Shown here: positions 1 through 53,021 of the stretch, piece by piece
Position numbering within the stretch: position 1 is the first letter of the stretch
How the letters are laid out: every line of letters starts with the position of its first letter
Origin: Bacilli bacterium
Lineage (GTDB): Bacteria > Bacillota_I > Bacilli_A > RF39 > UBA660
Assembly (NCBI GenBank): GCA_051872765.1
Contig: JBJEED010000031.1
Coordinates: 1-53,021, forward strand
Reading direction: 5' to 3'
Length of the DNA stretch: 53,021 nt
Notes under the pieces: generated by a model
What the model was told of the DNA's origin: nothing
The model's input: the letters and a program-made list of their open reading frames with translations, nothing else
The model's database searches: none
Translations under genes and position numbers: made by a program

Positions 1-213
1 ACTTAATCTAACTCTAGCAATTTTTCTTAAAGCTGAGTTTGGTTTTTTAGGAGTCTTTGTAGACACACGAGTACAAACACCTCTTTTTTGTGGTGAACAA
101 TTATTAGTTTTTAACTTATCTTTAGAATTGTAACCAATATTTAATACTGGGCTTTTACTTTTCTTAGTTTTATCTTTTCTTCCGTTTCTAACTAATTGAT
201 TAATTGTAGCCAT
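1..213 (-). CDS. rpsL: 30S ribosomal protein S12 (3' part runs off the window)
   Basis: Not in the ORF track. Manual translation from ATG at 213: [15 protein letters not shown]...[42 protein letters not shown] upstream. Confidence 0.98.
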
Positions 214-307
214 TTAATTTTTCTCCTTCCTGATACACATTTCCAGGCGTATCATAATTCTTATTTTATAAGGTTTTCTAGTACAAGAAAACCCAAAAAT
301 CTATTAA

Positions 308-336
308 ATTTTATCACTAAATATGGTATATGTCAA
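308..336 (-). promoter_or_regulatory. sigmaA-type promoter for rpsL
   Basis: Minus strand TTGACA-17 nt-TAAAAT with extended -10 TG. Confidence 0.8.
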
Positions 337-375
337 CCAAAAATTTTAATTTTTCATTAAAGTTTATACTCTACT

Positions 376-1695
376 TTATAATTCTCTTTCTCCCTTATTC
401 TTAAATTGAATTATTATTGGTGTACCACTAAAATCAATATTCTGTCTTATTTTATTTTCTAAATATCTATAATAACTAAAATGCACTAATCCTTTAGAAT
501 TAACTTCAATATCAAATCTTGGTGGTTTAGTACCAGATTGATGAGTAAAATACACTTTTAGTTTCTTCCCTTTGTAAGATGCTGGTGGTGTTTCAATAAA
601 TGCATCTCTTACTATGTCATTTATTATACTTGTTTTAACTTCCTTTATTGAGTTATTATAAGATGCTAATACTTCTGGCATTAAAGTATGTATTCTTTTT
701 TTAGTTTGTGCACTTAAAAATACTACTTTAGCAAAATCCATGAATTGGAAATTATATTTTATAGATGCTTTCCATTCTTTCATCTTATCATCTTTTTCAT
801 CTATTGTATCCCATTTATTAACAACTATTACCACTGGTTTACCAGCTTCAAGAGCATAGCCTGCTATGTGCTTATCATGCTCTACTATACCTGTGATTGC
901 ATCAAGTACAAGTAAACAAACATCGCTTCTATCTATAGCCTTCATACTTCTAAGTAAGCTATATTTTTCAACAGCTTCAAATATTTTTCCCTTCTTACGA
1001 AGTCCAGCAGTATCAATCAAAGTGTACTCTTCTTTATTATAGGTAAACTTAGTATCAATCGCATCCCTTGTAGTACCAGCAACATTACTAACTATTACTC
1101 TTTGTTCATTTAATAAGGCATTAACAAGACTACTTTTACCTACATTAGGTCTTCCTATAACAGATATTTTTATATTGTTATCATCCTCTTCATAACCTTC
1201 TTCATAATTATCAGTTGCACACTTTAATAATTCATTTACTCCTCTACCATGCTCAGCAGATATTGGTATATAATTATCAAAACCAAGAGAATAAAATTCA
1301 TAAATATTCTCTTCACCCTGCTTACTATCTACTTTATTAATTGCAACGATAACTTTTTTATTTTGCTTTTTTAACATATCTCTAATTAATTCATCAGAAG
1401 TAGTTATCCCATCTTTAGCATCTACAACAAATATAATAGTATCAGCCTCTTCTATACCAATTTCAACTTGCATTTTAATTTCTTCATTAAAGTCACCATC
1501 ACTTAAATCAATCCCACCTGTATCTATTAAATAAAATGGTTTATCATTAAACATTGCTTTACTATAAATTCTATCTCTAGTTACTCCGGGCGCATCTTCA
1601 ATAATAGCTATTTTTTTACCAACTATTCTATTAAACAAAGTACTCTTTCCAGTATTAGGTCTTCCAACTAAACATATTGTTTGTTTTGCCATCAC
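376..1695 (-). CDS. der: Ribosome biogenesis GTPase Der (EngA)
   Basis: Two GTPase domains (GRPNTGKS..GVTRD..DTGG..NKVD; GRPNVGKSS..GTTRD..DTAG..NKWD) and a KH-like C-terminus. Confidence 0.97.
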   Translation of the reverse strand: MMAKQTICLVGRPNTGKSTLFNRIVGKKIAIIEDAPGVTRDRIYSKAMFNDKPFYLIDTGGIDLSDGDFNEEIKMQVEIGIEEADTIIFVVDAKDGITTSDELIRDMLKKQNKKVIVAINKVDSKQGEENIYEFYSLGFDNYIPISAEHGRGVNELLKCATDNYEEGYEEDDNNIKISVIGRPNVGKSSLVNALLNEQRVIVSNVAGTTRDAIDTKFTYNKEEYTLIDTAGLRKKGKIFEAVEKYSLLRSMKAIDRSDVCLLVLDAITGIVEHDKHIAGYALEAGKPVVIVVNKWDTIDEKDDKMKEWKASIKYNFQFMDFAKVVFLSAQTKKRIHTLMPEVLASYNNSIKEVKTSIINDIVRDAFIETPPASYKGKKLKVYFTHQSGTKPPRFDIEVNSKGLVHFSYYRYLENKIRQNIDFSGTPIIIQFKNKGEREL

Positions 1696-1803
1696 GCTTC
1701 ACCTCGCGTTAATTATACTAAAAAAACATATATTTTTCTAGTACTTACTAAATTTTAATATTTCAATTATCTTGATGTTAATAAATAATATTTTACTATA
1801 TCA

Positions 1804-2877
1804 TTATTCGTGTTTTGATACATTTAGTATTATTCCTATGCTTGCCATACTAATAAGTAAACTACTACCACCATAACTTAAGAAAGGTAATGTAACCCCT
1901 GTTACCGGTACAAGACCAACTACCACACTTAAATTTAATAATGTTTGAAATAGTAATAAGAATACTAAACCAAATATTAAGTATTTTCCAAATAAATCTT
2001 TTTGATTAATTGCACATTTTATAATATTTGCATAAAGTAAAATAAATAATATTATAACCATACTTGCTCCAATAAATCCAAATTCTTCTGTAATAATAGA
2101 AAATATAAAATCTGTTTGTGGTTCTGGTAAATAAAAATGTTTTTGTCTTGAATTTAAAAAACCAAATCCTAATAATCCACCAGGACCAATTGCATATAAA
2201 CTTTGTATGATTTGAAATCCACTTCCAAGTGGATCACTCCATGGATTAATAAATGATGTAATTCTTGCAAGTCTATACGGAGCGATTAAAATAAGAACAA
2301 TTATTCCACAGATTCCTAGTATACCTAGTTTAATAAATATAGAACAATTAACTCCTGATATAAATATAAGACCAATTAAAGAACATACAATGACCATTCC
2401 CGTACCAAAATCAGGTTCAAGCAATATTAATCCAAAGAAAGAAATTATTATTAAAAGTATTGGTAACATAAATTTATTAGTATCTCTTTTTATTTTATCG
2501 TTATTTGATAAATATTTTGATGTAAAAATAATAAGAGATAATTTAGATAATTCACTTGGCTGAAAACCAAGTCCAAATAAACCAAACCAACTTCTACTAC
2601 CATTTCTAATACTGCCTATTCCTGGTATTAAAACAAGAATAAGAAGTATTGCACTAATTAGTAAAAATAAATTAGAATATTTTTTATATATATTATAATC
2701 TATCTTAGAAAATACATACATAATAAAAATACCCATACAAAAGAAAATTCCCTGTAATATAACATATCTATATGGATTATTATACTTGTATTGTGCATAT
2801 ATATAACTACTTGAGTATATCATTACTAATCCAATTATAGAAAGTAATAATGTATATATTATTATTCTTTTCCTCAT
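1804..2877 (-). CDS. ftsW: FtsW/RodA/SpoVE family peptidoglycan polymerase
   Basis: GSRSW, FQPSELSK, LPEPQTDFIFS and TLPFLSYGGSS motifs; multi-TM; follows mraY. Could be spoVE. Confidence 0.88.
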   Translation of the reverse strand: MRKRIIIYTLLLSIIGLVMIYSSSYIYAQYKYNNPYRYVILQGIFFCMGIFIMYVFSKIDYNIYKKYSNLFLLISAILLILVLIPGIGSIRNGSRSWFGLFGLGFQPSELSKLSLIIFTSKYLSNNDKIKRDTNKFMLPILLIIISFFGLILLEPDFGTGMVIVCSLIGLIFISGVNCSIFIKLGILGICGIIVLILIAPYRLARITSFINPWSDPLGSGFQIIQSLYAIGPGGLLGFGFLNSRQKHFYLPEPQTDFIFSIITEEFGFIGASMVIILFILLYANIIKCAINQKDLFGKYLIFGLVFLLLFQTLLNLSVVVGLVPVTGVTLPFLSYGGSSLLISMASIGIILNVSKHE

Positions 2878-2925
2878 AATAAATATTATTTTTATATAAA
2901 GAAAAAAAGAACACTTATGTTCTTC

Positions 2926-3918
2926 TTACATCCATACTCCATAATATATAGCAACCATGCCAAGTAAAAATCCTACTATTAAAAATGCTTTCACAATATC
3001 ATTTTCTTCATATCCTAGTTTTTCAAAATGATGATGTATAGGTGCCATTAAGAAAACTTTTTTCTTAAACTTTATTATTGAAATTAATTGTATAATTGAT
3101 GATAAAGCCTCTATTACAAATACACCACCAATCACAGCAAGTGATAGTTCATGTTTTGTAAGTATTGCAATAGCCGCAAGAGTAGCTCCTAAACAAAGTG
3201 ATCCAGTATCCCCCATGAATACTTTAGCAGGATGAGTATTATAAACTAAAAATCCCATTATACTACCAACTAATATAAAGCAGAATATTGCTATTTCTTG
3301 ATATCCTTCTACCCACGTAGTACCCCAAGTGATAATACCAAAACTTAAAAAGGCAATTAGAGAAAGACCACCTGCTAGACCATCTAAACCATCAGTTAGA
3401 TTAACTGCATTTGATGAACCTACTAGTAAAAATAATATAAATAAACCATATAACCATTTTAAATCAACGCTAATGTTTAAGGAAGATATTGTAACATTTG
3501 CATCTCCTCCACCTTGCATATATATATAGAAAAATACAAGAGATATTAACACTTGAACTAATAACTTTTGTGGTATCGAAAGACCATCATTATTTTTATA
3601 TACCACTTTTAATAAGTCATCTACAAAACCAAGTAATGCATAAGATATAAATACAAATATTATTATTAATAAACTATGGGTTATTTCAAGACTTCCTCTT
3701 AAATATAATAATAGCATAGTAAATAATGTTGGTATTATAAATATAAGACCTCCTATTGTTGGTGTTCCTGCTTTACTTGAATGTCTAAATGCAGTAAATA
3801 TACTTATACTTTGTCCACATTTTAACTTTCTTAGTATTGGTATTAAAAAATATCCAAATACTACTGATACAAAAAAACCAAGCATTAATCCTAATATACT
3901 CTTTGCTAAAATCAACAT
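2926..3918 (-). CDS. mraY: Phospho-N-acetylmuramoyl-pentapeptide transferase
   Basis: KAGTPTIGG, NAVNLTDGLDGLA, VFMGDTGS, MAPIHHHFE. Confidence 0.97.
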   Translation of the reverse strand: MLILAKSILGLMLGFFVSVVFGYFLIPILRKLKCGQSISIFTAFRHSSKAGTPTIGGLIFIIPTLFTMLLLYLRGSLEITHSLLIIIFVFISYALLGFVDDLLKVVYKNNDGLSIPQKLLVQVLISLVFFYIYMQGGGDANVTISSLNISVDLKWLYGLFILFLLVGSSNAVNLTDGLDGLAGGLSLIAFLSFGIITWGTTWVEGYQEIAIFCFILVGSIMGFLVYNTHPAKVFMGDTGSLCLGATLAAIAILTKHELSLAVIGGVFVIEALSSIIQLISIIKFKKKVFLMAPIHHHFEKLGYEENDIVKAFLIVGFLLGMVAIYYGVWM

Positions 3919-4000
3919 ATTTTATCACGCCCTTTATATAATTATACTTTATTATTTTAAATACTATATATTTTTTTTATTAAAATTATGTAAAGTTTTA

Positions 4001-4927
4001 CTATAATGTTAGAAAAAACATCTCAATAACTTTATTTTTATCATAACCCTTTATTTTAATATCACTATCCATTTCACTTAATTTAAGTAATTTATCTAAT
4101 ATCTCATCTTTTTTATATAAGTTTATATAAGGTATTATTTTCTTTATTGTATAAGGATTTACATCTAATATATTAGAAATTGCCCCTTCATTAACCGTAC
4201 CATATAAACTCTTAACTTGAAATAATAATCTAAATTGTTTTGCAATATTATCTATTATTATAGTTGCATCAACATTAGAATCAACTAATATTTTATATGA
4301 ATTAATACAATTTCCTACTTCTTTTTTTAATACATATTCTGATAATGCAAATAATTCCTTTTCATTACTTTTACTAACCACATTATCTATGTCATCATCA
4401 CTAATACTATTATCTCCAATTTTATAAAGTAATAATTTTTTAGTTTCTGAAATTGCAATATCAGTATTATATTCACATAAATCTAATATTTTTTTCACTT
4501 GATTAAAAGATATTTTTATATTTTCTTTTTCAAACATATCAGTAATATATTTGCTTAAGTCTTTATAATCAAGCTTACCACAATTAATTACTTTTCCCTT
4601 TTGTTTTATTAATTTAGTTAAATTTTTTCTTTCATCTAGCTTTTCATCTAGACATTTTAAAACTATTATATTTTCGTTATTACTATCTATAAACTTTTTA
4701 AGGTTCTCCTCATCACTCTCTTTAATTTTTTTAAAAGAAAAATCTTCTAAAATTATTAGTTTTCTGCCACCAAATATATTAGGATAATACGCTTCTATTA
4801 TGGCGTCCATTAAATCATTATCAGTATAATTATATTTAATTGTACTAGTTATATTAAACTCTTTTACTAACTGATCTAATTTTTCTTTTATTATATTTAT
4901 TTCTTTACCTAAAAAAACATATATCAT
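4001..4927 (-). CDS. holA: DNA polymerase III subunit delta
   Basis: IYVFLGKE start, KLDERK, C-terminal D..IKIKG; typical length. Confidence 0.85.
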   Translation of the reverse strand: MIYVFLGKEINIIKEKLDQLVKEFNITSTIKYNYTDNDLMDAIIEAYYPNIFGGRKLIILEDFSFKKIKESDEENLKKFIDSNNENIIVLKCLDEKLDERKNLTKLIKQKGKVINCGKLDYKDLSKYITDMFEKENIKISFNQVKKILDLCEYNTDIAISETKKLLLYKIGDNSISDDDIDNVVSKSNEKELFALSEYVLKKEVGNCINSYKILVDSNVDATIIIDNIAKQFRLLFQVKSLYGTVNEGAISNILDVNPYTIKKIIPYINLYKKDEILDKLLKLSEMDSDIKIKGYDKNKVIEMFFLTL

Positions 4928-4928
4928 T

Positions 4929-5792
4929 TTATTTATCCTTTATTACAATACTTCTAATGCTACTATCAATAATAAATTCATCTATATTATCGATTTGTTT
5001 TTTATTAATAAAAACATTTTTATTTTTTATGCTTATTTTTAAAACTTTTAATAACTCATATAAGGACGTATATAGTTTTACTTTAACTATTATTGGTTTT
5101 TCATTATTTATAGTTATAATGGTATTATCATACATATAGTCTTGATGAATAGCTTTATGTATTGCAAGAATCTCTTCAACTGTATAGTGTACACACAAAT
5201 CACTTTTTATTTTTTTATTTGATTTAACAATACAAATATTAAAAAAAGCATTTATATATTTTTCATAAGCATGACGAGAATATAAATCATCATCATCAAT
5301 ATGAATATAACAATTTTTCATATTAAATATTTGCATAAACTCATCTATGGCTTCTAATATTTCCTCATAAAACTCATAATTTATAACCATATCTTTTAAA
5401 TCATATTTTTTATCATAAAAACTATCAACAACTAATATTGTCTTACTATTAATTTTTTTATTCAAACCATATTTAGTTAATAATTCAATAATTTGAGTTT
5501 TCTTCATCTTATTAATATTTAAAGTTGGATTTAATTTTTCTCTTTTATCCATAAAGTCATTTTCTATTAATAAACAATTTTTTATACCATCGTTAAATAT
5601 CATTTGTTTAATTCCCATAATTTTACCACTAACTGGACTAAATATATTTTTATTGTCTTCTTTTATACCTAAATATGTATTAAAGTAAACAAGACCATTT
5701 TTTGGTAAATTTAGATTTTCTTTTTTATCAAAAGGAATATAAATAAATTCAGGTGATAAATAAGTTATATATTCTTGTACTTTTTTTTCCAT
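4929..5792 (-). CDS. Degenerate RnfC-like protein (N-terminal barrel-sandwich hybrid motif, no Fe-S motifs)
   Basis: YIP..G..V..G..IFSPVSGKIMGI..IEND resembles the RnfC N-terminus; no CxxCxxC motif. Confidence 0.5.
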   Translation of the reverse strand: MEKKVQEYITYLSPEFIYIPFDKKENLNLPKNGLVYFNTYLGIKEDNKNIFSPVSGKIMGIKQMIFNDGIKNCLLIENDFMDKREKLNPTLNINKMKKTQIIELLTKYGLNKKINSKTILVVDSFYDKKYDLKDMVINYEFYEEILEAIDEFMQIFNMKNCYIHIDDDDLYSRHAYEKYINAFFNICIVKSNKKIKSDLCVHYTVEEILAIHKAIHQDYMYDNTIITINNEKPIIVKVKLYTSLYELLKVLKISIKNKNVFINKKQIDNIDEFIIDSSIRSIVIKDK

Positions 5793-5878
5793 ATGTGCCT
5801 CTCTTAAATAATTATATATTAAAATTATATTTTTTTAAAGTAAAATGAAATATATTATGTTATAATTAATATATAATA

Positions 5879-7384
5879 GTGAGGTGGTTAATAGTGATTA
5901 AAGAAGAGAATAAAGAACTATTATTTAAAACTATTCTTGCATGTCTACTTTTATTAGCTGTTTTAATATTAGGAATATATTTTATTTTTTCTATTAAGAA
6001 TAAAAATAAAGATATAAATAAAATAAATCCCTCTTCAGAACCACAAATAAAAGAAGATTATAACTATGTTACACTGAATAACTATAAAGTATATGATAAT
6101 AAAGTATCTATAAATGAAAATAATGAAATAGTTTTATATAGTGATGATGAAAATATTTCTCATTATGTTATTGGTAAATATGGGTCAATATTTAGTTCAA
6201 TGTTTCCAGTATATATTATAAATGAAAGAGCTAAATATAAAGATTATGAAGTAATTCATAACGATGAGTATTACTATTATGTTGATACTAAAAACAATAT
6301 AATATCTGAACATTATGATAATATATTTCCAATTAAAAGGTATAATGAGTATACTCATTTAATATTAGAAAATGATAAACAGTTTTATATTCTAACTTTA
6401 GATAATGATGAAATAAAAGAATTAGATAGTAATATTACTAATATTACATATGTTAATGAATTTGATAATGATTATATTAATAATAATTATTTAATTGTTT
6501 CAAATCAAGAGAATAAATATGGATTAATAGATTATCATGGTAACATAATTATAAATTTTAAATATGATTATTTGAAAACTTATATTACTGAAAATAAATT
6601 TATAGCTAAAATTGATAATAAATATGGAATTATAAATGATAAACAAGAAATAATTGTTGATTTTGACAATGATAATATTATTTTTTATAAAGATTTAAAT
6701 AATTATTCTATCTTTATAAAGAATAAAAAAATTGGAATTTATTATGAAGATAAATTGATAATTAATTATAAATTAGACTATTCTTTTACTAATGATAATG
6801 CTTTAAAATACATTGTTAATAATGATACTTTATATTTAAATTTATTTTCTAATAATTACGATGAAATATATAATTACATAATTGATAAAAACGGAATACA
6901 AACTACAAGTAAAAAAGATTATGAACCACTATATAATCAAAATAATGAACTTAAATTTTTCTATACTATAGATGAAGTAAATAATGAAAGTAAAATTACA
7001 TATTATGATTTAGATTATAATAATTTATATACAATTGAAGTTCCATATAAAAATACTTATAATAATTTTGTAATGATAGAATTAATCAAAGATAATATTT
7101 CTTCAATTAAATATACATCAACAAATAATAATATTTATTATATAGATTTGTTTAACTCAAAACAAATAAAAGAAATAGATGCTTTACATGAATATTTTAA
7201 TAATGGATATTCATTTACTTTAAACGATAATAGAGAATTAAAAATATATAAAAATAAAGAATTAATAGGTACTTTTAATGATATTGATAAATATCTTGGA
7301 GATTATTATTTCTTAAGTATAAACTATAACGAAGATGAAGATATTTACAATAGTATTATTTATAATATAGAATTTAAAAAATAA
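5879..7384 (+). CDS. Membrane-anchored WG-repeat-like protein
   Basis: N-terminal TM helix; repeats KYGLIDYHGNIIINFKYD, KYGIINDKQEIIVDFDND, KIGIYYEDKLIINYKLD. Confidence 0.7.
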   Translation: MRWLIVIKEENKELLFKTILACLLLLAVLILGIYFIFSIKNKNKDINKINPSSEPQIKEDYNYVTLNNYKVYDNKVSINENNEIVLYSDDENISHYVIGKYGSIFSSMFPVYIINERAKYKDYEVIHNDEYYYYVDTKNNIISEHYDNIFPIKRYNEYTHLILENDKQFYILTLDNDEIKELDSNITNITYVNEFDNDYINNNYLIVSNQENKYGLIDYHGNIIINFKYDYLKTYITENKFIAKIDNKYGIINDKQEIIVDFDNDNIIFYKDLNNYSIFIKNKKIGIYYEDKLIINYKLDYSFTNDNALKYIVNNDTLYLNLFSNNYDEIYNYIIDKNGIQTTSKKDYEPLYNQNNELKFFYTIDEVNNESKITYYDLDYNNLYTIEVPYKNTYNNFVMIELIKDNISSIKYTSTNNNIYYIDLFNSKQIKEIDALHEYFNNGYSFTLNDNRELKIYKNKELIGTFNDIDKYLGDYYFLSINYNEDEDIYNSIIYNIEFKK

Positions 7385-7410
7385 AATTAGAGATGACCTC
7401 TAATTTTTTT
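7383..7410. terminator. Bidirectional intrinsic terminator
   Basis: AAAATTAGAG-ATGAC-CTCTAATTTT between convergent genes. Confidence 0.8.
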
Positions 7411-7987
7411 ATTCTATTTTAAATTTACTATAGTCTTTCTTTTCTTCTCTACTGGAATACTTGATATATAATTCATATAAGTATTTTTTATTTAATATAA
7501 TTTCTCCTTTATTTTTAAATTCTAAAAATACTTCTTCTAAGTAATCTAATAAATGTGGATTTAAATTATAATATTTTTTATTATCCATAAAGTATTCATA
7601 TACTTTACCATCATTATAATTTTTCTTATTATATGTTTTTGAAGCTGCGATTCGATCACATATCATCTCAAGCATATATTTAAATGGTATTATTGGCATT
7701 TTAACTGGAGCACAATAATCATACCAATATTCAAAATGATGTTTATTTCTACCAAAATGATGTAACCAAGCAGGACTATAACCTATATCTCTTTTACATG
7801 CTGCAAGGGGACTATATTTTCCATTTGATTTTTTATAATACTTAACTGATTCTTTTATTTCTTCGTAGGAAAATTTTGATAAATCATGCATTATTCCCCT
7901 AAATGGTATACCAACTTTAACACATAATTTAAATACTTCCCATTTATGTTTATTTACTGTAGCTAAATGTTTAAAAAAATATTTCAT
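7409..7987 (-). CDS. DUF5662-like HD-type metal-binding protein
   Basis: HKWEV, HDLSKF, AWLHHFGRNKHHFEYW, EMICDRIAAS. Confidence 0.75.
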   Translation of the reverse strand: MKYFFKHLATVNKHKWEVFKLCVKVGIPFRGIMHDLSKFSYEEIKESVKYYKKSNGKYSPLAACKRDIGYSPAWLHHFGRNKHHFEYWYDYCAPVKMPIIPFKYMLEMICDRIAASKTYNKKNYNDGKVYEYFMDNKKYYNLNPHLLDYLEEVFLEFKNKGEIILNKKYLYELYIKYSSREEKKDYSKFKIE

Positions 7988-8017
7988 AATTCCTCCACAT
8001 ACAAAATATCAATATTT

Positions 8018-8242
8018 CTATTGATATTTTTGCATTTGTTTCATTAATTGATTAACTTGTTTTTGACTTGGGTTTCTACCCATTCCTCTCATTAAAGTCT
8101 TAATCATTTCCTCACTTACAGGTGGATTATCTTTTAATTGTTTTTGAAATAGTTTTTTTGCTATTAAAAATCCTACAACTACACCAATAATTAATCCAAT
8201 GACAATATATAATATATCCATTAACATATAAAGTACCTCCAT
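8018..8242 (-). CDS. yneF: YneF family (UPF0154) small membrane protein
   Basis: TM helix then LKDNPPVSEEMIK..MGRNPSQKQVNQ. Confidence 0.9.
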   Translation of the reverse strand: MEVLYMLMDILYIVIGLIIGVVVGFLIAKKLFQKQLKDNPPVSEEMIKTLMRGMGRNPSQKQVNQLMKQMQKYQ

Positions 8243-8292
8243 ATAAATTGTAACATATAAAATATTTAAATAAAATATATTTTAAAAATTAT

Positions 8293-9714
8293 TTAATACT
8301 GAATACCCCAAACTACTTCATGTTTAGCTTTTTTACCACAAACTATACAAGTTTCAGTTTCATACTCTTTAGTTTCTTTTATACATCTTGATTTACAACC
8401 TTTTATTTCTTTCATTTTAGTTTCACAATCTTGACTGCCACACCAATAAGCATTAATAAATCCTGGATTATTTTCAAGAATTTCTCTTACCTCATCTAGA
8501 GTTTTGGCATTAAATGTTCTTTTATTTTTATTTTCAAGAGCTTTATTATACATATCTAATTGCATAACATCTAGTTGTTGCATTATAGTATTAGTAACAT
8601 CATTCAATTTAGTTGTTATTTTTTCAAGAGTATCTCTTCTAACAACAGTAACTTCACTATTATCTAAATCTTTATACCCTATTTCTATTCTAAGTGGTAT
8701 TCCATTTACTTCTGCCTCAGCAAACTTAAATCCAGCTGACTTATCACTATCATCTATTGAAACTGTTATATCCTTACTATTTAAACTTTCTTTAATTTTG
8801 TTGGCTATTGATATTAATTTCTCATCATTCTTAATTGGAATAATTATAACTTGTATAGGTGCGATTTTTGGTGGTAAAACTAGTCCTCTATCATCAGAAT
8901 GAGTCATAATTAATCCACCTATCATTCTTGTACTAACTCCCCAAGATGTTTGATATACATAATCAAATTCATTATTTTTATTAACAAATTTAACATCATA
9001 AGCCTTAGCAAACTTTTGTCCAAAATAATGACTAGTTCCAGACTGTAAACATACTCCATTTTGCATTAATGCCTCAACCGTAAGGGTATACTCAGCACCA
9101 GCGAATTTCTCTTTTTCTGTCTTCCTTCCAGTCAATACTGGTATTGCTAAATATTTTTCAAAAAACTCTTTATATATATCTAGCATTCTATTTGTTTCTG
9201 CTTCAGCCTCTTCTTTAGTACTATGAACAGTATGTCCTTCTTGCCATAAAAATTCTCTACTTCTAAGAAAAGGTCTTGTTTCTTTCTCCCATCTAACAAC
9301 ATTACACCATTGATTATACAAAAGTGGTAAATCTTTATAAGATTTTACTTTCTTTGAATAATAATCTGAAAATAGTGATTCACTCGTTGGTCTAACAGCT
9401 AATCTATCTTCTAATTTATTACTTCCACCATGAGTTACCCAAGCTACTTCAGGAGCAAATCCTGCAACTAATTCACCTTCTTTTTGTAATAGATTTTCTG
9501 GTATAAAAACAGGAAGTGATACATTTTTATGACCCGTTTTTTTAAACATATCATCTAAGATTCTTTGCATACTTTCCCATATAGCATAACCATTAGGTTC
9601 TAAAATAACACATCCCTTAACTGAAGAATAATCAGCAAGTTTAGCAGCTTTTACTACATCAGTATACCACTTTGCAAAATCTTCGCTTCTAGATGTAATT
9701 TTTTCATTTTTCAT
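8293..9714 (-). CDS. proS: Proline--tRNA ligase (short archaeal/eukaryote-like type)
   Basis: RPTSE, RWEKETRPFLRSREFLWQEGH, QTSWGVSTR, C-terminal Zn-binding Cys residues. Confidence 0.97.
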   Translation of the reverse strand: MKNEKITSRSEDFAKWYTDVVKAAKLADYSSVKGCVILEPNGYAIWESMQRILDDMFKKTGHKNVSLPVFIPENLLQKEGELVAGFAPEVAWVTHGGSNKLEDRLAVRPTSESLFSDYYSKKVKSYKDLPLLYNQWCNVVRWEKETRPFLRSREFLWQEGHTVHSTKEEAEAETNRMLDIYKEFFEKYLAIPVLTGRKTEKEKFAGAEYTLTVEALMQNGVCLQSGTSHYFGQKFAKAYDVKFVNKNNEFDYVYQTSWGVSTRMIGGLIMTHSDDRGLVLPPKIAPIQVIIIPIKNDEKLISIANKIKESLNSKDITVSIDDSDKSAGFKFAEAEVNGIPLRIEIGYKDLDNSEVTVVRRDTLEKITTKLNDVTNTIMQQLDVMQLDMYNKALENKNKRTFNAKTLDEVREILENNPGFINAYWCGSQDCETKMKEIKGCKSRCIKETKEYETETCIVCGKKAKHEVVWGIQY

Positions 9715-9728
9715 AATTTTCCTCCTAA

Positions 9729-9922
9729 TAAAAAGAATGGCACTAAAGGAGTTGTATAAACAACGGTACCATCCTTATTTTTTCTTAATTATATAACGGT
9801 TTTCCCGTGTGAACTTTTAATTCACCTGTAAATGAAGATAGGAATTATTAAATATTATAATCTAGTTTACACTATCCTAGAATCACTTATATAAGGGATT
9901 TAATAATATTTCTTCAACATTT
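9729..9922 (-). promoter_or_regulatory. T-box riboswitch (Pro specifier)
   Basis: Antiterminator AAGGA-TGGTACC-GTTG-tttata-CAAC-TCCTT (9746-9776); specifier CCT (Pro) at 9840-9842 at the 3' base of stem I; U-tract before the SD. Confidence 0.9.
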
Positions 9923-9927
9923 CAAAT

Positions 9928-10335
9928 CTATTTTTCTTTTGCTTCTAATCTTTTTTGTGCTTCTTTAACTACTTTTAATGCTTGAACTCTAACCTCATCA
10001 GCAGCTTTCTCAACTACTGGTGTTCCCTTTTCAATAGCATATTTATATAATTCTTCTGCTTTCTTTCTAATTTCTTCACTTTTCTCAGCAACTATTTCTT
10101 TTGCTTTTTCTTTATCTAAATCAGCAAGTTGTGCTTGTAAAGTTTCAACTTTATATAAAAGTTCATCTTTAACTTCATCAAGATCAACATCTTTTAATTT
10201 TTTAGATAAGTCCTCTAATTTCTTAGCTAATAATTTTCTTGTATTTTCTCCTTTATCTGGAGCAAGTAATACTCCAAGACCAGCACCAACTGCTAATCCT
10301 CCTAAAAATTTTCCAAATCCACCTTTTTTACTCAT
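9928..10335 (-). CDS. YtxH domain protein
   Basis: FLGGLAVGAGLGVLLAPDKGENTRK motif plus coiled coil; start moved to ATG 10335 after SD AGGAGG. Confidence 0.85.
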   Translation of the reverse strand: MSKKGGFGKFLGGLAVGAGLGVLLAPDKGENTRKLLAKKLEDLSKKLKDVDLDEVKDELLYKVETLQAQLADLDKEKAKEIVAEKSEEIRKKAEELYKYAIEKGTPVVEKAADEVRVQALKVVKEAQKRLEAKEK

Positions 10336-10624
10336 TAATTTCATCCTCCTTTTTTGATTTTTTTGTTTTTTTAGATTTACCAAATAATTTTTTAAAACCA
10401 CCATTAATAAAACTTATGACAATTTCACTAATCATAGACATCTTACTTGTAGTAAAATCAATTATTTCAAATACTTTATCAAGACTTTTAACTTTAATAG
10501 TTACATCATCAACAAGTGCATCTACTTTATTTAATGTAAATATTAATTTAACTCCACAAATAATAGCTACAATAATTAATGCAATTAACAAGCAATATAT
10601 TGTTATTATTAACGCTTCAGCCAT
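10328..10624 (-). CDS. YtxG/DUF948-like small membrane protein
   Basis: N-terminal TM helix plus coiled coil, overlaps the YtxH-like gene as in the Bacillus ytxGH pair. Confidence 0.55.
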   Translation of the reverse strand: MAEALIITIYCLLIALIIVAIICGVKLIFTLNKVDALVDDVTIKVKSLDKVFEIIDFTTSKMSMISEIVISFINGGFKKLFGKSKKTKKSKKEDEINE

Positions 10625-10626
10625 TT

Positions 10627-11490
10627 TTATTCCTCCTTATCATCATACATTGAATCAATTAAATTAAATAAATCATGTTCTAAACTACTATCTGTCATTG
10701 TCTTATCTGTTGCTATTTCCTCTGTATTAAAATCATCTAACTTAACACTATCTTCTAAATCACCTATCGAAAGAGATGTATCAATTTTATCTATTTCATC
10801 ACTAACATCTTCTATTTTACTAATTAAATCTTTTATTTTTGCTTTTTTAGTCTCACTTTGATTTTCTTCATTTGCTTTTTTATAAACTTCTTCTTTTATC
10901 TGATTAGTAGTTATAGAATTCACTGTATTTAGAGTATCTTCTAAATCATCTTCTAAAGTACCATATGCTTTTCTTCTTACTGTATCATATGTTGTAATTT
11001 TTGACTTTGTAATATCACTAGCAGTCTCTCTAACTATAGTTTTTTCTTTTATTTCTTCCTTTTTATAATCTTTATCTAAAATACCATAAATTGGTGAAAT
11101 AATAGGGCTTGGTTTAAATACTTTAGGCTCTGTTACTTGAGGTTTTATATCATTTACTCTTGAATTTCTACTATTATTTTCAATATCTAAAATATTCTTT
11201 CTTGGAGGAAGTTTTTCATCTTCATCATCATCAAATTCAGTAAAATTAAATGTTCTCTCGCTTCTAAATAATTCTCTTTCACTAAATGTATTTTCTTGCT
11301 TATTTTCTTTAATAGGTTCTTCTTTAATACTTGTTTCTTCAATGGGAGTAAAGTTTATTTTTTCTACTTTTGGTTTTATTTCCTGAGATTCTTTTTTAAC
11401 AATTTTATCTACTTTTTCAAGTTCTTCATCTTTATCTTCAATAACTATCTCATCATAAAAAATTCCTTTAAGTTTACTAAAAACGCCCAT
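10627..11490 (-). CDS. Hypothetical acidic protein with N-terminal amphipathic helix and FKPSPIISPIYG motif
   Basis: ORF with SD; low-complexity and acidic; one conserved-looking motif. Confidence 0.6.
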   Translation of the reverse strand: MGVFSKLKGIFYDEIVIEDKDEELEKVDKIVKKESQEIKPKVEKINFTPIEETSIKEEPIKENKQENTFSERELFRSERTFNFTEFDDDEDEKLPPRKNILDIENNSRNSRVNDIKPQVTEPKVFKPSPIISPIYGILDKDYKKEEIKEKTIVRETASDITKSKITTYDTVRRKAYGTLEDDLEDTLNTVNSITTNQIKEEVYKKANEENQSETKKAKIKDLISKIEDVSDEIDKIDTSLSIGDLEDSVKLDDFNTEEIATDKTMTDSSLEHDLFNLIDSMYDDKEE

Positions 11491-11505
11491 ATTTACACCT
11501 CTTTC

Positions 11506-12135
11506 TTATTCATTATCATCTGTATCTTCTAAATCACTTTCAATATACTCAAGAATATTTTTAGAATTATCTTTATTTTTAGGCTCAGGTATTTTATATA
11601 TAGTTTCACTTGTATCTACATCATTATCAGTAATGTATTTTTCAATAACTAAATCATTGTATTTTATTGAATTTAATATTGTTATTGCCCTAGATATAGC
11701 ATATCTAAGATTACTCTCTTCTACCTCTACCTCTATTATAGCATAATTATAACACAACTCAACAAAAAAATTCTCATTATTTTTAGTGATTCTTAAATAA
11801 CCTGACTTATCAGTATCACCAAATTCATAGTACTCATAATCGTCAAGCTCATGAATAGTAGTCATATTATTTTTATAATAATAACTAACAATATCTATAT
11901 TCAAATAGTATATATTATTATTTGATATCAACTTTTGAACATATTCATCATCTTCTTTTACACTAAATTCTTGTGGTAAATAATATTTATATCCTTTTCT
12001 ATTCACTGTAGTATTTGATGGTTCTATAGATATTTGTTTATTAACAATTTCTTCTAAAGTCATATTATTTATATTTGTACTTTCACATCCAAATAAGAAA
12101 AATACACAAATTATAATTAATATCTTCTTAATCAT
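11506..12135 (-). CDS. Putative lipoprotein
   Basis: MIKK-hydrophobic-LFGC lipobox. Confidence 0.7.
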   Translation of the reverse strand: MIKKILIIICVFFLFGCESTNINNMTLEEIVNKQISIEPSNTTVNRKGYKYYLPQEFSVKEDDEYVQKLISNNNIYYLNIDIVSYYYKNNMTTIHELDDYEYYEFGDTDKSGYLRITKNNENFFVELCYNYAIIEVEVEESNLRYAISRAITILNSIKYNDLVIEKYITDNDVDTSETIYKIPEPKNKDNSKNILEYIESDLEDTDDNE

Positions 12136-12168
12136 ATTAACTCCTACTTACAAAGTATAGCAAATTTT

Positions 12169-12786
12169 TTACTTTTTAACAACATCTATATAATTGATAT
12201 TTTTACCAATACTAATAAATTTATCCTCATACTCTGTAGTAATACTATCAAAATAATTAGTATTTGTTTCTTTTATTTCATAACCATTTTCTTTAAAACT
12301 CTCAAGAGAATAAGTATATAAATCATCATTATCTGTTTTCATCTGAATATGTTTTTCATTTTTAAATACATTTTCATATTTACTTAAAAATACTTTAGAT
12401 GTTAATCTTCTTTTAGCATGTCTTTTCTTTGGCCATGGATCAGAAAAATTTAAATATATTTTATCTATTTCATGATCAAATATCTCATCTATATTAATAG
12501 CATCAAAACAAATTAATTTTAGATTATTGATATCAAGTTGATCTAACTTCTTTACTGCACCAACTAAAGGACTATCATATTTTTCTATACCAATATAATT
12601 AATATTTTTATTTTCTAATGCTTTATTTATTATAAATTTTCCCTTTCCAGTACCAATTTCAATTTCTATTTTATTATCGTTATTAAATAATTTATTCCAT
12701 TTACCCTTATACTCAGTTGGATTATTTACAATATACTCTGATTCACTTATTATTATATTTGCATTTTTTATATGCTTAAGTCTCAT
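12169..12786 (-). CDS. trmB: tRNA (guanine-N7)-methyltransferase
   Basis: EIGTGKG, LNFSDPWPKKRHAKRRLT, KTDN, TEYE. Confidence 0.97.
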   Translation of the reverse strand: MRLKHIKNANIIISESEYIVNNPTEYKGKWNKLFNNDNKIEIEIGTGKGKFIINKALENKNINYIGIEKYDSPLVGAVKKLDQLDINNLKLICFDAINIDEIFDHEIDKIYLNFSDPWPKKRHAKRRLTSKVFLSKYENVFKNEKHIQMKTDNDDLYTYSLESFKENGYEIKETNTNYFDSITTEYEDKFISIGKNINYIDVVKK

Positions 12787-12849
12787 ACATAATCACTTCC
12801 AAAAATATATTATACACTAAGAAACGACTTTTGTCATATATTATTATAG

Positions 12850-13146
12850 GTGAATTTTATGAAAGAAAGAGATATGTTTTATCAAAATGTTAATCAAGGC
12901 TATATGGCTCCAGGTGCTGTTATTCCTCCAAGTGGATATAATGTAAATACACAATATCAAGCATATGGACCAAATTTAGCACCAGGTGTAATGCCAAATA
13001 ATACCTACAACCCAAATACTATAAGTGAAAATGATTATGAAGATAGAATAAGTAAATTAGAAAGACAAGTTAAAAACTTAGATACTAGACTTCAGAAACT
13101 AGAAAATATGAATACTACTATTGATGAAAATTTTTATATGATATAA
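12850..13146 (+). CDS. Small hypothetical protein (Pro/Gly/Tyr/Asn-rich, C-terminal coiled coil)
   Basis: SD AGGTGA then ATG at 12859 (likely start); RISKLERQVKNLDTRLQKLE heptads. Confidence 0.7.
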   Translation: MNFMKERDMFYQNVNQGYMAPGAVIPPSGYNVNTQYQAYGPNLAPGVMPNNTYNPNTISENDYEDRISKLERQVKNLDTRLQKLENMNTTIDENFYMI

Positions 13147-13218
13147 ATTTTTATATCTATTTTTCTATTTAATGATTTTAAAATGTATTTTATCGTAAAC
13201 TAATTATTTTTTCACAAT

Positions 13219-13253
13219 AAAACCTTGCTTCTTAAAACAAGAATCAAGGTTTT
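13219..13253. terminator. Bidirectional intrinsic terminator
   Basis: AAAACCTTG.TTCTT..AAGAA.CAAGGTTTT between convergent genes. Confidence 0.7.
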
Positions 13254-13274
13254 AATTTATTATAATATTTAGAT

Positions 13275-14324
13275 TTAATCTTTGCTACATTTAAATAAAA
13301 TTTTTCCTTCGACTTTTCCATTTTTATACATTTCAAAGGCTTTATAAGCATCTTTAAGATCAAAAATTTTATGAACCATTTCTGGATAATACTTTAATCT
13401 TCCATCAGCAAACATAGATTCAATTTCTTTCCACTCATTACCTGGAAAAGGATAAGAATATGACATCCATGAACCCGTTAATATAAATTCTTTTCTATTT
13501 AAATTTTCCCATAATTTAGGGGTGAATTCTAAATTAGATGTAGGAGTACCAATAAGGCATACCTTTCCTTTGTTACCTACTAATTCATAAGCATATTTCA
13601 TAGTATCTACTGAACCTGCTGTTTCAAATACATAATCAAATCCTCTACCATTTGTTAATTCTTTAGACTTTGTTATAAAATCTTCTTCTAGTGTAGAGAA
13701 AACATTTGTCGCTCCTAGTTTACTTGCAAGTTTTAATTTTTTAGGATTACGACCAAATGAAACAATTTTTGAAGCACCTAAGGCTTTAACAATTTGTGTA
13801 ACAAAAGCACCAACTGTACCTGCACCTAAAATAGCAACTGTCTTTCCTTTTTCAAAATTTAATAATTTAACAGCATGCATTGCTACTGTTGCTGGTTCAA
13901 ACATAGCTGCTTGTTCAAATGGAATACTATCATTTATTTTATACACATTTTCTTTTGGCAATACAACATACTCAGCATTACTTCCATTTCTCCTAGAACC
14001 AATAAAATCATAATGCTTACATAATGAATAATTTCCATTATTACAATCTTCACATTTCATACAAGGAATTAGTGGAATTCCTACAACATGATCTCCTACT
14101 TTAAAATTTTTAACATCACTAGCTACTTCATCTACAATTCCAGAAAATTCATGTCCTAAAATAAGTGGATAAAAATGTGCACCATTTTTTAACACTCTAG
14201 GAATATCTGAACCGCAAATACCACTCATGCACACTTTAATTTTAACATTACCCTTTTCTAACTTTGGAATTTCACATTCTTCATATCGTAAATCTTCATT
14301 TCCATATAAAACACTTGCTTTCAT
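13275..14324 (-). CDS. gatD: Zn-dependent polyol-phosphate dehydrogenase (galactitol-1-phosphate 5-dehydrogenase-like)
   Basis: GICGSDIPR, GHEFSG, CxxCxxC..C structural Zn site, GAGTVG; C-terminal RKE..LTGSWMSYS.PFPG.EW typical of GatD. Confidence 0.75.
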   Translation of the reverse strand: MKASVLYGNEDLRYEECEIPKLEKGNVKIKVCMSGICGSDIPRVLKNGAHFYPLILGHEFSGIVDEVASDVKNFKVGDHVVGIPLIPCMKCEDCNNGNYSLCKHYDFIGSRRNGSNAEYVVLPKENVYKINDSIPFEQAAMFEPATVAMHAVKLLNFEKGKTVAILGAGTVGAFVTQIVKALGASKIVSFGRNPKKLKLASKLGATNVFSTLEEDFITKSKELTNGRGFDYVFETAGSVDTMKYAYELVGNKGKVCLIGTPTSNLEFTPKLWENLNRKEFILTGSWMSYSYPFPGNEWKEIESMFADGRLKYYPEMVHKIFDLKDAYKAFEMYKNGKVEGKILFKCSKD

Positions 14325-14330
14325 AAATAC

Positions 14331-15659
14331 CTACCTTACAAAAATTCCACTTACAATATAGTTATGTTTAACCGCATAATTATAATCTTCTACCAAATTA
14401 ACAATATGATCTTTAACTAACTCTCTTGCCTTTAATTCTAGTTTTCCATCACGAACTTTAATATATTGATTTGGCATATATTGATGAAGCATATGTAATG
14501 GTATATTAACTTCATCAAAATTTGAAAATAACTTTTGCATAGCGCTTACTACCTTTGGATCCGTTAAATAATAACGACATCTATCAGAAAAACTATACTT
14601 ACGAGCTAATGCAATTTGTTTTTCAGAACCATGATAATGTTTTTTCCAATTTTTTGGATTTTCTAGCATTACTTCATCCAAAACTTCAATAAAATTAGAC
14701 CATTCTTCTTTCTTTACTAGTTCTTTTTCCATCATAGCAAGAGAAAATAATGCCTCACGAAGTGAAAAAGTTAATGCAGGTCCTACTTTAATAATAGCAA
14801 TTCCATCTTCGACCATTTCTCTTAATTTTTCTGGTGGTTGATAGTCTGTAGAATGTCCCTCAAATACAATATCCGGATATTTCTTTAAACAATCACATAA
14901 TTTTTTAGATTCTAAACGATTATATTGATGAATATCAGCATTTCCAAATTCAACACCAGGCTGAACAACAACAGCTATAATATAATTCCAAGCATCATCT
15001 AATCCTTTTTTTGAAAATTCTTTTTTATAAGCCTTTAATGTATTTTCAAAATCATCTGGATCTGTTACTTTTAGAGAGTCTTCCTCTTCTTGGCTACCAC
15101 CTGGTATTGGAACTTCACTACCAATTACAAAAACTGGATGAATAGCATTTGGATTTTTCTTTTTTAATTCTTTAAAAGCCTTTTCACATTCTTCATACAA
15201 TATCGCACCACGACGAGCAACTACACTTGGATCTAAAGGTTCATCTTTTGGATCACTACCTAATTTCATACTAGTATCCAAATGAATTTTCATATACCCA
15301 GACTCTACACATAAACGAACTAATTTTTTGGAATTTTCCATTGCTTCTTTTTCATCTAAATCTTGCCATGGTTGAGGTCCTAAATGATCTCCACCTAATA
15401 TAATTTTATCTTTATCAAAAGATATTTTTTCTGCTATTTCATATACATAATCTTTAAAGTCTTTTGGTGTCATACTCATATATCCACCAAATTGATTTAC
15501 TTGATTAGAAGTAGCTTCTATAAGTACATAATCATCAAATCTTTTTGATTGTTCCATAATTGCTTCAATAACAATTTTATTAGCACTACAAAAAGATGGA
15601 ATTCCACTATGTATACCCATTTTTCTTTTTTCAACCATATCAACTAAAATATTTTTCAT
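14331..15659 (-). CDS. gatZ: GatZ/KbaZ family protein (tagatose-6-phosphate 4-epimerase type)
   Basis: IEATSNQVNQFGGY, GGDHLGP, KIHLDTSM, VVQPGVEF, EGHSTDYQ, KVGPALTF, YSFSDRCRYY. Confidence 0.93.
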   Translation of the reverse strand: MKNILVDMVEKRKMGIHSGIPSFCSANKIVIEAIMEQSKRFDDYVLIEATSNQVNQFGGYMSMTPKDFKDYVYEIAEKISFDKDKIILGGDHLGPQPWQDLDEKEAMENSKKLVRLCVESGYMKIHLDTSMKLGSDPKDEPLDPSVVARRGAILYEECEKAFKELKKKNPNAIHPVFVIGSEVPIPGGSQEEEDSLKVTDPDDFENTLKAYKKEFSKKGLDDAWNYIIAVVVQPGVEFGNADIHQYNRLESKKLCDCLKKYPDIVFEGHSTDYQPPEKLREMVEDGIAIIKVGPALTFSLREALFSLAMMEKELVKKEEWSNFIEVLDEVMLENPKNWKKHYHGSEKQIALARKYSFSDRCRYYLTDPKVVSAMQKLFSNFDEVNIPLHMLHQYMPNQYIKVRDGKLELKARELVKDHIVNLVEDYNYAVKHNYIVSGIFVR

Positions 15660-16034
15660 ATATCATCCTCCTTAAAAAATAATACAAGATTTTATAATAA
15701 TAACTATATCTTTTAGATGAAAAAAATTAAAATATATACTCAAAATAAAATATTTTTAGTATAATCAATTATTTCATTTATTATATGTAGAATTTAATAA
15801 AAATTAAAATATTCTAAACTTAATTCTTATACGAATATCAAAAACGATATTATTTTTTAATTAACCACCTCTCTTAGCACACCTTGTGTAAATTATACTG
15901 TATCATATTGCTTTTAATTAAGTGATTTTCACTATATATAAGATTATATTTATTCCAATAGTACTAGTATTATTAACATAAGAATGATTATATCGCTATT
16001 TATAAATTAACAAATGTATTATTTTAATACATTT

Positions 16035-16766
16035 TTAATGTTTTTTTATTTTCTTTTGTTCATTAAAAAAATAATTACTAGCAAGATTTTCTAAAATTAG
16101 CATATCATCTGGATGTGTAATTTTTAAATTTAAAATATTTGATGGAATAATCGCCATTTCTATTCCATTTGCAAGTGCAATAGCACCTGCTGATGTCATT
16201 TTATTTAATTCTTCTAATGTGGAATTTTTATAAACATCATAAATAATTCCAAATTTAAATCCTTCTGGTGATGCTCCTGATACTACATTATCTCTATTTA
16301 TAACTTCTTTTAGCATACCATTTTCTGTGTAGTACACTGTATCATACTGCTTTCCTCCAAGGGTAGCTCCTCCATATTTTTCAATTGCCTCAATTACTTC
16401 ATTAGTTCCCTTTGTATCTACATATGGATGAGTTGCATCATGAATTAAAATTACATCTTCAAAGTCAGCAAATGTACTAATAACATCTAATGCATCTTTT
16501 ATATCTTTTGATCTTCCATTTCCACCCTTTAAAACATAAGAAACCTTATCACTATCAACTAATTTATTCCATTCTATTGTTTCATTATAATAATTTGGAT
16601 TTGTAACAATAACAATAGAATCTATTTCTTCCATTTGATTATATTTTTGTAAAATATAAAGATATAGTGGCATTCCATTAATACTATAAAATTGTTTTGG
16701 AAGTTGTTGACCAAACCTTTCCCCTTTTCCTCCCATCATTAACAACACTATTCTCTTATTTTTCAT
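16035..16766 (-). CDS. IspD/TarI family polyol-phosphate cytidylyltransferase
   Basis: GGKGERFG..LPKQF, LIHDATHP, SPEGF, NLKITHPDD. Confidence 0.88.
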   Translation of the reverse strand: MKNKRIVLLMMGGKGERFGQQLPKQFYSINGMPLYLYILQKYNQMEEIDSIVIVTNPNYYNETIEWNKLVDSDKVSYVLKGGNGRSKDIKDALDVISTFADFEDVILIHDATHPYVDTKGTNEVIEAIEKYGGATLGGKQYDTVYYTENGMLKEVINRDNVVSGASPEGFKFGIIYDVYKNSTLEELNKMTSAGAIALANGIEMAIIPSNILNLKITHPDDMLILENLASNYFFNEQKKIKKH

Positions 16767-16784
16767 TTTAACCTCTCTAAAAAA

Positions 16785-16813
16785 ATTATATCACACAGAT
16801 AACCTATTTTCAA
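16785..16813 (-). promoter_or_regulatory. sigmaA-type promoter for the TarI-like gene
   Basis: TTGAAA-17 nt-TATAAT with extended -10 TG. Confidence 0.65.
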
Positions 16814-16853
16814 TCATATCATCTGACTTATATTCTGCATTTTAATCTATTTA

Positions 16854-17969
16854 TTAAACTTTTTTAATGTTTTTCCTTTTTATTTTATCATAATGATTAT
16901 CTTTATTTTTATTTATAGTTTTTGATATTAATTGGCATATTTTATGGGATAAACTAGCTAATATAATTGACAGTATAATTACTATTAAATACATATATAA
17001 ATTACCTTTTTCATAAATTGGTAACATATGATATATTTGGTTTATAGTAATATGACTTAAATATAATTCTAAAGAAAATTCTCCAATTATTGATAATATA
17101 TTTAAAAAATATGATTTTCTTTTTTTAATTAATTTATCGATAAACGAAAATAAAATGGCTAACAAATAAGTTAAAGATACTCCCCCTATTAAATAAAAGA
17201 ACCTTAAATAATATCCATTAAGTAGTTTTTCATATTTAACATAGAAAAACAATAAAGTACCAATTATACTAATTAATTTCCAATATGATGGTATTTTAAC
17301 ATCTTCAAATACAAATTTACCCATAATACATCCTAGAATAAATACTGGAAATCTAGTTAGTGCGATTTCTATAGTATTATATAAAGATACATTAGTCTTA
17401 GCAAAAGAAATAATAAAAAGATATGTACATAGTAATAATAATAATCCACGAATTATAATCACTTTATTACTATTCTCTTTATTAAATAAAAATTGATAAA
17501 TATAAGGATATATAAAATATAAAATTAAAATACACGAAACAAACCATATTGCTTGATCACCAGTTTCCCAAAAATGAAAAAGAAACATCCTATTAATAAA
17601 TGAAAAAATTCCTTGCTTATTAATAAGCACATTAACTATAAACCAATATATTCCATTTATAATCCATACTGGCAATACTACTCTAAATATTCTCTTTTTA
17701 ATAAATTCATATGAATTTGGATTTTTATGATAAGAAAAGTACAAACAAATACCCGATAAAAACAAAAAAATATCTACACCTACATTTCCAGAAATCATAA
17801 ATAATCTTAATATCTTTAATGAATTACATCCAAATGAATAATTAATATTATTAATAGCTGTTCCATGAAAAAAAACAATCCATAATATTGCAAAACCATA
17901 AATAGGCTGTCTATATTTACTTACAATATTTAAATCTAATTTTTTATTTAGATGATTATTTTTTGACAT
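16854..17969 (-). CDS. Acyltransferase 3 (OafA/YrhL-like) membrane O-acyltransferase
   Basis: GFAILWIVFFH, GVDIFLFLSG, KKRIFR, SLELYLSH; multi-TM. Confidence 0.85.
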   Translation of the reverse strand: MSKNNHLNKKLDLNIVSKYRQPIYGFAILWIVFFHGTAINNINYSFGCNSLKILRLFMISGNVGVDIFLFLSGICLYFSYHKNPNSYEFIKKRIFRVVLPVWIINGIYWFIVNVLINKQGIFSFINRMFLFHFWETGDQAIWFVSCILILYFIYPYIYQFLFNKENSNKVIIIRGLLLLLCTYLFIISFAKTNVSLYNTIEIALTRFPVFILGCIMGKFVFEDVKIPSYWKLISIIGTLLFFYVKYEKLLNGYYLRFFYLIGGVSLTYLLAILFSFIDKLIKKRKSYFLNILSIIGEFSLELYLSHITINQIYHMLPIYEKGNLYMYLIVIILSIILASLSHKICQLISKTINKNKDNHYDKIKRKNIKKV

Positions 17970-18095
17970 ATTTCATTTCACCATCTCTTTTCTACATAAT
18001 AACATAACTATTCAAATCTTTGCAAATGTTTTTAATATAAAAAGAATTCATAATGAATCCTTTTACTTATAAATAATATTTTTATTTTTTATAAA

Positions 18096-19211
18096 TTATA
18101 ATAGTTCGTCTAATAAGTCCATTAACGCATTTAGACATCCACCTTTAGGAACATGAATATTTTTATCAACAAATTTTTGATATGCTTTATAATCAAAATC
18201 ATTATTTTCGATTGCATCAATTATTTTTTTAGGATCTTTAGTAAATAAAGTTGGAACTTCTTTTTCAATATCAAAATTTAACTCACGCTGAGTTTTATAT
18301 TCATCCCAATCATATGCATAAAGATAAATAGGTAATTTAAATAGCCCTACCTCATAAATAATACTTGAATAATCACAAATTACATAATCTGCAACCATCA
18401 AAGCTTCATATGTATTAGAAAAATTTTGAATAATTCTATTATCATCAACTTTTAATTTACTTAAAGGATGTGGCTTATATATTAAATTATATTTTTTAAA
18501 ATCAATATGGTCTACTAATTTTTGAATATGCTCTATACTATTTGTACTATTTTTTCTAAATGTTCCACAATATAAAATATTTTTCTTATGCTTTAATTTA
18601 GGATTATTTTTCAAAACTTCTTTTCTTTTATTATTAATATATTTTTTATCTAACCATAAATCTACCCTTGGAAGAGGTATTTCAAGTACTTGATTTTTAT
18701 TGCAATGAAAACCTTCTTCATAATCTTTTATAAAATTCATAGAAGAAATCAAAATATAGTCATAATTTTTATGCATTCTCATAATTTTAGCTAATTTAGA
18801 ATCGCTACCTTCTTTTTTATCTAACATAGCATAACCAAATTTTTTCATACTTCCAACTGCATGCCAAGCTTGAATAACTTTTAATTTACTTTTATGTTTT
18901 AAAACACTAATTACAATACAATAAGAATCTAGAATAACAACCTTAGATGTCGCAATATGATACATTTGTCTAAACATATGAAAAATGTATTTTATTTTAT
19001 TGTCCAAAGTTTTGGTTAACACGATAACTTCATAATTAGGATATCTCTTTTTTATCTCCTTAGATATCATATCAAAATCTATAGATGGTATATTTGATTG
19101 CCTACTAATAAGTGTTATTTTATTTTTAGTAGGAAATAACTTAATAACAAAATAAATTAACTTTAATACAAATATTGCAACTTTCAATAATAACAACTTT
19201 ATTTTACTCAT
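18096..19211 (-). CDS. CDP-glycerol/polyol glycerophosphotransferase family (TagB/TagF-like)
   Basis: QAWHAVGSMKKFG, LPRVD, TFR, KPHP, DYSSIIYE. Confidence 0.88.
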   Translation of the reverse strand: MSKIKLLLLKVAIFVLKLIYFVIKLFPTKNKITLISRQSNIPSIDFDMISKEIKKRYPNYEVIVLTKTLDNKIKYIFHMFRQMYHIATSKVVILDSYCIVISVLKHKSKLKVIQAWHAVGSMKKFGYAMLDKKEGSDSKLAKIMRMHKNYDYILISSMNFIKDYEEGFHCNKNQVLEIPLPRVDLWLDKKYINNKRKEVLKNNPKLKHKKNILYCGTFRKNSTNSIEHIQKLVDHIDFKKYNLIYKPHPLSKLKVDDNRIIQNFSNTYEALMVADYVICDYSSIIYEVGLFKLPIYLYAYDWDEYKTQRELNFDIEKEVPTLFTKDPKKIIDAIENNDFDYKAYQKFVDKNIHVPKGGCLNALMDLLDELL

Positions 19212-19219
19212 AATATCTC

Positions 19220-20842
19220 CTAATCTCTTTGATTTAAAATAATATAATCAATGATTTGATCACTAGCAATTTTTTTATTTGTTAAACATTTATCTACTAA
19301 GAAATCAGATTTTTCTTTTTCACCATAATCTTTATTTTCTAGTGCTTCCATGATTTGATCAAAAGTGGTACATACTTTGCCAGGGGCTACCTTATCGATT
19401 GGTCTATGAACACCTCTTGTAGCAGAATAAATATCTTTATCGTATACATAAAATAAGACGGGTCTTTCTAGTAGTAAATAATCATAAAAACAAGAAGAAT
19501 AATCAGTAATTAAAATATCAGTAATATAAAGTAAATCATTAAGTTTGTATTTTGACATATCATAGATTAAATCAGAGTATTCTTTCTTTATTGGTATATC
19601 TTGTAAAATAAAATGATGTTTTCCAAATGCAACTATATAATCATTCTTTTTACAAAAATTATATAAAGCATCAAAATCTATTTTACTATAATCATAATAT
19701 GCTTCTTTTTGGCTATTTCCTCTATAAGTAGGAGCAAAAGTTATAATCTTTTTATTTTTAAATTGAGGATATTCATCATAAAAAGATTTAGTAACCTTTT
19801 TTATATATTCTTTATCTAAAAAATGTTCTAATCTTGGCATACCAGTTGCCAATAATGCCTCTTTTTCTATTCCCCAAACTTCTGAATATATTTCTTTTAA
19901 ATGATCATTACCAATAATTCCATATGTATATTGACGATGGCAAGATTCATAAGGTCTTGGAGACCCTGCTATTCCAAATCTTCCATATCCAACTAACTTA
20001 AATCCAAATCCAGCATGCCATAATTGTGTTAAAGTAGTCTTTTTATTTAAATTAATAAAAGAAAATACAGGCACATAATCATCAACAAAAATATAGTCTT
20101 GATATGATATTTGAGTCAATAATTTTATCCAATAAAATACTCTTATTTTTCCATCAAAAATATTAACAAAATTCTTTCTAATTTTATATTTCTTATCTAA
20201 ATTTCTTTCATATATTCTATCATACACTGCTGTCATATTGTCCCTAATATGATCCATATTTTGAGATAAAAATAAAATTCTTTTTCCATTTTTAGGAATA
20301 ATATGAGTCAAGATTTGATAATAAAGATTCAAACATCTTTTGCCTAAAATTACAATTAATGTTTTTAATTTATGGGACAATCCCAAAGCCAATCTAATGG
20401 ATGAAACCAAATGTTTTTTTTCAGGATGCTTATTATCAATCATATAACTTGTATATAAATATAATTGATGAGGCTCTTCTTCAGTAATATGAAAAGTAAC
20501 TATATATGATTCTAACCATCCTCCATATCTAAAAACCCTAGATAAATCTTCAATGTTTAAAAGAATTTCATCAGAAACACATAACTTTTCATCTGAAGAA
20601 ATCATATATCCACCAGATTTTAATATTTCTCTTCCTTCTGCTATTGTTATATTTATCTTAGAACGATAATAATTTTTATCTAATTTTTTTGTTTCTAATA
20701 ATATTTTATTTTCTGATAATTTTATCTCACCTTTTTTATTTTTCTTAAATAAATTTAAACAAAGATTAATATCTTTTGTACTTTCATATTCTATAAACAA
20801 ATATGTTCTTTTCCAAAATATTCTTTTTATTATTGGCTGCAT
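19220..20842 (-). CDS. CDP-polyol phosphotransferase / teichoic-acid polymerase (TagF/TarL-like)
   Basis: QLWHAGFGFK, GMPR, FAPTYRG, LITDYSS. Confidence 0.88.
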   Translation of the reverse strand: MQPIIKRIFWKRTYLFIEYESTKDINLCLNLFKKNKKGEIKLSENKILLETKKLDKNYYRSKINITIAEGREILKSGGYMISSDEKLCVSDEILLNIEDLSRVFRYGGWLESYIVTFHITEEEPHQLYLYTSYMIDNKHPEKKHLVSSIRLALGLSHKLKTLIVILGKRCLNLYYQILTHIIPKNGKRILFLSQNMDHIRDNMTAVYDRIYERNLDKKYKIRKNFVNIFDGKIRVFYWIKLLTQISYQDYIFVDDYVPVFSFINLNKKTTLTQLWHAGFGFKLVGYGRFGIAGSPRPYESCHRQYTYGIIGNDHLKEIYSEVWGIEKEALLATGMPRLEHFLDKEYIKKVTKSFYDEYPQFKNKKIITFAPTYRGNSQKEAYYDYSKIDFDALYNFCKKNDYIVAFGKHHFILQDIPIKKEYSDLIYDMSKYKLNDLLYITDILITDYSSCFYDYLLLERPVLFYVYDKDIYSATRGVHRPIDKVAPGKVCTTFDQIMEALENKDYGEKEKSDFLVDKCLTNKKIASDQIIDYIILNQRD

Positions 20843-21172
20843 AAATTCCTCCTTGAATATTCATTTCTTTTAGCCATTACATTATATCAAAAACCACTAA
20901 ATTGAACAAGTTGTATTGTAAACTAAAACTTTATCAATATTTTAAATAATATAAAATAAGAATTCATTACTAATATATGATAATAATATAATTATTTTCT
21001 TATATAATATTAAAACTATTTAGCATATAAGTAAAATACCATAATAATTTAAATTAATTATTTTTTTATTTTATTTAATATTTATACACTATTAATAATT
21101 GTCTGTAAATCTTTACACTATAATTTTACAATAATTATTATGTATTATATAATTATTATAAGGAGTGTATAT

Positions 21173-21364
21173 ATGAAAACATTAAAATATGGTGATAAAA
21201 TATTAGTTATTGAAGATGATAGTTCAGAAGGTAAAACAGGAATAGCAATTCACAATATTGATAATATAGAAGATACTAAAGTTATTGATACAAATAAAAT
21301 AAAAGATGCATTAGAAGATACTATTACTGACTTAGAATTAAATTTGGAGGAAAAAAATGAATGA
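21173..21364 (+). CDS. Small acidic hypothetical protein
   Basis: SD AGGAG then ATG 21173; TTTACA-17-TATAAT at 21125-21153; overlaps the next ORF. Confidence 0.6.
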   Translation: MKTLKYGDKILVIEDDSSEGKTGIAIHNIDNIEDTKVIDTNKIKDALEDTITDLELNLEEKNE

Positions 21365-22784
21365 GTTACCTAATACATCTATTTATTTAGATTCACCAAG
21401 AATAAATCAAATTAATGATTTTTTAAACATGATGCTTTCTGTTGCCAAAGAAAATAATACAACTTTAACAGCAGATGATGTATATTATTTATTATGTAGG
21501 TTTAATATAAAGAATAATGATCATAATAAACGTCATATGATTGAAAATTTATTTTATAGTTGGATTGATAAATTTAAAGGTAGAAATAATATTAATGTTT
21601 TTAGAGCAGATAACTGGAGATATTTTTGTCAATTTACTAATAAAGCTCATTTAGTTCAAGGAAAAGATATCAAAATGTATATTCCTATTGATTATGATCA
21701 TTTGGATAAAGGAGTTAGCGAATTATTTAATTTTATGTCTTCCTTAAATATGACACATGCATCTAAAGTAGGCCTTGATTTAAGAAATGATAATGTTGTT
21801 GTAAGATTACCAATAAATGATGTGGAAAATGCATATAAAATTATAGAATTTTGTAATAATAACAAATATATCAAATCCGGATTAAATCAAACTAATCCAT
21901 TTGTTCCAAATTATAACAACATAGGATTAATGTATGAAGAAGGATTCTCATATAACTATGAAATGGCTAAAGGAATAGCAACATTTATTAATAGAAATAA
22001 ACATAGAAATAGAGTTACTATTGATGACTTTAATAGAGAATTTGATTATTTATTTAGTAATAATGAATATTATGATAGTATTAAAGCTGCCTATAATGAA
22101 GCAACTGGATTAAGTAAAGGTCAATTTCAAAAAAATGGAAAAGCAGTTTCTATGAATACTAAAGAGTTAAATTATTCTCAGAAAAAAGAAATATTTTTAA
22201 AAACTGTTTCTGCCACATATAATAAATATGGTCCTGAACAAGTTAAATTTGCGATTTTAAGAGCAATAAAAAATAATGATTATGGATATTTTACTTCTGC
22301 TAATCAAAATTTGAGAAATAAACTTAAAAATAATGTTAACAGTCAAGAAATGCATAATATTATTTTTGACATAGTTACAAATAAATTTGGTATAGTAAAT
22401 GGAATCAGTTTAGATGATTTAATAAATAGATTTATATCATTAAGTTTTGAAAATGCTTTAGTAAATAATTTGAATAACATATGCATAGCTACACTTCAAA
22501 AATATGGAGTAGAACAATTAAGAACTGCTTTATATTCTTTTTATCATTTTGGTATTACAAATAGATTTACTAGAAGATCAAATAATCCTAATGATTTAAC
22601 TAATTACCGTGATATGTTAAGTTCATATAATAAGGTTACTTTCATTGATACTATTAAAAATTATCTTAGTTTTTCTGGAATCAATATTGAAAATATGAAA
22701 GAAGATGAACTTATGAACTACTATGCTGATTATTTATATTCTAATATGAGACTTAAAATGGGTGATAATATGTCAAGAAATTAA
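21357..22784 (+). CDS. Hypothetical protein with two C-terminal T.xKYGxxQ repeats
   Basis: 475-aa ORF with SD GGAGG; repeats TYNKYGPEQVKFAI..YFT and TLQKYGVEQLRTAL..RFT. Confidence 0.75.
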   Translation: MNELPNTSIYLDSPRINQINDFLNMMLSVAKENNTTLTADDVYYLLCRFNIKNNDHNKRHMIENLFYSWIDKFKGRNNINVFRADNWRYFCQFTNKAHLVQGKDIKMYIPIDYDHLDKGVSELFNFMSSLNMTHASKVGLDLRNDNVVVRLPINDVENAYKIIEFCNNNKYIKSGLNQTNPFVPNYNNIGLMYEEGFSYNYEMAKGIATFINRNKHRNRVTIDDFNREFDYLFSNNEYYDSIKAAYNEATGLSKGQFQKNGKAVSMNTKELNYSQKKEIFLKTVSATYNKYGPEQVKFAILRAIKNNDYGYFTSANQNLRNKLKNNVNSQEMHNIIFDIVTNKFGIVNGISLDDLINRFISLSFENALVNNLNNICIATLQKYGVEQLRTALYSFYHFGITNRFTRRSNNPNDLTNYRDMLSSYNKVTFIDTIKNYLSFSGINIENMKEDELMNYYADYLYSNMRLKMGDNMSRN

Positions 22785-22838
22785 TATACTTTCTTGACTT
22801 TTTTACTTACGATAACACAAAAAAGAATTAAATCAAAA

Positions 22839-22863
22839 AGACATTAGTTTTTTACTAATGTCT
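22839..22863. terminator. Intrinsic terminator hairpin between convergent genes
   Basis: AGACATTAGT-TTTTT-ACTAATGTCT flanked by A and T tracts. Confidence 0.7.
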
Positions 22864-22951
22864 ACTTTTTTATTGTGAACTATTTAGGGTTCAGTTCACT
22901 TAGATTGTCCACATTTTTTGTTATTGCTTCAAAAAAGTACTTTTTAACTAT

Positions 22952-25900
22952 TTATTTTCTTTTCATAAACTTATTAAGTATTAATCCAAATGCAATTAAT
23001 ATTACCATAGATATTGCATAAAAATAATAATTTATTTTAGGTGACTTTTCTACATTTTCTACTTGTTCATCAATAATTTCTTTTTCTTTTTTAATAATGT
23101 TTATTATGTATACTACTTCTTTACCATCTTGACCTTTAATCTTTAATTCAGATTTAGTATTTTTTATATCTAAATTATCAATAGTCCTTGGTCCATATTC
23201 AGAAACAAATTCATTATTTTTATCACTAAGTACTGCATCAACTACTACTTTATCTACATTATTTTCTATCTCATAATCATAATAATAATTATCATTTTGT
23301 AAAGATATCTTTTCACCATTGATACTTAATTCAGATAAATTATTATCACTTGGTCTATTAACTATTAATTTATATACTCTACTACTTCCACTCTCAGCAA
23401 TAACATCAATATTAATTTCATTTGCTCCATAATTAATTGCTATATCACCTGTACCAGCAATATTTTTAACTCTTTTACTATTAGAAACAGCTTGTATATT
23501 TATATTATCTAATTTAGTAGTAATGCTAAAACTACTATTAGAACCAACGATAATTTCTTTATTATTTATTTTTATACTTTTTAGTGTATTGTCAGTATCA
23601 TATCTTGTAATGCTTAATGTATATATTTTCTTTTCTCCATTATTTGTCACTACTACATTAAAGGTATTCTTTCCAAATTCAAGTTTCTTTTCCCCTGTTC
23701 CATCTACTTTTGATGTAGTTGATACTGCTACTGCACTAATAGTAGTCTTATCTGAATTAACAACTAAATCATAAGTTAATTTTTCAGAATTAAAGTTAAT
23801 CTTTGCTCCTTTTACAGTTAAACTTTTTAACGATGGATTATTATTACTTTCGTTTTTAAGAAATAAAACATATTCATCTACTGAAGCGGAATATTTAATT
23901 GATATTATATATCCATTATTAACTTTTTCTTCTCTGCCTATCTTATTTTTATTATTATCATATAATGTGATAGTACCATTAGTAGTTATTTTATCTGCTA
24001 TACTACCAATAGTAGTTCCAGGTTTAATATCATTAATAATATTATTATATCTATCTACTAATAGTGAACTATCAAATGATATTTCTTTTTCTTCTTTCCA
24101 TATTGCTTTAACACTAGCGCTTTCATTTCCCATTGTAAATATATTATTGTTTACGCTACTTCCTTTTCCACTAACTTCCCATTTTACAAATGTATATCCA
24201 TCTCTTGTAATAGTAGGTAGTGTATATGTATATTCTCTTAATACATCTATAGTAGTACTTCCTGAATAATTTCCACCATTTGGATTTATTGTTAATTTAT
24301 ATTTTACTTCTTTAAATTTTCCATATATTTTATGGTTCGAATGCACTCTAACATTTGTTACTTTTGTTTTATAATCTGGATCTAAATACCAACCGTCAAA
24401 ATCATATCCTTTTTTATAAGGTGTTTGTATTTTTTCTGAATATTTATCATTATATTTTACAACTGTTCCTTTTGCAGGATATCCATCAACATAAGCAGAA
24501 ATACCATATTCTGCATCGTTATATACTTGAGTTGGTCTTAATACTGCAAATAAATTTGATGAAAATAATAAATGCTTTATAACTCTAAAACTACAATAAT
24601 AACTACCACCTGTATTTAAAAGATAATTACCTTCTCCATCAAATTTCTTTGATTCTTTACTGCATGTATCAAGACCATTTTTATTAAAACTAATTAATGT
24701 TGGATATCCATCTTTATCAAATGAAGTTACTAGATAATATTCAAGCTCGCTTGGATTAACTGTTGTTAAACTATAGTTTTGAGCTGTTCCTTCTCTTGAA
24801 TGATCAAAATTATCAATAAATTTATTAGATACAACAATTATATCTCCTATTTCTAAATATCTATTATGAATATATTTAATTCTTTTTTTATTTTCATTCC
24901 CAATTAATTTTTTACCACCATACATTCCATCCACTAGCATATTACTAATTGTATTTGTTTTTTCTTCATCTTTTTTAAAAAACGCACTAAGATTATATGC
25001 AGCACTTGTTCCAGACAAATATTGTGAATAATAACCATTCCAAGAATAAAATAATGAATTTATTATATTTTCACCAGTTAATTCACTTAAATCTATATGA
25101 AAATTGTTATAATAAATATATTTAATAAAATCTAAAGACGAAAAACTAGTTGCAGTATTAATGCTATCTTTACTCGTAATTTGATCCTTATCATTATGCT
25201 TATAATTTTTATTCTTAAATGTATTTATAGTATTCATCAAATTATTAACATCATTAGGATTAATTGTTCTGTTTACATTTAAACTAATTGTATTTAATTT
25301 TAAACTAATTGTATTTAATGAAGAAGATTTGTCATTATCTTTATATGATACTTCGAATTTACCTGCTTCTAATTTACTTGATACCGAACTATCTACAATT
25401 ACATTAAATGTTGGATATCTATCTGTTCCTTCACATGTAATTTCATTACTACTACTAGTTTTACATGTATATTTGCTTGGATATTTAATTATTCTTGTTC
25501 CTTCAGGTGCTGTAAATTTTACTATGAACTTTTTATTTTTAACATTATCATATGCATTTCCAGATGATATCCATTGTCTTTCTTTACTATCATCAGACAC
25601 ACAACCACTTTTATTTTTTGAACTATCAGAACAATAACCATATCCTCTTTTGTCTTCTAAACTTAATCCATAAGTAATAGTATCTCCTACATCTACAGAA
25701 TTATAAATTGATATTCCTCTTCCATCCTTTTTAACATATTGTTCTACTCTAGTTCCTGAAAAAGCAACTCTTGCTTTATCATTTTGAGTAATATTGTTAT
25801 TTGTACAAGTATTAGTATTGCCACAATATACATTAAGCGGTCTTATAATTGTTAAGTTTATTATTCTATTAGTATCACCTTCATTTTTATGTTTATTTTT

Positions 25901-26980
25901 TCTACTATTAAGATAATTTACTATACTACTTTCATATCTAATACTAAAAGAATCATATGAACCATCTACTCCCGTAGCATGAATAATACCCGAATCATTT
26001 GAATTTAAAACATCTTCAACATAAAACATAGCATGACCGGCTGATTTATATTGTATTTTTATTATATCTCCTTTTTGTAATAAATATTTTTCATTACCTT
26101 TAGTAAAATACTCTATAATAGAATTCCATTCATCTAAATATTTATTATAATTATTAGCATCTTTATAAGTTAAATTTTCAAAATTATAATTAAATACTAT
26201 TTCAGATTTATTATCTTTATCAATATATATTCCATCTTTACCTTTTTTAGAATTAATAATATCATATGCTTTTAATTCAGGACCGTCTAAAGCACTAGTA
26301 AACAGGCACTTAGTTCTATCTCCGTTATTTTGTGCTATGCAATTAGAAACTCTCGTTAGTATTCCAGTAGTAGCCCAAGCTCTACCATACTTAGTAATTG
26401 CATCATTAAATGTATCTAGACTACTTATTGCTCTAATTTTATCAGGTTTATAAATAATTTCACCATTTTCAGTAGTTTTAGTAATTTTAGTAGTATTTGC
26501 AGTACCATATAATGAATAAAACTCTGACATATTATATCCTAATACATTACTATATATCAAATAAGTAAATGCAGAGCAAGCAATATTATACATATTAGAA
26601 CGACTAACATCTTCAGGAGAAATATTTAAATTATCATAAAAAGTAGTTGACACTAGAGGATAAAATGATTTCTTAGAAACACAATTTGTGTTCTTTTCAT
26701 AATCTAATACGCAAGAATTATTATTACTAATATCAGGATATTTTACATCAGCATCTAATAAATATTGTTCATAATCTGAATAATAATTATTATAGTAATA
26801 ACTAAGAGCTGCCGAGATAAGCATTTTTTGTAAATCTTGTCTACTATATGTATTTGTTTCTGTTGCAACACTTCTATTAGAAATTAAACTAAAATAAAAT
26901 AATAATATTATAATTATCAATATAATAATTATTATAAAAAAGTATCTAAATTTTGTTATAAAATCTTTAATTTTTTTCAT
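22952..26980 (-). CDS. Large surface protein: papain/NlpC-like N-terminal region, InlB B-type repeats, cadherin-like beta-sandwich repeats, C-terminal TM anchor
   Basis: N- and C-terminal TM helices; KKGYDFDGWY and RDGYTFVKW repeats; three LKSL.V/I..Y.L.I.R modules; CSAFTY..GDII..GHAM. Confidence 0.7.
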   Translation of the reverse strand: MKKIKDFITKFRYFFIIIIILIIIILLFYFSLISNRSVATETNTYSRQDLQKMLISAALSYYYNNYYSDYEQYLLDADVKYPDISNNNSCVLDYEKNTNCVSKKSFYPLVSTTFYDNLNISPEDVSRSNMYNIACSAFTYLIYSNVLGYNMSEFYSLYGTANTTKITKTTENGEIIYKPDKIRAISSLDTFNDAITKYGRAWATTGILTRVSNCIAQNNGDRTKCLFTSALDGPELKAYDIINSKKGKDGIYIDKDNKSEIVFNYNFENLTYKDANNYNKYLDEWNSIIEYFTKGNEKYLLQKGDIIKIQYKSAGHAMFYVEDVLNSNDSGIIHATGVDGSYDSFSIRYESSIVNYLNSRKNKHKNEGDTNRIINLTIIRPLNVYCGNTNTCTNNNITQNDKARVAFSGTRVEQYVKKDGRGISIYNSVDVGDTITYGLSLEDKRGYGYCSDSSKNKSGCVSDDSKERQWISSGNAYDNVKNKKFIVKFTAPEGTRIIKYPSKYTCKTSSSNEITCEGTDRYPTFNVIVDSSVSSKLEAGKFEVSYKDNDKSSSLNTISLKLNTISLNVNRTINPNDVNNLMNTINTFKNKNYKHNDKDQITSKDSINTATSFSSLDFIKYIYYNNFHIDLSELTGENIINSLFYSWNGYYSQYLSGTSAAYNLSAFFKKDEEKTNTISNMLVDGMYGGKKLIGNENKKRIKYIHNRYLEIGDIIVVSNKFIDNFDHSREGTAQNYSLTTVNPSELEYYLVTSFDKDGYPTLISFNKNGLDTCSKESKKFDGEGNYLLNTGGSYYCSFRVIKHLLFSSNLFAVLRPTQVYNDAEYGISAYVDGYPAKGTVVKYNDKYSEKIQTPYKKGYDFDGWYLDPDYKTKVTNVRVHSNHKIYGKFKEVKYKLTINPNGGNYSGSTTIDVLREYTYTLPTITRDGYTFVKWEVSGKGSSVNNNIFTMGNESASVKAIWKEEKEISFDSSLLVDRYNNIINDIKPGTTIGSIADKITTNGTITLYDNNKNKIGREEKVNNGYIISIKYSASVDEYVLFLKNESNNNPSLKSLTVKGAKINFNSEKLTYDLVVNSDKTTISAVAVSTTSKVDGTGEKKLEFGKNTFNVVVTNNGEKKIYTLSITRYDTDNTLKSIKINNKEIIVGSNSSFSITTKLDNINIQAVSNSKRVKNIAGTGDIAINYGANEINIDVIAESGSSRVYKLIVNRPSDNNLSELSINGEKISLQNDNYYYDYEIENNVDKVVVDAVLSDKNNEFVSEYGPRTIDNLDIKNTKSELKIKGQDGKEVVYIINIIKKEKEIIDEQVENVEKSPKINYYFYAISMVILIAFGLILNKFMKRK

Positions 26981-27066
26981 AGTTACTGTACCTCGATCTT
27001 ATTTATTCTTTTTTTATAATTTTTTGTATGTTACAAACATTATTATTACTAACTAATCATATTTTA

Positions 27067-27453
27067 CTACTTATCAACTTCTTTTGTTCTAAGTTTATAA
27101 ATTGATATTGGGTATAATTCTAATGTTTCTTCTTTTTTATCATATAAAATATTTTCTGAAATAGCTACTAAATGATAATAATCTTTCTTATCCCAACAAA
27201 AAATACTATATGTCAAATTATCAAGATTTAAATCTTTAATTTTTACATCATTTAAACAATCATATTTTTCAAACCCTAATTGTTCTAAATATTTTTCAAA
27301 TACTTCAATATCAGAATAATCATTTTTATTCATTTGTTTTGCTAAATCCTTTAACTCGGTCTCTATTATTGTACCATTTTTACCTGTTATTTTTGAAAAA
27401 GACCTCAATATACAATTGCTTGCTTCTTTTGGATTATAAAAATTAAATTTCAT
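27067..27453 (-). CDS. Hypothetical protein (CxxR..H..D pattern)
   Basis: YNP..NCILRSFS..HLVAI..LYD; likely start at MKFNF. Confidence 0.6.
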   Translation of the reverse strand: MKFNFYNPKEASNCILRSFSKITGKNGTIIETELKDLAKQMNKNDYSDIEVFEKYLEQLGFEKYDCLNDVKIKDLNLDNLTYSIFCWDKKDYYHLVAISENILYDKKEETLELYPISIYKLRTKEVDK

Positions 27454-27572
27454 ATTATCACATCCTAACATAATATTAAAAAAGACTATAAATTGATTAT
27501 TGTAACTTTATTTTACTTTATATTACTTTTTGCATTTTTTGTAATTAACAATATTTTTTAAAATTGTTAAAT

Positions 27573-28418
27573 TTATGATGAAAAAACATAAGAAAAATCT
27601 GGAATTTCAAATAATCCTAAATATTTTATAACAGATCTAGAATAATTATTATTAGGATCTTTATCAAAATGATGAATTACTTGTGGAAACTCTAACCCCC
27701 AATCATTAAAGTTTTTTACTGCATCATTAATAATTTTAGTACTAGTTTCTTCATTTATATTTTGATACACTAATGATTTTTTATTTCCAATTTTAAAATC
27801 ATTAAATCCCATTTCTTCTAATACATTTTCTAAACTCTTATTAGTTACAAAAGAATTTTTTACTGAACTAAATTGAAACCAACCATAATCATTAAAATTA
27901 AAAAATGATTTATAAAAACTTCTTTCATTTGAGTTTTTCTTTCCTAACTCCATATAGTCTACCCCATTTTTATAATTATCACCAATATGTTCCACAGCAT
28001 AATTAACTATACTTTCTAGTTCTTGAACTTTTTCTTCTTCTCCATAATATTTCCAATATGCAACTGCAAAGTCATTTACCAATTGTTCCTCTTCTACAAC
28101 ACTAATATCAATACCATCATTATAATACATTAGTCCATGCCCTAACTCGTGAATAACATTATACCATTGGAAATATAATCTAAATCTTTCTTCTGTATTT
28201 TCCTTTCCCATTGCAGTTTCTACATTTTGTTGATTTTCTTTTGTACTTTGATTATATAATCCGGTAGTTACTAAATAGTATCGTGGTGATAAAGCATATA
28301 TTATAATTAATATAGCAATTATAATTATAGAAATTAATGCATCTTTAGTTATTTTAATTTTTCCAATTTCAAAAAACTTACTTTTTTTTGATTCTTTATA
28401 ATTTACTTTTTTACTCAT
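27573..28418 (-). CDS. Membrane-anchored HExxH putative metallopeptidase
   Basis: N-terminal TM helix; VIHELGHGL followed by EE..VNDFA. Confidence 0.6.
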   Translation of the reverse strand: MSKKVNYKESKKSKFFEIGKIKITKDALISIIIIAILIIIYALSPRYYLVTTGLYNQSTKENQQNVETAMGKENTEERFRLYFQWYNVIHELGHGLMYYNDGIDISVVEEEQLVNDFAVAYWKYYGEEEKVQELESIVNYAVEHIGDNYKNGVDYMELGKKNSNERSFYKSFFNFNDYGWFQFSSVKNSFVTNKSLENVLEEMGFNDFKIGNKKSLVYQNINEETSTKIINDAVKNFNDWGLEFPQVIHHFDKDPNNNYSRSVIKYLGLFEIPDFSYVFSS

Positions 28419-28532
28419 TATTTACCTCTACTATATTCATATCAAATATCAAAATTACAATTAATAATTTTTTATATTATTTAAAATATATTATAATCAA
28501 TTCCTTTGCAATTTTATTTTATGTATCTACTT

Positions 28533-30392
28533 TTAATTTATATTCCATTTTAATTTTGCATAATTCCAATTATGTTTTACTGCATCTGAACTAAGTTCAG
28601 TATTATATAATGCTAAATCATATAACTTTCCTGTAAATTTTAGTCCTCTTGTTGGTCTTAAATCCCCAATTGTTGCCATTTTATAATCAACTGGATTTTT
28701 TCCTGAACTAAATGATTTAAGAAGTTCTCCATTTATATAAACTTTTGTGCTACCCCCTCTTTTAGCTGTTACTTGTATATTCATTTTCTTTCCTTCATAT
28801 TTACTAATATTAAATGATATAAAACCTTGATTAGTAAGTTCATAATTTAAATTTCCATATGATTCTCCCTGATAATAAGAATATACATGCATATAATTTT
28901 TATAAAAGCCAATCCATGAGAGATATTTCATATTTTCTTGTGAAATAGCTATTATAGTTGCGGGAAATGACTTTCCAGGTTCTCCCTCTTGACTAACTGA
29001 ACCATCAACCGTCAGATATACTGAATAAGTATCTTTTACACTCATTGATTGAGCAATGTCTAATACAAGTGTTTCTTTTCCTACTCCAAGATAAAGTCCT
29101 TCTCCTGATGTATCATATTCTAATTTTTTATCACCAAAACATTCTGTATAAGAACAATAGCCTGTTCCATGTTGATTATCATAAGATGAATCGATAGGTT
29201 TAAAATCTCCATAATTTGTTAATGATGAATTTTCTTTTGATGAAATTGTAATATTACCATTATTATATACACCCGGATTTATAAATACATCAAAATCAAA
29301 GTATATTTTTTGAATATTCGTTTTTGATGCAAAATCCATTGTAAATTCATTTGTGCTATTATTGTAAAAATATATTCCTCCATTCAAGTATCCCTGATAT
29401 TTTTCTAACTCTGTCCCTTCTATTATTATTGGTGTATACACTTTTTCATTGATATTATTTTCCTTCATTTTAAGTTCATCTCTAAATATATTTTTGAACT
29501 TATATGTTGAATTACTATTATTTTTTACATAAACATTTAATGTCCCAACTGATGTATTTTTAGGAATAAATATCCCCGTTTGATTAAATGCTATTTTGGC
29601 ATTAGTTGATGATATAGCGTTTGTTATTATCATATCTGGATTTACTTTTGTAAATTTTATTTTATTTGAATATGGATATTTTACAATTATATCTTCATTA
29701 TTTAAATCCATTCCTAAATTTACTTCTGTATCTATTTTTAAACTATTTTTTTCATTCTCTTTTAATGTATTTATTGTTTCTTGTGACAAATACACAAATT
29801 CTATATTATCTTCTGTTTTTGGTTTTATAGTAAATTCTTTTAACACTATTCCTTTATATGACGCTATAACTTTTATATCATTTTCACTCATGTTTGTCAT
29901 TATAATTGGTACTGCATTTGTTGAATCATATATTTCATATTCTGTATCATATACAAATATTTGTCCTGTTGATACATTATCTTTTATATAGTCCATTTTT
30001 ATTATTGGATTATCTTCTTCTAAATCTACAACTACTCCACTTGATGTTCCATCACCTTTGTATTGATAATAAAATTGTCCATCTGTTACCTCTAGATACT
30101 TTATTGTTCCATCTGAATTCATTTCAGCATAGTATTCTAATTCTTTACCTACCATGTCCAGTTTATTTTCTCCAAATGATGAATATATTTCTGGAATATT
30201 TTGCCCATTTAATTGATACTTATATGTTTCCTTTTCTAATTCTGTTTTTACTATTTCTACTTCACTATTAAATGTTCTTTCTTTTGATTGATTATATAAT
30301 TTTATTATATTTGGCAATGTTATTATAACTAACAATGCTAAAATTGATATTACTGCTAATAATTCTACAAGAGTAAATCCATTTTTCTTCAT
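28533..30392 (-). CDS. Large type IV pilin-like protein with C-terminal LamG/ConA-like domain
   Basis: Prepilin motif KKNG/FTLVELLAVISILALL; C-terminal KVYINGEL..TIG..FTGKLYDLALYNTELS; start at ATG 30392 after SD AGGTGG. Confidence 0.85.
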   Translation of the reverse strand: MKKNGFTLVELLAVISILALLVIITLPNIIKLYNQSKERTFNSEVEIVKTELEKETYKYQLNGQNIPEIYSSFGENKLDMVGKELEYYAEMNSDGTIKYLEVTDGQFYYQYKGDGTSSGVVVDLEEDNPIIKMDYIKDNVSTGQIFVYDTEYEIYDSTNAVPIIMTNMSENDIKVIASYKGIVLKEFTIKPKTEDNIEFVYLSQETINTLKENEKNSLKIDTEVNLGMDLNNEDIIVKYPYSNKIKFTKVNPDMIITNAISSTNAKIAFNQTGIFIPKNTSVGTLNVYVKNNSNSTYKFKNIFRDELKMKENNINEKVYTPIIIEGTELEKYQGYLNGGIYFYNNSTNEFTMDFASKTNIQKIYFDFDVFINPGVYNNGNITISSKENSSLTNYGDFKPIDSSYDNQHGTGYCSYTECFGDKKLEYDTSGEGLYLGVGKETLVLDIAQSMSVKDTYSVYLTVDGSVSQEGEPGKSFPATIIAISQENMKYLSWIGFYKNYMHVYSYYQGESYGNLNYELTNQGFISFNISKYEGKKMNIQVTAKRGGSTKVYINGELLKSFSSGKNPVDYKMATIGDLRPTRGLKFTGKLYDLALYNTELSSDAVKHNWNYAKLKWNIN

Positions 30393-30614
30393 ATATTCCA
30401 CCTATTTTAATTCTACATTATTTTAATTTTTATATCAACAAAAATTCACGAATTAGTTTTTTAAATATCTTATTTTTTAAATCAATTATTTTTTCTAATT
30501 ATATTCAAAATTTGCTTGTCTTATTGAAATAGTATAGTTTGCTAATTTACATGTATAAATAAAACTCTTTTTATAGACACTATAGTTCAAATATCACTTG
30601 ATTTTGTAAAAACA

Positions 30615-30639
30615 AAAGACTAGATTTTCTCTAGTCTTT
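30615..30639 (-). terminator. Intrinsic terminator of ppdK
   Basis: AAAGACTAGA-TTTTC-TCTAGTCTTT followed by T-rich tract on the minus strand. Confidence 0.8.
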
Positions 30640-30650
30640 ATATTCCATTA

Positions 30651-33269
30651 TTACTTATTATTGATTGCGGCTTGTGCAGCAGCTAATCTTGCGATTGGTA
30701 CTCTATATGGACTACATGATACATATGTTAATCCTACTTTATGACAAAATTCAATAGAAGATGGATCTCCTCCATGCTCACCACAAATACCAAGTTTAAT
30801 ATCTGGTCTTACACTCTTACCTTTTTCAACAGCCATTTCGATTAATTGTCCAACACCAACTTGATCAACTCTAGCAAATGGATCACTTTCAAATATTTGT
30901 TTTGAATAATAATCATTTAAGAATTTACCTGCATCATCTCTACTAAATCCATAAGTCATTTGAGTTAAATCATTAGTACCAAAACTAAAGAATTCAGCTT
31001 CTTCTGCAATCTTATCAGCAGTTAAAGCAGCTCTTGGTATTTCAATCATAGTACCTATTTTATAATCTAATTTATAATTTTGTTCTTCAAATACTTTATT
31101 AATTGTATCTACAACTATTTGTTTTACATATGCAAGTTCTTTAACATCTCCAATTAAAGGAATCATAATCTCTGGTTCAACCTTAAGGCCTGTTTTATCT
31201 ACATTAATAGCAGCCTCAATTACAGCTCTAGTTTGCATTTGTGCGATTTCAGGATAAGTAACTGCTAATCTACAACCTCTGTGTCCCATCATAGGATTAA
31301 ATTCGTGTAATGTAGCAATTTTATCCTTTAATTCTTCAAAAGTCATACCTAGTTCTTCTGCTAATGGTTTAATCTCTTCATCAGTATGAGGTACAAATTC
31401 ATGTAGAGGTGGATCTAAGAAACGAATTGTTACTGGATAACCTTTCATTTCTTTATATAATTGCTCAAAATCACCTCTTTGCATTGGTAATAATTTAGCT
31501 AGTGCCTTTTGTCTTTGTTCTGCTGTTTCAGATACTATCATTTGACGAATAGCAAATATTCTTTCTGTTTCAAAAAACATATGTTCAGTTCTACAAAGCC
31601 CTATTCCTTCAGCACCAAACTTAAGTGCTTGAGCAGCATCTTTTGGTGTATCTGCATTTGTTCTAACTTTTAATACTCTAACTTCATCAGCCCAACCCAT
31701 TAATGTTTCAAAATCCCCACTAATTTCTGGTTCAACTGTTGCAACTTTTTCGCCATAAACACATCCTGTAGAACCATCAAGAGAAATATAATCTCCTTCT
31801 TTAAATACTCTACCATCTTTAGTAGTTATTGTTTTATTTTCCTCACTTATCGTTAGTTCACCACATCCAGAAACACAACATCTACCCATACCACGAGCAA
31901 CAACAGCAGCATGTGATGTCATACCACCACGAATAGTAAGAACACCTTTTGCAAGATTCATACCTTCAATATCTTCTGGTGATGTTTCAAGTCTAACTAA
32001 AATAGTTTCTTCTCCTCTATTTGCAGCTTCTGTTACATCTTCTGCTGTAAAATAGATTTTTCCACATCCAGCACCTGGTGATGCTGCAAGCCCTGTTGCA
32101 ATTGGAGTCGCTTTTTTTAAACTTTCAAGATCAAATGTTGGATGCAATAATTGATCTAATTGTTTAGGTTCAACTTTTAATAATGCTTCTTCCTTAGTAA
32201 TCATACCTTCGTTATATAAATCTACAGCAATCTTTAATGCAGCAGCAGCTGTTCTTTTTCCATTACGAGTTTGAAGCATAAATAATTTACCATTTTCAAT
32301 AGTAAATTCCATATCTTGCATATCTTTATAATGTTTTTCTAAGATTTCACAAGTTTTTACAAATTCAGCATATGCATCAGGCATAGTTTCTGCTAAAGTA
32401 TCAATTGTTTTTGGAGTACGAACACCAGCAACAACATCTTCTCCTTGAGCATTCATTAAGTATTCTCCATAAAGTTTCTTTTCTCCAGTAGCTGGATTTC
32501 TTGTAAATGCTACACCAGTACCACAGTCATCTCCTTTATTTCCATATACCATTTCTTGTACATTAACAGCAGTTCCCCAACTAGATGGAATATCATTCAT
32601 TCTTCTATAATAAATAGCTCTATCATTATTCCAACTTCTAAATACAGCAGTAACTGCTTCAATTAATTGTTCTTTTGGATCTTGTGGGAATTCAACACCA
32701 GATTGTTCTTTATAGATTTCTTTAAATTTCATTGCTATTTCATACATATCATTTTCATCTAAATCAGTATCATATGAAACACCTTTTTCTTCTTTAAAGT
32801 TATCTAAAACTCTTTCAAATGAACTTTTTGAATATCCTTTAACAACATCTGCAAACATCATAATAAATCTACGATATGAATCATATGCAAATCTTTTATT
32901 ATTAGTAGCCTTAGCAAAGTTTTCACAAACTTCATCATTAAGTCCTAAATTAAGTACTGTATCCATCATACCTGGCATACTTGCTCTTGCACCACTACGA
33001 ACAGATACTAATAATGGATTATTAAGATCACCCATTTTCTTACCTGTAATCTTTTCTAATTCTGCTAATTTTTCATATATCTCATTTATGATATCTTCAC
33101 TGATCACTTTTCCAGCATCATAATATGCTGTACAAGCTTCAGTAGTTACAGTAAATCCTCTTGGAACAGGTAGTCCAATACTTGTCATTTCTGCAAGATT
33201 AGCTCCTTTACCACCAAGAAGATTTCTCATGTCTTTGTTTCCTTCACTAAACATGTAGACATATTTCAT
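30651..33269 (-). CDS. ppdK: Pyruvate, phosphate dikinase
   Basis: LLGGKGANLAEM, GGMTSHAAVVARG, GLCRTEHMF, FSFGTNDLTQ, GICGEHGG; start ATG 33269 after SD AGGAGG. Confidence 0.98.
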   Translation of the reverse strand: MKYVYMFSEGNKDMRNLLGGKGANLAEMTSIGLPVPRGFTVTTEACTAYYDAGKVISEDIINEIYEKLAELEKITGKKMGDLNNPLLVSVRSGARASMPGMMDTVLNLGLNDEVCENFAKATNNKRFAYDSYRRFIMMFADVVKGYSKSSFERVLDNFKEEKGVSYDTDLDENDMYEIAMKFKEIYKEQSGVEFPQDPKEQLIEAVTAVFRSWNNDRAIYYRRMNDIPSSWGTAVNVQEMVYGNKGDDCGTGVAFTRNPATGEKKLYGEYLMNAQGEDVVAGVRTPKTIDTLAETMPDAYAEFVKTCEILEKHYKDMQDMEFTIENGKLFMLQTRNGKRTAAAALKIAVDLYNEGMITKEEALLKVEPKQLDQLLHPTFDLESLKKATPIATGLAASPGAGCGKIYFTAEDVTEAANRGEETILVRLETSPEDIEGMNLAKGVLTIRGGMTSHAAVVARGMGRCCVSGCGELTISEENKTITTKDGRVFKEGDYISLDGSTGCVYGEKVATVEPEISGDFETLMGWADEVRVLKVRTNADTPKDAAQALKFGAEGIGLCRTEHMFFETERIFAIRQMIVSETAEQRQKALAKLLPMQRGDFEQLYKEMKGYPVTIRFLDPPLHEFVPHTDEEIKPLAEELGMTFEELKDKIATLHEFNPMMGHRGCRLAVTYPEIAQMQTRAVIEAAINVDKTGLKVEPEIMIPLIGDVKELAYVKQIVVDTINKVFEEQNYKLDYKIGTMIEIPRAALTADKIAEEAEFFSFGTNDLTQMTYGFSRDDAGKFLNDYYSKQIFESDPFARVDQVGVGQLIEMAVEKGKSVRPDIKLGICGEHGGDPSSIEFCHKVGLTYVSCSPYRVPIARLAAAQAAINNK

Positions 33270-33412
33270 TTTATCATCCTCCTTAATCACTTTTACTATT
33301 ATATCATAGTAACTCTTTTTTACTAAAGTTTTTTTATTCTTTTTACATCTTTTTACTTAATATAAATAAAAAACATCACTTTCTTTATAAAATGATGTTT
33401 ATCATATTAATA

Positions 33413-34018
33413 TTATTTATTAAATTCAGAATTTTCTAATGTTATATTTAATACTTTTTCCAAATAACACTTTCCACATAGAGATTCATATTCTATTTCA
33501 TTTTCTCCATCAATTGCAACTTGCTCACCACTAGATGTAAATTTACCATTTACTATTCTACCATTAAATTTTGCTCTATGGCCACATCTACATATAGTCA
33601 CGAGTTCCTCTAATACATCTGCTAATTCAAATAATCTTAAACTTCCAGGAAAAGACATAGTCTTAAAATCACTTCTAAGTCCATAACATATTACTGGTAT
33701 ATGTTTTAATTTAGCAAATATAAATAATTCATCTATTTGATCTCTTGTTAAAAACTGTGATTCATCAACAAGAACGCAAACTATATTTTCATCAAGAGTG
33801 TTTAAATATTCAGTAAGTCTTTCATCTTTCTCAACTAAATGATCAACTTCTCTTTCTAAACCTATTCTAGTAACAATTTTATTATCACCTTTAGTATCAA
33901 TACTAGGTTTTAAAATAGCCACTCTCATTCCTCTTTCTTCATAATTATGTGCTACTTGCAATAAAAGTGTTGTCTTACCAGAATTCATCGCACCATATCT
34001 AAAATATAATTTACTCAT
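33413..34018 (-). CDS. tdk: Thymidine kinase
   Basis: GAMNSGKT, VDESQF, YGLRSDF, C-terminal Zn-binding Cys pairs. Confidence 0.96.
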   Translation of the reverse strand: MSKLYFRYGAMNSGKTTLLLQVAHNYEERGMRVAILKPSIDTKGDNKIVTRIGLEREVDHLVEKDERLTEYLNTLDENIVCVLVDESQFLTRDQIDELFIFAKLKHIPVICYGLRSDFKTMSFPGSLRLFELADVLEELVTICRCGHRAKFNGRIVNGKFTSSGEQVAIDGENEIEYESLCGKCYLEKVLNITLENSEFNK

Positions 34019-34904
34019 CTCTATCCCTCCTTGGAAAGCAATTATAATAAACTTCTTTTAATCTTTCATTAGTGACATGTGTATATATTTCAGTCGCTTT
34101 TAATGAAGAGTGTCCAAGTAATTCCTGAACTACTTTTATATCGCAACCATTATTTAACATATCCGTTGCAAATGTATGCCTTAAAACATGAGGTGTTACA
34201 TGTGTTTTAATAGATAACCTATCCATTATTTTATCAATAATATATCTGACACCTCTTACCGTTATTTTACCACCCTTATTATTAATAAATAAATAGTTTT
34301 CACTATTTTTTTTATGAGTTTCTAAATATTTCTTTAATATTTCTTCTGCATAATCTCCATAATATACAATTCTTTCTTTATTACCTTTTCCACATACAAC
34401 TATTCTTTTATTATTAAAATCTATATCATTTATTTTTATATTTACTAGTTCACTAATTCTAACTCCTGTAGCATAAAGCATCTCTATTATTAACCTATCT
34501 CTTATACCATCTTTTCCATTAGATGATTCATTTATTATTTCAAGTAAATCATTATAATATACAAACTTAGGTAGTTTTTTTTCTACTTTAGGATAAGAAA
34601 TTTTACTTAAAGGATAGTCTTTCTTATCCATATATCCGTTATTATATAAATATTTATAAAATGATTTAAAAGTACTTATCCTTCTTCTAATAGATGTTGA
34701 ACTCTCTTTTTTCAAATTTAAAAATTCTAAATAATCTTTTATATCTTCATAATTAACTTTATCTAAATCTTTCTTTAAAAAAATATATAAACTATATAAA
34801 TCATTTATATAGGATATTAAAGTATTATCTGAATAATTTTTAGATATTATATAATTTTTAAATTCTTTAATTAAAGTCATTTTTTCAAAATCATTCTTTT
34901 CCAT
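34011..34904 (-). CDS. xerC: XerC/XerD-type tyrosine recombinase
   Basis: YATGVRISEL, GKGNKER, HVLRHTFAT, QELLGH, IYTHV; overlaps tdk. Confidence 0.8.
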   Translation of the reverse strand: MEKNDFEKMTLIKEFKNYIISKNYSDNTLISYINDLYSLYIFLKKDLDKVNYEDIKDYLEFLNLKKESSTSIRRRISTFKSFYKYLYNNGYMDKKDYPLSKISYPKVEKKLPKFVYYNDLLEIINESSNGKDGIRDRLIIEMLYATGVRISELVNIKINDIDFNNKRIVVCGKGNKERIVYYGDYAEEILKKYLETHKKNSENYLFINNKGGKITVRGVRYIIDKIMDRLSIKTHVTPHVLRHTFATDMLNNGCDIKVVQELLGHSSLKATEIYTHVTNERLKEVYYNCFPRRDRDE

Positions 34905-34937
34905 AATTAAATTATAATATATTTTTTTAAAATATGA

Positions 34938-34959
34938 AAGACACTAATAAAAGTGTCTT
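34938..34959. terminator. Hairpin upstream of xerC (probable terminator)
   Basis: AAGACACT-AATAAA-AGTGTCTT. Confidence 0.55.
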
Positions 34960-35205
34960 ATTTATATAAACACACATGTGTGTGATTCAAAAAGTAGTAT
35001 TTGATGGAAATATGTATTTATGTATTATCAATTTCAATATATTCTTAAAAAACGATTTTAGAAGAATGATTATTTAGAAATCATTATATACGACAGATTT
35101 TAATTATTAGAAATAGTTTTTACTATTTCTAATATATATTATTAAATATTTTAATAATTGTTTATTTGTTTCATCACTATTTTTAAAATTATTAATTAAA
35201 TTAAT

Positions 35206-35700
35206 TTATTTTTCCCAACAGCGTAATCTATATCTTTTTGAAAAAGTATATCCTCTTTTTTCATTTTCCTCAATACTAGTTTTTTGAGGAATACCAAAAT
35301 ACCCAATTTTATGATACATTTCACCATCAGAATTTACTCTTGTAAAATGAAATTCACTTTCTTTTAAGAATAATAAAACATCCCAAGATTTACACCAATA
35401 ATTTCCTAATGTTCTATTATTTTGTCTTTCATCTGTTTCAGTTATTTTATATCCTAATTTTAAAACTTTAAAGTCTAAAATTATTCTATCCTCAATTTTG
35501 AGTTTAACAATTTCACTAACAGGTATATTTAATACATTAGCTGCAATTATACCAGGCTGAAATGCATTTTTACAAATATCATTTTCCGGAATATCGAGTC
35601 CCAAAGCAAAAGCATAACAATTAGTTTCAAAATCATTCTCCCAAAATTCTTCTCTTAAACTAATTAATTCTCTTATTTCCTTAATTGGCATATTTAACAT
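35206..35700 (-). CDS. Hypothetical protein with NCYAFA..QPG..H..HK motifs
   Basis: SD AGGAGG; TGATATAAT upstream. Confidence 0.75.
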   Translation of the reverse strand: MLNMPIKEIRELISLREEFWENDFETNCYAFALGLDIPENDICKNAFQPGIIAANVLNIPVSEIVKLKIEDRIILDFKVLKLGYKITETDERQNNRTLGNYWCKSWDVLLFLKESEFHFTRVNSDGEMYHKIGYFGIPQKTSIEENEKRGYTFSKRYRLRCWEK

Positions 35701-35731
35701 CGAGATTCCTCCTTTTTGCTATTTATTATAT

Positions 35732-35850
35732 CACATTAATTCATATTCTATTATAGCAATTCTATCATCTAAAAAATATTTTATTATTATTTATTTTATT
35801 CTTGCATATTAATATATCATATGATAATTATCTCCTATTTTAAATCTACC
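35732..35850 (-). pseudogene. Decayed remnant of the 3' end of a YhcG-like gene
   Basis: Translates IIKYFLDDRIAIIEYELM* versus VIEYCSDERIAVREYELV* of the 37842 gene; KIGDNY versus RIGNNY further upstream. Confidence 0.75.
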
Positions 35851-36084
35851 TTGATTTAATTTAATTCCAATACTTACATCTCATCTGTTGATAATCATTT
35901 AGTCTAGAAATAATATCAATATAAAAGTTTATTACTAAGTTTTTTAAAATTGCCATGCTAGCCAAAAACAATTGTATTCTGTTTATCAAATATCTTTTTA
36001 TATATTTGGTATTAAAGTTATTATCAATATCAAGAAATTATTATCTCTTGTAAGTATAAACTACTTGTTATTTAAATTAATAAA

Positions 36085-36567
36085 TCAAATGTTCATTTTA
36101 GGCAAGGAGTCAGCCCAATCATTTAAATTTTTAAATATTTCAGATAATTCATGATCTAATTCTATTAAATTTTTAAATTCGACAGTATCTCTATTTTTTA
36201 ATACCGAAATAAAACAAACCAAATGATTTTTCGATAATTTAAAACCTTTCGGTATATTTTTAAATTGATACTCATTTTCAAAAATTATAGATAAACATTG
36301 ATAATCAACTTTATCTATTGCTTTCAACAAATTATTTTTATCAGTATCATCAGTTATTATATTTACTTCTTTTAATTCTTCTATTAAATTTGAAATAATA
36401 AATAATTTAGAAAGTATTATTTCGACACAAGTTTCTACAAGATAACCCTTTTTTTGTAATTTTGAAATAACTTGATTTAAATTTTTTTCAATTCCTATAT
36501 AATCTTTTTCATTTAAAATATTATTTGTTTTTAAATCTATACAACTATGCGTACTAATCATAATCAA
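36085..36567 (-). CDS. Hypothetical protein (cargo)
   Basis: 160-aa ORF with SD GAGGAG and TGATATAAT upstream. Confidence 0.7.
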   Translation of the reverse strand: MIMISTHSCIDLKTNNILNEKDYIGIEKNLNQVISKLQKKGYLVETCVEIILSKLFIISNLIEELKEVNIITDDTDKNNLLKAIDKVDYQCLSIIFENEYQFKNIPKGFKLSKNHLVCFISVLKNRDTVEFKNLIELDHELSEIFKNLNDWADSLPKMNI

Positions 36568-36646
36568 TAACTCCTCTCACATTGATTATATCACTATTTA
36601 CAAAAATATGATTTTTTTAAAGGGCCAATGATTTATTTTTTCATGC

Positions 36647-37279
36647 TCACAGTGGGCATGTCTTAATTTTATATCCATTCTTATTTAATTTAATTTCTAT
36701 AGTTCCATCTAAATCCGTACGATAAATATTACTATCTTTTAGTATATCTAACACACTATCTTTAGGATGACCGTACCTATTATTTTTTCCAACACCAATT
36801 AAACAATATTTAGGATTAATACTATTTATAAATTTTTCACTTGATGATGTATTTGATCCATGATGTCCTACTTTTAATACATCTATATTTTGTAAATCAT
36901 ATTTTTCTATTATATCTTCTTCTACTTCTAATCCTGCATCTCCCATAAACAAGAACTTATGATTATCTAATTCAGTATAAATAACACTTGAATTATCATT
37001 TTCATTACCGTAATCTTCGTTATTTAAAAACTTTAATTTGTTATTATTAATATTTAGTTCTTTAATGCATGAATAATATGGTATTTTCTTTTTATCTAAT
37101 ACTTTGATAAGTTTTTGTTCAAGTTCATTAAATTCACCACAATTAAATATCACATTTTCAACTTTAAAATTATTTACCAAATTAATAGCCTCACCCATAT
37201 GATCATAATCTCCATGTGGTGATTGCCAATTAGTAAGTCGAATAAAATCCTTTATTTTTGAGAAAAAAGGAATCACCAT
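36647..37279 (-). pseudogene. Partial duplicate of the comEC 3' end (metallo-beta-lactamase domain)
   Basis: HGDYDHMGEA..KVGHHGS..NRYGHP nearly identical to ComEC; 5' portion of comEC absent. Confidence 0.9.
36786..37216. repeat. Direct repeat copy A (~430 bp; partner 38877-39307)
   Basis: Offset 2091 bp; two mismatches seen by eye. Confidence 0.95.
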
Positions 37280-37300
37280 TATAAGTAGATTCTTTATTAA

Positions 37301-37813
37301 TTATTTTTTTAATACTTTATTTTTATTTAGTAATGGTTGATATATATGAGAGATAAAATCATCTTGTAACGTTAAACCTGTATTTAAATTTTTACTATAT
37401 TTTCCATTTCCTGCTGGTGAAAAACATATACCATAAGTTTTATGTGGTCTATCCAACATTTCATCAAGTTTTTTTGTACACCAAATTTTAAAACCAAAAC
37501 TATTTCTTTCAATGTTCAAACAACTTACAGAAGCAATAGACCATTCATCATCCGGATTTTAATAACAATCACTATGCCAAATTAATTTATTACTATTTTT
37601 ATAATTTGGTAAAATCTCATCATTAAAATCATAATAATTATTCATAAAACTATCTAGCAAATGATATAACTCCATTTCTTCAGTAACATTAATTACAGCA
37701 TCAGAATAAAAATACCATATGCATTCATCAGAAGAATGATCTATATACATTATTTCATTATTTTTATCATCATAGAAATGTATAGTTTTATTGCTTATAA
37801 CTTTTTTCATCAT
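37301..37813 (-). pseudogene. Cargo gene split by one in-frame TAA (37559-37561)
   Basis: The 84-aa and 72-aa ORFs share a frame: ..SDCY*NPDDEWSIASVSCLNIER.. Confidence 0.85.
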
Positions 37814-37841
37814 GTCACCTCATTGATTTCTATTTATTATA

Positions 37842-38750
37842 TCATACTAACTCATATTCTCTAACTGCAATTCTTTCATCCGAACAATATTCTATTACAA
37901 ATTTATTATCTTGTTTACAAATAATTATTCCAATAGTTTTATCTTGATTAAACTTTCTTAAATTTTTATCTATGTAATTCATATAAATTTGTATTTGACC
38001 AATATGTTCTTTCTTAAGTTCAGTTACTTTTAATTCAACAACTACAAAGCAATTATATTCATAATTGAATAATAGTAAGTCTATATAATTATAATTATTT
38101 CCTATTCTTATTTTATATTCACTTCCAACAAAACAAAATGAATTACCAAGTTCATTCATAAAAGATTCAATATCTTCTAAAATTAATTTTTGTAAAATCT
38201 TCTCAGATACAATTTCATAATTACTACTATTTTTAATTATTATTGGATTTTTAACATATTCAATTATATTGGATTCTTGTTTATCAGTTAATTTATTTTT
38301 TGTCTCTTCTGGTAATCTTTCATATTCATTTAGTTTTATTTTTTCTCTTAATTGCCTTACAGATAGATTTTGAATAATTGATATATTTATATAATAATTA
38401 ATTTTATTAAAATCATCATTCCATATCAATTCACAATAATGGGAATATGACAATTTGTCCGACAGCGTCGGACATTTTGAGAAAACATCATAAAATCTTC
38501 TAAAATATCTTAATCTAGATTGAGTATAACCTTTTCCTAAATCACTTGTTAATTTTTTTGAATATTCTTTAATTATACCTTCACCATAACATTTTCCTGC
38601 TTCGCTTAACATTTTCCCAACATTATAATAAGTATTTAGATCACTTTTATTAATTGAATAATTTTTAATTTTTCTATTTATTTCATTATTTATTAATTCA
38701 TTCTTAATTTCATTATAATAATTCATTTTACTACTTTCTATGGTGGACAA
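37842..38750 (-). CDS. YhcG/DUF1016 family PD-(D/E)XK nuclease-like protein
   Basis: LSYSHY, NLSVRQL, ELGNSFCFVGSEY, IDLLLFN..VVVELK, GQIQIYMNY; start probably MNYYNE. Confidence 0.92.
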   Translation of the reverse strand: MSTIESSKMNYYNEIKNELINNEINRKIKNYSINKSDLNTYYNVGKMLSEAGKCYGEGIIKEYSKKLTSDLGKGYTQSRLRYFRRFYDVFSKCPTLSDKLSYSHYCELIWNDDFNKINYYINISIIQNLSVRQLREKIKLNEYERLPEETKNKLTDKQESNIIEYVKNPIIIKNSSNYEIVSEKILQKLILEDIESFMNELGNSFCFVGSEYKIRIGNNYNYIDLLLFNYEYNCFVVVELKVTELKKEHIGQIQIYMNYIDKNLRKFNQDKTIGIIICKQDNKFVIEYCSDERIAVREYELV

Positions 38751-40834
38751 TTATTTATTTGTAATTTATTATTCTTAATCTTAAACATAATACTTCCATC
38801 TTGATCTGTTCTATATATTTTGCTATTTTTTAAATTATCTAACACACTATCATTTGGATGACCATATCTATTATTCTTTCCAACACCAATTAAACAATAT
38901 TTAGGATTAATATTATTTATAAATTTTTCACTTGATGATGTATTTGATCCATGATGTCCTACTTTTAATACATCTATATTTTGTAAATCATATTTTTCTA
39001 TTATATCTTCTTCTACTTCTAATCCTGCATCTCCCATAAACAAGAACTTATGATTATCTAATTCAGTATAAATAACACTTGAATTATCATTTTCATTACC
39101 GTAATCTTCGTTATTTAAAAACTTTAATTTGTTATTATTAATATTTAGTTCTTTAATGCATGAATAATATGGTATTTTCTTTTTATCTAATACTTTGATA
39201 AGTTTTTGTTCAAGTTCATTAAATTCACCACAATTAAATATCACATTTTCAACTTTAAAATTATTTACCAAATTAATAGCCTCACCCATATGATCATAGT
39301 CTCCATGCGTTAATAATAAATAATTTATCTTTTTAAGACCAATACTTTTAAAAAAAGGAATCATGCTAGATGTCATCAAATTAAATTTATTATTTTGAAG
39401 AGCCCACTTTTCTTTATAGTAATCAATTTTACCACCTGTATCAATTAGAATACTTTTCTTATTTTTAGTAATTATAAGTATACTATCACCTTGATTAACA
39501 TCAATAAAATATATGTATGTATTATTATTAAAACCAGTTTTAATATATAAGTATACTATAAAAACTATAAATGGTAAGATAATTATTTTTTTATTCTTAA
39601 TGATTAAAATAAATAATGTATAATATATTATTATCTCTAATATATTCATTCTTGCAAAATATAAATATAGATTAAATATATTTGAACTAATTTTTGATAT
39701 ATTCTCCATAAAAGTTATAAGAATAGTTAATATTTCATTTAAAAAAGGAAAAATGATATTAAGAATAGCAAACGGAAATACTATATAGCTTACATAAGGA
39801 ATAAAAAATAAATTATTAAAAAAACATAATATATTTATTTCATAAGACATATTTATTATGAGCGGTATACTAGATAAAAAAGATATTAAACTTATAATTA
39901 ATATACTTTTTATTTTTCCTTTAATTTTATAATTTTCATTAAATAATATAATAAAAAATGTAATAGTGAAAGATAATATAAATCCTATATTAAATATATA
40001 ATTAGGATTTATAAATGTAATAATAATAAAAGTTAAATATAAAATATTCCTAGATTTAATATTTAAATAATATATTTCATTTATATTTATAAGTATAAAA
40101 AATATAGTTGCTCTTAAAATTGAAGGCGTAAAAGATGCAATAAAAGAAAAAATAATTAATAATACAGATGTTAAAAAAAGAGATATTTTTTTAGATATTT
40201 TAAATTTATTTAAAATAAATATTATAATAGATGATAACATAGAGACATGAAGTCCAGATAATGAAAATAAATGTGTAACACCATTAATTTTATAATTATT
40301 ATACAATTCATTATCTATATAATTTGTTCTACCAAGTATTAAAGCATATAAATAATCATTATTTTTTATATTAGAAATTCTTTTATAAATTAAATTTTTT
40401 AATTTAATAAAGATATTTCTATTTTTACTTTTTAATAATATAGTATTTATGTTAAGTATATATTTAATTTCTTTTCTTTCTAAATATTTTTTATAATTAA
40501 AAGTGTTAAAAATAGTATTATTACTTGGTATTTTAAGACTACCTTCAATTTCTAATTTATCGCCAATTTCATAATTAAACTCTTCTTTTTCTTTTTTATT
40601 ATTAAAATAATATGTTCCAACTAAATCTTCATAAAAATTTAGTGCTAATTTATCTCCATCTATTTTAATATCACTAATCGTTAAAATAAATTTATTTTCA
40701 TTAATATTATATTTACTTTTTAGTTCATAGTTATAAACATAAATAATTATATAAATGATATTTATTATTAATAAAAAATAATATAAGCAATCATATTGTA
40801 ATATTGTTCTTAATCTTTTCAAAAGTATTTTCAC
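38738..40834 (-). CDS. comEC: DNA uptake channel ComEC
   Basis: GVTHLFSLSGLHVS, PSILRA, DVNQGDS, IDTGG, THGDYDH, KVGHHGS, YGHP. Confidence 0.96.
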   Translation of the reverse strand: MKILLKRLRTILQYDCLYYFLLIINIIYIIIYVYNYELKSKYNINENKFILTISDIKIDGDKLALNFYEDLVGTYYFNNKKEKEEFNYEIGDKLEIEGSLKIPSNNTIFNTFNYKKYLERKEIKYILNINTILLKSKNRNIFIKLKNLIYKRISNIKNNDYLYALILGRTNYIDNELYNNYKINGVTHLFSLSGLHVSMLSSIIIFILNKFKISKKISLFLTSVLLIIFSFIASFTPSILRATIFFILININEIYYLNIKSRNILYLTFIIITFINPNYIFNIGFILSFTITFFIILFNENYKIKGKIKSILIISLISFLSSIPLIINMSYEINILCFFNNLFFIPYVSYIVFPFAILNIIFPFLNEILTILITFMENISKISSNIFNLYLYFARMNILEIIIYYTLFILIIKNKKIIILPFIVFIVYLYIKTGFNNNTYIYFIDVNQGDSILIITKNKKSILIDTGGKIDYYKEKWALQNNKFNLMTSSMIPFFKSIGLKKINYLLLTHGDYDHMGEAINLVNNFKVENVIFNCGEFNELEQKLIKVLDKKKIPYYSCIKELNINNNKLKFLNNEDYGNENDNSSVIYTELDNHKFLFMGDAGLEVEEDIIEKYDLQNIDVLKVGHHGSNTSSSEKFINNINPKYCLIGVGKNNRYGHPNDSVLDNLKNSKIYRTDQDGSIMFKIKNNKLQINNCPP
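38877..39307. repeat. Direct repeat copy B (within comEC; partner 36786-37216)
   Basis: Near-identical sequence. Confidence 0.95.
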
Positions 40835-41513
40835 TTATTCCACTAACATTTAAAATATCATCTATACTTTTAAAATAACCTATTGAATTTCTATATTCAA
40901 TAATAGCAATAGCTTTAGATTCTCCAATGCCATTTAATTCCATTAATTCTTCTTTACTAGCAGTATTAATATTAATTAATTTACTTTCATCACTACCATT
41001 ATTAATAGTTGAATCACTTTGTTCTTGATTAGTATTATTTTCTAATATGCAAGCATCATTTTTTACTTCTTCACATATACAAGGCGTCTCAACAATAATA
41101 GTTTTTGTTTCATTAGCTTTTTCTATTTCTTCATTTGAATAAATAACAATAACATCACCATCTTTTAACTCTTTTGATAAATTGATAAATCTAGTATTTG
41201 CATTTTTTTTAAGACCACCAGAAGATTTAATCGCATCTATCACTCTTTGTCCTTCATATAATTCATATACACCTGGTTTATTAACACTACCTTTAACATC
41301 AACAATTATTTTTTTACTTTCAATTATATCTTCTTGTGTCTCTACTAATACATCATCTTCTTCATATATATTCTTATCTTTAACATTATTATCTATATTA
41401 AGATATAAATAAAATAAGTAAATAAATCCTAATAAATAAAATAATATTATTATTGTAGGAAATATAATTTTTCTATAATCATAATCTTTTAAAATTGATA
41501 AAATTTTTTTCAT
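40791..41513 (-). CDS. comEA: Competence DNA receptor ComEA
   Basis: TM helix, SLBB domain VDVKGSVNKPGVY, HhH ININTAS..LNGIGESKA. Confidence 0.96.
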   Translation of the reverse strand: MKKILSILKDYDYRKIIFPTIIILFYLLGFIYLFYLYLNIDNNVKDKNIYEEDDVLVETQEDIIESKKIIVDVKGSVNKPGVYELYEGQRVIDAIKSSGGLKKNANTRFINLSKELKDGDVIVIYSNEEIEKANETKTIIVETPCICEEVKNDACILENNTNQEQSDSTINNGSDESKLININTASKEELMELNGIGESKAIAIIEYRNSIGYFKSIDDILNVSGISENTFEKIKNNITI

Positions 41514-41615
41514 ATATTACTCCTTTCATATATATAATTAGAAATTAATATTTAAAACACTACTTTTTTCTAAAATAAAATCAAGTAGAATATCTACCTG
41601 ATCTTATAAATATAG

Positions 41616-42041
41616 TTATTTTAATAATCTTTTTTGAAATATTGGCTCTGACTTATCCATTGTCACTACAAAATATTCTTTTGTATTATAATCATAACCA
41701 ATACTCATTTCATTTGATAAACTTTGAAATGCTTTATGAAATGAATAATCAATTCCAAGTCTTGCAAATATGAAATATAATATACTAATACTTCCTTTTT
41801 GTGTATTTGGTCCTGTAAATATTTCTGCTTTTAATACAGGATTTTCTTTATCAGAAAGTATTTCATACAAATTATCTAATGCAATATATTTATCATAAGC
41901 TTCAATATTAATAAGAACACTACTATCTTTTCTGTGAAGTAATAATGCAATATATGAATTTATATCTCTTATATATCCAAGAGAATCTTCTTTATTTAAT
42001 ATTTTATATTGATCAATTCCAACTAAATACTTATCTTTCAT
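41616..42041 (-). CDS. Hypothetical protein
   Basis: ORF; likely start MKDKY after AGGGGG. Confidence 0.6.
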   Translation of the reverse strand: MKDKYLVGIDQYKILNKEDSLGYIRDINSYIALLLHRKDSSVLINIEAYDKYIALDNLYEILSDKENPVLKAEIFTGPNTQKGSISILYFIFARLGIDYSFHKAFQSLSNEMSIGYDYNTKEYFVVTMDKSEPIFQKRLLK

Positions 42042-42125
42042 AATATTTATCCCCCTAATAATAATATTTATGAACATAGTCTAACATGATTATTTAAATA
42101 ATTCAACTATAAATTATATTAATTA

Positions 42126-43898
42126 TTATCCCTCTTCATTTATATCAAATTGACTTGTATAAAGATCATAATAATAACCTTTATTTTTAAGTAATTCTTC
42201 ATGTGTTCCACTTTCTAATATTTGACCATGTTTTATAACAATAATCTTATCACTTCCAATTATAGTAGATAATCTATGTGCAATAACAATAGAAGTTCTA
42301 TTTTTCATAAGTGTATTCATTGAATGATTTATCAAATATTCAAGTCTTGTATCAACATTACTAGTAGCTTCATCAAGAATCAATATTTGCGGATCTGCTA
42401 CTAATGCTCTTGCTATCGTAAGTAATTGTTTTTCTCCCATAGAAATATTATTTGTCTGTTCATTAATAGTAAAATTAAGTTCTCCAGGAAGACCTTCAAT
42501 CATGTGAAGAATCTTTGATTTAGAAAGTATTGTGCTTAACTTATTATCTGATATTTTTTTATCAAAAATGATATTATTTTTTATGCTACCTTCAAATAAC
42601 CATGTATCTTGAAGTACCATACTTATTAATTTTCTATATTCATTTTTATCTAGGTCTCTAATACTAATACCATCTATTAATATTTGTCCCTCATAATTAT
42701 CATAAAATCCCATTAATAAATTAACAATAGTTGTTTTACCAGCACCAGTTTTACCAACAATTGCAATTTTTTCACCTTTATTTATTTTAAGATTAAAATT
42801 CTTTAATACGGGCTTACCCTTTACATAACTAAAGTTTACATTTTTAAACTCAATTGAAGAATTAAATACTATATCATCTAATTCACCATTTTCTTCTTCC
42901 TCTAAATCTAAAACTTCACAAACTCTTTCAATTGTTGCTATTGCCATTTGAAGGTTAGATATTACTTGCGAAATTACATTCATAGGTTTATTAAAATCTT
43001 TTAAATATTGTATAAATGATTGAATTGCTCCAAGTCTAAGCTTACCATTTATTACTCTAATTGATCCCACACAAACAATAATTAAATAATTTACATTTCC
43101 TATTGCTTTATTAAAAGGAACTGCTAAGGAACTATAAAAACTACTTTTAAATCCATAATCTGCAAGATTTTTACTTTCTTTATTAAATTTCTTTATAAAA
43201 TATTCTTCTTCATTAAATGATGTAATTACATCATTATTCGTAACACTCTCTTCTACAAAAGAATTAACATTACCTAGTGCTTTTTGATTTAATTCAAAAT
43301 ATTTTTGAGTTTTTTTAACTATATAAGCAAGTAATATAAATGTAATTGGTATTACTATTATAGTTATTAAAGCTAATGTAACATCTAATATAAACATCAT
43401 TGTTACAACACCAATAATTAAAGATATATTATATACTAAATCTGGAACAATTGCTGTTAAATTATCAGTAAGTCTTTCTACATCATTTGTTATTTTACTA
43501 ATAATATCACCCTTTTTTATGGTATCTAATTTAGATAGTTTAATTTTGTTAATTTTTGATATTAGTTTTCGTCTTAAATCATATCCTATTTTCTGACCAA
43601 GCTCACTTGCTAAATAACTTTTAAAATATGTGCAAATAGCATCCATTATATAACAACCTAACACTACTAAAAGTATTTTTGTTATATATGGCATATCAAA
43701 TGATATTTTATTGCTTATTGAATTATACAAACTATCTGTTGCATATCCTAAAAAATAAGGTGCTAATGAATTAAAACCAGCAGCTAATATACAAAATAGT
43801 ATAATCAGTATAAATGACTTTTTATATCCCTTAATAATTCTATGTATTTTACTAAAAGTTTCTTTAAAGGAAGTATTATTCTTTTTTCTCTTTTTCAT
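42126..43898 (-). CDS. ABC exporter, fused permease/ATPase (heterodimer subunit B)
   Basis: TM domain, GKTGAGKT, ISMGEKQ, ILDEATS, IAHR. Confidence 0.93.
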   Translation of the reverse strand: MKKRKKNNTSFKETFSKIHRIIKGYKKSFILIILFCILAAGFNSLAPYFLGYATDSLYNSISNKISFDMPYITKILLVVLGCYIMDAICTYFKSYLASELGQKIGYDLRRKLISKINKIKLSKLDTIKKGDIISKITNDVERLTDNLTAIVPDLVYNISLIIGVVTMMFILDVTLALITIIVIPITFILLAYIVKKTQKYFELNQKALGNVNSFVEESVTNNDVITSFNEEEYFIKKFNKESKNLADYGFKSSFYSSLAVPFNKAIGNVNYLIIVCVGSIRVINGKLRLGAIQSFIQYLKDFNKPMNVISQVISNLQMAIATIERVCEVLDLEEEENGELDDIVFNSSIEFKNVNFSYVKGKPVLKNFNLKINKGEKIAIVGKTGAGKTTIVNLLMGFYDNYEGQILIDGISIRDLDKNEYRKLISMVLQDTWLFEGSIKNNIIFDKKISDNKLSTILSKSKILHMIEGLPGELNFTINEQTNNISMGEKQLLTIARALVADPQILILDEATSNVDTRLEYLINHSMNTLMKNRTSIVIAHRLSTIIGSDKIIVIKHGQILESGTHEELLKNKGYYYDLYTSQFDINEEG

Positions 43899-43900
43899 AA

Positions 43901-45607
43901 TTATACCTCCCTTTTTTGTGAATCGATAAATTCTTTAAATATTGTACTACTTTTCTCAAGTTCCTCATAAGTACCAATATCTTCGATTTTACCTTCTTCT
44001 ATTACGATTATTCTATCACAATCTTTAATAGTACCTACCCTTTGAGTAATTAATATAACCATTTTATCATTATATTCTTTCTTTATTGCTTCTCTTATTC
44101 TTTTATCAGTTATATAATCAACTGCACTAAAAGAATTATCAAAAAGTAAACATTCTCCTCCACTTAGAAGTGCTCTTGCAATAGACATTCTTTGTTTTTG
44201 ACCACCAGATAAATTGACTGCTGATTGCTCAACCTTATAATCATACCCTTCTTCATTATTATCAATAATATCATGTATAGCAGCAGTATGCATTACTTCA
44301 TCTATCTCACTTATATTGTATTTATTACCAAATGTAAGATTTTCTCTTATTGAACCTCTAAATAACAATGATTTCTGTGGAGTATATGCAAAAATATCTC
44401 TTAATGATTCTATATCATATTCCCTAATATCAATTCCATTTATAAGTATTTCTCCACTTGTTGCATCTATATGTCTTAAAAGTAAATTTACAATAGTAGT
44501 CTTTCCACTTCCTGAAGAACCAATTATTCCAATACTTTCCCCCTTAACAATTTTAAAATTTATATTTTTAAGCATTAAATTACGAGCATTTTCATATTTA
44601 AAGCATACATCTCTAAATTCTATACTTTCAAGAGTTTTTAATTTAATACTACCTGTATTTTTAATAGATGGTTTGACATTTAATATTTCATTTATTCTCT
44701 TAAATGAAACCATTACTCTTGGGATATTTAATATTATCACAAGTAACATTAAAAAGCTTACTAAAACAGTTGCCATATATTGAATAAATGCCATCATCGA
44801 TCCTATTTCTAATTCATTAGAACTAATAAATCCTGTTGAAACATATACTATTATTATAGTTGCAATATTAATAATTAAAATCATCATAGGTTGAACAAGA
44901 TATATTATTTTATTTAAAAATATATTTAATTTCTTATTTTCATCATTCACTTTATCGAATCTATTTTTAAAAAAATCTTGTTTATTGAATGCTTTAATAA
45001 CTCTTAAACCATATAATATTTCTCTAGATGTTGCATTTATTTTATCTAACAATTGCTGTAATTTCTCAAATTTAGGATATACTATTGAAAATATTATTAT
45101 AAGTCCAAGCATAAGTACACAAAGAGATACAACTACTATAGGAACAAGAGATGGTGCCGTTAGATATCCCATAATAGCGGCTCCTATTCCCATTATTGGA
45201 GCAAAAATTATAAGTTTTAATCCAAATGAAAATGTTGATGTAATATTACTTACATTATTTGTACTTCTAGTAATAAGAGTTGAAACTCCAAATTCATCTA
45301 TTTCTCTTTTACTAAAACTATTTATTTTTTTATATAAAGCATCTCTTATATTATAACCATAATAATTAGAAAATTTTGATGTGCTATACACAACTAATAT
45401 ATTAGATAATAAAGCAAAAATTGTAACTATAGTCATTAGTATAGTTTTATTTATAATAAAATCTTTATTACTATTTACAATGCCAATATCAATAATATCA
45501 CTCATTATATTAGGTAAATACAGTTCACAAATAACTTGAATTATTGAAAATATTAACATAAGTAAAATATATTTTCTAAGTCCTTTTGTTAACTTAAATA
45601 ATTTCAT
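43901..45607 (-). CDS. ABC exporter, fused permease/ATPase (heterodimer subunit A, degenerate site)
   Basis: GSSGSGKT, LSGGQKQR, degenerate FDNSFSAVD and TQR switch. Confidence 0.93.
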   Translation of the reverse strand: MKLFKLTKGLRKYILLMLIFSIIQVICELYLPNIMSDIIDIGIVNSNKDFIINKTILMTIVTIFALLSNILVVYSTSKFSNYYGYNIRDALYKKINSFSKREIDEFGVSTLITRSTNNVSNITSTFSFGLKLIIFAPIMGIGAAIMGYLTAPSLVPIVVVSLCVLMLGLIIIFSIVYPKFEKLQQLLDKINATSREILYGLRVIKAFNKQDFFKNRFDKVNDENKKLNIFLNKIIYLVQPMMILIINIATIIIVYVSTGFISSNELEIGSMMAFIQYMATVLVSFLMLLVIILNIPRVMVSFKRINEILNVKPSIKNTGSIKLKTLESIEFRDVCFKYENARNLMLKNINFKIVKGESIGIIGSSGSGKTTIVNLLLRHIDATSGEILINGIDIREYDIESLRDIFAYTPQKSLLFRGSIRENLTFGNKYNISEIDEVMHTAAIHDIIDNNEEGYDYKVEQSAVNLSGGQKQRMSIARALLSGGECLLFDNSFSAVDYITDKRIREAIKKEYNDKMVILITQRVGTIKDCDRIIVIEEGKIEDIGTYEELEKSSTIFKEFIDSQKREV

Positions 45608-45617
45608 TCTTTTCTCC

Positions 45618-46700
45618 TTATAAAATCATATTTATTATTTCATTCATTATATATATCTTATCTTCAGGAATATAAAGATAACCATTTTTATTAATAATAA
45701 GTTTTTTTGAAATTACTTCTTCAAACTTAAATTCACTAAATATATCTGTATTAAATTTATTTTTAAAATTTTCAATGCTTATTCCATCTAACTTTCTAAG
45801 TCCAAGTATTACTTCATTTTCCATTTCTTCACGAATTGAAACTAAAAATTCATCAAGTCTATATTCACCTTTTATATATTTATTATAACTTCTAGTATTT
45901 TCATATCTCATATCATTTATATAGCCATGACTTCCAAGACCAAATCCATAATATTCTTGATTATTCCAATAAGTTAAATTATGCTTACTTTCTTTTTTAC
46001 TCTTGGCAAAATTACTAACTTCATAATGATAATAACCATTTTGTTTTAATTTTTTACATATATATTTATACATTTTATAATCTAATTCTTCACTTACACT
46101 CTTAACTTTTTTATTATAAAGTGCTGTATGTTTTTCAATTATTAATGAATATGTACTAATATGATCCACATCTAGTTTTAATATTGATTTTATATCACTT
46201 TTAAGTATTGACATATTCTCAGTAGGTAAAGCATATATTAAATCAACATTAATATTATCAAATCCATATTGTTTACATAATTTAATATTTTTAATAATAT
46301 TTTTTTTATCATGCTTTCTATTTAAAAATTTAAGATTATATTTATTAAAACTCTCAACACCAATGCTAATTCTATTAACATTATTTTCTTTTAAAATATT
46401 AAGTAATTCATCATCTATATCATTTACATTACATTCAAATGTTATTTCACAATTTTCTACTTTATTAAATACCTTAAGTATACTAAATAATTTTTTTAAA
46501 TTAGATTTGCTTAGAGAAGATGGAGTTCCACCACCTATATACAATGTATCAATAACATCTTTTTCATAGAATTTATTTATTTCTTTTTCTAAAGAATCCA
46601 AATAATTAGATGCCCATGATTCATTATTCAAATACTTACAAAAATCACAATAAGAACAAATACTATTGCAAAATGGAATATGAATGTAAACACTTCTCAT
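45618..46700 (-). CDS. hemW: Radical SAM heme chaperone HemW (HemN-like)
   Basis: YIHIPFCNSICSYCDF, GGGTPS, YEVSNFA, HNLTYW. Confidence 0.93.
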   Translation of the reverse strand: MRSVYIHIPFCNSICSYCDFCKYLNNESWASNYLDSLEKEINKFYEKDVIDTLYIGGGTPSSLSKSNLKKLFSILKVFNKVENCEITFECNVNDIDDELLNILKENNVNRISIGVESFNKYNLKFLNRKHDKKNIIKNIKLCKQYGFDNINVDLIYALPTENMSILKSDIKSILKLDVDHISTYSLIIEKHTALYNKKVKSVSEELDYKMYKYICKKLKQNGYYHYEVSNFAKSKKESKHNLTYWNNQEYYGFGLGSHGYINDMRYENTRSYNKYIKGEYRLDEFLVSIREEMENEVILGLRKLDGISIENFKNKFNTDIFSEFKFEEVISKKLIINKNGYLYIPEDKIYIMNEIINMIL

Positions 46701-46718
46701 ATATACTACCTCAGTATA

Positions 46719-46747
46719 ATTATACTAATTTTTATATTGATTTGCAA
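46719..46747 (-). promoter_or_regulatory. sigmaA-type promoter for hemW
   Basis: TTGCAA-17 nt-TATAAT. Confidence 0.65.
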
Positions 46748-46779
46748 AGTATTTTAAATACAAAAAATAAAGTAAAAAA

Positions 46780-47988
46780 TTACTTTATTTTAAGTTCAAA
46801 ACCATTTTTATCAACTGGTAGTAATTGTGGTATATCAAAATTATTTTCTGAATATTCTCTTAAAACCCTATCTCTTCTTAATATTATTAAACCTTTTCTT
46901 AAGATTTGTCTTATTCTAGATGAAGAAACATTAAGCTCTTTAGCAATTTCTTCATCAGTATATTTTTTATCAGAGCAATATTTCATAACTATTGCTTTTC
47001 TAGTTCTATCATCTAATCTATCATTATTATATAACGCTCTTCTTATATCTAATATTTTTGCTTTTCTTAAATAATCGTCTTCTATATTAACTCTCTCATC
47101 ACTTAAAATATCACTTAATGTAAACTCTTCATTATCACTTATAGTGGTTGAAATTGATGTAATACTTGGAAGAGATTTACAAAACTCCACTCTACTTTCT
47201 TGCATATTTAAATCTTTTGCTATTTGCTTGTTACTTGGTTCAACATCATGATTATTTATTTTATATTCTTCTATATATGAACAAATTTTATTGTAATCAG
47301 CGTTTACTCTTTCTGGAATTATAATGCTTCTTTTTTCAACCGTGTGTCCTCTTGTTATAGCTTGTCTAATCCACCAAGATGCATATGTTGAAAATTTATA
47401 TCCCAATGAAACATCAAACTTTTCTATTGCTTTAATTAATCCAATATTGCCATCTTGAATAGCATCTTCAAATGAATATCCTTTATTAGCATAATATTTA
47501 GCAATGGAAACAACTAATTTTAAATTATGATTTATTAAATCATTATATGCATCAGTATCTCCAGACTTAATTCTATCAAATAATTCTACTTCTTCTTCTC
47601 TTTCTAAAATATCAAAATTTCCAATTTCTTTTAAATAAATACTTATCACATCTAAATTAGATTTATCATTATATTTTTTCTCACTAGAAAACTTTAAATC
47701 TTTATTATTTTTATAAACACTAATTATTAATTCTACATTTTCATCAATTACTTCAAAATCACTAAGTTCTATTATAGCATCTATCATTGAACATAACAAT
47801 AAGCTTGAATTTAATATCTCATCAGCATCTAGTTCTCCTAATTTAAAATTATTATTTTTAAAGAATTGAATTAATTTTTTATAATTTTTTATTTGACTAG
47901 ATTTACTAGGTTCTTTATCAAAATTACTTTCAATAAAATCAACTATTATTCTATTTTGAATTTTATTTAACTTTAAATCCTCTTTCAT
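46780..47988 (-). CDS. RpoD-like sigma70 factor, array member 5
   Basis: YLKEIG..L.REEE, NLKLVVSIAK, QDGNIGLIKAIEKFD..GYKFSTYASWWIRQAITR, region 4 SSSRIRQI; start ATG 47988. Confidence 0.93.
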   Translation of the reverse strand: MKEDLKLNKIQNRIIVDFIESNFDKEPSKSSQIKNYKKLIQFFKNNNFKLGELDADEILNSSLLLCSMIDAIIELSDFEVIDENVELIISVYKNNKDLKFSSEKKYNDKSNLDVISIYLKEIGNFDILEREEEVELFDRIKSGDTDAYNDLINHNLKLVVSIAKYYANKGYSFEDAIQDGNIGLIKAIEKFDVSLGYKFSTYASWWIRQAITRGHTVEKRSIIIPERVNADYNKICSYIEEYKINNHDVEPSNKQIAKDLNMQESRVEFCKSLPSITSISTTISDNEEFTLSDILSDERVNIEDDYLRKAKILDIRRALYNNDRLDDRTRKAIVMKYCSDKKYTDEEIAKELNVSSSRIRQILRKGLIILRRDRVLREYSENNFDIPQLLPVDKNGFELKIK

Positions 47989-47989
47989 A

Positions 47990-49198
47990 CTAATTATCAC
48001 CTCTATATTTATAAGAATAATTTAATTGTGCTGGTTTTGTTTGCTCTTGATGAGAAATATTATCACAATCAAACATTGATAATTTTTTATCACTTCTAAC
48101 TCTATCAATTATTATTTTTTTAACTTCACTAACATATTGATGAGATATACCCATAGCATCAGCAGTTTCTTTATCACTATATTGATTATATACCATCATT
48201 CTAAATATTTCTTTTTGTTTTTTAGTTGGTTTTTTTGCTTTATCAAATTCTTTACTAAAATCTTGAGCAAATATTCTATTTATAACTCTATCTTCTAAAC
48301 TTTCTTCATCACACGAAACGACTGAATAAAGAGTATCTTCATTTTCTTCACTGATATATGTATCTAGAGAAATTGCATCATCAATAATATTTTTTATAAA
48401 TTTTACTGTATCTATACTCATATTTGTTAGTTTTGATAATTCCTCATTTGTAGGTTCTTTACCATATATTTTTCTATATTCATCTATTGCTGCTGATATT
48501 CTAGCTCTATTTGCCTCATTATTAACTGATGTTTTTATAATTCTATTCATTATTACATATCTTTTTATACTAGAATATATTGCAGGATATACAAATGTAG
48601 AAAACTTATATCCTAAATTGCCATCAAATTTTTCAACAGCCTTAATAAGTGCTATATTTCCCTCTTGCACTAAATCCATTAAAGGAATTGAAGAATAATC
48701 AAACTTTCTAGCTATTGAAACAACTAATCTTAAATTGTGCTTTATTAATTCATCACGAGCTTTCACATCACCATTTTTAATTCTTTGATAAAGCTTAAAC
48801 TCATCTTCTCTTGATAATATTTTATAACCCTTTATTTCCAATAAATACATAGTAGTTGAATCATTTTTATTACTATTAACATATTCACCTATTAACTGAT
48901 TATAATTACTATCAAAACTCTCTTTTTCACATTCACTAATCATTTTATAAGCATCAAATAAGTTATTTGTACCGTATAAATGATTAATATCTTTTACTTT
49001 ATTTACTACACTTATCATCCTATTTAACTTAGGGCTCAAACTCAATAGAATAGTAGCATCTTCAATACTAATTGAATATTTTATTTCATTCAAAAAAACA
49101 AGTAATTTTTTATAATTCTCAAGTTGTATAGAATTACTCATTTTATCTTTAAAATTATTATTTACAAACTCAATTATTAATTTATTTACTTTACTCAT
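47990..49198 (-). CDS. RpoD-like sigma70 factor, array member 4 (most divergent)
   Basis: NLRLVVSIARK, DLVQEGNIALIKAVEKFD..GYKFSTF, region 4 GISHQYVSE; start ATG 49198. Confidence 0.9.
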   Translation of the reverse strand: MSKVNKLIIEFVNNNFKDKMSNSIQLENYKKLLVFLNEIKYSISIEDATILLSLSPKLNRMISVVNKVKDINHLYGTNNLFDAYKMISECEKESFDSNYNQLIGEYVNSNKNDSTTMYLLEIKGYKILSREDEFKLYQRIKNGDVKARDELIKHNLRLVVSIARKFDYSSIPLMDLVQEGNIALIKAVEKFDGNLGYKFSTFVYPAIYSSIKRYVIMNRIIKTSVNNEANRARISAAIDEYRKIYGKEPTNEELSKLTNMSIDTVKFIKNIIDDAISLDTYISEENEDTLYSVVSCDEESLEDRVINRIFAQDFSKEFDKAKKPTKKQKEIFRMMVYNQYSDKETADAMGISHQYVSEVKKIIIDRVRSDKKLSMFDCDNISHQEQTKPAQLNYSYKYRGDN

Positions 49199-49227
49199 AT
49201 TTTTCACCCCCCTTTTTAAACTTAATA

Positions 49228-50331
49228 TTATATTAATGATTTTGCTTTTTTTAGTTTCATTACAGCACTAGTTTCTATACTTTTTACTCTTTGTTTTGTA
49301 ATTCCATTTAAGAATTGTCCAATTTCTTTAAAACTATATCCATACACATATTTATATAACAATACTTTTTGTTCAGTTTCACTTATTTTTGCCTTTTCAT
49401 AAAGTGATTCTAAAGTTTTAGCAGCATAGATTCGTTGAATTAATTCTTCTTCTAAATCTGTGTCTGATACAATATAATCACCTAAAGTACCATCATAATC
49501 TGGCTGTATTTTATCATCTATACTTAATGTTCCTATTAATGCTCTTTCTAATATACTGATTGTTTGAATTGAATATCCACTTAAAGTAGATAATTCTTTT
49601 ATTGTTGGATTTCTAAAATATTTATTTTTAAATTCTCTTTTGATTACACCCAATTTTTCATTTCTCTCCCAAGCAGCAACTGGAATTCTAATTGTCCTTG
49701 ATGTATTGTCTATATATCTTTTCATTTTTTGTCTTATAGAGTATGTAGCATATGTTGAAAACTTAAATCCTCTAGTTTCATCAAATGTAGAAACACAATT
49801 AATAAGTCCAATATTTCCTTCTTGTATCAAATCCTCAATAGCAATACCTGAATTTGCAAATCTTTTTGCATTATTAACCACTAATTTTAAATTATGATTA
49901 ATAATTTTTTTTCTTGCTAATTCATTACCTTTATTAGCTAATTCAAATAGTTCCTTCTCTTCTTCTCTACTTAATACTTTAAAGCCTTTAATTTGTTGGA
50001 TATACATATTAACTGAGCTTCCTAACTCACAATCAATATCAAAATCCAAATCAAATTCATCATCATATAAAGTAAACATAGACTTTATACAAGAAGGGAC
50101 ATCTAATTTAATTGATCTAACAGCATAAATAATATCTAATAATGACGGAATATTTTTAATTAAGTATTCTGCTTCAAATTCATTAATTACATATTTTTTT
50201 AATTCTAAAAATTCAATTAATTTTTTATAATTTTTTATATATGTTGAATTATTATTATTATCTTTTTCAAATTCTAAATTAATAAAATTAATAATTTTAT
50301 TTAGTTTATCTTTATCAATTACTGTTTTCAT
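49228..50331 (-). CDS. RpoD-like sigma70 factor, array member 3
   Basis: NLKLVVNNAKR, DLIQEGNIGL, RGFKFSTYAT, RTIRIP, TKQRVKSIE; start ATG 50331 or 50343. Confidence 0.92.
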   Translation of the reverse strand: MKTVIDKDKLNKIINFINLEFEKDNNNNSTYIKNYKKLIEFLELKKYVINEFEAEYLIKNIPSLLDIIYAVRSIKLDVPSCIKSMFTLYDDEFDLDFDIDCELGSSVNMYIQQIKGFKVLSREEEKELFELANKGNELARKKIINHNLKLVVNNAKRFANSGIAIEDLIQEGNIGLINCVSTFDETRGFKFSTYATYSIRQKMKRYIDNTSRTIRIPVAAWERNEKLGVIKREFKNKYFRNPTIKELSTLSGYSIQTISILERALIGTLSIDDKIQPDYDGTLGDYIVSDTDLEEELIQRIYAAKTLESLYEKAKISETEQKVLLYKYVYGYSFKEIGQFLNGITKQRVKSIETSAVMKLKKAKSLI

Positions 50332-50360
50332 ATTTCCCCCCATTTTTTATTTATTTAAAG

Positions 50361-51545
50361 CTATTTAATCATTCTTCTTAATCCTAATCGTGAAATATAT
50401 ATATTTCTTAATTTATCTGACCCTCTTTTTTCTATTTGTCTTATTCTTTCCTTAGTTAAATTAAATTCTTGTGCTACTTCATCCAATGTTTTTTTATCAC
50501 AATCATCATCACCAATTCTAAGTCTTAAAATAGTTTTCTCTCTTTCATTTAAAACATTTATTTCACTTAAAATATCACTAATACTAGAATATATTAATCT
50601 ATCAATTACAATATCCTCAACGTTACAAGAATCATCCGCTTTATCTTCTAATAATGATTCTAATTCATCTTCTCCTCTTTCGCCTACTGTAGTATTTGAA
50701 CTAACAGTATCAACACAATGATTCTTAACATCTTTAATAGTATTTACAGAAAGTCCTGTTAATAAAGATAATTCTTTATTATTTGGTTCCCTACCATTTG
50801 CGCAAATGAAAGAATCTGAAGCTTTTTTTACTTTTAATATTTTTTCTTGCATATGAATTGGTATTCTAATTACTTTACTTGTATTTTGAATTGCTCTTTG
50901 TATTTTATGTTTAATACATATGTAAGCATAAGTTGAAAATTTATTTCCACGTCTATAATCATATGTATCAACTGCTCTTATTAATCCATCATTTCCCTCT
51001 TGCACTAAATCTTCTATATCTAAATCACACCCTACATACTTCTTAGCTATAAAAATTACTAATCTTAAGTTATGATTTATAATTCTTTCACGAGCTTTAA
51101 CATCGCCATTTTCATATTTTTTAAATAATTCTACTATCTCTTCATTGCTTAATAATTTATATTCAGAAATATCCTTTAAATATAATTTAAAGGATGATAT
51201 ATTTTCTAAACTACTTTCATTAAAAACTAAATCATTTTCAGAATCATTTTCTATTTCACTTACTTCTTTATAATCAAACAATCCTTTATCTAGTTGTTCA
51301 GATTTATTAGCATATTTTCTTACAACTTTCATACAAACATTTAATTTTTGAGATTTAGAAAATAATAATTCTGCATCTAATTCACTTATTTTATAATTAT
51401 TTGCTTTTAAAAATATTAATAATTTTTTATAATTCTTCATTTGTTCAGAATCGAATCTACTTTCATTAAAATTACTATTAATATATTTTATTATTTCTTC
51501 TATTTCATCTAAACTTAACATTTTTATTGTATCTTCTTTATTCAT
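50361..51545 (-). CDS. RpoD-like sigma70 factor, array member 2
   Basis: NLRLVIFIAKKY, DLVQEGN.GLIRAV, KFSTYA, IRIPIHM, TLDEVA..TKERIRQIE. Confidence 0.93.
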   Translation of the reverse strand: MNKEDTIKMLSLDEIEEIIKYINSNFNESRFDSEQMKNYKKLLIFLKANNYKISELDAELLFSKSQKLNVCMKVVRKYANKSEQLDKGLFDYKEVSEIENDSENDLVFNESSLENISSFKLYLKDISEYKLLSNEEIVELFKKYENGDVKARERIINHNLRLVIFIAKKYVGCDLDIEDLVQEGNDGLIRAVDTYDYRRGNKFSTYAYICIKHKIQRAIQNTSKVIRIPIHMQEKILKVKKASDSFICANGREPNNKELSLLTGLSVNTIKDVKNHCVDTVSSNTTVGERGEDELESLLEDKADDSCNVEDIVIDRLIYSSISDILSEINVLNEREKTILRLRIGDDDCDKKTLDEVAQEFNLTKERIRQIEKRGSDKLRNIYISRLGLRRMIK

Positions 51546-51572
51546 TTTATTTCCCCCCTATCTTTTATCATA

Positions 51573-52853
51573 TTATTTTTTTCTTACATAATGAAACTTA
51601 TTTCCAATCTTCACCTTTTTATAAGAATGCAAATATTTGTCTGGAACAAGATTCAAAAAATCTGTGTTTTTTCTTAATTTTATAAATGCTTTATCTTCTA
51701 TTTGTTTTACTCTTTGTCTTGTAATATTATACATTTTTCCTATATAAACACCATTATAACCAAAAGCATACTTTAAATATAATATTTCTTTTTCTCTTTG
51801 TGTTAAAACATCAGTATTTAATATAAAGTTTCTTATCTCTCTTGACATTATATTTGAAATTACTTTTGTCTCAACAGATACATTACCATCAGGAATAAAA
51901 TCTAATACTGTTTCATCTTCATCTTCTCCAACATACTCATTTAGACTAGAAACATCTTTATAATGTCTTTTAAATATATCAACCTGTTCTATACTAATAT
52001 TAAATTGCATAGATATTTGTTTATCAGTTGGATAAGTGCCATTTTTACTAAAATATTCTAATATATACTTTTGAACATTTCTCATTTTATCATATGTATT
52101 ATTTGGTATTCTTATAAGTCTATTTGTCTTTTTTATAGCAACTAGTATAGTTTGTCTAATCCACCAAGTTGCATATGTAGAAAACTTAAATCCTCTAGTT
52201 TCATCAAATTTTTCAACTGCCTTCATTAAACCAATATTTCCCTCTTGAATTAAATCATTTAAAGCTAAATTAAAGTTATTATATTTTTTTGCAACATTAA
52301 CAACATATTTTAAATTATGGTTTACAATTTCTTCAAAAGCACTACTATCTCCAGCATGATATCTTCTAAACATTTCAATTTCTTGCTCAGGTGTATAAAC
52401 TTCCATATCTTTAATTTCGTTATAATAAAGATCTGTTAAATTTAAATCTCTTTTACCTCTACTAGTCATTGTAGAAGTCTTAGAATTACGATTTAATACT
52501 CTTTCTTCAAAATTTTTTATATCAAAAACTTCAAATAATCCCGTTACTAATGAATTTTCTTCTATACCATGCTTACATACTACTTTCATTGTATTTAATA
52601 ATTTAGGGCATCTAGAAAATAAAACATCAGCATCTGCTTCATTAATACTACATTGCATCAACCTTAAATGTTTTAATAAAAGCCTATAATTATCTAATTG
52701 CTTACTTTCAACTTCTAAAGGACTAAAACTAGTATTTATAAATTCTACCAATTCATCTATTTGTTGATGATTTAAAGAAAAAACTAAATCATTTTCAAAA
52801 TCAACATCTAAATCACTCGTATAATCAATATACGATAAATCACTATCCATCAT
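51573..52853 (-). CDS. RpoD-like sigma70 factor, array member 1
   Basis: NLKYVVNVAKKY, DLIQEGNIGLMKAVEKFD..RGFKFSTYATWWIRQ, TRQRVKQIE. Confidence 0.93.
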   Translation of the reverse strand: MMDSDLSYIDYTSDLDVDFENDLVFSLNHQQIDELVEFINTSFSPLEVESKQLDNYRLLLKHLRLMQCSINEADADVLFSRCPKLLNTMKVVCKHGIEENSLVTGLFEVFDIKNFEERVLNRNSKTSTMTSRGKRDLNLTDLYYNEIKDMEVYTPEQEIEMFRRYHAGDSSAFEEIVNHNLKYVVNVAKKYNNFNLALNDLIQEGNIGLMKAVEKFDETRGFKFSTYATWWIRQTILVAIKKTNRLIRIPNNTYDKMRNVQKYILEYFSKNGTYPTDKQISMQFNISIEQVDIFKRHYKDVSSLNEYVGEDEDETVLDFIPDGNVSVETKVISNIMSREIRNFILNTDVLTQREKEILYLKYAFGYNGVYIGKMYNITRQRVKQIEDKAFIKLRKNTDFLNLVPDKYLHSYKKVKIGNKFHYVRKK

Positions 52854-52925
52854 AACTTATTCCCCCCCTAAATATATATTAAATTATTCTCTATTCCTTC
52901 TTATACCCCTTGTCATTTCGCGTAG

Positions 52926-52954
52926 ATTATATCATACTTTTTGAAAAAAGTCAA
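52926..52954 (-). promoter_or_regulatory. sigmaA-type promoter heading the sigma array
   Basis: TTGACT-17 nt-TATAAT with extended -10 TG. Confidence 0.85.
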
Positions 52955-53021
52955 CTTTTGTTCGTATTTGATAGAGTAAAATAGAATTGGGATTGCATAA
53001 AAAAAGAAAGACCATGTTAAA

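What the first reader, a model, noticed from the sequence alone, without database searches (positions are those of the whole stretch)
13275..20842. Galactitol catabolic enzymes apparently repurposed for a CDP-galactitol wall polymer
Seen: co-oriented TagF/TarL-like, TagB/F-like, O-acyltransferase, TarI-like, GatZ-like and GatD-like genes. There is no PTS, GatY aldolase, kinase, regulator or separate TarJ in the cluster. Known: GatZ-family proteins can interconvert fructose-6-P and tagatose-6-P; GatD interconverts tagatose-6-P and galactitol-1-P; TarJ plus TarI make CDP-ribitol by the same reduce-then-cytidylylate logic; TagF/TarL enzymes polymerise CDP-polyols. Inference: F6P to tagatose-6-P to galactitol-1-P to CDP-galactitol to an O-acylated poly(galactitol phosphate) teichoic acid or capsule. 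I do not know this route as described. Caveat: separate promoters and a 375-bp gap mean it is not one tight operon, and the hexitol stereochemistry is not readable from sequence.
Basis: partly seen in the sequence, partly recalled or inferred. Interest (0 to 1): 0.75.

Follow-up and report, generated by a model that had tools for sequence, protein, structure and literature searches.

The report
Predicted CDP-hexitol (galactitol) wall-polymer gene cluster
Six neighbouring genes appear to turn the common sugar phosphate fructose-6-phosphate into an activated six-carbon sugar alcohol (probably CDP-galactitol) and build it into a cell-surface polymer, a route that has not been described and that recurs in many gut microbes.

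Summary
Six minus-strand genes at 13275-20842 encode a GatD-like dehydrogenase, a GatZ-like protein, a TarI/IspD-like cytidylyltransferase, an Acyl_transf_3 protein and two TagF-family phosphotransferases. The 53-kb window holds no PTS, aldolase or sugar kinase.

Of the 80 best GatZ relatives in species genomes, 18 have a TarI-like gene beside GatZ. Sixteen of those 18 also carry LicD or TagF-family phosphotransferases. None shows catabolic genes. Neighbours in 31 other loci are kinases, aldolases, transporters and NagA/AgaS.

TarI-linked GatZ proteins form two clades. In three loci GatD is replaced by an SDR resembling the C. jejuni CDP-6-fructose reductase. The GatZ epimerase active-site residues are all conserved.

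Best reading: F6P to tagatose-6-P to hexitol phosphate to CDP-hexitol to an O-acylated phosphodiester polymer. Still inferred: galactitol versus D-altritol, the order of steps, and backbone versus pendant use. None of my open-library searches for such a nucleotide found a paper. I rate it a new variant of a known kind, interest 0.62.

The parts
19220..20842 (-). TagF/TarL-like CDP-alditol phosphotransferase, 540 aa; proposed polymerase or elongating transferase
   Evidence: PF04464 at 209.5 bits over residues 178-534. The best NCBIfam model is TarL at 271.2 bits, below its cut-off of 1000. The L001 orthologue scores 819 bits by phmmer.
18096..19211 (-). Short TagF-family phosphotransferase, 371 aa (TagB/TarF/TarL-like); proposed primase or second transferase
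   Evidence: PF04464 at 170.7 bits. NCBIfam TarL scores 134.8 and TarB 121.6, both below cut-off. The L001 orthologue scores 584 bits.
16854..17969 (-). Membrane O-acyltransferase (Acyl_transf_3), 371 aa
   Evidence: PF01757 at 95 bits. Seven hydrophobic segments. An Acyl_transf_3 gene lies in 8 of the 18 TarI-linked loci: L001, L002, L003, L004, L008, L016, L017, L032.
16035..16766 (-). TarI/IspD-family cytidylyltransferase, 243 aa; proposed CTP:hexitol-phosphate (or tagatose-6-P) cytidylyltransferase
   Evidence: PF01128 at 104.3 bits. NCBIfam IspD scores 122.9 (cut-off 181.3) and ribitol-5-P cytidylyltransferase 118.5 (cut-off 166), both below cut-off. Top PDB hits include TarI chains 4JIS and 6XHP. 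It is 72% identical to the L001 protein without gaps.
15660..16034 (.). AT-rich 375-bp spacer between the cytidylyltransferase and GatZ-like genes; lineage-specific, no function assigned
   Evidence: It has no counterpart in L001, where the two genes overlap. No Rfam match. Folding z-score is -0.15. Only ORFs of 23-28 aa overlap it.
14331..15659 (-). GatZ/KbaZ-family protein, 442 aa; proposed fructose-6-P / tagatose-6-P 4-epimerase
   Evidence: PF08013 at 582.4 bits. PDB 2FIQ (E. coli GatZ) scores 361.9 bits. E48, D91, H92, E182, H269 and K291 align with the E. coli GatZ residues named in PMC11907403. They are invariant in 80 of 80 rows. The protein sits in a 16-row TarI-linked clade with SH-aLRT 96.
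13275..14324 (-). GatD-like Zn-dependent MDR dehydrogenase, 349 aa; proposed tagatose-6-P reductase
   Evidence: ADH_N plus ADH_zinc_N. The best NCBIfam model is galactitol-1-P 5-dehydrogenase at 322.9 bits, cut-off 550. The best PDB hit is E. coli GatD 4A2C at 261.1 bits; the next hit scores 165.3. Positions C37, H58, E59, E143 and C88/C91/C94/C102 are invariant in 35 of 35 rows.

Best explanation
The three genes TarI-like, GatZ-like and GatD-like form a biosynthetic cassette. It makes a CDP-activated hexitol from the central metabolite fructose-6-phosphate.

Proposed steps:
1. The GatZ-like enzyme epimerises F6P at C4 to D-tagatose-6-P.
2. The GatD-like Zn dehydrogenase reduces the C2 keto group to a hexitol phosphate, most likely galactitol-1-P (the same compound as D-galactitol-6-P).
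3. The TarI-like enzyme couples it to CTP, giving CDP-galactitol.
4. The two TagF-family enzymes transfer hexitol phosphate from this donor onto a lipid-linked or wall-linked acceptor, forming phosphodiester bonds.
5. The Acyl_transf_3 membrane protein O-acylates the product.

Shown here: the gene families, the conserved cassette, its exclusive association with surface-glycopolymer genes, and intact catalytic residues.

Inferred: every chemical step, the identity of the hexitol, the order of steps 2 and 3, and whether the hexitol phosphate is the backbone (a teichoic-acid-like polymer) or a repeat-unit or pendant component.
For: 1. Families.

2. Synteny: the scan reported 591 GatZ relatives and kept the best 80. 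In 18 of these 80 loci a TarI-like ORF lies beside GatZ. It is immediately upstream in 15, immediately downstream in 1 (L032), and separated only by a LicD gene in 2 (L005, L025).

3. Reductase: 15 of the 18 loci have the GatD-like MDR. The other 3 (L008, L029, L072) have a PF01370 SDR next to GatZ instead. For the L029 SDR, the hit covering almost its whole length is 8V4G/8V4H (119.7 bits). The C. jejuni paper identifies these entries as the CDP-6-D-fructose reductase.

4. Use of the product: LicD is present in 10 of 18 loci and Glyphos_transf in 8 of 18, with one or the other in 16 of 18. Wzz, Bac_transf, Wzx-type flippase, ABC-2 exporter, GT1/GT2 and YfhO genes also occur.

5. Control: 112 nearest neighbours from 31 TarI-less loci include FGGY kinase (9 loci), class II aldolase (8), NagA-like (8), SIS/AgaS-like (7), PfkB (2) and PTS (2). 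None of the 112 is IspD, LicD or Glyphos_transf. TagF-like phmmer hits occur in 0 of the 62 TarI-less loci.

6. Trees: the TarI-linked label needs only 2 changes on the GatZ tree, against 17.2 in shuffles (0 of 500 as low). The window falls in a 16-row clade with SH-aLRT 96. The GatD tree needs 3 changes, against 11.8 in shuffles (0 of 500).

7. Chemistry is plausible. E. coli GatZ and KbaZ convert F6P to T6P, with Asp87, His88, Glu171, His257, Lys279 and Glu44 named in the active site (PMC11907403, abstract and passages). All six are conserved here.

8. The GatD-like protein aligns with E. coli galactitol-1-P 5-dehydrogenase over residues 12-322 at 261 bits, well ahead of the next PDB hit.

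9. [quoted passage not shown]
Against: - No enzyme was assayed. The hexitol's configuration cannot be read from sequence, because reducing tagatose-6-P at C2 can give galactitol or D-altritol phosphate.
- All three cassette proteins score below the NCBIfam equivalog or subfamily cut-offs for GatD, GatZ/KbaZ, TarI and IspD.
- The window lacks TagO, TagA, a TagGH-type exporter and an LCP ligase. The rest of a wall-teichoic-acid pathway is therefore unseen.
- Two of the 18 TarI-linked loci (L004, L020) show no phosphotransferase in the fetched flank.
- Only the best 80 of 591 relatives were examined. All 18 TarI-linked loci are metagenome-derived records, mostly labelled MAG, so the taxon labels of short contigs such as L072 (4.7 kb) may be wrong.
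- I know of no reported galactitol-phosphate polymer (recalled). The open-library searches found none.
- The rest of the genome could not be searched for a gat PTS or gatY.
Confidence: 0.55

Rival explanations
1. Same cassette logic, different product. The reductase delivers the other C2 epimer, giving CDP-D-altritol (the same compound as D-talitol), or another hexitol, rather than CDP-galactitol.
For: - The GatD-like protein scores 322.9 bits against the GatD model, whose cut-off is 550.
- TarI-linked GatD-like proteins sit on long branches.
- Position 112 of the GSRR stretch, which is R in the window, varies among the homologues.
- Three loci use an unrelated SDR reductase, whose stereochemistry cannot be predicted.
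- D-tagatose is the 2-keto sugar of both galactitol and D-altritol (general carbohydrate chemistry).
Against: The nearest characterised enzyme by a wide margin is E. coli galactitol-1-P 5-dehydrogenase, at 261 bits against 165 for the next PDB hit. The metal ligands and G109-S110-R111 are conserved.
Confidence: 0.2
2. Same product, different order of steps. The cytidylyltransferase acts first on tagatose-6-P to give CDP-6-tagatose, and the GatD-like enzyme then reduces the nucleotide-linked ketose. This is the order used in the CDP-glucitol and CDP-mannitol pathways.
For: - Both characterised CDP-hexitol routes cytidylylate the ketose phosphate first (PMC10918830).
- Three related loci pair the same kind of TarI-like and GatZ-like genes with an SDR of the CDP-fructose-reductase type.
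- Their TarI-like proteins are no more distant from the window's than those of the MDR-linked loci (203-234 bits against 212-260).
- The TarI tree does not resolve an SDR/MDR split (support 29/53).
Against: GatD and its relatives act on free hexitol phosphates. The TarJ/TarI precedent, recalled from S. aureus and S. pneumoniae, reduces first with an MDR enzyme and then cytidylylates.
Confidence: 0.3
3. The hexitol phosphate is not the backbone. It is added once per repeat unit, or as a pendant group on another glycan, so the product is a phosphodiester-containing capsule or secondary wall polysaccharide rather than a poly(hexitol phosphate) teichoic acid.
For: - In 10 of the 18 related loci the cassette sits with LicD-type transferases.
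- Several loci carry Wzx/Wzz/Bac_transf/GT genes typical of repeat-unit polysaccharides, for example L012, L002, L005 and L029.
- The window's TagF-like proteins are far below the TarL equivalog cut-off.
Against: The window and L001 carry two and three TagF-family genes respectively. The 540-aa protein aligns with TarL over model positions 125-543 of 562. This is the arrangement of primase plus polymerase in ribitol teichoic-acid loci (recalled).
Confidence: 0.3
4. Coincidental neighbours. GatZ and GatD are a catabolic galactitol/tagatose pair, and the TarI-like enzyme makes CDP-ribitol (or is IspD) for an ordinary ribitol or glycerol teichoic acid.
For: Each protein's best family label is the catabolic or generic one. 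Source databases name relatives of the cytidylyltransferase 'IspD' or 'IspD/TarI family'.
Against: - Adjacency is conserved in 18 loci whose records are labelled as three phyla.
- No PTS, kinase, aldolase or transporter was found in those loci, whereas they are common around TarI-less GatZ genes.
- No TarJ or other source of ribitol-5-P is present in the cluster.
- GatD is replaced by a nucleotide-sugar-type SDR in 3 loci.
- TarI-linked GatZ proteins form their own clades.
Confidence: 0.04

Closest known systems
CDP-6-D-glucitol pathway of Campylobacter jejuni HS:5 (HS5.18 cytidylyltransferase plus HS5.17 reductase) and CDP-D-mannitol pathway of Streptococcus pneumoniae 35A (Mnp1/Mnp2)
   Same: Both make a CDP-activated hexitol from fructose-6-P for a phosphodiester-linked surface polysaccharide. 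Both use a PF01128 cytidylyltransferase and an NAD(P)H reductase (PMC10918830, abstract and passages).
   Different: - Those pathways have two enzymes and no epimerase. Their reductase is a PF01370 SDR acting on CDP-6-fructose.
- The window adds a GatZ-family enzyme, so the ketose would be tagatose-6-P. It uses an MDR GatD-like reductase.
- Three related loci (L008, L029, L072) combine GatZ with the SDR type.
TarI/TarJ CDP-ribitol synthesis with TarL/TarK polymerases (ribitol wall teichoic acid; recalled from S. aureus and S. pneumoniae work)
   Same: An MDR-type dehydrogenase reduces a ketose phosphate. A TarI-family enzyme cytidylylates the alditol phosphate. TagF-family enzymes transfer it. 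TarI chains are among the top PDB hits, and TarL is the best NCBIfam model for the 540-aa protein.
   Different: - The substrate would be a hexose rather than a pentose.
- The dehydrogenase is GatD-like, not TarJ.
- An extra epimerase is needed to make the ketose.
- All scores are below the TarI and TarL cut-offs.
Galactitol / N-acetylgalactosamine catabolic GatZ-GatD-GatY (KbaZ/KbaY) systems
   Same: The GatZ-like and GatD-like proteins belong to the same families as these systems. GatZ matches 2FIQ at 361.9 bits and GatD matches 4A2C at 261.1 bits. The GatZ epimerase residues are conserved.
   Different: - No PTS, GatY/KbaY aldolase, kinase or regulator is present.
- The proposed flux runs in the opposite, reductive and biosynthetic direction.
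- TarI-linked GatZ proteins form clades apart from those next to aldolase, kinase or NagA genes.

Membership tests
GatZ/KbaZ family (PF08013) | Full-length match to the family profile | tested here: met
   582.4 bits, covering residues 5-430 against profile positions 1-419 of 420.
GatZ/KbaZ family (PF08013) | Active-site residues named for E. coli GatZ C4-epimerase activity (Glu44, Asp87, His88, Glu171, His257, Lys279; PMC11907403) | tested here: met
   They align with E48, D91, H92, E182, H269 and K291. These positions are invariant in 80 of 80 rows.
GatZ/KbaZ family (PF08013) | NCBIfam equivalog score for AgaZ/GatZ | tested here: not met
   TIGR02810 scores 513.2 against a cut-off of 568.8. 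KbaZ scores 488.9 against 707. GatZ scores 454.5 against 579.
GatZ/KbaZ family (PF08013) | Partner class II tagatose-bisphosphate aldolase (GatY/KbaY) nearby | tested here: not met
   No PF01116 protein in the 53-kb window or in the 18 TarI-linked loci. One is present in 8 of 31 TarI-less loci.
Galactitol-1-phosphate 5-dehydrogenase (GatD) | Zn-dependent MDR fold with catalytic and structural metal ligands | tested here: met
   ADH_N plus ADH_zinc_N. C37, H58, E59, E143 and C88/C91/C94/C102 are invariant in 35 of 35 rows. Assigning these positions as metal ligands rests on recalled MDR knowledge.
Galactitol-1-phosphate 5-dehydrogenase (GatD) | NCBIfam equivalog score | tested here: not met
   NF007642 scores 322.9 against a cut-off of 550. 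It is still the best model and the best PDB relative (4A2C, 261.1 bits).
Galactitol-1-phosphate 5-dehydrogenase (GatD) | Activity on galactitol-1-P / tagatose-6-P | not testable with these tools
   Needs an enzyme assay.
TarI / IspD cytidylyltransferases (PF01128) | Family profile match | tested here: met
   PF01128 at 104.3 bits over residues 7-226.
TarI / IspD cytidylyltransferases (PF01128) | Score above the ribitol-5-P cytidylyltransferase or IspD model cut-offs | tested here: not met
   NF001183 scores 118.5 against 166. TIGR00453 scores 122.9 against 181.3.
TagF/TarL CDP-alditol phosphotransferases (PF04464) | Family profile match | tested here: met
   209.5 and 170.7 bits.
TagF/TarL CDP-alditol phosphotransferases (PF04464) | Equivalog to TarL, TarB or TarF | tested here: not met
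   The best score is TarL at 271.2 against a cut-off of 1000. The others are lower.
Two-enzyme CDP-hexitol pathway (PF01128 plus PF01370, Mnp1/Mnp2 type) | SDR (PF01370) reductase paired with the cytidylyltransferase | tested here: not met
   The window has an MDR reductase instead. The SDR pairing occurs in L008, L029 and L072.
Complete wall teichoic acid system | TagO/TagA linkage-unit enzymes, a TagGH-type ABC-2 exporter and an LCP ligase | tested here: not met
   None is in the window. The only GT4 protein is MraY (TIGR00445, 297.3 bits), and the two ABC proteins are of the ABC_membrane type. L001, L020 and L032 show ABC-2 exporter-type components (ABC2_membrane and/or ABC_tran) near the cassette. 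The rest of the genome was not available.

The most novel reading that the evidence does not exclude
A nucleotide-alditol not yet described, CDP-galactitol (or CDP-D-altritol), is made from fructose-6-P by a mobile three-gene cassette: a GatZ-type 4-epimerase, a reductase and a TarI-type cytidylyltransferase. The cassette occurs in records labelled Bacillota, Bacteroidota and a Methanobrevibacter archaeon. It feeds both TagF-type and LicD-type transferases, which would define a new class of hexitol-phosphate surface glycopolymers. Bacteroidales loci that pair the sister GatZ clade with a GDPD phosphodiesterase and an Fe-alcohol dehydrogenase would then be the matching scavenging system for such polymers.
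Probability: 0.45. Interest if true: 0.75.

Novelty: new variant of a known kind. Interest (0 to 1): 0.62.

Why it matters
Surface glycopolymers decide how gut microbes meet phages, antibodies, lectins and each other. Their building blocks are known for only a few cultured species.

If this reading is right, it adds a new activated alditol to the short list I recall: CDP-glycerol, CDP-ribitol, CDP-arabinitol, CDP-mannitol and CDP-6-glucitol. It would show that a 'non-catalytic aldolase chaperone' family has a biosynthetic role. It would also correct the annotation of many genes now labelled IspD, GatZ or sorbitol/threonine dehydrogenase in metagenomes.

The prediction can be tested directly with three soluble enzymes and commercial substrates. 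A meso-alditol phosphate polymer would also be a distinctive chemical marker and antigen.

Tried and rejected
- Regulatory RNA or an element in the 375-bp spacer. There is no Rfam match at E <= 1 over 12000-23000. The spacer does not fold better than shuffles (z -0.15). Only 23-28 aa ORFs overlap it. It is absent from L001. I treat it as a local insertion or drift.
- Promoter and terminator scan. Matches are at chance level and no terminator was found, so it was not used as evidence for or against an operon.
- orf475 (21357-22784, plus strand) as part of the cluster. It has no Pfam or NCBIfam family, no hydrophobic segment, and no homologue in any of the 80 loci. I left it out.
- Using the TarI tree to decide the order of steps. 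The tree is star-like and the SDR/MDR split has 29/53 support, so it is uninformative.
- Literature. 'CDP-galactitol' found 0 papers. 'Galactitol phosphate' plus 'teichoic acid' found 0. 'Galactitol' plus 'cytidylyltransferase' found 15, none relevant by title or abstract. 'Galactitol' plus 'teichoic' found 35 papers, of which 30 were listed, none relevant by title or abstract. CDP-tagatose, -altritol, -talitol, -hexitol, CDP-D-galactitol and CDP-6-D-tagatose together found 0. Galactitol/altritol/talitol/hexitol phosphate phrases found 1 unrelated paper. A search for a review of teichoic-acid polyols found 1 unrelated paper. A search for a GatD structure paper found nothing usable.
- Not done. 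The second half of the control neighbours (113 ORFs from the other 31 TarI-less loci, L049-L080) was not sent to Pfam. No structure or complex prediction was run. The supplementary PDF of PMC10918830 (SSN/GNN lists) could not be seen.

Full report
**What is in the window**

ORF listing and profile searches confirm the six minus-strand genes exactly as described.
- 19220-20842: a 540-aa TagF-family protein. PF04464 scores 209.5 bits. The best NCBIfam model is TarL at 271.2 bits, below its cut-off of 1000.
- 18096-19211: a 371-aa TagF-family protein. PF04464 scores 170.7 bits.
- 16854-17969: an Acyl_transf_3 membrane protein, 95 bits.
- 16035-16766: a TarI/IspD-family cytidylyltransferase. PF01128 scores 104.3 bits.
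- 14331-15659: a GatZ/KbaZ-family protein. PF08013 scores 582.4 bits.
- 13275-14324: a Zn-dependent MDR dehydrogenase. Its best model is galactitol-1-P 5-dehydrogenase at 322.9 bits, below the cut-off of 550.

A 375-bp spacer (15660-16034) separates the cytidylyltransferase and GatZ-like genes.

None of the three cassette proteins reaches the curated equivalog or subfamily score of GatD, GatZ/KbaZ, TarI or IspD. They are relatives of these enzymes, not orthologues.

No PTS component, class II aldolase, PfkB or FGGY kinase, or DeoR-type regulator appears among the 41 window ORFs scanned (13, 28). MraY and FtsW/SpoVE-like genes at 1804-3918 show that the organism makes peptidoglycan.

Two parts of the original observation carry no weight.
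- Co-orientation: almost all real genes of this window lie on the minus strand.
- 'Separate promoters': promoter-like matches are at chance level, 83 against 81.5 +/- 8.4, and no terminator-like site was found.

**Is the linkage more than chance?**

I aligned 20 close relatives of the GatZ-like protein and scanned one genome per species of bacteria and archaea. Of these, 591 encoded relatives, and the best 80 loci were kept with up to 10 kb on each side.

I then searched the ORFs of these loci with the window's proteins. A TarI-like gene lies beside GatZ in 18 of 80 loci.
- It is immediately upstream in 15 loci.
- It is immediately downstream in L032.
- It is separated only by a LicD gene in L005 and L025.

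Fifteen of the 18 also have the GatD-like dehydrogenase.

The closest relative is L001, whose record title reads 'uncultured Bacilli bacterium'. Its GatZ is 89% identical. It has the same six genes in the same order, plus a third, 869-aa TagF-family gene. Its cytidylyltransferase stop overlaps the GatZ start.

The window's 375-bp spacer has no counterpart in L001. It has no Rfam match, no fold above shuffles, and only 23-28-aa ORFs overlapping it. It is a local peculiarity, not a boundary between two functional units.

**What surrounds the cassette elsewhere**

Pfam annotation of 153 flanking ORFs from the 18 TarI-linked loci shows surface-glycopolymer genes throughout.
- LicD phosphotransferases occur in 10 loci: L002, L003, L005, L008, L016, L019, L025, L029, L032, L072.
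- TagF-family enzymes occur in 8 loci: L001, L006, L012, L019, L031 and L032 by Pfam, and L009 and L017 by phmmer.
- One or the other is present in 16 of 18 loci. The exceptions are L004 and L020.
- An Acyl_transf_3 gene is present in 8 loci, often directly after GatD.
- Wzz, Bac_transf, Wzx-type flippases, ABC-2 exporters, GT1/GT2 glycosyltransferases, YfhO and pyruvyl transferases also occur.
- No PTS, aldolase or sugar kinase was found in these 18 loci.

As a control I annotated the two nearest ORFs on each side of GatZ in 31 TarI-less loci. This was 112 of the 225 such ORFs listed; the other half was not sent. These neighbours include:
- FGGY kinases (9 loci)
- class II aldolases (8 loci)
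- NagA-like amidohydrolases (8 loci)
- AgaS-like SIS proteins (7 loci)
- PfkB kinases (2 loci)
- PTS components (2 loci)
- sugar ABC transporters and DeoR/GntR/AraC/LacI regulators.

None of the 112 is an IspD, LicD or TagF-family protein. TagF-like phmmer hits occur in 0 of the 62 TarI-less loci.

**Phylogeny**

On a tree of 80 GatZ proteins (L069 was left out as too short), the TarI-linked label needs only 2 changes, against 17.2 in shuffles (0 of 500 as low). The linked proteins form two clades.
- One has 16 rows, includes the window, and has SH-aLRT 96.
- The other has 3 rows (L025, L031, L032) and has SH-aLRT 99.

On a tree of 35 GatD-like proteins the label needs 3 changes, against 11.8 in shuffles (0 of 500). 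The TarI-linked proteins sit on longer branches. Four fragments or weak hits were left out: L024, L044, L049 and L056.

The shuffle test only shows clustering, which relatedness alone can produce. The informative point is that context and clade coincide.

The 16-row clade holds records labelled Bacilli, Oscillospiraceae, Lachnospiraceae, Acutalibacteraceae, Erysipelotrichaceae, Bacteroidaceae and Methanobrevibacter. This implies horizontal spread. Labels of short MAG contigs such as L072 (4.7 kb) may be unreliable. The Methanobrevibacter contig is 170 kb.

**A natural variant that supports the chemistry**

In L008, L029 and L072 the GatD-like gene is absent and a PF01370 SDR lies next to GatZ. 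For the L029 SDR, the PDB match covering almost its whole length is 8V4G/8V4H (119.7 bits).

Passages of PMC10918830 identify these entries as the C. jejuni HS:5 enzyme that reduces CDP-6-D-fructose to CDP-6-D-glucitol. Human UDP-glucuronate decarboxylase scores the same over a shorter stretch.

A cytidylyltransferase paired with GatZ and a reductase from either of two unrelated families is what a pathway to a CDP-linked, tagatose-derived hexitol would look like. A catabolic pair that merely happens to lie nearby would not look like this.

**Are the enzymes competent?**

Passages of PMC11907403 report that E. coli GatZ and KbaZ convert F6P to tagatose-6-P. The paper names Asp87, His88, Glu171, His257, Lys279 and Glu44 in the modelled active site.

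In the alignment with E. coli GatZ (2FIQ, 361.9 bits) these residues correspond to D91, H92, E182, H269, K291 and E48 of the window protein. All six are invariant in 80 of 80 rows.

The dehydrogenase aligns with E. coli galactitol-1-P 5-dehydrogenase (4A2C) over residues 12-322 at 261.1 bits. The next PDB hit scores 165.3. Positions C37, H58, E59, E143, the four-cysteine cluster and G109-S110-R111 are conserved in 35 of 35 rows, apart from one Ser at position 111. Calling these positions metal ligands rests on recalled MDR knowledge.

The cytidylyltransferase is intact. It is 72% identical to the L001 protein without gaps.

**Most likely mechanism**

1. F6P is epimerised to tagatose-6-P by the GatZ-like enzyme.
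2. Tagatose-6-P is reduced to a hexitol phosphate by the GatD-like enzyme.
3. The hexitol phosphate is cytidylylated by the TarI-like enzyme.
4. Hexitol phosphate is transferred by the two TagF-family enzymes.
5. The product is O-acylated by the Acyl_transf_3 protein.

The gene content, conservation and residue conservation are shown. Every chemical step is inferred.

Three points stay open.
- The hexitol may be galactitol, as homology to GatD favours, or D-altritol, the other C2 epimer.
- Reduction may follow cytidylylation, as it does in both characterised CDP-hexitol pathways. The TarI tree does not help here.
- The hexitol phosphate may be a backbone or a repeat-unit or pendant group. The window's two TagF-family genes suggest a teichoic-acid-like chain. 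The many LicD and Wzx/Wzz contexts elsewhere show that the same donor is also used in repeat-unit polysaccharides.

TagO, TagA, a TagGH-type exporter and an LCP ligase are not in the window. L001, L020 and L032 show ABC-2 exporter-type components (ABC2_membrane and/or ABC_tran) near the cassette.

**Comparison with what is known**

Two systems are the closest.
- The TarJ/TarI/TarL ribitol system is recalled from the literature.

The present cassette shares their logic. It differs by adding a GatZ-type epimerase, so the ketose is tagatose-6-P, and by using a GatD-type MDR reductase.

In the library of 8.1 million open papers and 0.36 million preprints, none of my searches for such a nucleotide found a paper. 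The terms tried were CDP-galactitol, CDP-D-galactitol, CDP-tagatose, CDP-6-D-tagatose, CDP-altritol, CDP-talitol and CDP-hexitol. No paper links galactitol phosphate to a teichoic acid or polysaccharide. Subscription journals are not covered. Source databases name relatives of the cytidylyltransferase 'IspD' or 'IspD/TarI family' and relatives of GatZ 'non-catalytic aldolase subunit'.

One soft additional hint: 14 exact longest-contig lengths are shared between the two top-120 lists. This suggests the two genes also co-occur on many metagenomic contigs.

**Verdict**

I rate it a new variant of a known kind: a CDP-alditol pathway for phosphodiester glycopolymers with a new alditol and a recruited catabolic epimerase/dehydrogenase pair.
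- Confidence that the cassette makes a CDP-linked, tagatose-derived hexitol for a surface polymer: about 0.7.
- Confidence that the hexitol is galactitol: about 0.5.
- Confidence that the product is a poly(hexitol phosphate) wall teichoic acid: about 0.4.
- Confidence in the full statement: 0.55.
- Interest: 0.62.

Noticed in passing
window 46780-52853 (minus strand): Five tandem sigma-70-family paralogues of 371-426 aa lie head to tail. Each has region 2, and most have regions 3 and/or 4. This is an unusual array for one locus.
   Followed up: no
L026 1664-6829 and L055 7015-11814: The two Bacteroidales GatZ genes that are sister to the TarI-linked clade each lie next to a GDPD glycerophosphodiester phosphodiesterase. 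L026 also has a 510-aa Fe-alcohol dehydrogenase and a metallophosphoesterase. This could be a locus for scavenging hexitol-phosphate polymers; that reading is speculative.
   Followed up: partly
L008 10294-11364, L029 11298-12350, L072 2883-3926: In three loci a PF01370 SDR resembling the C. jejuni CDP-6-fructose reductase (8V4G/8V4H) takes the place of the GatD-like dehydrogenase beside TarI and GatZ. One of them is on a 170-kb Methanobrevibacter contig.
   Followed up: partly
L029 13299-14612: In the Methanobrevibacter locus a PEP-mutase fused to a cytidylyltransferase-like domain lies next to LicD and the cassette. This suggests a phosphonate decoration on the same polymer.
   Followed up: no
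L001 5383-7992: The closest relative carries a third, 869-aa TagF-family gene between the short TagF-like gene and the acyltransferase. The window lacks it.
   Followed up: partly
window 21357-22784 (plus strand): A 475-aa Asn/Lys-rich soluble ORF is transcribed divergently from the cluster. It has no Pfam or NCBIfam family, no hydrophobic segment and no homologue in the 80 loci.
   Followed up: partly
window 22952-26980 (minus strand): A 1342-aa protein with Listeria-Bacteroides repeats, an InlB B-repeat-like domain and a cadherin-like domain lies just upstream of the cluster. It is probably a surface protein.
   Followed up: no
L038 (5.5-kb contig labelled Prevotella): Its GatZ sits inside a Lachnospiraceae clade on a very short branch next to L036. 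This points to a mis-binned contig or a very recent transfer. It is a caution for taxon labels of short MAG contigs, L072 included.
   Followed up: no
window 28533-30401 and 38738-41513: A 622-aa protein has an N-terminal prepilin-type methylation motif. ComEC and ComEA competence genes lie next to a YhcG-type PDDEXK nuclease gene.
   Followed up: no

Follow-up and report, generated by a model that had tools for sequence, protein, structure and literature searches.

A phage attachment-site junction downstream of comEC and a putative family of integrase-less cassettes that regenerate its 3′ end in gut Bacilli

The 3′ end of the DNA-uptake gene comEC is present twice in the window analyzed here, a 53,021-nucleotide stretch from a Bacilli bacterium (GCA_051872765.1 JBJEED010000031.1:1-53021), and the 5′ edge of the repeat appears to be the CA crossover dinucleotide of phage large serine integrases (LSR type) rather than an arbitrary homology boundary. 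Together with the displaced copy, the phage arm that precedes it forms an attR-type junction. The 2091-bp unit, in which a YhcG-like gene of candidate defense function and a split small gene lie between a new comEC 3′ end and the phage arm, is a member of a widespread family of cassettes that have no integrase; in uncultured Bacilli of the gut and rumen, these are stacked between comEC and xerC/D-tdk. Because a phage att crossover, an attP arm, and a matching prophage junction in a congener can all be recognized, the structure descends from comEC-disrupting phages.

The two copies of the repeat, first noticed in a sequence-only reading of this DNA, are identical at 429 of 431 bases with an offset of 2091, as established by repeat search, alignment, and base count, and the two mismatches (39299/37208 and 38913/36822) lie 8 and 37 bases from the block ends (Table 1). 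That reading had placed the 5′ edge at the His codon of the HGDYDH motif, and in the alignment the repeat indeed begins at the C of this CAT codon, upstream of which the two copies are unrelated. The remainder of the observation was confirmed as well: the final stretch of 139 bases, which ends at the stop codons, has diverged (97/139 identical, 69.8%; 29 of 46 residues), both frames are open (698 aa, and 210 aa at 36647–37279 on the minus strand), and the copies are separated by a DUF1016_N+YhcG_C gene and two small ORFs, among which the domain search detected no recombinase. Copy 2 is a mosaic, in that its final ~35 bases group with the downstream flank common to the close relative G046. A search of the metagenome-assembled genome (MAG) from which the window derives (94 contigs, 77.8% complete, 4.8% contamination) yielded these two copies of the comEC 3′ end only. 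The assembler may have collapsed the identical interior of 385 bases as a repeat node, so that the true identity of the block may be lower; the same block in the congener G013 is 94.8% identical over 425 bases.

The downstream 210-aa ORF starts at 37279, within non-comEC sequence, and its MBL domain lacks the N-terminal ~65 residues. Its Lactamase_B match is limited to profile positions 51–189, and its TIGR00361 score is 87 bits for a cut-off of 190. It was rejected as a working ComEC/Rec2 paralogue, since its MBL domain is incomplete and displaced copies elsewhere have stops and deletions and do not form a clade of their own. This fragment is probably the old 3′ end of comEC, displaced by a cassette that brought a replacement end.

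Table 1. Features of the comEC locus, from the left to the right flank (positions in the window).
Feature	Position	Strand	Remarks
comEA (SLBB + HHH_3)	40791..41513	-	conserved left flank
Intact comEC, 698 aa	38738..40834	-	DUF4131, Competence, Lactamase_B; TIGR00361 237 bits, above cut-off
att1 crossover, CA of the HGDYDH His codon	39306..39307	-	attB-type junction, comEC 5′ part/comEC 3′ part
431-base block, copy 1	38877..39307	-	from att1 to 6 bases beyond the type III junction position
Tail A of comEC (GSIMFKIKNNKL type)	38738..38876	-	overlaps yhcG start
YhcG-like PD-(D/E)XK nuclease gene	37842..38750	-	DUF1016_N + YhcG_C
Promoter-like site	37836..37863	-	TGnTATAAT overlapping the yhcG stop codon, facing the next gene
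orf84 + orf72	37559-37813 + 37301-37519	-	split version of one 173-aa G003 gene
Type II P arm (half of phage attP)	37217..37242	-	followed by CA at 37216-37215
Displaced comEC 3′ end	36647..37216	-	block 37216-36786 (copy 2) + tail B 36785-36647
orf160, cargo, family unassigned	36085..36567	-	95.6% identical in G046
Older remnants	35716..35881	-	yhcG 3′ stub + possible third comEC tail stub
orf164, cargo, family unassigned	35206..35700	-	ORF and domain search
XerC/D-like tyrosine recombinase (34011-34904), overlapping tdk (33413-34018)	33413..34904	-	conserved right flank

The best PADLOC match of the yhcG-like gene is the candidate defense family PDC-S02 (E 2.5e-64), and the promoter-like site that follows it is kept after yhcG and Bro-N genes in relatives. 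Neither orf84 nor orf72 matched a family in the domain search; the 173-aa gene of G003 directly precedes a type II arm, as they do here. Among the older remnants, the yhcG 3′ stub with its TGnTATAAT (35786–35716) is 82% identical to 37897–37827, and the match of the possible third comEC tail stub (35881–35836) is weak, at 75–78% over 44–45 AT-rich bases. The near-empty site of G006 has the xerC/D-tdk flank as well, and the tyrosine recombinase, located 1.7 kb downstream of the repeat, is a housekeeping XerC/D by appearance. An Rfam scan of positions 34000–41600 with E values up to 5 returned three sub-threshold snoRNA-like matches only, and the leader preceding the displaced copy thus corresponds to no known RNA; a terminator scan found no canonical hairpin before the arm of the window, the hairpins of relatives having been judged by eye. 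A second att-like junction, called type III, is seen in other genomes, and a pattern search of the window found neither the type III arm nor a P′ arm.

In every congener fragment examined, the homology to comEC begins at the H codon of HGDxDH, and a conserved leader, of which there are two types, I and II, stands before each fragment. A single type II leader is present in the window (37242–37217; 0 occurrences expected by chance), and this leader is also found in two IMG/VR contigs that harbor no homologue of any window protein. In the viral contig L043, it constitutes one half of an inverted repeat directly after the gene of a 473-aa serine integrase with Resolvase, Recombinase, and Zn_ribbon_recom domains, which is adjoined by a gene for a CI-like repressor. 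The non-gene side of the window junction is therefore an attP arm found beside an LSR gene and is of phage origin. The attP sites of types I and II, of 48 and 56 bp, respectively, are both symmetric about CA and have the form of imperfect ~50-bp inverted repeats centered on the crossover dinucleotide; LSR att sites are described as measuring 40–50 bp in at least one account (10.1101/2025.05.02.651858). In type II, P and the reverse complement of P′ agree at 17 of 28 positions, and their distal 12–13 bases are identical and equidistant from the center. The type I half-sites match at 19 of 25 positions, and the window's own attB halves at 7 of 25 only.

The reciprocal junction, an attL of type I, is present in a lysogen of the same genus (G049:C35). 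There, the type I P′ arm comes after the gene of an LSR 63% identical to that of L043, and the 5′ part of comEC comes after the arm; the product of this comEC part reads ...KINYFIIT up to the junction and QGGIGLCIRII up to a stop codon beyond it, which makes the junction an attL that truncates comEC; the contigs of this genome break at the att site. The locus had been set apart from elements that disrupt competence genes, a distinction that the prophage junction of G049, which matches that of the window and splits comEC, does not allow to be maintained.

Searches within the genus did not find a reciprocal attL of type II, and the best match to the comEC-phage integrase in the window's MAG, in a genome 77.8% complete, is 28% identical and does not qualify as its cognate. 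IMG/VR searches returned no match to the type I arm, the type III arm, or the full type I attP, and a search of this database with the comEC 3′ fragment, which finds close relatives only, was negative as well. A cassette in the form of a circle or inside a phage genome was not seen. The type I P′ arm was found in none of 401 genomes of an order-wide sample, a weak negative because that sample had few members of the genus, only two besides the window's own genome.

Arrays are recurrent, and the comEC found upstream of them was intact in every case. Among 50 genomes of the genus, the type I arm was found in seven and the type II arm in ten, in 16 distinct genomes, and reversed patterns used as a control gave 0. 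GTDB genomes contain 30 type I loci, 29 of them distinct, and metagenome contigs contain at least 126 type II loci. With the reservation that context and junction counts are biased towards arrays, most loci having been retrieved by searching the arms themselves, a comEC 5′ part lies upstream on the same strand in all 25 type II contexts whose upstream sequence extends over 6 kb or more, at 1.3–8.1 kb from the arm (median 2.3 kb), a close LSR homologue occurs in 0 of 69 type II contexts, and the first junction behind a working comEC with a downstream arm (n = 47) was classified by script as P/comEC′ in 40 cases and as P/P′ in four. A fifth P/P′ junction, in L085, was recognized by eye. Three of the P/P′ junctions are P_II/P′_I hybrids, and L148 and L111 have P_I/comEC′ further down. 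As had been anticipated, the number of comEC 3′ copies varies among relatives (four in G046, two in the window), and the neighbor genes comprise at least eight unrelated ones. In the manner of an element that regenerates the end of its target, the unit has its own copy of the 3′ end, and the target gene is intact and its old end displaced; no recombinase domain, hence no integrase of its own, was detected in 37217–39307 or in the inter-copy regions of relatives. A megablast search with positions 33001–42000 of the window gave no match among the metagenome loci at 88% identity or above.

The explanation that we consider the most credible, with reasonable though far from full confidence, is that an LSR cuts at the CA of the HGDxDH His codon and that a cassette regenerates the comEC end. 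The cassette would read, in order, CA, a new comEC 3′ end (570 bp), a yhcG-like gene, an outward promoter, a small accessory gene, and the P arm. Since it would supply a working gene end, comEC would stay whole, whereas a plain prophage of this kind truncates comEC. Such integrase-less cassettes would accumulate in the interval from comEC to xerC/D-tdk, the newest being nearest comEC. We infer that they are moved as units by phage integrases acting in trans, via the two canonical LSR reactions only. In the first route, a phage with an internal P/comEC3′ site would integrate at attB and leave via the inner site, thereby depositing the cassette, which would fit the direct P/comEC′ junction of the window. 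In the second, a circular cassette with its attR-type site would recombine with the attL of a lysogen under the action of the integrase and a directionality factor; comEC would be repaired, and a P/P′ junction would be left before the trapped element. The P_I/comEC′ junctions below the hybrid junctions of L148 and L111 are as this attL x attR route predicts. Later, the repeated 3′ ends would undergo RecA-type recombination and gene conversion, by which the array would be homogenized, contracted, and reshuffled; the near identity of the 431-bp block and the mosaic state of copy 2 are attributed to these processes.

Recombination inside the comEC 3′ copies clearly happens. Breakpoints occur at varied positions, such as about 36680 and +501, and mosaic copies are found. 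The working 3′ end of G011 is 98.8% identical to a displaced copy of G045 over 501 bases from the H codon, while the comEC 5′ parts of these two genomes are 72% identical. In a tree of the 3′ ends, working and displaced copies are interleaved, with 22 label changes, the mean after shuffling being 20.7. For 28 working genes, the median identity of pairs rises from 39% upstream of the att site to 73% downstream of it, and a 3′ part at least 85% identical is combined with a 5′ part at most 60% identical in 17 of the 378 pairs; domain constraint accounts in part for this step in conservation, which is located at residue 510. Between the window and G046, the comEC 5′ part is 94–100% identical and the sequence from 39299 on is ~80% identical (14 mismatches in 39700–39308, 39 in 39299–39100). 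This step at 39307 could stem from a donor copy whose homology begins at the CA, or equally from homologous crossovers in the 25-base invariant stretch that codes for HGDYDHMG. Decay is also apparent, as 43 of 108 comEC-3′-like matches are partial, and three near-full displaced copies have early stops.

Although unlikely, it might be that the loci are passive scars, a prophage having split comEC and lost its bulk, and comEC having been mended by deletions or by homologous replacement with the DNA of a non-lysogen (“chromosomal curing”). What would then remain, the last phage genes together with the P arm and the old comEC end, would be immobile cassettes, and vertical inheritance and exchange through flanking homology would be the only ways for arrays to spread. 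The P arm and its neighboring variable gene do resemble the right end of a phage, with promoter, gene, and terminator, and units that begin with P′ followed by a 21-residue yhcG stub resemble deletion derivatives of larger elements; the decay of many displaced copies and the homologous exchange evident from the breakpoints inside them point in the same direction, as does a description of transformation deleting integrated elements (10.1101/2024.08.13.607808). However, a lysogen without a working comEC would not be mendable by transformation, and clean homologous replacement would remove the arm and the old end too. An illegitimate joint would be needed each time, yet the same tight architecture is found with unrelated neighbor genes, the distance to the first unit is narrow, mostly 1–3 kb, and a large prophage remnant lies between the copies in none of the 25 loci having 6 kb upstream.

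It is more doubtful still that the comEC 3′ end serves as a homology anchor only, as the sequence-only reading had it, with one RecA crossover being enough for a 2091-bp circle to enter or leave, in the absence of any site-specific step. The 570 bases of homology that flank the unit, including the near-identical block, the lack of a recombinase within it, the difference in copy number between close relatives, and the varied positions of the breakpoints would all agree with such a process. Left unexplained by it are the common start of all fragments at the same CA, the conserved phage attP arm before each of them across genera whose comEC 5′ parts are ~40% identical, and the P/P′ junctions inside arrays. 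The unit is real and recurrent, comEC is intact with its end swapped, and crossovers do occur, but as a secondary process that can maintain and reshuffle arrays and cannot create the junction. As the sole mechanism, homology is contradicted by the match of the arm in viral contigs and by the symmetry of the attP sites.

Several data bear on the order of the parts in the assembly. G046 has comEC-yhcG-orf84 on one contig and comEC′-orf160-orf164-xer on another, which supports both adjacencies on unique paths, and a 790-base contig from an unrelated pig-gut run spans 37076–37863 at ~93% identity, bridging the yhcG end, orf84, orf72, the arm, and comEC′. The short contigs of four public runs have joint sides of ~20 bases, too short to bear on a 2091-bp deletion or circle, and their coverage of parts of the stretch is neutral in this respect. 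An assembly artefact, in which two strain variants, or a chromosome and a 2.1-kb circle, were threaded through a collapsed repeat node, is highly improbable: the contamination of the MAG, the mismatches confined to the vicinity of the block ends, the many congener contigs that break at the comEC 3′ end, and the inability of the graph alone to separate an integrated unit from a circle would speak for it, but the same order is found in many independent records, some on contigs of 187–553 kb, in which the copies are too diverged to collapse (those of G016 and G002 are ~50% vs 70% identical to the query).

Streptococcal Phi1207.3/Tn1207.3 and Phi10394.4 are reported to integrate inside comEC by serine recombinases (PMC4260502), and SPbeta in spsM and A118 are described as gene-splitting LSR prophages. 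Common to the comEC prophages and the present locus are the targeting of the comEC coding sequence at a specific dinucleotide by serine recombinases and, in the lysogen G049, the splitting of the gene. In contrast, the comEC of the window is intact, and a 2.1-kb integrase-less unit provides a replacement 3′ end and forms arrays. The crossover is at CA in the HGDxDH codons, unlike the streptococcal GA dinucleotide (PMC4260502), these sites having been compared by dinucleotide alone. The hosts, uncultured gut Bacilli with small genomes, are also different. A gene-splitting prophage of the comK/comEC type was rejected for the window itself, as its comEC is uninterrupted over 698 aa with all domains.

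Islands in tRNA or tmRNA genes carry a copy of the target 3′ end, so that the target survives, and the SCCmec-type composite arrays at rlmH include recombinase-less pseudo-SCC units. The present cassettes are similar to both in that an end is regenerated, old ends or repeats are displaced downstream, units are in tandem, some without recombinase, and the newest unit is presumed to adjoin the gene. They differ in that the regenerated part is 570 bp coding for half a catalytic domain, rather than a few bases or the end of a tRNA, in that the gene-side junction is indistinguishable from the native gene, and in that the cassette site (P arm/gene) is of the attR type. Under canonical LSR rules, recombination between an attR-type site and attB is disallowed.

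Like integron cassettes, these are small, promoter-poor, recombinase-less units with variable cargo, arrayed beside a conserved recombinase gene, but they have no attC hairpins, and the site that recurs in them consists of an LSR att arm and the end of a gene. An integron- or Xer-driven array was discarded, as the recombinase matches best as XerC (303 bits) or XerD and scores 132.9 with TIGR02249 for a cut-off of 265, two Xer-like genes are present per genome in four of four genomes, and the gene is also found at the near-empty G006 site. The locus also recalls the orphan C-terminal modules behind the toxin genes cdiA and rhs, where a full-length gene is followed by 5′-truncated copies with diverged tails and small ORFs in between, and the end is swappable by homologous exchange. 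This analogy was not retained, because comEC is no toxin, the truncation is a phage att crossover, and the tails are alleles found in working genes.

More tentatively, and with rather less likelihood than the regeneration of the comEC end itself, the cassettes might be integrase-less satellites of comEC-targeting temperate phages, with half of the ComEC nuclease domain as their “attachment site.” The phage integrase, together with the directionality factor, might insert the cassette at the attL of a lysogen, or a departing phage might drop it. The cassette would repair the DNA-uptake gene and deliver a defense or accessory gene, and by the attL route it would lock the prophage, which would decay. 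The last 189 codons of comEC would then be mobile DNA across genera in a family of gut Bacilli, and the type III site ~425 bp further might likewise swap the last 46 codons.

Two practical consequences follow from the locus. “Partial comEC” ORFs downstream of comEC in MAGs of gut Bacilli are to be regarded as att scars rather than paralogues, and phylogenies of this group cannot rely on the 3′ third of comEC. Between mobile elements and natural transformation, a conflict is commonly assumed, in which elements enter competence genes and thus block their own deletion by the host. The locus shows the other side of this conflict, with comEC kept whole, in a common and compact manner, at the site where phages cut and with defense-type cargo added on each occasion. 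If phage integrases mobilize the cassettes, these would represent a new kind of minimal hitch-hiker, with a functional half of a gene as its recognition site, and natural mixed-site serine-integrase reactions, of interest for genome engineering.

The window carries two stretches, 39307-38877 and 37216-36786, that are offset by 2091 and share 429 of 431 bases; the tails beyond have diverged, with 69.8% identity over the last 139 bases up to each stop codon. The comEC 3' repeat described in the sequence-only reading is thus real, as is its 5' boundary at the His codon of the HGDYDH motif: homology between the copies begins at the C of that codon, and this boundary is the crossover dinucleotide (CA) of an attachment site. 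The 1.44-Mb metagenome-assembled genome (94 contigs) holds no third comEC 3' copy. Every gene in this part of the window is encoded on the minus strand.

Features of the comEC locus in the window
Feature	Position	Strand	Basis or placement
comEA	40791-41513	-	Pfam
comEC, 698 aa	38738-40834	-	Pfam
DUF1016_N+YhcG_C gene, overlapping the comEC stop	37842-38750	-	Pfam
orf84, then orf72	within 37301-37813	-	between the YhcG-like gene and the 210-aa ORF
210-aa ORF encoding the C-terminal portion of the comEC metallo-beta-lactamase (MBL) domain	36647-37279	-	Pfam
orf160, then orf164		-	between the 210-aa ORF and the tyrosine recombinase
Tyrosine recombinase overlapping tdk, then ppdk	34011-34904 (recombinase)	-	Pfam

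Across the genus, sampled as 50 species genomes, the locus keeps the frame comEA-comEC-[variable stretch]-xerC/D-like-tdk-ppdk, and the distance from comEC to xer is only ~0.3 kb in the congener G006 and 1.4-3.7 kb in other genomes. The end of the xerC/D-like gene and the start of tdk share 8 bases (34011-34018); the two genes stay paired across the genus, so that a chromosome-dimer recombinase and thymidine kinase are linked in operon-like fashion. When the 189-residue 3' part served as query, 22 of 24 congeners gave a match. The variation in comEC 3' copy number among relatives that the earlier reading had proposed to look for was found: of 25 genus genomes searched, among them the window's own, 8 carry two or three matches within 4 kb of one contig, and the close relative G046 has four copies to the window's two. 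Every such extra copy in the genus has the His codon as its first codon. Collapse of repeats during assembly could have contributed to the 385 identical interior bases of the window's copies; the equivalent block in G013 shows 94.8% identity over 425 bases. That the arrangement as a whole is an assembly artefact is nevertheless unlikely, since the same order recurs in many independent records, in some of which the copies have diverged and the contigs reach 187-553 kb, and a contig from an unrelated run bridges it. An integron-like array fails because the neighbouring tyrosine recombinase is XerC/D-like and present twice per genome, and the downstream ORF is no working paralogue, as the first part of the MBL fold is missing and its relatives are decaying.

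Directly upstream of each extra copy stands a conserved leader, either type I (...GTATGCATAAACGTATGTCACCA followed by CA) or type II (...TTCGACTTACTAATTGGCAATCACCA followed by CA), the latter being the window's own (37242-37217); in relatives, a hairpin and a T-run mostly precede the leader, as judged by eye. Type I was found in 7 and type II in 10 of the 50 genus genomes (16 distinct genomes together), and reversed-pattern controls gave 0 matches. The type II leader also occurs in two IMG/VR contigs that have no protein in common with the window. In the IMG/VR contig L043 (IMGVR_UViG_3300028242_000173), it forms the left half of the att-like site ATTCGACTTACT-15 nt-CA-15 nt-AGTAAGTCGAAT, located directly 3' of the stop codon of a gene for a 473-aa large serine recombinase (LSR), which adjoins a CI-type repressor. 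The halves of this site mirror each other about CA (17/28 matches), with a distal block that is identical at equal distance. The LSR of the congener G049 is 63% identical to that of L043, and after its stop codon lies AGGAGGCATCGGTTTATGCATAC, which mirrors the type I leader (19/25 matches, centred on CA). The comEC 5' part follows in reverse, comEC there reading ...KINYFIIT up to the junction and QGGIGLCIRII plus a stop codon beyond it; this junction is a prophage attL, and the prophage truncates comEC. In G049, the contigs that carry the comEC 5' part, the phage end and the comEC 3' end each terminate at the att site, which a mixture of lysogens and non-lysogens would produce. G049 is apparently such a live mix: a serine-integrase prophage end is joined to the comEC 5' part, and G049:C35 (L064/L052), G049:C2 and G049:C32 (L048) all break off at the att site. 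Mirrored halves about CA beside an LSR gene, together with the attL of G049, identify the leaders as P arms of phage attP, and the junction of leader and comEC 3' end is therefore of attR type. In streptococci, serine-recombinase phages are known to integrate into comEC at a fixed dinucleotide (PMC4260502).

G049 also carries two type II scars downstream. In L043, genes for a GmrSD_N+HNH nuclease and an EcoRI-type adenine methyltransferase (6384-8748) lie ~1.4-3.7 kb from attP and resemble defence cargo carried at the end of the phage. Several congeners, G003, G049 and G013 among them, have many genes (up to 12) for serine recombinases of 600-650 aa, some clustered; these recombinases are only 27-31% identical to the comEC-phage integrase and belong to other elements.

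A plain lysogen would read comEC 5' part, attL, prophage, attR, comEC 3' end; the arms depart from this order in that they sit behind an intact comEC. Among the matches listed, the comEC 5' part lies upstream in all 25 type II metagenome contexts with at least 6 kb of upstream sequence, 1.3-8.1 kb from the arm (median 2.3 kb), and none of 69 type II contexts holds a close LSR homologue. The same picture emerges from 29 distinct type I loci in GTDB genomes, where as many as five comEC remnants follow one another. An arm is present within 9 kb downstream of 47 of the 58 distinct working comEC genes counted in the gathered loci, again among the matches listed, and the first junction behind those 47 joins the arm to a displaced comEC 3' end (comEC') in 40 and to the other attP arm, P', in 4, plus one by eye. 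Because these loci were fetched by arm search, the genus figure of 16/50 is the only unbiased frequency.

Between two junctions, the unit has a compact build. It opens with CA and 570 bp of comEC 3' end, continues with a YhcG-like or Bro-N/DinD-like gene that starts next to or across the comEC stop, a promoter-like TGnTATAAT that covers the stop codon of that gene and one variable accessory gene (WDGH, HD, PrcB_C, SHOCT-membrane, C39-like or of no family), and ends on the right with a hairpin and then the arm. For the window's YhcG-like gene, PADLOC gives a match to the candidate defence family PDC-S02 (E 2.5e-64). Its orf84 and orf72, which have no family match in Pfam, NCBIfam or PADLOC, together align with a single 173-aa ORF of G003 (L039:144-665, minus strand) that likewise precedes a type II arm, and they seem, from this alignment, to be one gene split by a stop or frameshift. 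Further along, 35716-35881 holds what is left of another yhcG 3' end, again with TGnTATAAT, ahead of orf164, and just upstream of this stub a weak possible stub of a third comEC tail; both may be remains of an older unit.

We have good confidence that the locus is made up of phage-integrase scars and replacement cassettes. As reported (10.1101/2025.05.02.651858, PMC12286644), the integrase alone recombines attP with attB, and LSR product sites recombine only when a second protein is present. For the movement of cassettes we infer two conceivable routes of insertion that use only these reactions. In the first, a phage with an internal site joining arm and comEC 3' end would integrate at attB and exit via attL and the inner site, leaving CA, comEC 3' end, cargo and arm ahead of the old end; the outcome would be the direct arm-comEC' junction that the window has and that 40 of the 47 arm-bearing genes share. 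An IMG/VR search for close relatives found no phage with such an inner site. In the second, a circular cassette with an attR-type site would recombine with the attL of a lysogen, whereby comEC would be restored and an arm-P' junction would arise ahead of the trapped element, which, no longer excisable, would then decay. Junctions of arm and P' are of type I with type I in L084, of type II with type II in L143, and hybrid, with a type II arm and a type I P', in L111, L127, L132, L148 and L176. Each is followed by a 21-residue yhcG stub, a promoter, one gene and an arm, and further downstream in L148 and L111 a type I arm joins comEC'.

Homologous recombination between copies after insertion is evident. 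The displaced copy of the window is a mosaic, in which the first 431 bases match the working copy, ~100 bases are unlike both the working copy and G046, and the last ~35 bases group with the downstream flank shared with G046; many displaced copies elsewhere are reduced to stubs. The single crossover between copies proposed in the sequence-only reading therefore holds for the shrinkage, growth and tail exchange of arrays, but not for the origin of the junction.

In other genomes, tail stubs of the last ~46 comEC codons start at residue ~139-142 of the 3' part, and a third conserved leader (type III, ...ATATGTACTAACTACTCAATACCAGT joined to TGGMAARAATAAT, the junction preceding TGG) stands before them in eight cases at six loci (L068, L072, L073 twice, L079, L082 twice and L095). 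This junction falls 425 bases past CA, between the codons for GVG and KNNRYGHP, equivalent to ~38883/38882 in the window. The type III leader is absent from the window, whose identical block stops 6 bases beyond this position (first mismatch at offset 431); the G013 block stops at offset 425. This pattern suggests a second attachment site that may swap the tail alone; no integrase or viral contig was found for type III.

Serine-integrase phages that target comEC and islands that regenerate their target are already known, and the window locus varies on both. A full-text search of open-access papers and preprints found no description of displaced comEC ends or of gene-restoring cassettes at an LSR site; for truncated or partial comEC, one paper was found, on a transposon-interrupted comEC.

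Comparisons between genomes support exchange of the comEC 3' end at the site. G046 and the window are 97-100% identical downstream of ~36680 and 94-100% identical in comEA and the comEC 5' part, and identity drops to ~80% between 39325 and 39299, the interval that brackets CA; beyond the drop it is still low in yhcG (57-77%) and recovers in orf84 (83-91%). The working 3' end of G011 and the displaced copy of G045 are 98.8% identical over 501 bases from the His codon, whereas the comEC 5' parts of these genomes reach only 72%. A maximum-likelihood tree of 59 open copies, which comes from a quick search and has mostly low supports, mixes working with displaced ends (22 label changes versus a shuffled mean of 20.7). 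Pairwise comparison of 28 working genes gives a median identity of 39% over the 450 residues before the site versus 73% over the 189 after it, and 17 of 378 pairs combine at least 85% after the site with at most 60% before. Genera thus resemble each other much more closely past the att site than before it. Conservation steps up at residue 510, inside the MBL domain; constraint on the domain may account for some of this rise, though hardly for pairs such as 90.5% versus 39.0%. The 3' third of comEC (residues 510-698) is a poor phylogenetic marker in this group.

Follow-up and report, generated by a model that had tools for sequence, protein, structure and literature searches.

Group 2 of the sigma-70 family comprises primary-like, non-essential factors such as the cyanobacterial SigB-E, HrdA-D of Streptomyces and RpoS. 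Multiplication of one sigma type is known from cellulolytic clostridia, where the SigI factors are not RpoD-like, their genes are dispersed and each is paired with a membrane anti-sigma factor, RsgI. Adjacent sigma genes are known from endospore formers, in which sigE and sigG form a pair with well-known regulators. Extra "sigA paralogs" have been reported from Turicibacter sanguinis, a gut spore-former; the three genes have dispersed locus tags and, as far as the report describes them, lack an assigned function (PMC13492147).

Here we describe five adjacent sigma-70 genes, s1 to s5, from an uncultured gut Bacilli bacterium whose genome is small. The window (the whole stretch of 53,021 nt that was analysed) is an entire contig. 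Judged by sequence, the five proteins are group-2-like: they are RpoD-like over regions 1.2 to 4, they are additional to one housekeeping sigma, and no dedicated anti-sigma gene adjoins them among the annotated window ORFs and neighbours. Some members (s1, s5 and many relatives) keep SigA-like -10/-35 recognition residues, which would be in line with group 2. Unlike group 2 factors, the five proteins carry a module of about 95 aa without detectable similarity to region 1.1, and the tryptophan (WW) dyad of region 2.3-2.4 is missing from three of them. Their family forms tandem runs of up to six genes (here a single five-gene unit), is almost entirely confined to one genus at 0–8 copies per genome, and evolves much faster than SigA. 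With the SigI expansion, which gives parallel regulons, the array shares the lineage-specific multiplication of one sigma type; however, its genes are in tandem, RpoD-like and without an adjacent anti-sigma. The sigE-sigG pair is similar in gene adjacency, but it consists of two genes of another sigma group, and such a pair exists separately in the source genome (contig C90). The Turicibacter case is alike in having SigA-like extras beside a true sigA in gut Bacillota with four sporulation sigmas, whereas the report, as far as its description goes, mentions neither a tandem array nor a special N-terminal domain, both of which are present here (PMC13492147).

Models for MzaA, of the MZA anti-phage system, match all five proteins at E-values of 1e-29 to 1e-61 (NCBIfam NF041931, PADLOC PDLC02203). 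The common part is the RpoD-like sigma core: only model positions ~417–658 of 683 are matched, and the N-terminal part of MzaA (~420–470 aa) is missing in the array proteins. With scores of 100–209 bits against a cut-off of 800 and no Mza partners nearby, we rejected an identification as MzaA.

The five co-oriented genes occupy positions 46780–52853 of the minus strand, and each encodes a complete sigma-70 protein: s1 (51573–52853, 426 aa), s2 (50361–51545, 394 aa), s3 (49228–50343, 371 aa), s4 (47990–49207, 405 aa) and s5 (46780–48000, 406 aa). For the last three, orthologs' gene calls and the positions of the Shine-Dalgarno sequences favour downstream ATG starts at 50331, 49198 and 47988, giving 367, 402 and 402 aa. 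The genes are then separated by 27, 29, 29 and 1 nt; with the starts listed above, the spacing is 27, 17 and 20 nt, followed by an 11-nt overlap of s4 and s5. A strong Shine-Dalgarno sequence precedes each gene (GGGGGGG at 52862–52868 for s1); that of s5 is located within the last codons of s4, and the probable s5 ATG sits one base past the s4 stop.

The preliminary description of this DNA had noted five consecutive co-oriented ORFs, the lack of any other gene between them and a near-consensus promoter at the head of the array, all of which we could confirm. The promoter is of the sigmaA type (TTGACT-17-TATAAT with an extended -10 TG, 52926–52954, minus strand, 11/12 matches) and is conserved in the sister genome G245. 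Of 13 related arrays or singletons, 8 have a match of at least 11/12 at their head, compared with 10.3% of 622 operon-first-like genes in the genome, while promoter-like sites are not enriched region-wide (75 found, 71.6 expected). The statement that the array has no terminator needs correction. Directly after s5, beginning at its stop codon, there is an AT-rich hairpin with a U-run (46764–46791, minus strand) that resembles a terminator and closes the five-gene unit; its stem has 12 bp (dG -11.1 kcal/mol, z -4.8, none of 200 shuffles equally stable). A consensus terminator scan missed it because that scan demands three G-C pairs; within the array, the same scan found no terminator-like site.

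Downstream lies hemW (45618–46700, minus strand; TIGR00539, 303.9 bits, cut-off 205.4), a conserved anchor outside the sigma family, which served to retrieve 63 syntenic loci. It is preceded by a promoter-like site (TTGCAA-17-TATAAT, 46719–46747, minus strand, 10/12 matches); this site is defined by consensus alone, and the AT-rich DNA here contains many of the kind. On the other side, the window stops 168 nt upstream of s1, in the terminus of an ISLre2-like insertion sequence that occurs in multiple copies; this terminus forms a contig-end repeat (52967–53021, minus strand), and the body of the element is absent from the metagenome-assembled genome (MAG). The ends of contigs C93, C49 and C3 carry the same 54–55 nt, and 81 nt are 90% identical to the start of contig C15. 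The counterpart in G245 (98% over 159 nt) runs into a divergent 473-aa UPF0236 gene, which among NCBIfam models scores highest with that for the ISLre2 family transposase (161 bits, under the 200-bit cut-off).

Region 2 (PF04542) is found in all five proteins with 55–72 bits (cut-off 24). Region 4 (PF04545) passes its cut-off in four, s4 being weak with 19.3 against 24.1 bits, and region 3 likewise in four, with s3 falling short. Region 1.2 passes in s3, s4 and s5; s2 stays just under the cut-off and s1 is not listed. RpoD-type NCBIfam models cover regions 1.2 to 4 in four proteins (the RpoD C-terminal model is aligned over positions 1–228 of 238 in s3), while the RpoD and RpoS alignments of s4 end within or before region 4. 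Thus the claim that each protein has regions 1.2, 2, 3 and 4 stands for four of five by full-length alignment, but does not hold by every single-domain model. The generic sigma-70 model TIGR02937 is passed by four of them (82–102 bits, cut-off 42.9), and s3 lies outside the best 25 matches listed. All five, like the 32 relatives compared, retain the core-binding motif of region 2.2.

The best matches of the five are RpoD-type models, but none attains a curated equivalog cut-off. With NF006666 (RpoD) they give 129–224 bits, far from the cut-off of 572 (top RpoD models: s1 201–204 bits, s2 223.6 bits), whereas the genome's own SigA scores 542.5. A canonical dnaG-sigA pair (542–543 bits) is located on contig C15, separate from the array beside hemW. 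Given this pair, the sub-cut-off RpoD scores and the missing region 1.1, we rejected the possibility that the array proteins are SigA itself. Group 3 membership also found no support: TIGR02980 gives 94–115 bits against 234, and the SigF, SigG, SigE, SigK, RpoH and FliA models all stay below their cut-offs. SigK-, SigE-, SigG- and SigF-like genes are present elsewhere, on contigs C32, C90 and C9, the SigE- and SigG-like ones adjacent on C90. In a tree of the sigma core, the family falls just outside the RpoD clade (98% support) and apart from the sporulation sigmas. No sigma factor that is already known and individually characterised proved orthologous to any of the five, and the earlier view of a bank of primary-like sigmas is borne out by the RpoD-type matches and by the existence of a separate dnaG-sigA pair. 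The label "group 1", on the other hand, is inaccurate, as an unrelated module replaces region 1.1 and the WW dyad is lost in three members.

This module is common to all five proteins: residues ~13–119 of s1 (52497–52817), 1–101 of s2 (51243–51545), 1–102 of s3 (50038–50343), 1–96 of s4 (48920–49207) and 1–103 of s5 (47692–48000), all on the minus strand. It has no detectable similarity to Pfam or PDB sequences. A profile of it scores 95–127 bits on the five proteins, has no other match in the genome and retrieves 75 matches among 1.84 billion representative proteins (E ≤ 1e-3). We scanned the 47 full-length matches and the five window proteins with Pfam (52 in total), leaving out 28 (27 fragments below 330 aa and P0183). 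Region 2 was found in 52/52 and region 4 in 50/52, and the module was always followed by region 2. Region 1.1 (PF03979) was absent from the five (E ≤ 0.01) and from the 52 scanned members (E ≤ 0.001). An hhalign comparison of the module profile gave a probability of 0.6% with the N-terminus of the genome's own SigA and of 0.24% with a 113-sequence region 1.1 profile. By these comparisons, the module is a previously undescribed N-terminal domain; it is probably all-helical. Complex prediction of the module with its own sigma core gave an ipSAE of 0.42 (median of three runs), against 0.00 for the best of three controls, with a partner pLDDT of at least 67 and at least 22% contact agreement among runs. 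Among solved complexes, 58 of 80 attained the ipSAE mark, as did 2 of 110 mismatched pairs; at values of ≤0.60, however, it was attained by just 7 of the 80 and by both mismatches. These counts hold only roughly, as custom alignments were used. The prediction is a weak hint that the module may dock on its own sigma core.

We consider it moderately probable that the locus is a co-transcribed bank of group-2-like alternative sigmas with distinct promoter specificities, belonging to a lineage-restricted family. One argument comes from the recognition helices. The five paralogs are only 29–37% identical to each other and differ strongly in the residues that contact the -10 and -35 elements, yet orthologs preserve them: region 2.3-2.4 of s4 is identical at 19/19 positions in an 86% ortholog, and region 4.2 of s5 at 18/18 positions in an 85% ortholog. 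The WW dyad is kept in s1 and s5, in which region 4.2 is altered. It is lost in s2, which keeps a region 4.2 near that of SigA, and in s3 and s4, which differ in both helices. The most divergent member is s4, with regions 2.4 and 4.2 unlike those of SigA and only two relatives above 32% identity (98% and 86%). Orthologs of s1 are 92% (P0121) and 95–96% (G245) identical. For s2, the relatives share 78% (P0002) and 98.7% (G245), and beyond these there is ordinary RpoD with ~43% over 67% of the length; s3 has a 77% ortholog that begins at residue 5 (P0123), and the 148 residues of its G245 ortholog that were assembled are 98.7% identical.

The genes are also under purifying selection. Compared with G245, dN/dS (NG86) is 0.21 for s1, 0.46 for s2, 0.07 for the N-terminal part of s3, 0.24 for s4 and 0.25 for s5, the values for s2 and s3 being based on very few substitutions; the module itself shows 0.19 and 0.34. 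Every measured ortholog pair is below 1 and all five frames are intact, in line with the earlier suggestion that the array is selectively maintained. For the same genome pair, dN/dS is 0.01 for SigA and 0.14 for hemW. The array values are 7 to 46 times that of SigA, and constraint is clearly relaxed relative to SigA; the C-terminal tails reach 0.8–1.7 over ~30 codons.

Such relaxed constraint would also be expected of redundant SigA-like duplicates without distinct regulons, passing through birth and death and kept for dosage or by drift. Part of the evidence points this way. Most occurrences of the family fall in a single genus of uncultured gut Bacilli, where 38/50 genomes have it (37/49 besides the source genome), with no copy in 12, one in 18, two in 9, three in 1, four in 4, five in 5 and eight in 1. 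Outside the genus it occurs in 7/199 genomes of the same family and in 0/16 genomes of other families of the class, so that it is indeed lineage-specific. Its absence from 12/50 genomes is compatible with dispensability. Many tandem arrays exist in the genus, and arrays group by genome in the tree (G012, G002, G022, G006), which points to recent tandem duplication. Some array copies in other genomes bear in-frame stops, and the orthologs at L142/L143/L148 have dN/dS values of 0.38–0.63 against 0.09–0.15 for hemW. In many relatives, the recognition helices (regions 2.4 and 4.2) are almost identical to those of SigA, and therefore part of the family may overlap SigA in specificity and define no new promoter classes. 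For the array in the window, we nevertheless regard redundancy as unlikely, because its members are so dissimilar, their differing helices are preserved in orthologs, all five genes and the module show dN/dS values well below 1, and the complete set recurs in G245 with its gene order unchanged.

Bacteriophages encode anti-sigma factors against primary sigmas. The array proteins might be spare or decoy sigmas that sustain host transcription or titrate inhibitors while SigA is under attack by such a factor, or activators of defence genes, in an arms race with phages or mobile elements, and a defence-associated sigma has a precedent in MzaA, going by the NCBIfam and PADLOC model names. The fast evolution and variable copy number of the family would agree with this, as would a mosaic of divergence in which the s4-s5-hemW tract looks recombined (dS 0.26–0.30, compared with 0.01–0.09 for s1–s3 and the ABC genes). 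Some relatives also have nuclease and polyvalent-protein genes inserted at the same site. However, the array is less diverged than some other parts of the window and lies among core genes (hemW, ABC exporters, comEA, comEC) with no partner defence genes adjoining it. Searches of viral contigs, phage records and plasmid records did not return the module, and the MzaA models recognize the generic sigma part only. A reprogramming cascade, competition for core, or action on promoters of a phage or another cell, as suggested earlier, would be hypothetical roles of the array, for which these searches gave no phage or plasmid link. We find an arms race quite unlikely.

A lineage-specific set of developmental sigmas for sporulation or germination, working together with phosphorelay-like and spore-channel-like neighbour genes or downstream of them, is suggested by the SigE/F/G/K-like genes of the organism and by the genes preceding the array in relatives, which encode a hybrid histidine kinase, an Hpt protein and SpoIIIAH-like and GerM-like proteins. 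Homologs of these are found on contigs C25 and C14 of the source genome (G000). A SigG-like gene accompanies the family in 36/38 genomes, but it is also present in 7/12 genomes without the family and missing from two that have it. Moreover, the genes upstream of the array differ in G245 from those of other relatives, the C14 homologs are on a separate contig in the source genome, arrays elsewhere adjoin unrelated housekeeping genes, and the array promoter is of the vegetative sigmaA type, not a sporulation type. A developmental role of this kind therefore appears very doubtful.

That the array is an assembly artefact of collapsed or chimeric paralogs, or a row of dead genes, is hardly credible and already largely refuted: the MAG is fragmented (94 contigs, 78% complete, 4.8% contamination), many of its contig ends have common 55-nt tips and the array abuts such an end, but each of the four junctions is spanned by contigs assembled from runs of three other studies, G245 and a 15,123-nt ENA contig keep the genes together, the five are too dissimilar for mis-joined copies, and open frames with dN/dS below 1 argue against dead genes, so that the array of five intact, divergent sigma genes is real.

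Under the favoured reading of a sigma bank, a single transcription unit would run from the strong sigmaA-type promoter to the AT-rich hairpin and encode five anciently diverged RpoD-like factors, each built of the module in place of region 1.1, a variable acidic linker and regions 1.2, 2, 3 and 4. Each factor would use the conserved region 2.2 to bind core RNA polymerase and would steer the enzyme to a promoter class of its own, set by paralog-specific residues in regions 2.4, 3.0 and 4.2; s1 and s5 would read -10 elements like those of SigA, and s2, s3 and s4 different ones. As all five would come from a single mRNA and have no anti-sigma gene close by, relative activity would most likely be set post-translationally, by competition for core and by the N-terminal module, which might itself fold onto the sigma core. 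Within one genus of uncultured gut Bacilli, the family as a whole is evolving through duplication in tandem, loss of copies and recombination.

The array consists of five head-to-tail ORFs of 371–426 aa on the minus strand at 46780–52853 (s1, 51573–52853; s2, 50361–51545; s3, 49228–50343; s4, 47990–49207; s5, 46780–48000). Pfam detects sigma-70 region 2 in all of them, which confirms the five consecutive, co-oriented sigma70 genes of the preliminary description. That description had also assigned regions 1.2, 3 and 4 to each member, which holds only in part at the Pfam cut-offs: region 4 is present in four of five (s4 reaches 19.3 bits, the threshold being 24.1), region 3 in four (the exception is s3) and region 1.2 in three (s2 falls marginally under the cut-off, and s1 is not listed). 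The top NCBIfam matches are RpoD, RpoS and cyanobacterial RpoD models. The RpoD-type alignments span regions 1.2 to 4 in four proteins, and those of s4 with RpoD and RpoS end within or before region 4. All curated equivalog cut-offs are missed widely, for example that of NF006666 (129–224 bits versus 572). Because the GC content is 0.21–0.25 in both the array and its flanks, the array does not form a compositional island.

A run of six or seven G residues provides the Shine-Dalgarno sequence before each of s1 to s4, and that of s5 sits within the final codons of s4. The Shine-Dalgarno positions and the gene calls of the closest database relatives favour ATG starts at 50331 (s3), 49198 (s4) and 47988 (s5). 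As noted before, one near-consensus promoter heads the array (TTGACT-17-TATAAT with an extended -10 TG, 52954–52926, minus strand), and a terminator scan found no terminator-like site inside it. The earlier impression that no terminator is obvious was not upheld: an AT-rich hairpin of 12 bp followed by U residues lies directly after the s5 stop codon (46764–46791, minus strand; -11.1 kcal/mol, z -4.8, none of 200 shuffles as stable). Between this hairpin and hemW, the conserved downstream gene (45618–46700, minus strand), there is a promoter-like site with 10 of 12 matches. From the promoter at the head, the absence of an internal terminator-like site, the hairpin after s5 and the separate promoter-like site before hemW, we infer that s1–s5 form one transcription unit. 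No anti-sigma gene was found within the array, as claimed earlier, or next to it, and neither was a defence partner, a known RNA element or a tandem DNA repeat.

The promoter was also surveyed upstream of the first gene in 13 arrays or singletons, some of them orthologous and hence not independent. In eight of the 13, a match of at least 11/12 to TTGACA-17-TATAAT was found; five were perfect, and TG was present in seven of the eight. Among 622 operon-first-like genes of G000, the genome of the window, 10.3% have a match of at least 11/12 and 2.3% a match of 12/12. This excess of near-consensus promoters points to strong expression of the arrays that would depend on SigA (the housekeeping sigma factor encoded beside dnaG) and is probably vegetative.

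The window is a whole contig of a 1.44 Mb MAG with 94 contigs (78% complete, 4.8% contamination), and the array is supported by other assemblies. Every array junction is spanned by independent contigs, which come from three studies and together tile the region. Contigs of 8,596 nt from metagenome run X2 and 6,894 nt from run X3 cover 45000–49683, a 2,150-nt contig from run X1 covers 47735–49883, and contigs of 2,476 nt (X2) and 1,048 nt (X3) cover 49846–52319 and 51476–52498, respectively; X2 and X3 belong to the same study, and X1 may be the source sample. Many short apparent joints in this tiling could be taken for rearrangements, but their sides measure 20–39 nt and we read them as cross-matches of conserved sigma motifs. 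In G245, a sister genome of the same genus, the gene order is kept: contig C34 carries the orthologs of s1 and s2 and, as far as it is assembled, that of s3, and contig C52 carries those of s4, s5 and hemW, the end of the s3 ortholog being encoded by its first 84 nt. Relatives of s2, s3 and s5 also occur together on one 15,123-nt ENA contig.

The last 54–55 nt of the window (52967–53021) are identical to the ends of three other G000 contigs (C93, C49 and C3), and the window end matches the start of C15 with 90% identity over 81 nt. In G245, the same end sequence (98% over 159 nt, promoter included) continues into a divergent 473-aa UPF0236 gene, whose top NCBIfam match is an ISLre2 family transposase (161 bits, under the cut-off of 200). 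We conclude that the assembly was interrupted here by a multi-copy insertion sequence, located about 15 nt upstream of the -35 box of the array. Such an ISLre2-like end is found 10–20 nt upstream of a -35 box at five G000 contig ends. A near-consensus sigmaA-type promoter follows it in four of them (the window, C49, C3 and C15, the last being the dnaG-sigA contig), and C93 has a weaker -10. The body of the element is not in the MAG, where its only relative, 26–34% identical, is on C39. The element may prefer to insert just upstream of strong promoters. More generally, many G000 contig ends fall into families with common tips of 52–62 nt, the largest comprising 14 ends, so the fragmentation of this assembly stems from several dispersed repeats or from strain-level graph junctions.

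No sixth sigma gene lies upstream of s1 in G245. The G000 array likely has five genes as well, with the reservation that the window could not be linked to contig C14, the location of the genes that form the upstream context in relatives; the ends of the two contigs do not overlap and come from different repeat families. This conserved context upstream of relatives' arrays (locus L144, 83–4922, with equivalents in L136, L140 and L146) comprises a hybrid histidine kinase, an Hpt-domain protein, a SpoIIIAH-like protein and a GerM-like (Germane) protein. G000 has homologs on C25 and C14, locus L140 has the same four genes without any sigma array, and in L129 a 7TM hybrid histidine kinase comes after the array. 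Immediately upstream of the arrays, the insertions differ between genomes, with a restriction-endonuclease-like gene and an Ig-like protein in L142 (19–1704), an LPD23 polyvalent-protein-domain gene in L146 (2554–3885), and the insertion sequence with cadherin-like and BspA-LRR/dockerin surface proteins in G245 (L204, 3170–8920). This site looks like an insertion hotspot.

The first 95–105 or so residues of s1–s5 align with one another, not with SigA, and form a module of about 95 aa in place of region 1.1; proteins combining it with a sigma core are called the family here. Within G000 the module profile matches s1–s5 only, and among 1.84 billion representatives it matches 75 proteins at E ≤ 1e-3 (12 at E ≤ 1e-10). 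We aligned 47 matches of 339–521 aa with s1–s5; in these 52 proteins, region 2 is found in all 52, region 4 in 50, region 3 in 43 and region 1.2 in 36. The other 28 matches were left out. They are 27 fragments of 55–273 aa and P0183 (1,218 aa), a repetitive coiled coil with 20 module-like stretches that proved to be a false positive. No Pfam family covers the module in s1–s5 or in the 52 proteins, and the best match in a search of PDB sequences has an E of 0.031. Homology to region 1.1 was rejected at the sequence level (hhalign probability 0.6% with the N-terminus of G000 SigA and 0.24% with a region 1.1 profile of 113 RpoD proteins).

The module is conserved as amphipathic stretches between polar loops with few Gly or Pro columns, which suggests a fold of three or four helices. 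It is mildly acidic in four of the five proteins (pI 4.6–5.3) and basic in s4 (9.0); residues 1–90 of SigA have a pI of 4.1. Purifying selection acts on the module, with a dN/dS of 0.19 for s4 and 0.34 for s5. Complex prediction of the module with its own sigma core gave a median ipSAE of 0.42 over three runs, compared with 0.00 for the best of three controls; the partner pLDDT was at least 67, and the runs agree in at least 22% of contacts. Of 80 solved complexes, 58 reach the mark of the prediction tool, as do 2 of 110 mismatched pairs; at 0.60 or under, it is reached by only seven of the 80 complexes and by both mismatches. These counts hold only roughly here, where our own alignments were used. 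The prediction thus gives weak support to a docking of the module on its own sigma core.

A phage or plasmid origin was rejected, as there was no match to the module in viral contigs, phage records or plasmid records, in single-sequence or pattern-based searches that could miss distant relatives. A viral search led by SigA returned generic RpoD-like matches only.

Which sigma factors are these? G000 has 13 region 2 matches, five of them in the array. SigA is a 364-aa protein encoded directly after dnaG on C15 and scores 542.5 bits with the RpoD model; SigK-, SigE-, SigG- and SigF-like genes are on C32, C90 and C9, and an ECF-type gene is on C60. The C60 product (L013, 41–1159; 372 aa) has an N-terminal ECF-type sigma domain, turns hydrophobic for a stretch beyond residue ~190 and continues into a long C-terminal portion; it may be a fused sigma/anti-sigma-like protein. 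The five array proteins are 29–37% identical among themselves and 29–38% identical to SigA. We placed them in a sigma core tree alongside the genome's own SigA and the sporulation sigmas, as the preliminary description had proposed. The tree has 44 rows (7 of 51 chosen sequences were dropped, the trimming motif not being found) and comes from a quick LG+G4 search. G000 SigA groups with ten diverse RpoD proteins in a clade supported at 98%; the long branches of the family attach just outside this clade, with the sporulation sigmas as the outgroup. Given this position, the family is RpoD-like and not a recent copy of the lineage's SigA, the exact branching being unsure from long-branch effects.

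An identity with MzaA failed in our tests, and so did assignment to group 3 or to the sporulation sigmas. For group 1, s1–s5 fail the score cut-offs and have neither region 1.1 nor the dnaG context. By architecture they belong with the primary-like (group 2) sigma factors and are predicted to work like them; their biochemical class is clear. In public databases the orthologs carry generic labels ('RNA polymerase sigma factor RpoD/SigA' or 'sigma-70 family RNA polymerase sigma factor'). Cyanobacteria and actinomycetes are the main groups known to have additional RpoD-like sigmas. One report on Turicibacter sanguinis mentions three sigA paralogs, scattered and with no function assigned (PMC13492147). 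The literature covered, with most subscription journals and supplements outside its scope, describes no tandem arrays of RpoD-like sigmas and no such module.

Sigma-70 proteins bind core polymerase mainly through region 2.2, which is conserved in s1–s5 and in the 32 relatives compared. In regions 2.3–2.4, the WW pair of primary sigmas, which acts at the upstream edge of the -10 element, is kept in s1 and s5 and lost in s2, s3 and s4. Region 4.2 of s2 is close to that of SigA; the same region diverges from it at several positions in s1, s3 and s5 and has an unrelated sequence in s4. The recognition helices specific to each paralog are nearly invariant between orthologs (regions 2.3–2.4 and 4.2 are identical at 19/19 and 16/18 positions in s4, and at 16/19 and 18/18 in s5), which argues that they are functional surfaces. 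In many relatives from other genomes, the helices resemble those of SigA, and the specificity of some family members may therefore overlap with that of SigA.

As also suggested in the preliminary description, copy number and synteny beside hemW were surveyed in related genomes. With a deeper module profile, the family was found in 37 of 49 other genomes of the genus. Over all 50, 12 genomes have no copy, 18 have one, nine have two, one has three, four have four, five have five and one has eight; the MAGs are incomplete, and absence there is no proof of absence. Arrays of four or five copies with 1.2–1.5 kb spacing occur in six genomes (G242, G251, G258, G256, G257 and G260), and a few array copies have in-frame stops. 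In three genomes one array member has two in-frame TAA stops (G251, contig C2, 13279–13560; G242, C12, 20694–20975; G260, C151, 3995–4267), apparently at the same array position, and it may be a shared pseudogene. The module was also found in 7 of 199 genomes of other genera in the same family, and in none of 16 genomes from other families of the class. Related contigs are titled in their records as uncultured gut and rumen Bacilli, 'Tenericutes' or 'Erysipelotrichaceae' MAGs, and the DNA datasets in which the stretch occurs are pig-gut and digester metagenomes. Comparing genomes with the family and genomes with a SigG-like gene revealed no strict link to sporulation.

Among 63 hemW-anchored loci, one to six family genes lie upstream of hemW in nine of the 16 close loci (hemW at least 67% identical) and in none of the 47 more distant ones. 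LepA is near hemW in 30 of the distant loci (directly upstream in 17, within three genes in 13), is absent nearby in the other 17, and is near hemW in no close locus. The assumption that an ORF of ~600 aa before hemW is always lepA was wrong in part; in L144, the 612-aa ORF is a histidine kinase. Elsewhere, arrays adjoin ThiI/NifS-like/RNase J genes, LepA, a hybrid histidine kinase or FtsK/HerA-like ATPases.

A tree of 64 family and control proteins groups the arrays of G012, G002, G022 and G006 by genome, which indicates tandem duplication within lineages. Positional orthologs are kept in L142, L143 and L148. Branches of about one change per site separate s1–s5, which are thus old.

Two variant forms were encountered. 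A short sigma-like gene (239–307 aa) heads some relatives' arrays (L142, 1818–2687; L143, 150–1073; L148, 1735–2637; L127, 5954–6673). It has region 2, a weak region 3 and an HTH without the N-terminal module, and forms its own long-branched clade; none was seen before s1 in the window or G245. Long forms of 716–860 aa occur in other genera and once in G022 (L198, 2311–4530; L199, 1953–4133, minus strand; L200, 2525–5107; L201, 86–2236; also L203, 1663–3186, and L202). They consist of a leader of ~80 aa, the module, a complete sigma core (E 1e-105 to 1e-120 with the family HMM) and a C-terminal extension of 250–370 aa, which lacks a membrane segment and contains two or three additional helix-turn-helix modules resembling region 4. 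They are flanked by genes for UvrC, a GH94 enzyme or polysaccharide synthesis, and not by dnaG.

Comparing G000 with G245 by the Nei-Gojobori method gave dN/dS values of 0.21 for s1 (dS 0.09), 0.46 for s2 (dS 0.014, very few changes), 0.07 for the assembled part of s3 (dS 0.04), 0.24 for s4 (dS 0.29) and 0.25 for s5 (dS 0.30), none of them near 1, the value that the preliminary description had named as speaking against its reading. hemW has 0.14 (dS 0.26), two ABC exporter genes 0.07 and 0.14 (dS 0.07 and 0.03) and SigA 0.01 (dS 0.16). Between L142, L143 and L148, family orthologs have 0.38–0.63, compared with 0.09–0.15 for hemW. The sigma genes are therefore maintained, under a constraint much weaker than that on SigA.

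The dS steps up between s1–s3 and s4-s5-hemW and changes again at the ABC genes. The s4-s5-hemW tract shows about 10% nucleotide divergence between the genomes, compared with about 1–5% for s1–s3 and the flanking ABC genes. The X2 contigs show the same pattern against the window (22 differences in 2,474 nt from s3 to s1, 358 in 4,684 nt from hemW to s3), and together these steps suggest a recombined tract within the array. Divergence is mosaic throughout the window, and the array is not its sole hypervariable patch, as 37.7–39.3 kb is more diverged. In that patch (37686–39285), where G000 and G245 differ the most, nucleotide identity is 72–80%, compared with 97–100% in the ABC exporter genes; it overlaps the end of comEC and a YhcG/DUF1016 PDDEXK-nuclease gene (37842–38750).

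One speculative model, which we regard as improbable, is that the array is a recombining cassette of co-expressed sigmas that are duplicated, lost and swapped between strains, so that strains of one species would run different transcription programmes, with the module as a common handle gating the access of each sigma to core polymerase. In a bolder version, phage or mobile-element inhibitors of SigA would drive the diversification, amounting to defence by sigma-factor diversity.

The confirmed observation of the array extends to a family of RpoD-like sigma factors that is genus-wide, amplified in tandem and equipped with a new N-terminal domain. Bacterial gene control has sigma factors at its top level, and few of them are usual in small genomes; here, a predicted five-sigma operon from a family that is publicly labelled generically occurs in a gut bacterium with an assembly of 1.44 Mb (78% complete). 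The new module would be a second answer to the job of region 1.1 in primary sigmas. If the five promoter classes are distinct, the array would be a compact natural set of orthogonal RpoD-type sigmas, of use for the study of promoter-specificity evolution and as synthetic-biology parts. The locus is of solid interest for researchers in transcription and regulatory evolution, as a tractable case of the birth, death and recombination of master regulators in one genus.

Follow-up and report, generated by a model that had tools for sequence, protein, structure and literature searches.

An undescribed, predicted five-helix domain in the region 1.1 position of five tandem sigma-70 paralogs from a small-genome Bacilli bacterium

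The slot ahead of region 1.2 is taken in primary sigma factors by region 1.1, which is acidic, is thought to act as a DNA mimic, and is the least understood part of these proteins. To our knowledge, alternative sigma factors are generally described as being without any region 1.1-like domain. The window analyzed here (the whole stretch of 53,021 nucleotides) contains five sigma genes in tandem, whose products, S1 to S5, each begin with a common, previously undescribed domain of five predicted helices, referred to below as the N-domain. This raises the question of what the domain is and what it might do in the position filled by region 1.1 in this genome's SigA. The locus is best explained as one operon of five SigA-derived alternative sigma-70 factors that carry a lineage-specific module in the region 1.1 slot, through which gating or autoinhibition would be exerted; we put the probability of this explanation as a whole, operon and domain mechanism included, at about 0.5. 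The genes and the signals around them are as follows.

52926 to 52954, minus strand: promoter-like site, TTGACT-17-TATAAT with TG (extended -10), about 70 nt upstream of S1
51573 to 52853, minus strand: sigma paralog S1, 426 aa (acidic N-terminal tail, N-domain, linker, regions 1.2-4)
50361 to 51545, minus strand: sigma paralog S2, 394 aa
49228 to 50343, minus strand: sigma paralog S3, 371-aa ORF; probable start ATG 50331, giving 367 aa
47990 to 49207, minus strand: sigma paralog S4, 405-aa ORF; probable start ATG 49198, giving 402 aa
46780 to 48000, minus strand: sigma paralog S5, 406-aa ORF; probable start ATG 47988, giving 402 aa
46762 to 46791, minus strand: A/U-rich hairpin of 12 bp with a U run behind it; overlaps the S5 stop codon

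The true starts of S3, S4, and S5 are likely these internal ATGs, each of which is preceded by a G-rich Shine-Dalgarno sequence, and the orthologues of the three proteins are 366 aa (P0006), 402 aa (P0004), and 402 aa (P0005) long, respectively. The start of S5 would then lie one base past the S4 stop codon. Intergenic gaps in the array are 1-29 nt, and a G-rich Shine-Dalgarno sequence is found ahead of all five genes. The promoter-like site matches 11 of the 12 consensus nucleotides and has the top score within 45500-53021; because the background is AT-rich (75 sites found vs 71.6 expected), it is regarded as a consensus match only. The hairpin, which was missed by a G+C-based terminator scan, has a dG of -9 kcal/mol and a z of -3.6, with one of 200 shuffles folding equally well, and it likely marks the end of the five-gene operon. 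Contigs from four DNA runs showed only that the sigma array is colinear in related strains; one contig spans 45500-49683 with 346 differences and another 49846-52319. The many joints seen in this comparison link conserved paralog cores. A search for related loci with S2 returned one 99% copy in a MAG and one unrelated sigma core.

All five proteins have the core of a sigma-70 factor. Sigma70_r2 was above the Pfam gathering score in every paralog (55-72 bits) and Sigma70_r4 was above its gathering score of 24.1 bits in four (19.3 bits in S4), while region 3 was above the cut-off in four of the five. The sequence-only reading had placed region 1.2 after the N-terminal part in all of them, and this region was detected in four. 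The WWIRQ motif of regions 2.3/2.4 is retained by S1 and S5 only, and S4 has the most diverged regions 2.3/2.4 and 4.2. Over regions 1.2-4, the paralogs are 34-40% identical to the SigA of the same genome and closer to it than to the genome's other sigma factors, which include shorter proteins (212-256 aa) without the N-domain. The housekeeping SigA itself is encoded elsewhere, in a separate dnaG-sigA operon on contig 15, and has a region 1.1 matching PF03979 with an E of 4.6e-11. None of the RpoD/SigA equivalog models tested (NF006666, NF004208, and TIGR02393) was passed by the paralogs, whose best scores were 223.6 vs 572 bits for NF006666 and 210.3 vs 354 bits for TIGR02393. In a tree made by a quick method with a weak backbone, the family was not resolved as one clade apart from SigA, and the median end branch was 0.59 changes per column, that is, the family evolves fast. 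As stated above, descent from SigA is the best explanation of these proteins.

The N-domains were delimited by AlphaFold2 (S1) and by HMM matches (all five) as follows.

52500 to 52775, minus strand: N-domain of S1, residues 27-118, five helices by AlphaFold2; HMM match 52497-52778
51246 to 51518, minus strand: N-domain of S2, residues about 10-100; HMM match 51231-51524
50044 to 50310, minus strand: N-domain of S3; HMM match 50032-50331
48914 to 49195, minus strand: N-domain of S4; HMM match 48914-49195
47701 to 47973, minus strand: N-domain of S5; HMM match 47674-47973

Translation of the five minus-strand ORFs yields all five motifs quoted in the sequence-only reading, and these align in register; the module that they define is about 90 aa long rather than the roughly 70 aa proposed there. 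From 28 sequences, AlphaFold2 predicted five helices over about 90 aa with high confidence (pLDDT 93.3, pTM 0.83). In the full-length model of S1 (pTM 0.30), no confident interdomain arrangement was obtained and the linker, residues 112-138, was disordered (pLDDT <50). Modelling the N-domain in complex with the S1 core (residues 139-405) returned no answer (score 0.00), which is evidence neither way. In the best explanation, the domain would fold independently and sit immediately ahead of region 1.2, joined to it through 10-30 aa of flexible linker, in the slot that region 1.1 occupies in the genome's SigA. This linker had been described as acidic, which holds for S2 (net charge -5), S3 (-3), and S4 (-1) and fails for S1 (+4) and S5 (+1). 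The N-domain itself has a net charge of -6, +1, 0, +5, and -5 in S1 to S5, and -12 to +5 (mean -3.6) over 52 sequences, whereas the first 65 aa of region 1.1 in 22 SigA proteins of the class have net charges of -2 to -16 (mean -8.9). One hydrophobic core and a small polar patch are retained in all paralogs and genera; the patch, on a scaffold that is otherwise hydrophobic core, consists in S1 numbering of Q52, N55, K57, K58, and S82, conserved in 55, 73, 52, 49, and 53 of 92 sequences, respectively.

The mean pairwise identity of the five paralogs is 31.3% for the N-terminal module and 33.5% for the core; because these values are so close, the N-terminal likeness reflects paralogy of a real domain and not chance. 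Among orthologues the same was observed: N-domain and core identities in the five pairs were 90/92, 79/79, 73/79, 99/98, and 87/86%, and the linker drifts faster in three of the pairs. Judged by these identities, the constraint on the N-domain equals that on the sigma core.

When an HMM built from the five N-termini was searched against 1.84 billion proteins (E<=1e-3), 75 representatives were recovered. Pfam scanning of 74 of them found sigma-70 domains in 51, while 21 were fragments of 55-188 aa without a Pfam match and two were false positives. Eighteen relatives at 16 loci in other genera all showed sigma-70 core motifs by eye, and the six other-genus relatives tested by Pfam were all sigma-70 proteins. 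A stand-alone copy or a fusion of the N-domain to another kind of protein was found neither in the genome nor among the 75 representatives. In these sets the domain is found on sigma-70 proteins alone and, as had been proposed, marks a distinct sigma subfamily, known so far, from these matches, from one family of small-genome bacteria. The bacteria are uncultured and low in G+C (24.6%); the DNA runs that contain the locus are labelled pig gut and anaerobic digester, and no RNA run was listed for it. The N-domain is present in at least 16 genera and in differing architectures; among the genomes sampled, 14 of 24 from the same genus and 16 of 149 others have it. It stands at the protein start in the five paralogs, as first described, and in other-genus relatives it begins further in: an extra pre-domain of about 85 aa precedes it in sigma factors of 500-1363 aa, and even in these the distance from the end of the N-domain to region 1.2 is 15-35 aa. 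In sister genera, the N-domain occurs together with tandem C-terminal region-4-like repeats in giant sigma factors that reach 1363 aa. The sole match outside the family in one HMM search, G035 (E 0.0062), is located in no sigma gene and was rejected. Two further weak matches of the domain HMM, G209 and G133, were noted. With S2 residues 1-115 as query, a word-indexed homology search recovered, besides S2, a single relative at 77%.

The N-domain is not recognizable as Sigma70_r1_1, another described family, or a solved fold, in line with the sequence-only reading, to which it did not look like SigA region 1.1. PF03979 (gathering score 22.5 bits) matched none of the five N-termini at E<=10 and was not among the families listed at that limit for any of 28 domain sequences; when all six frames of the genome were searched with it at E<=1, the true SigA and three weak matches elsewhere were found, none of them in the five genes. 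Alignment of the N-domain with 22 region 1.1 sequences by hhalign gave probabilities of 0.87% (52 sequences) and 0.95% (92 sequences), vs 95.9-97.9% for the positive controls, in which region 1.1 subgroups of the same class were aligned with each other. No region 1.1 chain was among the Foldseek PDB matches shown or the best 50 VIA-align rows, an absence that is not evidence of differing folds, and these fold searches leave room for a distant kinship. Look-alikes in the ESM Atlas, at 0.81 or below, were at chance level, and the Sigma70_r1_1 cluster among them, ranked 19th with 0.78, counts as a lead only. Pfam CH_2 was matched by four of the 28 domains (best E 0.0052) and was rejected because the matches were below the cut-off and the fold searches brought up nothing with a calponin-homology fold. 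In BFVD, the best Foldseek match had an E of 0.87, and no phage relative was found. The parts of the literature available to our search contained no description of the domain; a preprint, in its accessible part, mentions three sigA paralogs in Turicibacter sanguinis.

These results bear on three other explanations of the N-domain. It might be a very diverged region 1.1 that lost the middle helix, gained three C-terminal helices, and retained its function. The identical slot and tether to region 1.2, and the closeness of the paralogs to SigA, are in line with this explanation, and there is some sequence likeness: the sole profile-profile alignment, which spans 18 columns and came out of both hhalign runs, pairs helix 2 (NYKKLIxFLxxNxIxI) with the final helix of region 1.1, and the domain HMM (32-54) matches the same helix in the same register in four primary sigma factors (domain E 0.0014-0.07, 18-sequence set). 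In addition, two of the 28 domains are colinear over about 85 residues with positions 11-100 of NF004565 (E 0.0018 and 0.009), a 501-aa sigma model whose true members in the class sample are TGA-reading small genomes. However, hhalign of the N-domain with the N-termini of NF004565 members gave a probability of 1.1%, and the hhalign and PF03979 results, the prediction of five helices within some 90 aa, and the lack of uniform acidity all speak against it. Because the faint similarity lies in a consistent register, an origin from region 1.1 by divergence is possible, and the claim that the domain stands in place of region 1.1 holds for its position; the explanation as a whole, retained function included, we consider unlikely.

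A little more probable, though still doubtful, is that some trans-acting partner common to the paralogs docks on the N-domain, such as an anti-sigma-like inhibitor, a proteolysis adaptor, or an activator; the regulatory or partner-binding module of the sequence-only reading, which may have substituted for a missing anti-sigma, belongs with this doubtful explanation. A conserved polar patch on a hydrophobic-core scaffold would be suitable for docking, the same domain on every paralog of the operon suits one common regulator, and no anti-sigma gene was seen beside the arrays. In contrast, the neighbours of the arrays at ten loci in eight same-genus genomes differ (hemW, lepA, an ABC transporter, and other sigma genes) and none is conserved, the domain has no copy outside sigma factors in the sets searched, and no partner candidate was found. 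Finally, fast evolution of the family could be taken to mean that the common N-terminus is a duplication leftover or a spacer without a role of its own. This is disfavoured and very improbable: paralogs that are only 30-36% identical hold the domain as well as the core, orthologues conserve it like the core, and it persists over at least 16 genera in different architectures with a fold predicted at high confidence.

The preferred explanation, a lineage-specific module, would have the N-domain act from the region 1.1 slot on something common to all paralogs. A common target is inferred because the core and the polar patch (Q52, N55, K57/K58, and S82) are kept while the promoter-recognition regions diverge. 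Most likely this target would be either the RNA polymerase core, the DNA channel of which would be occupied or gated, or the sigma factor's own DNA-binding domains, the free sigma factor being autoinhibited. The acidic DNA mimicry of region 1.1 is an unlikely mechanism for the N-domain, at least for S2-S4, because its charge is variable and often near neutral. The stronger proposal, that a structurally new module in the region 1.1 slot serves as one control point for the whole SigA-derived clade, by channel gating or a single shared regulator and without DNA-mimic chemistry, is tentative.

Alternative sigma factors with a different, confidently predicted domain in the region 1.1 slot, several per genome beside a canonical SigA, make a direct comparison with region 1.1 possible in the same genome. 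If DNA binding or channel entry is gated by a domain that is not acidic, acidity, by which region 1.1 is usually explained, would not be the sole route to its job, and if the domain binds a common partner, this would be a new means of placing a full set of sigma factors under joint control. That genomes so reduced should have expanded their sigma factors is unexpected in itself.

Several known systems resemble the paralogs in part. MzaA of the MZA anti-phage system (NF041931, PADLOC PDLC02203), the only PADLOC family matched by all five paralogs, is likewise a sigma-70 protein whose N-terminal part is large and non-canonical; however, the sigma core alone aligns (profile positions 417-658 of 683 and 459-716 of 726), the scores are 100.8-209.1 bits vs a cut-off of 800, and neither the N-domain nor the N-terminal 420-470 aa or so of MzaA is within the match. 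The leaders of pro-sigma E and K are also N-terminal extensions on Firmicute sigma factors, but they are short cleaved propeptides, whereas the paralogs have a conserved domain of about 90 aa, predicted to be folded, and a linker. Their scores are also far below the cut-offs for SigK (82.9-100.9 bits vs 298.65 for TIGR02846 and 252 for NF004471) and SigE (79.3 bits vs 339 for NF006158), in agreement with the sequence-only reading, which had set such leaders aside. With group 1/2 sigma-70 factors (RpoD/SigA- and RpoS-like) the paralogs share regions 1.2, 2, 3, and 4; their best NCBIfam models are of the RpoD/RpoS type, and orthologues are labelled 'RpoD/SigA' or 'sigma-70 family' in public records. 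They differ in scoring far under the equivalog cut-offs, in the N-terminal domain, in the lack of the WW dyad of region 2.3 in three of the five, in a diverged region 4.2, and in their arrangement as five in tandem. Region 1.1 (PF03979) is likewise small, of comparable size, all-helical, and N-terminal to region 1.2 on SigA-like proteins with a flexible linker, and its last helix has a faint local likeness to helix 2 of the N-domain. In contrast to it, the N-domain has five predicted helices over about 90 aa, ranges widely in charge instead of being uniformly acidic, and occurs on alternative paralogs of a genome whose housekeeping SigA retains a canonical region 1.1.

The N-domain, a module of ~90 aa and five helices lying directly upstream of region 1.2, is common to five sigma-70 paralogs, S1 to S5, whose genes are co-oriented and occupy the final 6 kb of the window:

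52954-52926, upstream of S1: promoter-like site TTGACT-17-TATAAT with upstream TG, the best-scoring of the region, in AT-rich DNA where such matches are frequent (75 observed, 71.6 expected)
51573-52853, minus strand: S1
50361-51545, minus strand: S2
49228-50343, minus strand: S3 ORF, likely start at internal ATG 50331, orthologue of 366 aa
47990-49207, minus strand: S4 ORF, likely start at internal ATG 49198, orthologue of 402 aa
46780-48000, minus strand: S5 ORF, likely start at internal ATG 47988, orthologue of 402 aa

A G-rich Shine-Dalgarno sequence precedes every gene, and the internal starts of S3, S4 and S5 were chosen because of its spacing and because the lengths of the orthologues agree; with these starts the intergenic gaps are 27, 29, 29 and 1 nt. 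The five genes probably form one operon, at whose end a 12-bp A/U hairpin (dG -9 kcal/mol, z -3.6), with a U run behind it, overlaps the stop codon of S5; the next gene after the array, a hemW-type radical SAM gene, has its own separate promoter-like site. Pfam detected Sigma70_r2 (55-72 bits) and region 4 in all five proteins, and region 3 above cut-off and region 1.2 in four each. Their top NCBIfam matches are RpoD/RpoS-type models, whose equivalog cut-offs they miss by a wide margin (e.g. 223.6 vs 572 bits). The paralogs share 30-36% identity over their full length, N-terminus included, and 34-40% with the SigA of their own genome, to which they can be aligned only from region 1.2 on.

The N-domain is real, folded and constrained. 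The five N-terminal motifs quoted in the sequence-only reading were all found in S1 to S5 and align in register, and no Pfam family matched the first 110-140 residues at E<=10. With an alignment of the five paralogs only, the AlphaFold2 model of full-length S1 places five helices between residues 29 and 117 (block pLDDT 73-89) and, behind them, a disordered linker at 112-138. For the isolated domain, modelled from 28 sequences of the window and of genomes in the same genus, the mean pLDDT is 93.3 and the pTM 0.83, with helices at model residues 8-21, 28-45, 51-60, 62-73 and 80-100. Among 92 aligned members the conserved positions (S1 numbering) are chiefly hydrophobic: I35, F38, I39, F43, L53, L59 (kept in 89/92), F62, L63, L78, L79 and L85; the few polar positions kept are Q52 (55/92), N55 (73/92), K57 (52/92), K58 (49/92) and S82 (53/92). 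The domain is conserved like the sigma core, with orthologue identities for domain/core of 90/92, 79/79, 73/79, 99/98 and 87/86%, and in three of the five pairs the linker has diverged more quickly. On residue charges, this linker fits its description as acidic in S2 and S3, weakly in S4, and not in S1 or S5.

A search of 1.84 billion proteins with an HMM built from the five N-termini retrieved 75 representatives at E<=1e-3, and 15 of these reach E<=1e-10. When 74 representatives were scanned with Pfam, 51 had sigma-70 domains behind the N-domain match, 21 were fragments of 55-188 aa without a Pfam match, and two, a repeat protein and a peptidase fragment, were false positives; no non-sigma architecture was found among them, and the domain is confined to sigma factors. 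Its own genome holds five copies only, with no stand-alone copy found. The domain is present in 14 of 24 other same-genus genomes, frequently as tandem arrays with two or three members, and in a wider sample in 16 of 149 further genomes of the same family, across many genera. A match was obtained in one of 16 genomes of other families and proved spurious, and the order's other sampled family, represented by one genome, had none. Therefore the proposal of a distinct sigma subfamily has been upheld: the N-domain marks one, which to date has been met only in a single family of uncultured bacteria with small genomes and low G+C. Because of in-frame TGA codons, we infer that the class is the one to which the TGA-reading small genomes belong. 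In public records two orthologues are called "RNA polymerase sigma factor RpoD/SigA" and "sigma-70 family RNA polymerase sigma factor".

In other genera, the matches fall in frames of 353-1363 aa; sigma-70 core motifs were seen by eye in all 18 frames from 16 loci, and the six tested with Pfam were all sigma-70. The layout there is a ~85-aa pre-domain, the N-domain, 15-35 residues, region 1.2 and regions 2-4, and many of these proteins carry a long C-terminal extension of repeated ~75-aa modules partly similar to region 4. N-terminal placement, correctly noted for S1 to S5, thus does not extend to other genera, and the constant trait is a position immediately upstream of region 1.2. Five loci encode giant sigma-70 proteins of 790-1363 aa:

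L065:959-5047, minus strand: giant sigma-70
L068:670-4302, plus strand: giant sigma-70
L066:541-3219, plus strand: giant sigma-70
L059:1016-3604, plus strand: giant sigma-70
L067:60-2429, minus strand: giant sigma-70

In these giants the order of the pre-domain, N-domain and regions 1.2-4 is followed by up to about eight tandem modules with a consensus like SIYEYFxxYSKEEVDKAIEKLPEKDxEILHKRYGEDLxNP, which are partial Sigma70_r4_2 matches (summed 74 bits in L065), and by a conserved C-terminal module, LSxKEAVIISLKLGYIDGKYF.

The assembly (1.44 Mb in 94 contigs, the window being one entire contig; 78% complete, 24.6% G+C) contains a canonical dnaG-sigA operon, and the window neighbours are ordinary chromosomal genes: der, ftsW, mraY, holA, proS, ppdK, tdk, a xerC/D-type gene, comEC, comEA and ABC exporters. 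Its 13 region 2 matches are many for a genome of about 1.4-1.8 Mb; several more short sigma factors (212-256 aa), beyond SigA and S1 to S5, lie on contigs 32, 90 and 9. On contig 60, a 372-aa protein (L005:41-1159, plus strand) has an ECF-type sigma as its N-terminal half, then an apparent hydrophobic transmembrane segment, judged by eye, and a C-terminal part of ~170 aa, an arrangement that would make it a single chain of sigma/anti-sigma-like type. Elsewhere in the window, a 1342-aa protein (22952-26980, minus strand) has Listeria-Bacteroides repeat, InlB B-repeat-like and cadherin-like domains, and close to it a 622-aa protein (28533-30401, minus strand) opens with a prepilin-type N-terminal methylation motif. 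Between tdk and comEC, the stretch 34011-38750 (minus strand) is a possible small island: its XerC/D-like tyrosine recombinase gene has for neighbours several small ORFs that match no Pfam family, together with genes for a metallo-beta-lactamase-fold protein and a YhcG/DUF1016 PDDEXK nuclease.

The neighbours of the arrays vary by genome and include hemW, lepA, ABC transporter genes and more sigma genes without the N-domain. In one relative, a lone N-domain sigma gene (L052:2618-3700, plus strand) lies immediately 5' of a hemW-type gene, an arrangement also seen in the window, and in another an array (L049:5955-7501, plus strand) lies immediately 5' of a GTPase gene that is lepA/EF4-like by its N-terminal sequence; because such genes adjoin them, the arrays seem to lie in an otherwise housekeeping neighbourhood. 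Same-genus arrays are also bordered by further sigma-like genes (L047:454-1173, plus; L048:1-983, minus; L050:5499-6662, plus), two without the N-domain and one with an N-terminus unmatched by the domain HMM.

A quick maximum-likelihood tree of 80 sigma factors groups the 22 SigA sequences in a single clade (support 100), around which the N-domain sigma factors form a long-branched bush; because the backbone is weak, a single origin for them is neither shown nor rejected. All are closer to SigA than they are to the six shorter sigma factors of the genome, and each of S1 to S5 has a close orthologue of its own. The WWIRQ motif of SigA regions 2.3/2.4 is kept in S1 and S5 and replaced by ICIKH in S2, YSIRQ in S3 and PAIYS in S4. 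The loss of the region 2.3 tryptophan dyad from S2, S3 and S4 suggests unusual -10 recognition or melting. Region 4.2 also varies, strongly so in S4 (ISHQYVSEVKK), and because of the differences in both regions the five paralogs probably read different promoters.

To the sequence-only reading the N-domain did not look like SigA region 1.1, and the comparisons agree. Region 1.1 (PF03979) was recognized in the genome's own SigA (E 4.6e-11) and at E<=1 in none of S1 to S5 in the same six-frame search, nor in any of 28 N-domain sequences at E<=10. Against an alignment of region 1.1 from 22 SigA genes of the same class, hhalign gave a probability of 0.87% for 52 domain sequences and of 0.95% for 92, whereas three region 1.1 subgroups, as a positive control, detected one another at 95.9-97.9%. 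The best E values in PDB were 0.069 by sequence profile and 1.6 by Foldseek, and BFVD, PHROGs, PADLOC and ESM Atlas gave no match to the N-domain. By every membership test run, the N-domain is outside the region 1.1 family. However, in both hhalign runs the sole profile-profile alignment, of 18 columns, set N-domain helix 2 against the final helix of region 1.1; in four primary sigma factors the N-domain HMM touches that helix, again in this register; and two of 28 N-domains align colinearly with positions 11-100 of NF004565, a 501-aa NCBIfam sigma model, over ~85 residues (E 0.0018 and 0.009). True NF004565 members in the class sample come from two TGA-reading genomes of 0.7-0.8 Mb, and their N-termini bear a weak likeness to region 1.1 (probability 7%) and none to the N-domain (1.1%). 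Descent from a true region 1.1, which the residual helix-2 and NF004565 similarity would favour, is rather unlikely; it concerns origin and overlaps with the question of function.

Gating and autoinhibition are roles proposed for region 1.1. Since a hydrophobic core and a polar patch persist on all paralogs and from genus to genus, whereas the parts that read DNA diverge, the target of the N-domain is most likely something common to every paralog, which could be core RNA polymerase, the sigma's own conserved domains or one shared regulator. We give a probability of about 0.5 to gating, through core RNA polymerase or, as autoinhibition, through the sigma's own domains. A shared trans-acting partner would also be a common target, but no conserved partner gene adjoins the arrays across the compared genomes, and we hold docking of such a partner to be doubtful. 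For a module as constrained as this one, a lack of any function is highly improbable. As for how gating would be achieved, the net charge of the N-domain is variable (-12 to +5, mean -3.6, compared with -2 to -16, mean -8.9, over 65 aa of region 1.1 in 22 SigA proteins), which argues against a DNA-mimic mechanism.

In the literature excerpts covered, no description of such a domain in sigma factors was found; a preprint passage that refers to three Turicibacter sanguinis sigA paralogs is silent on their domains. S1 to S5 and their relatives are sigma-70 factors whose N-domain, not described before and with no recognisable relative, sits in the slot that region 1.1 fills in the housekeeping SigA.
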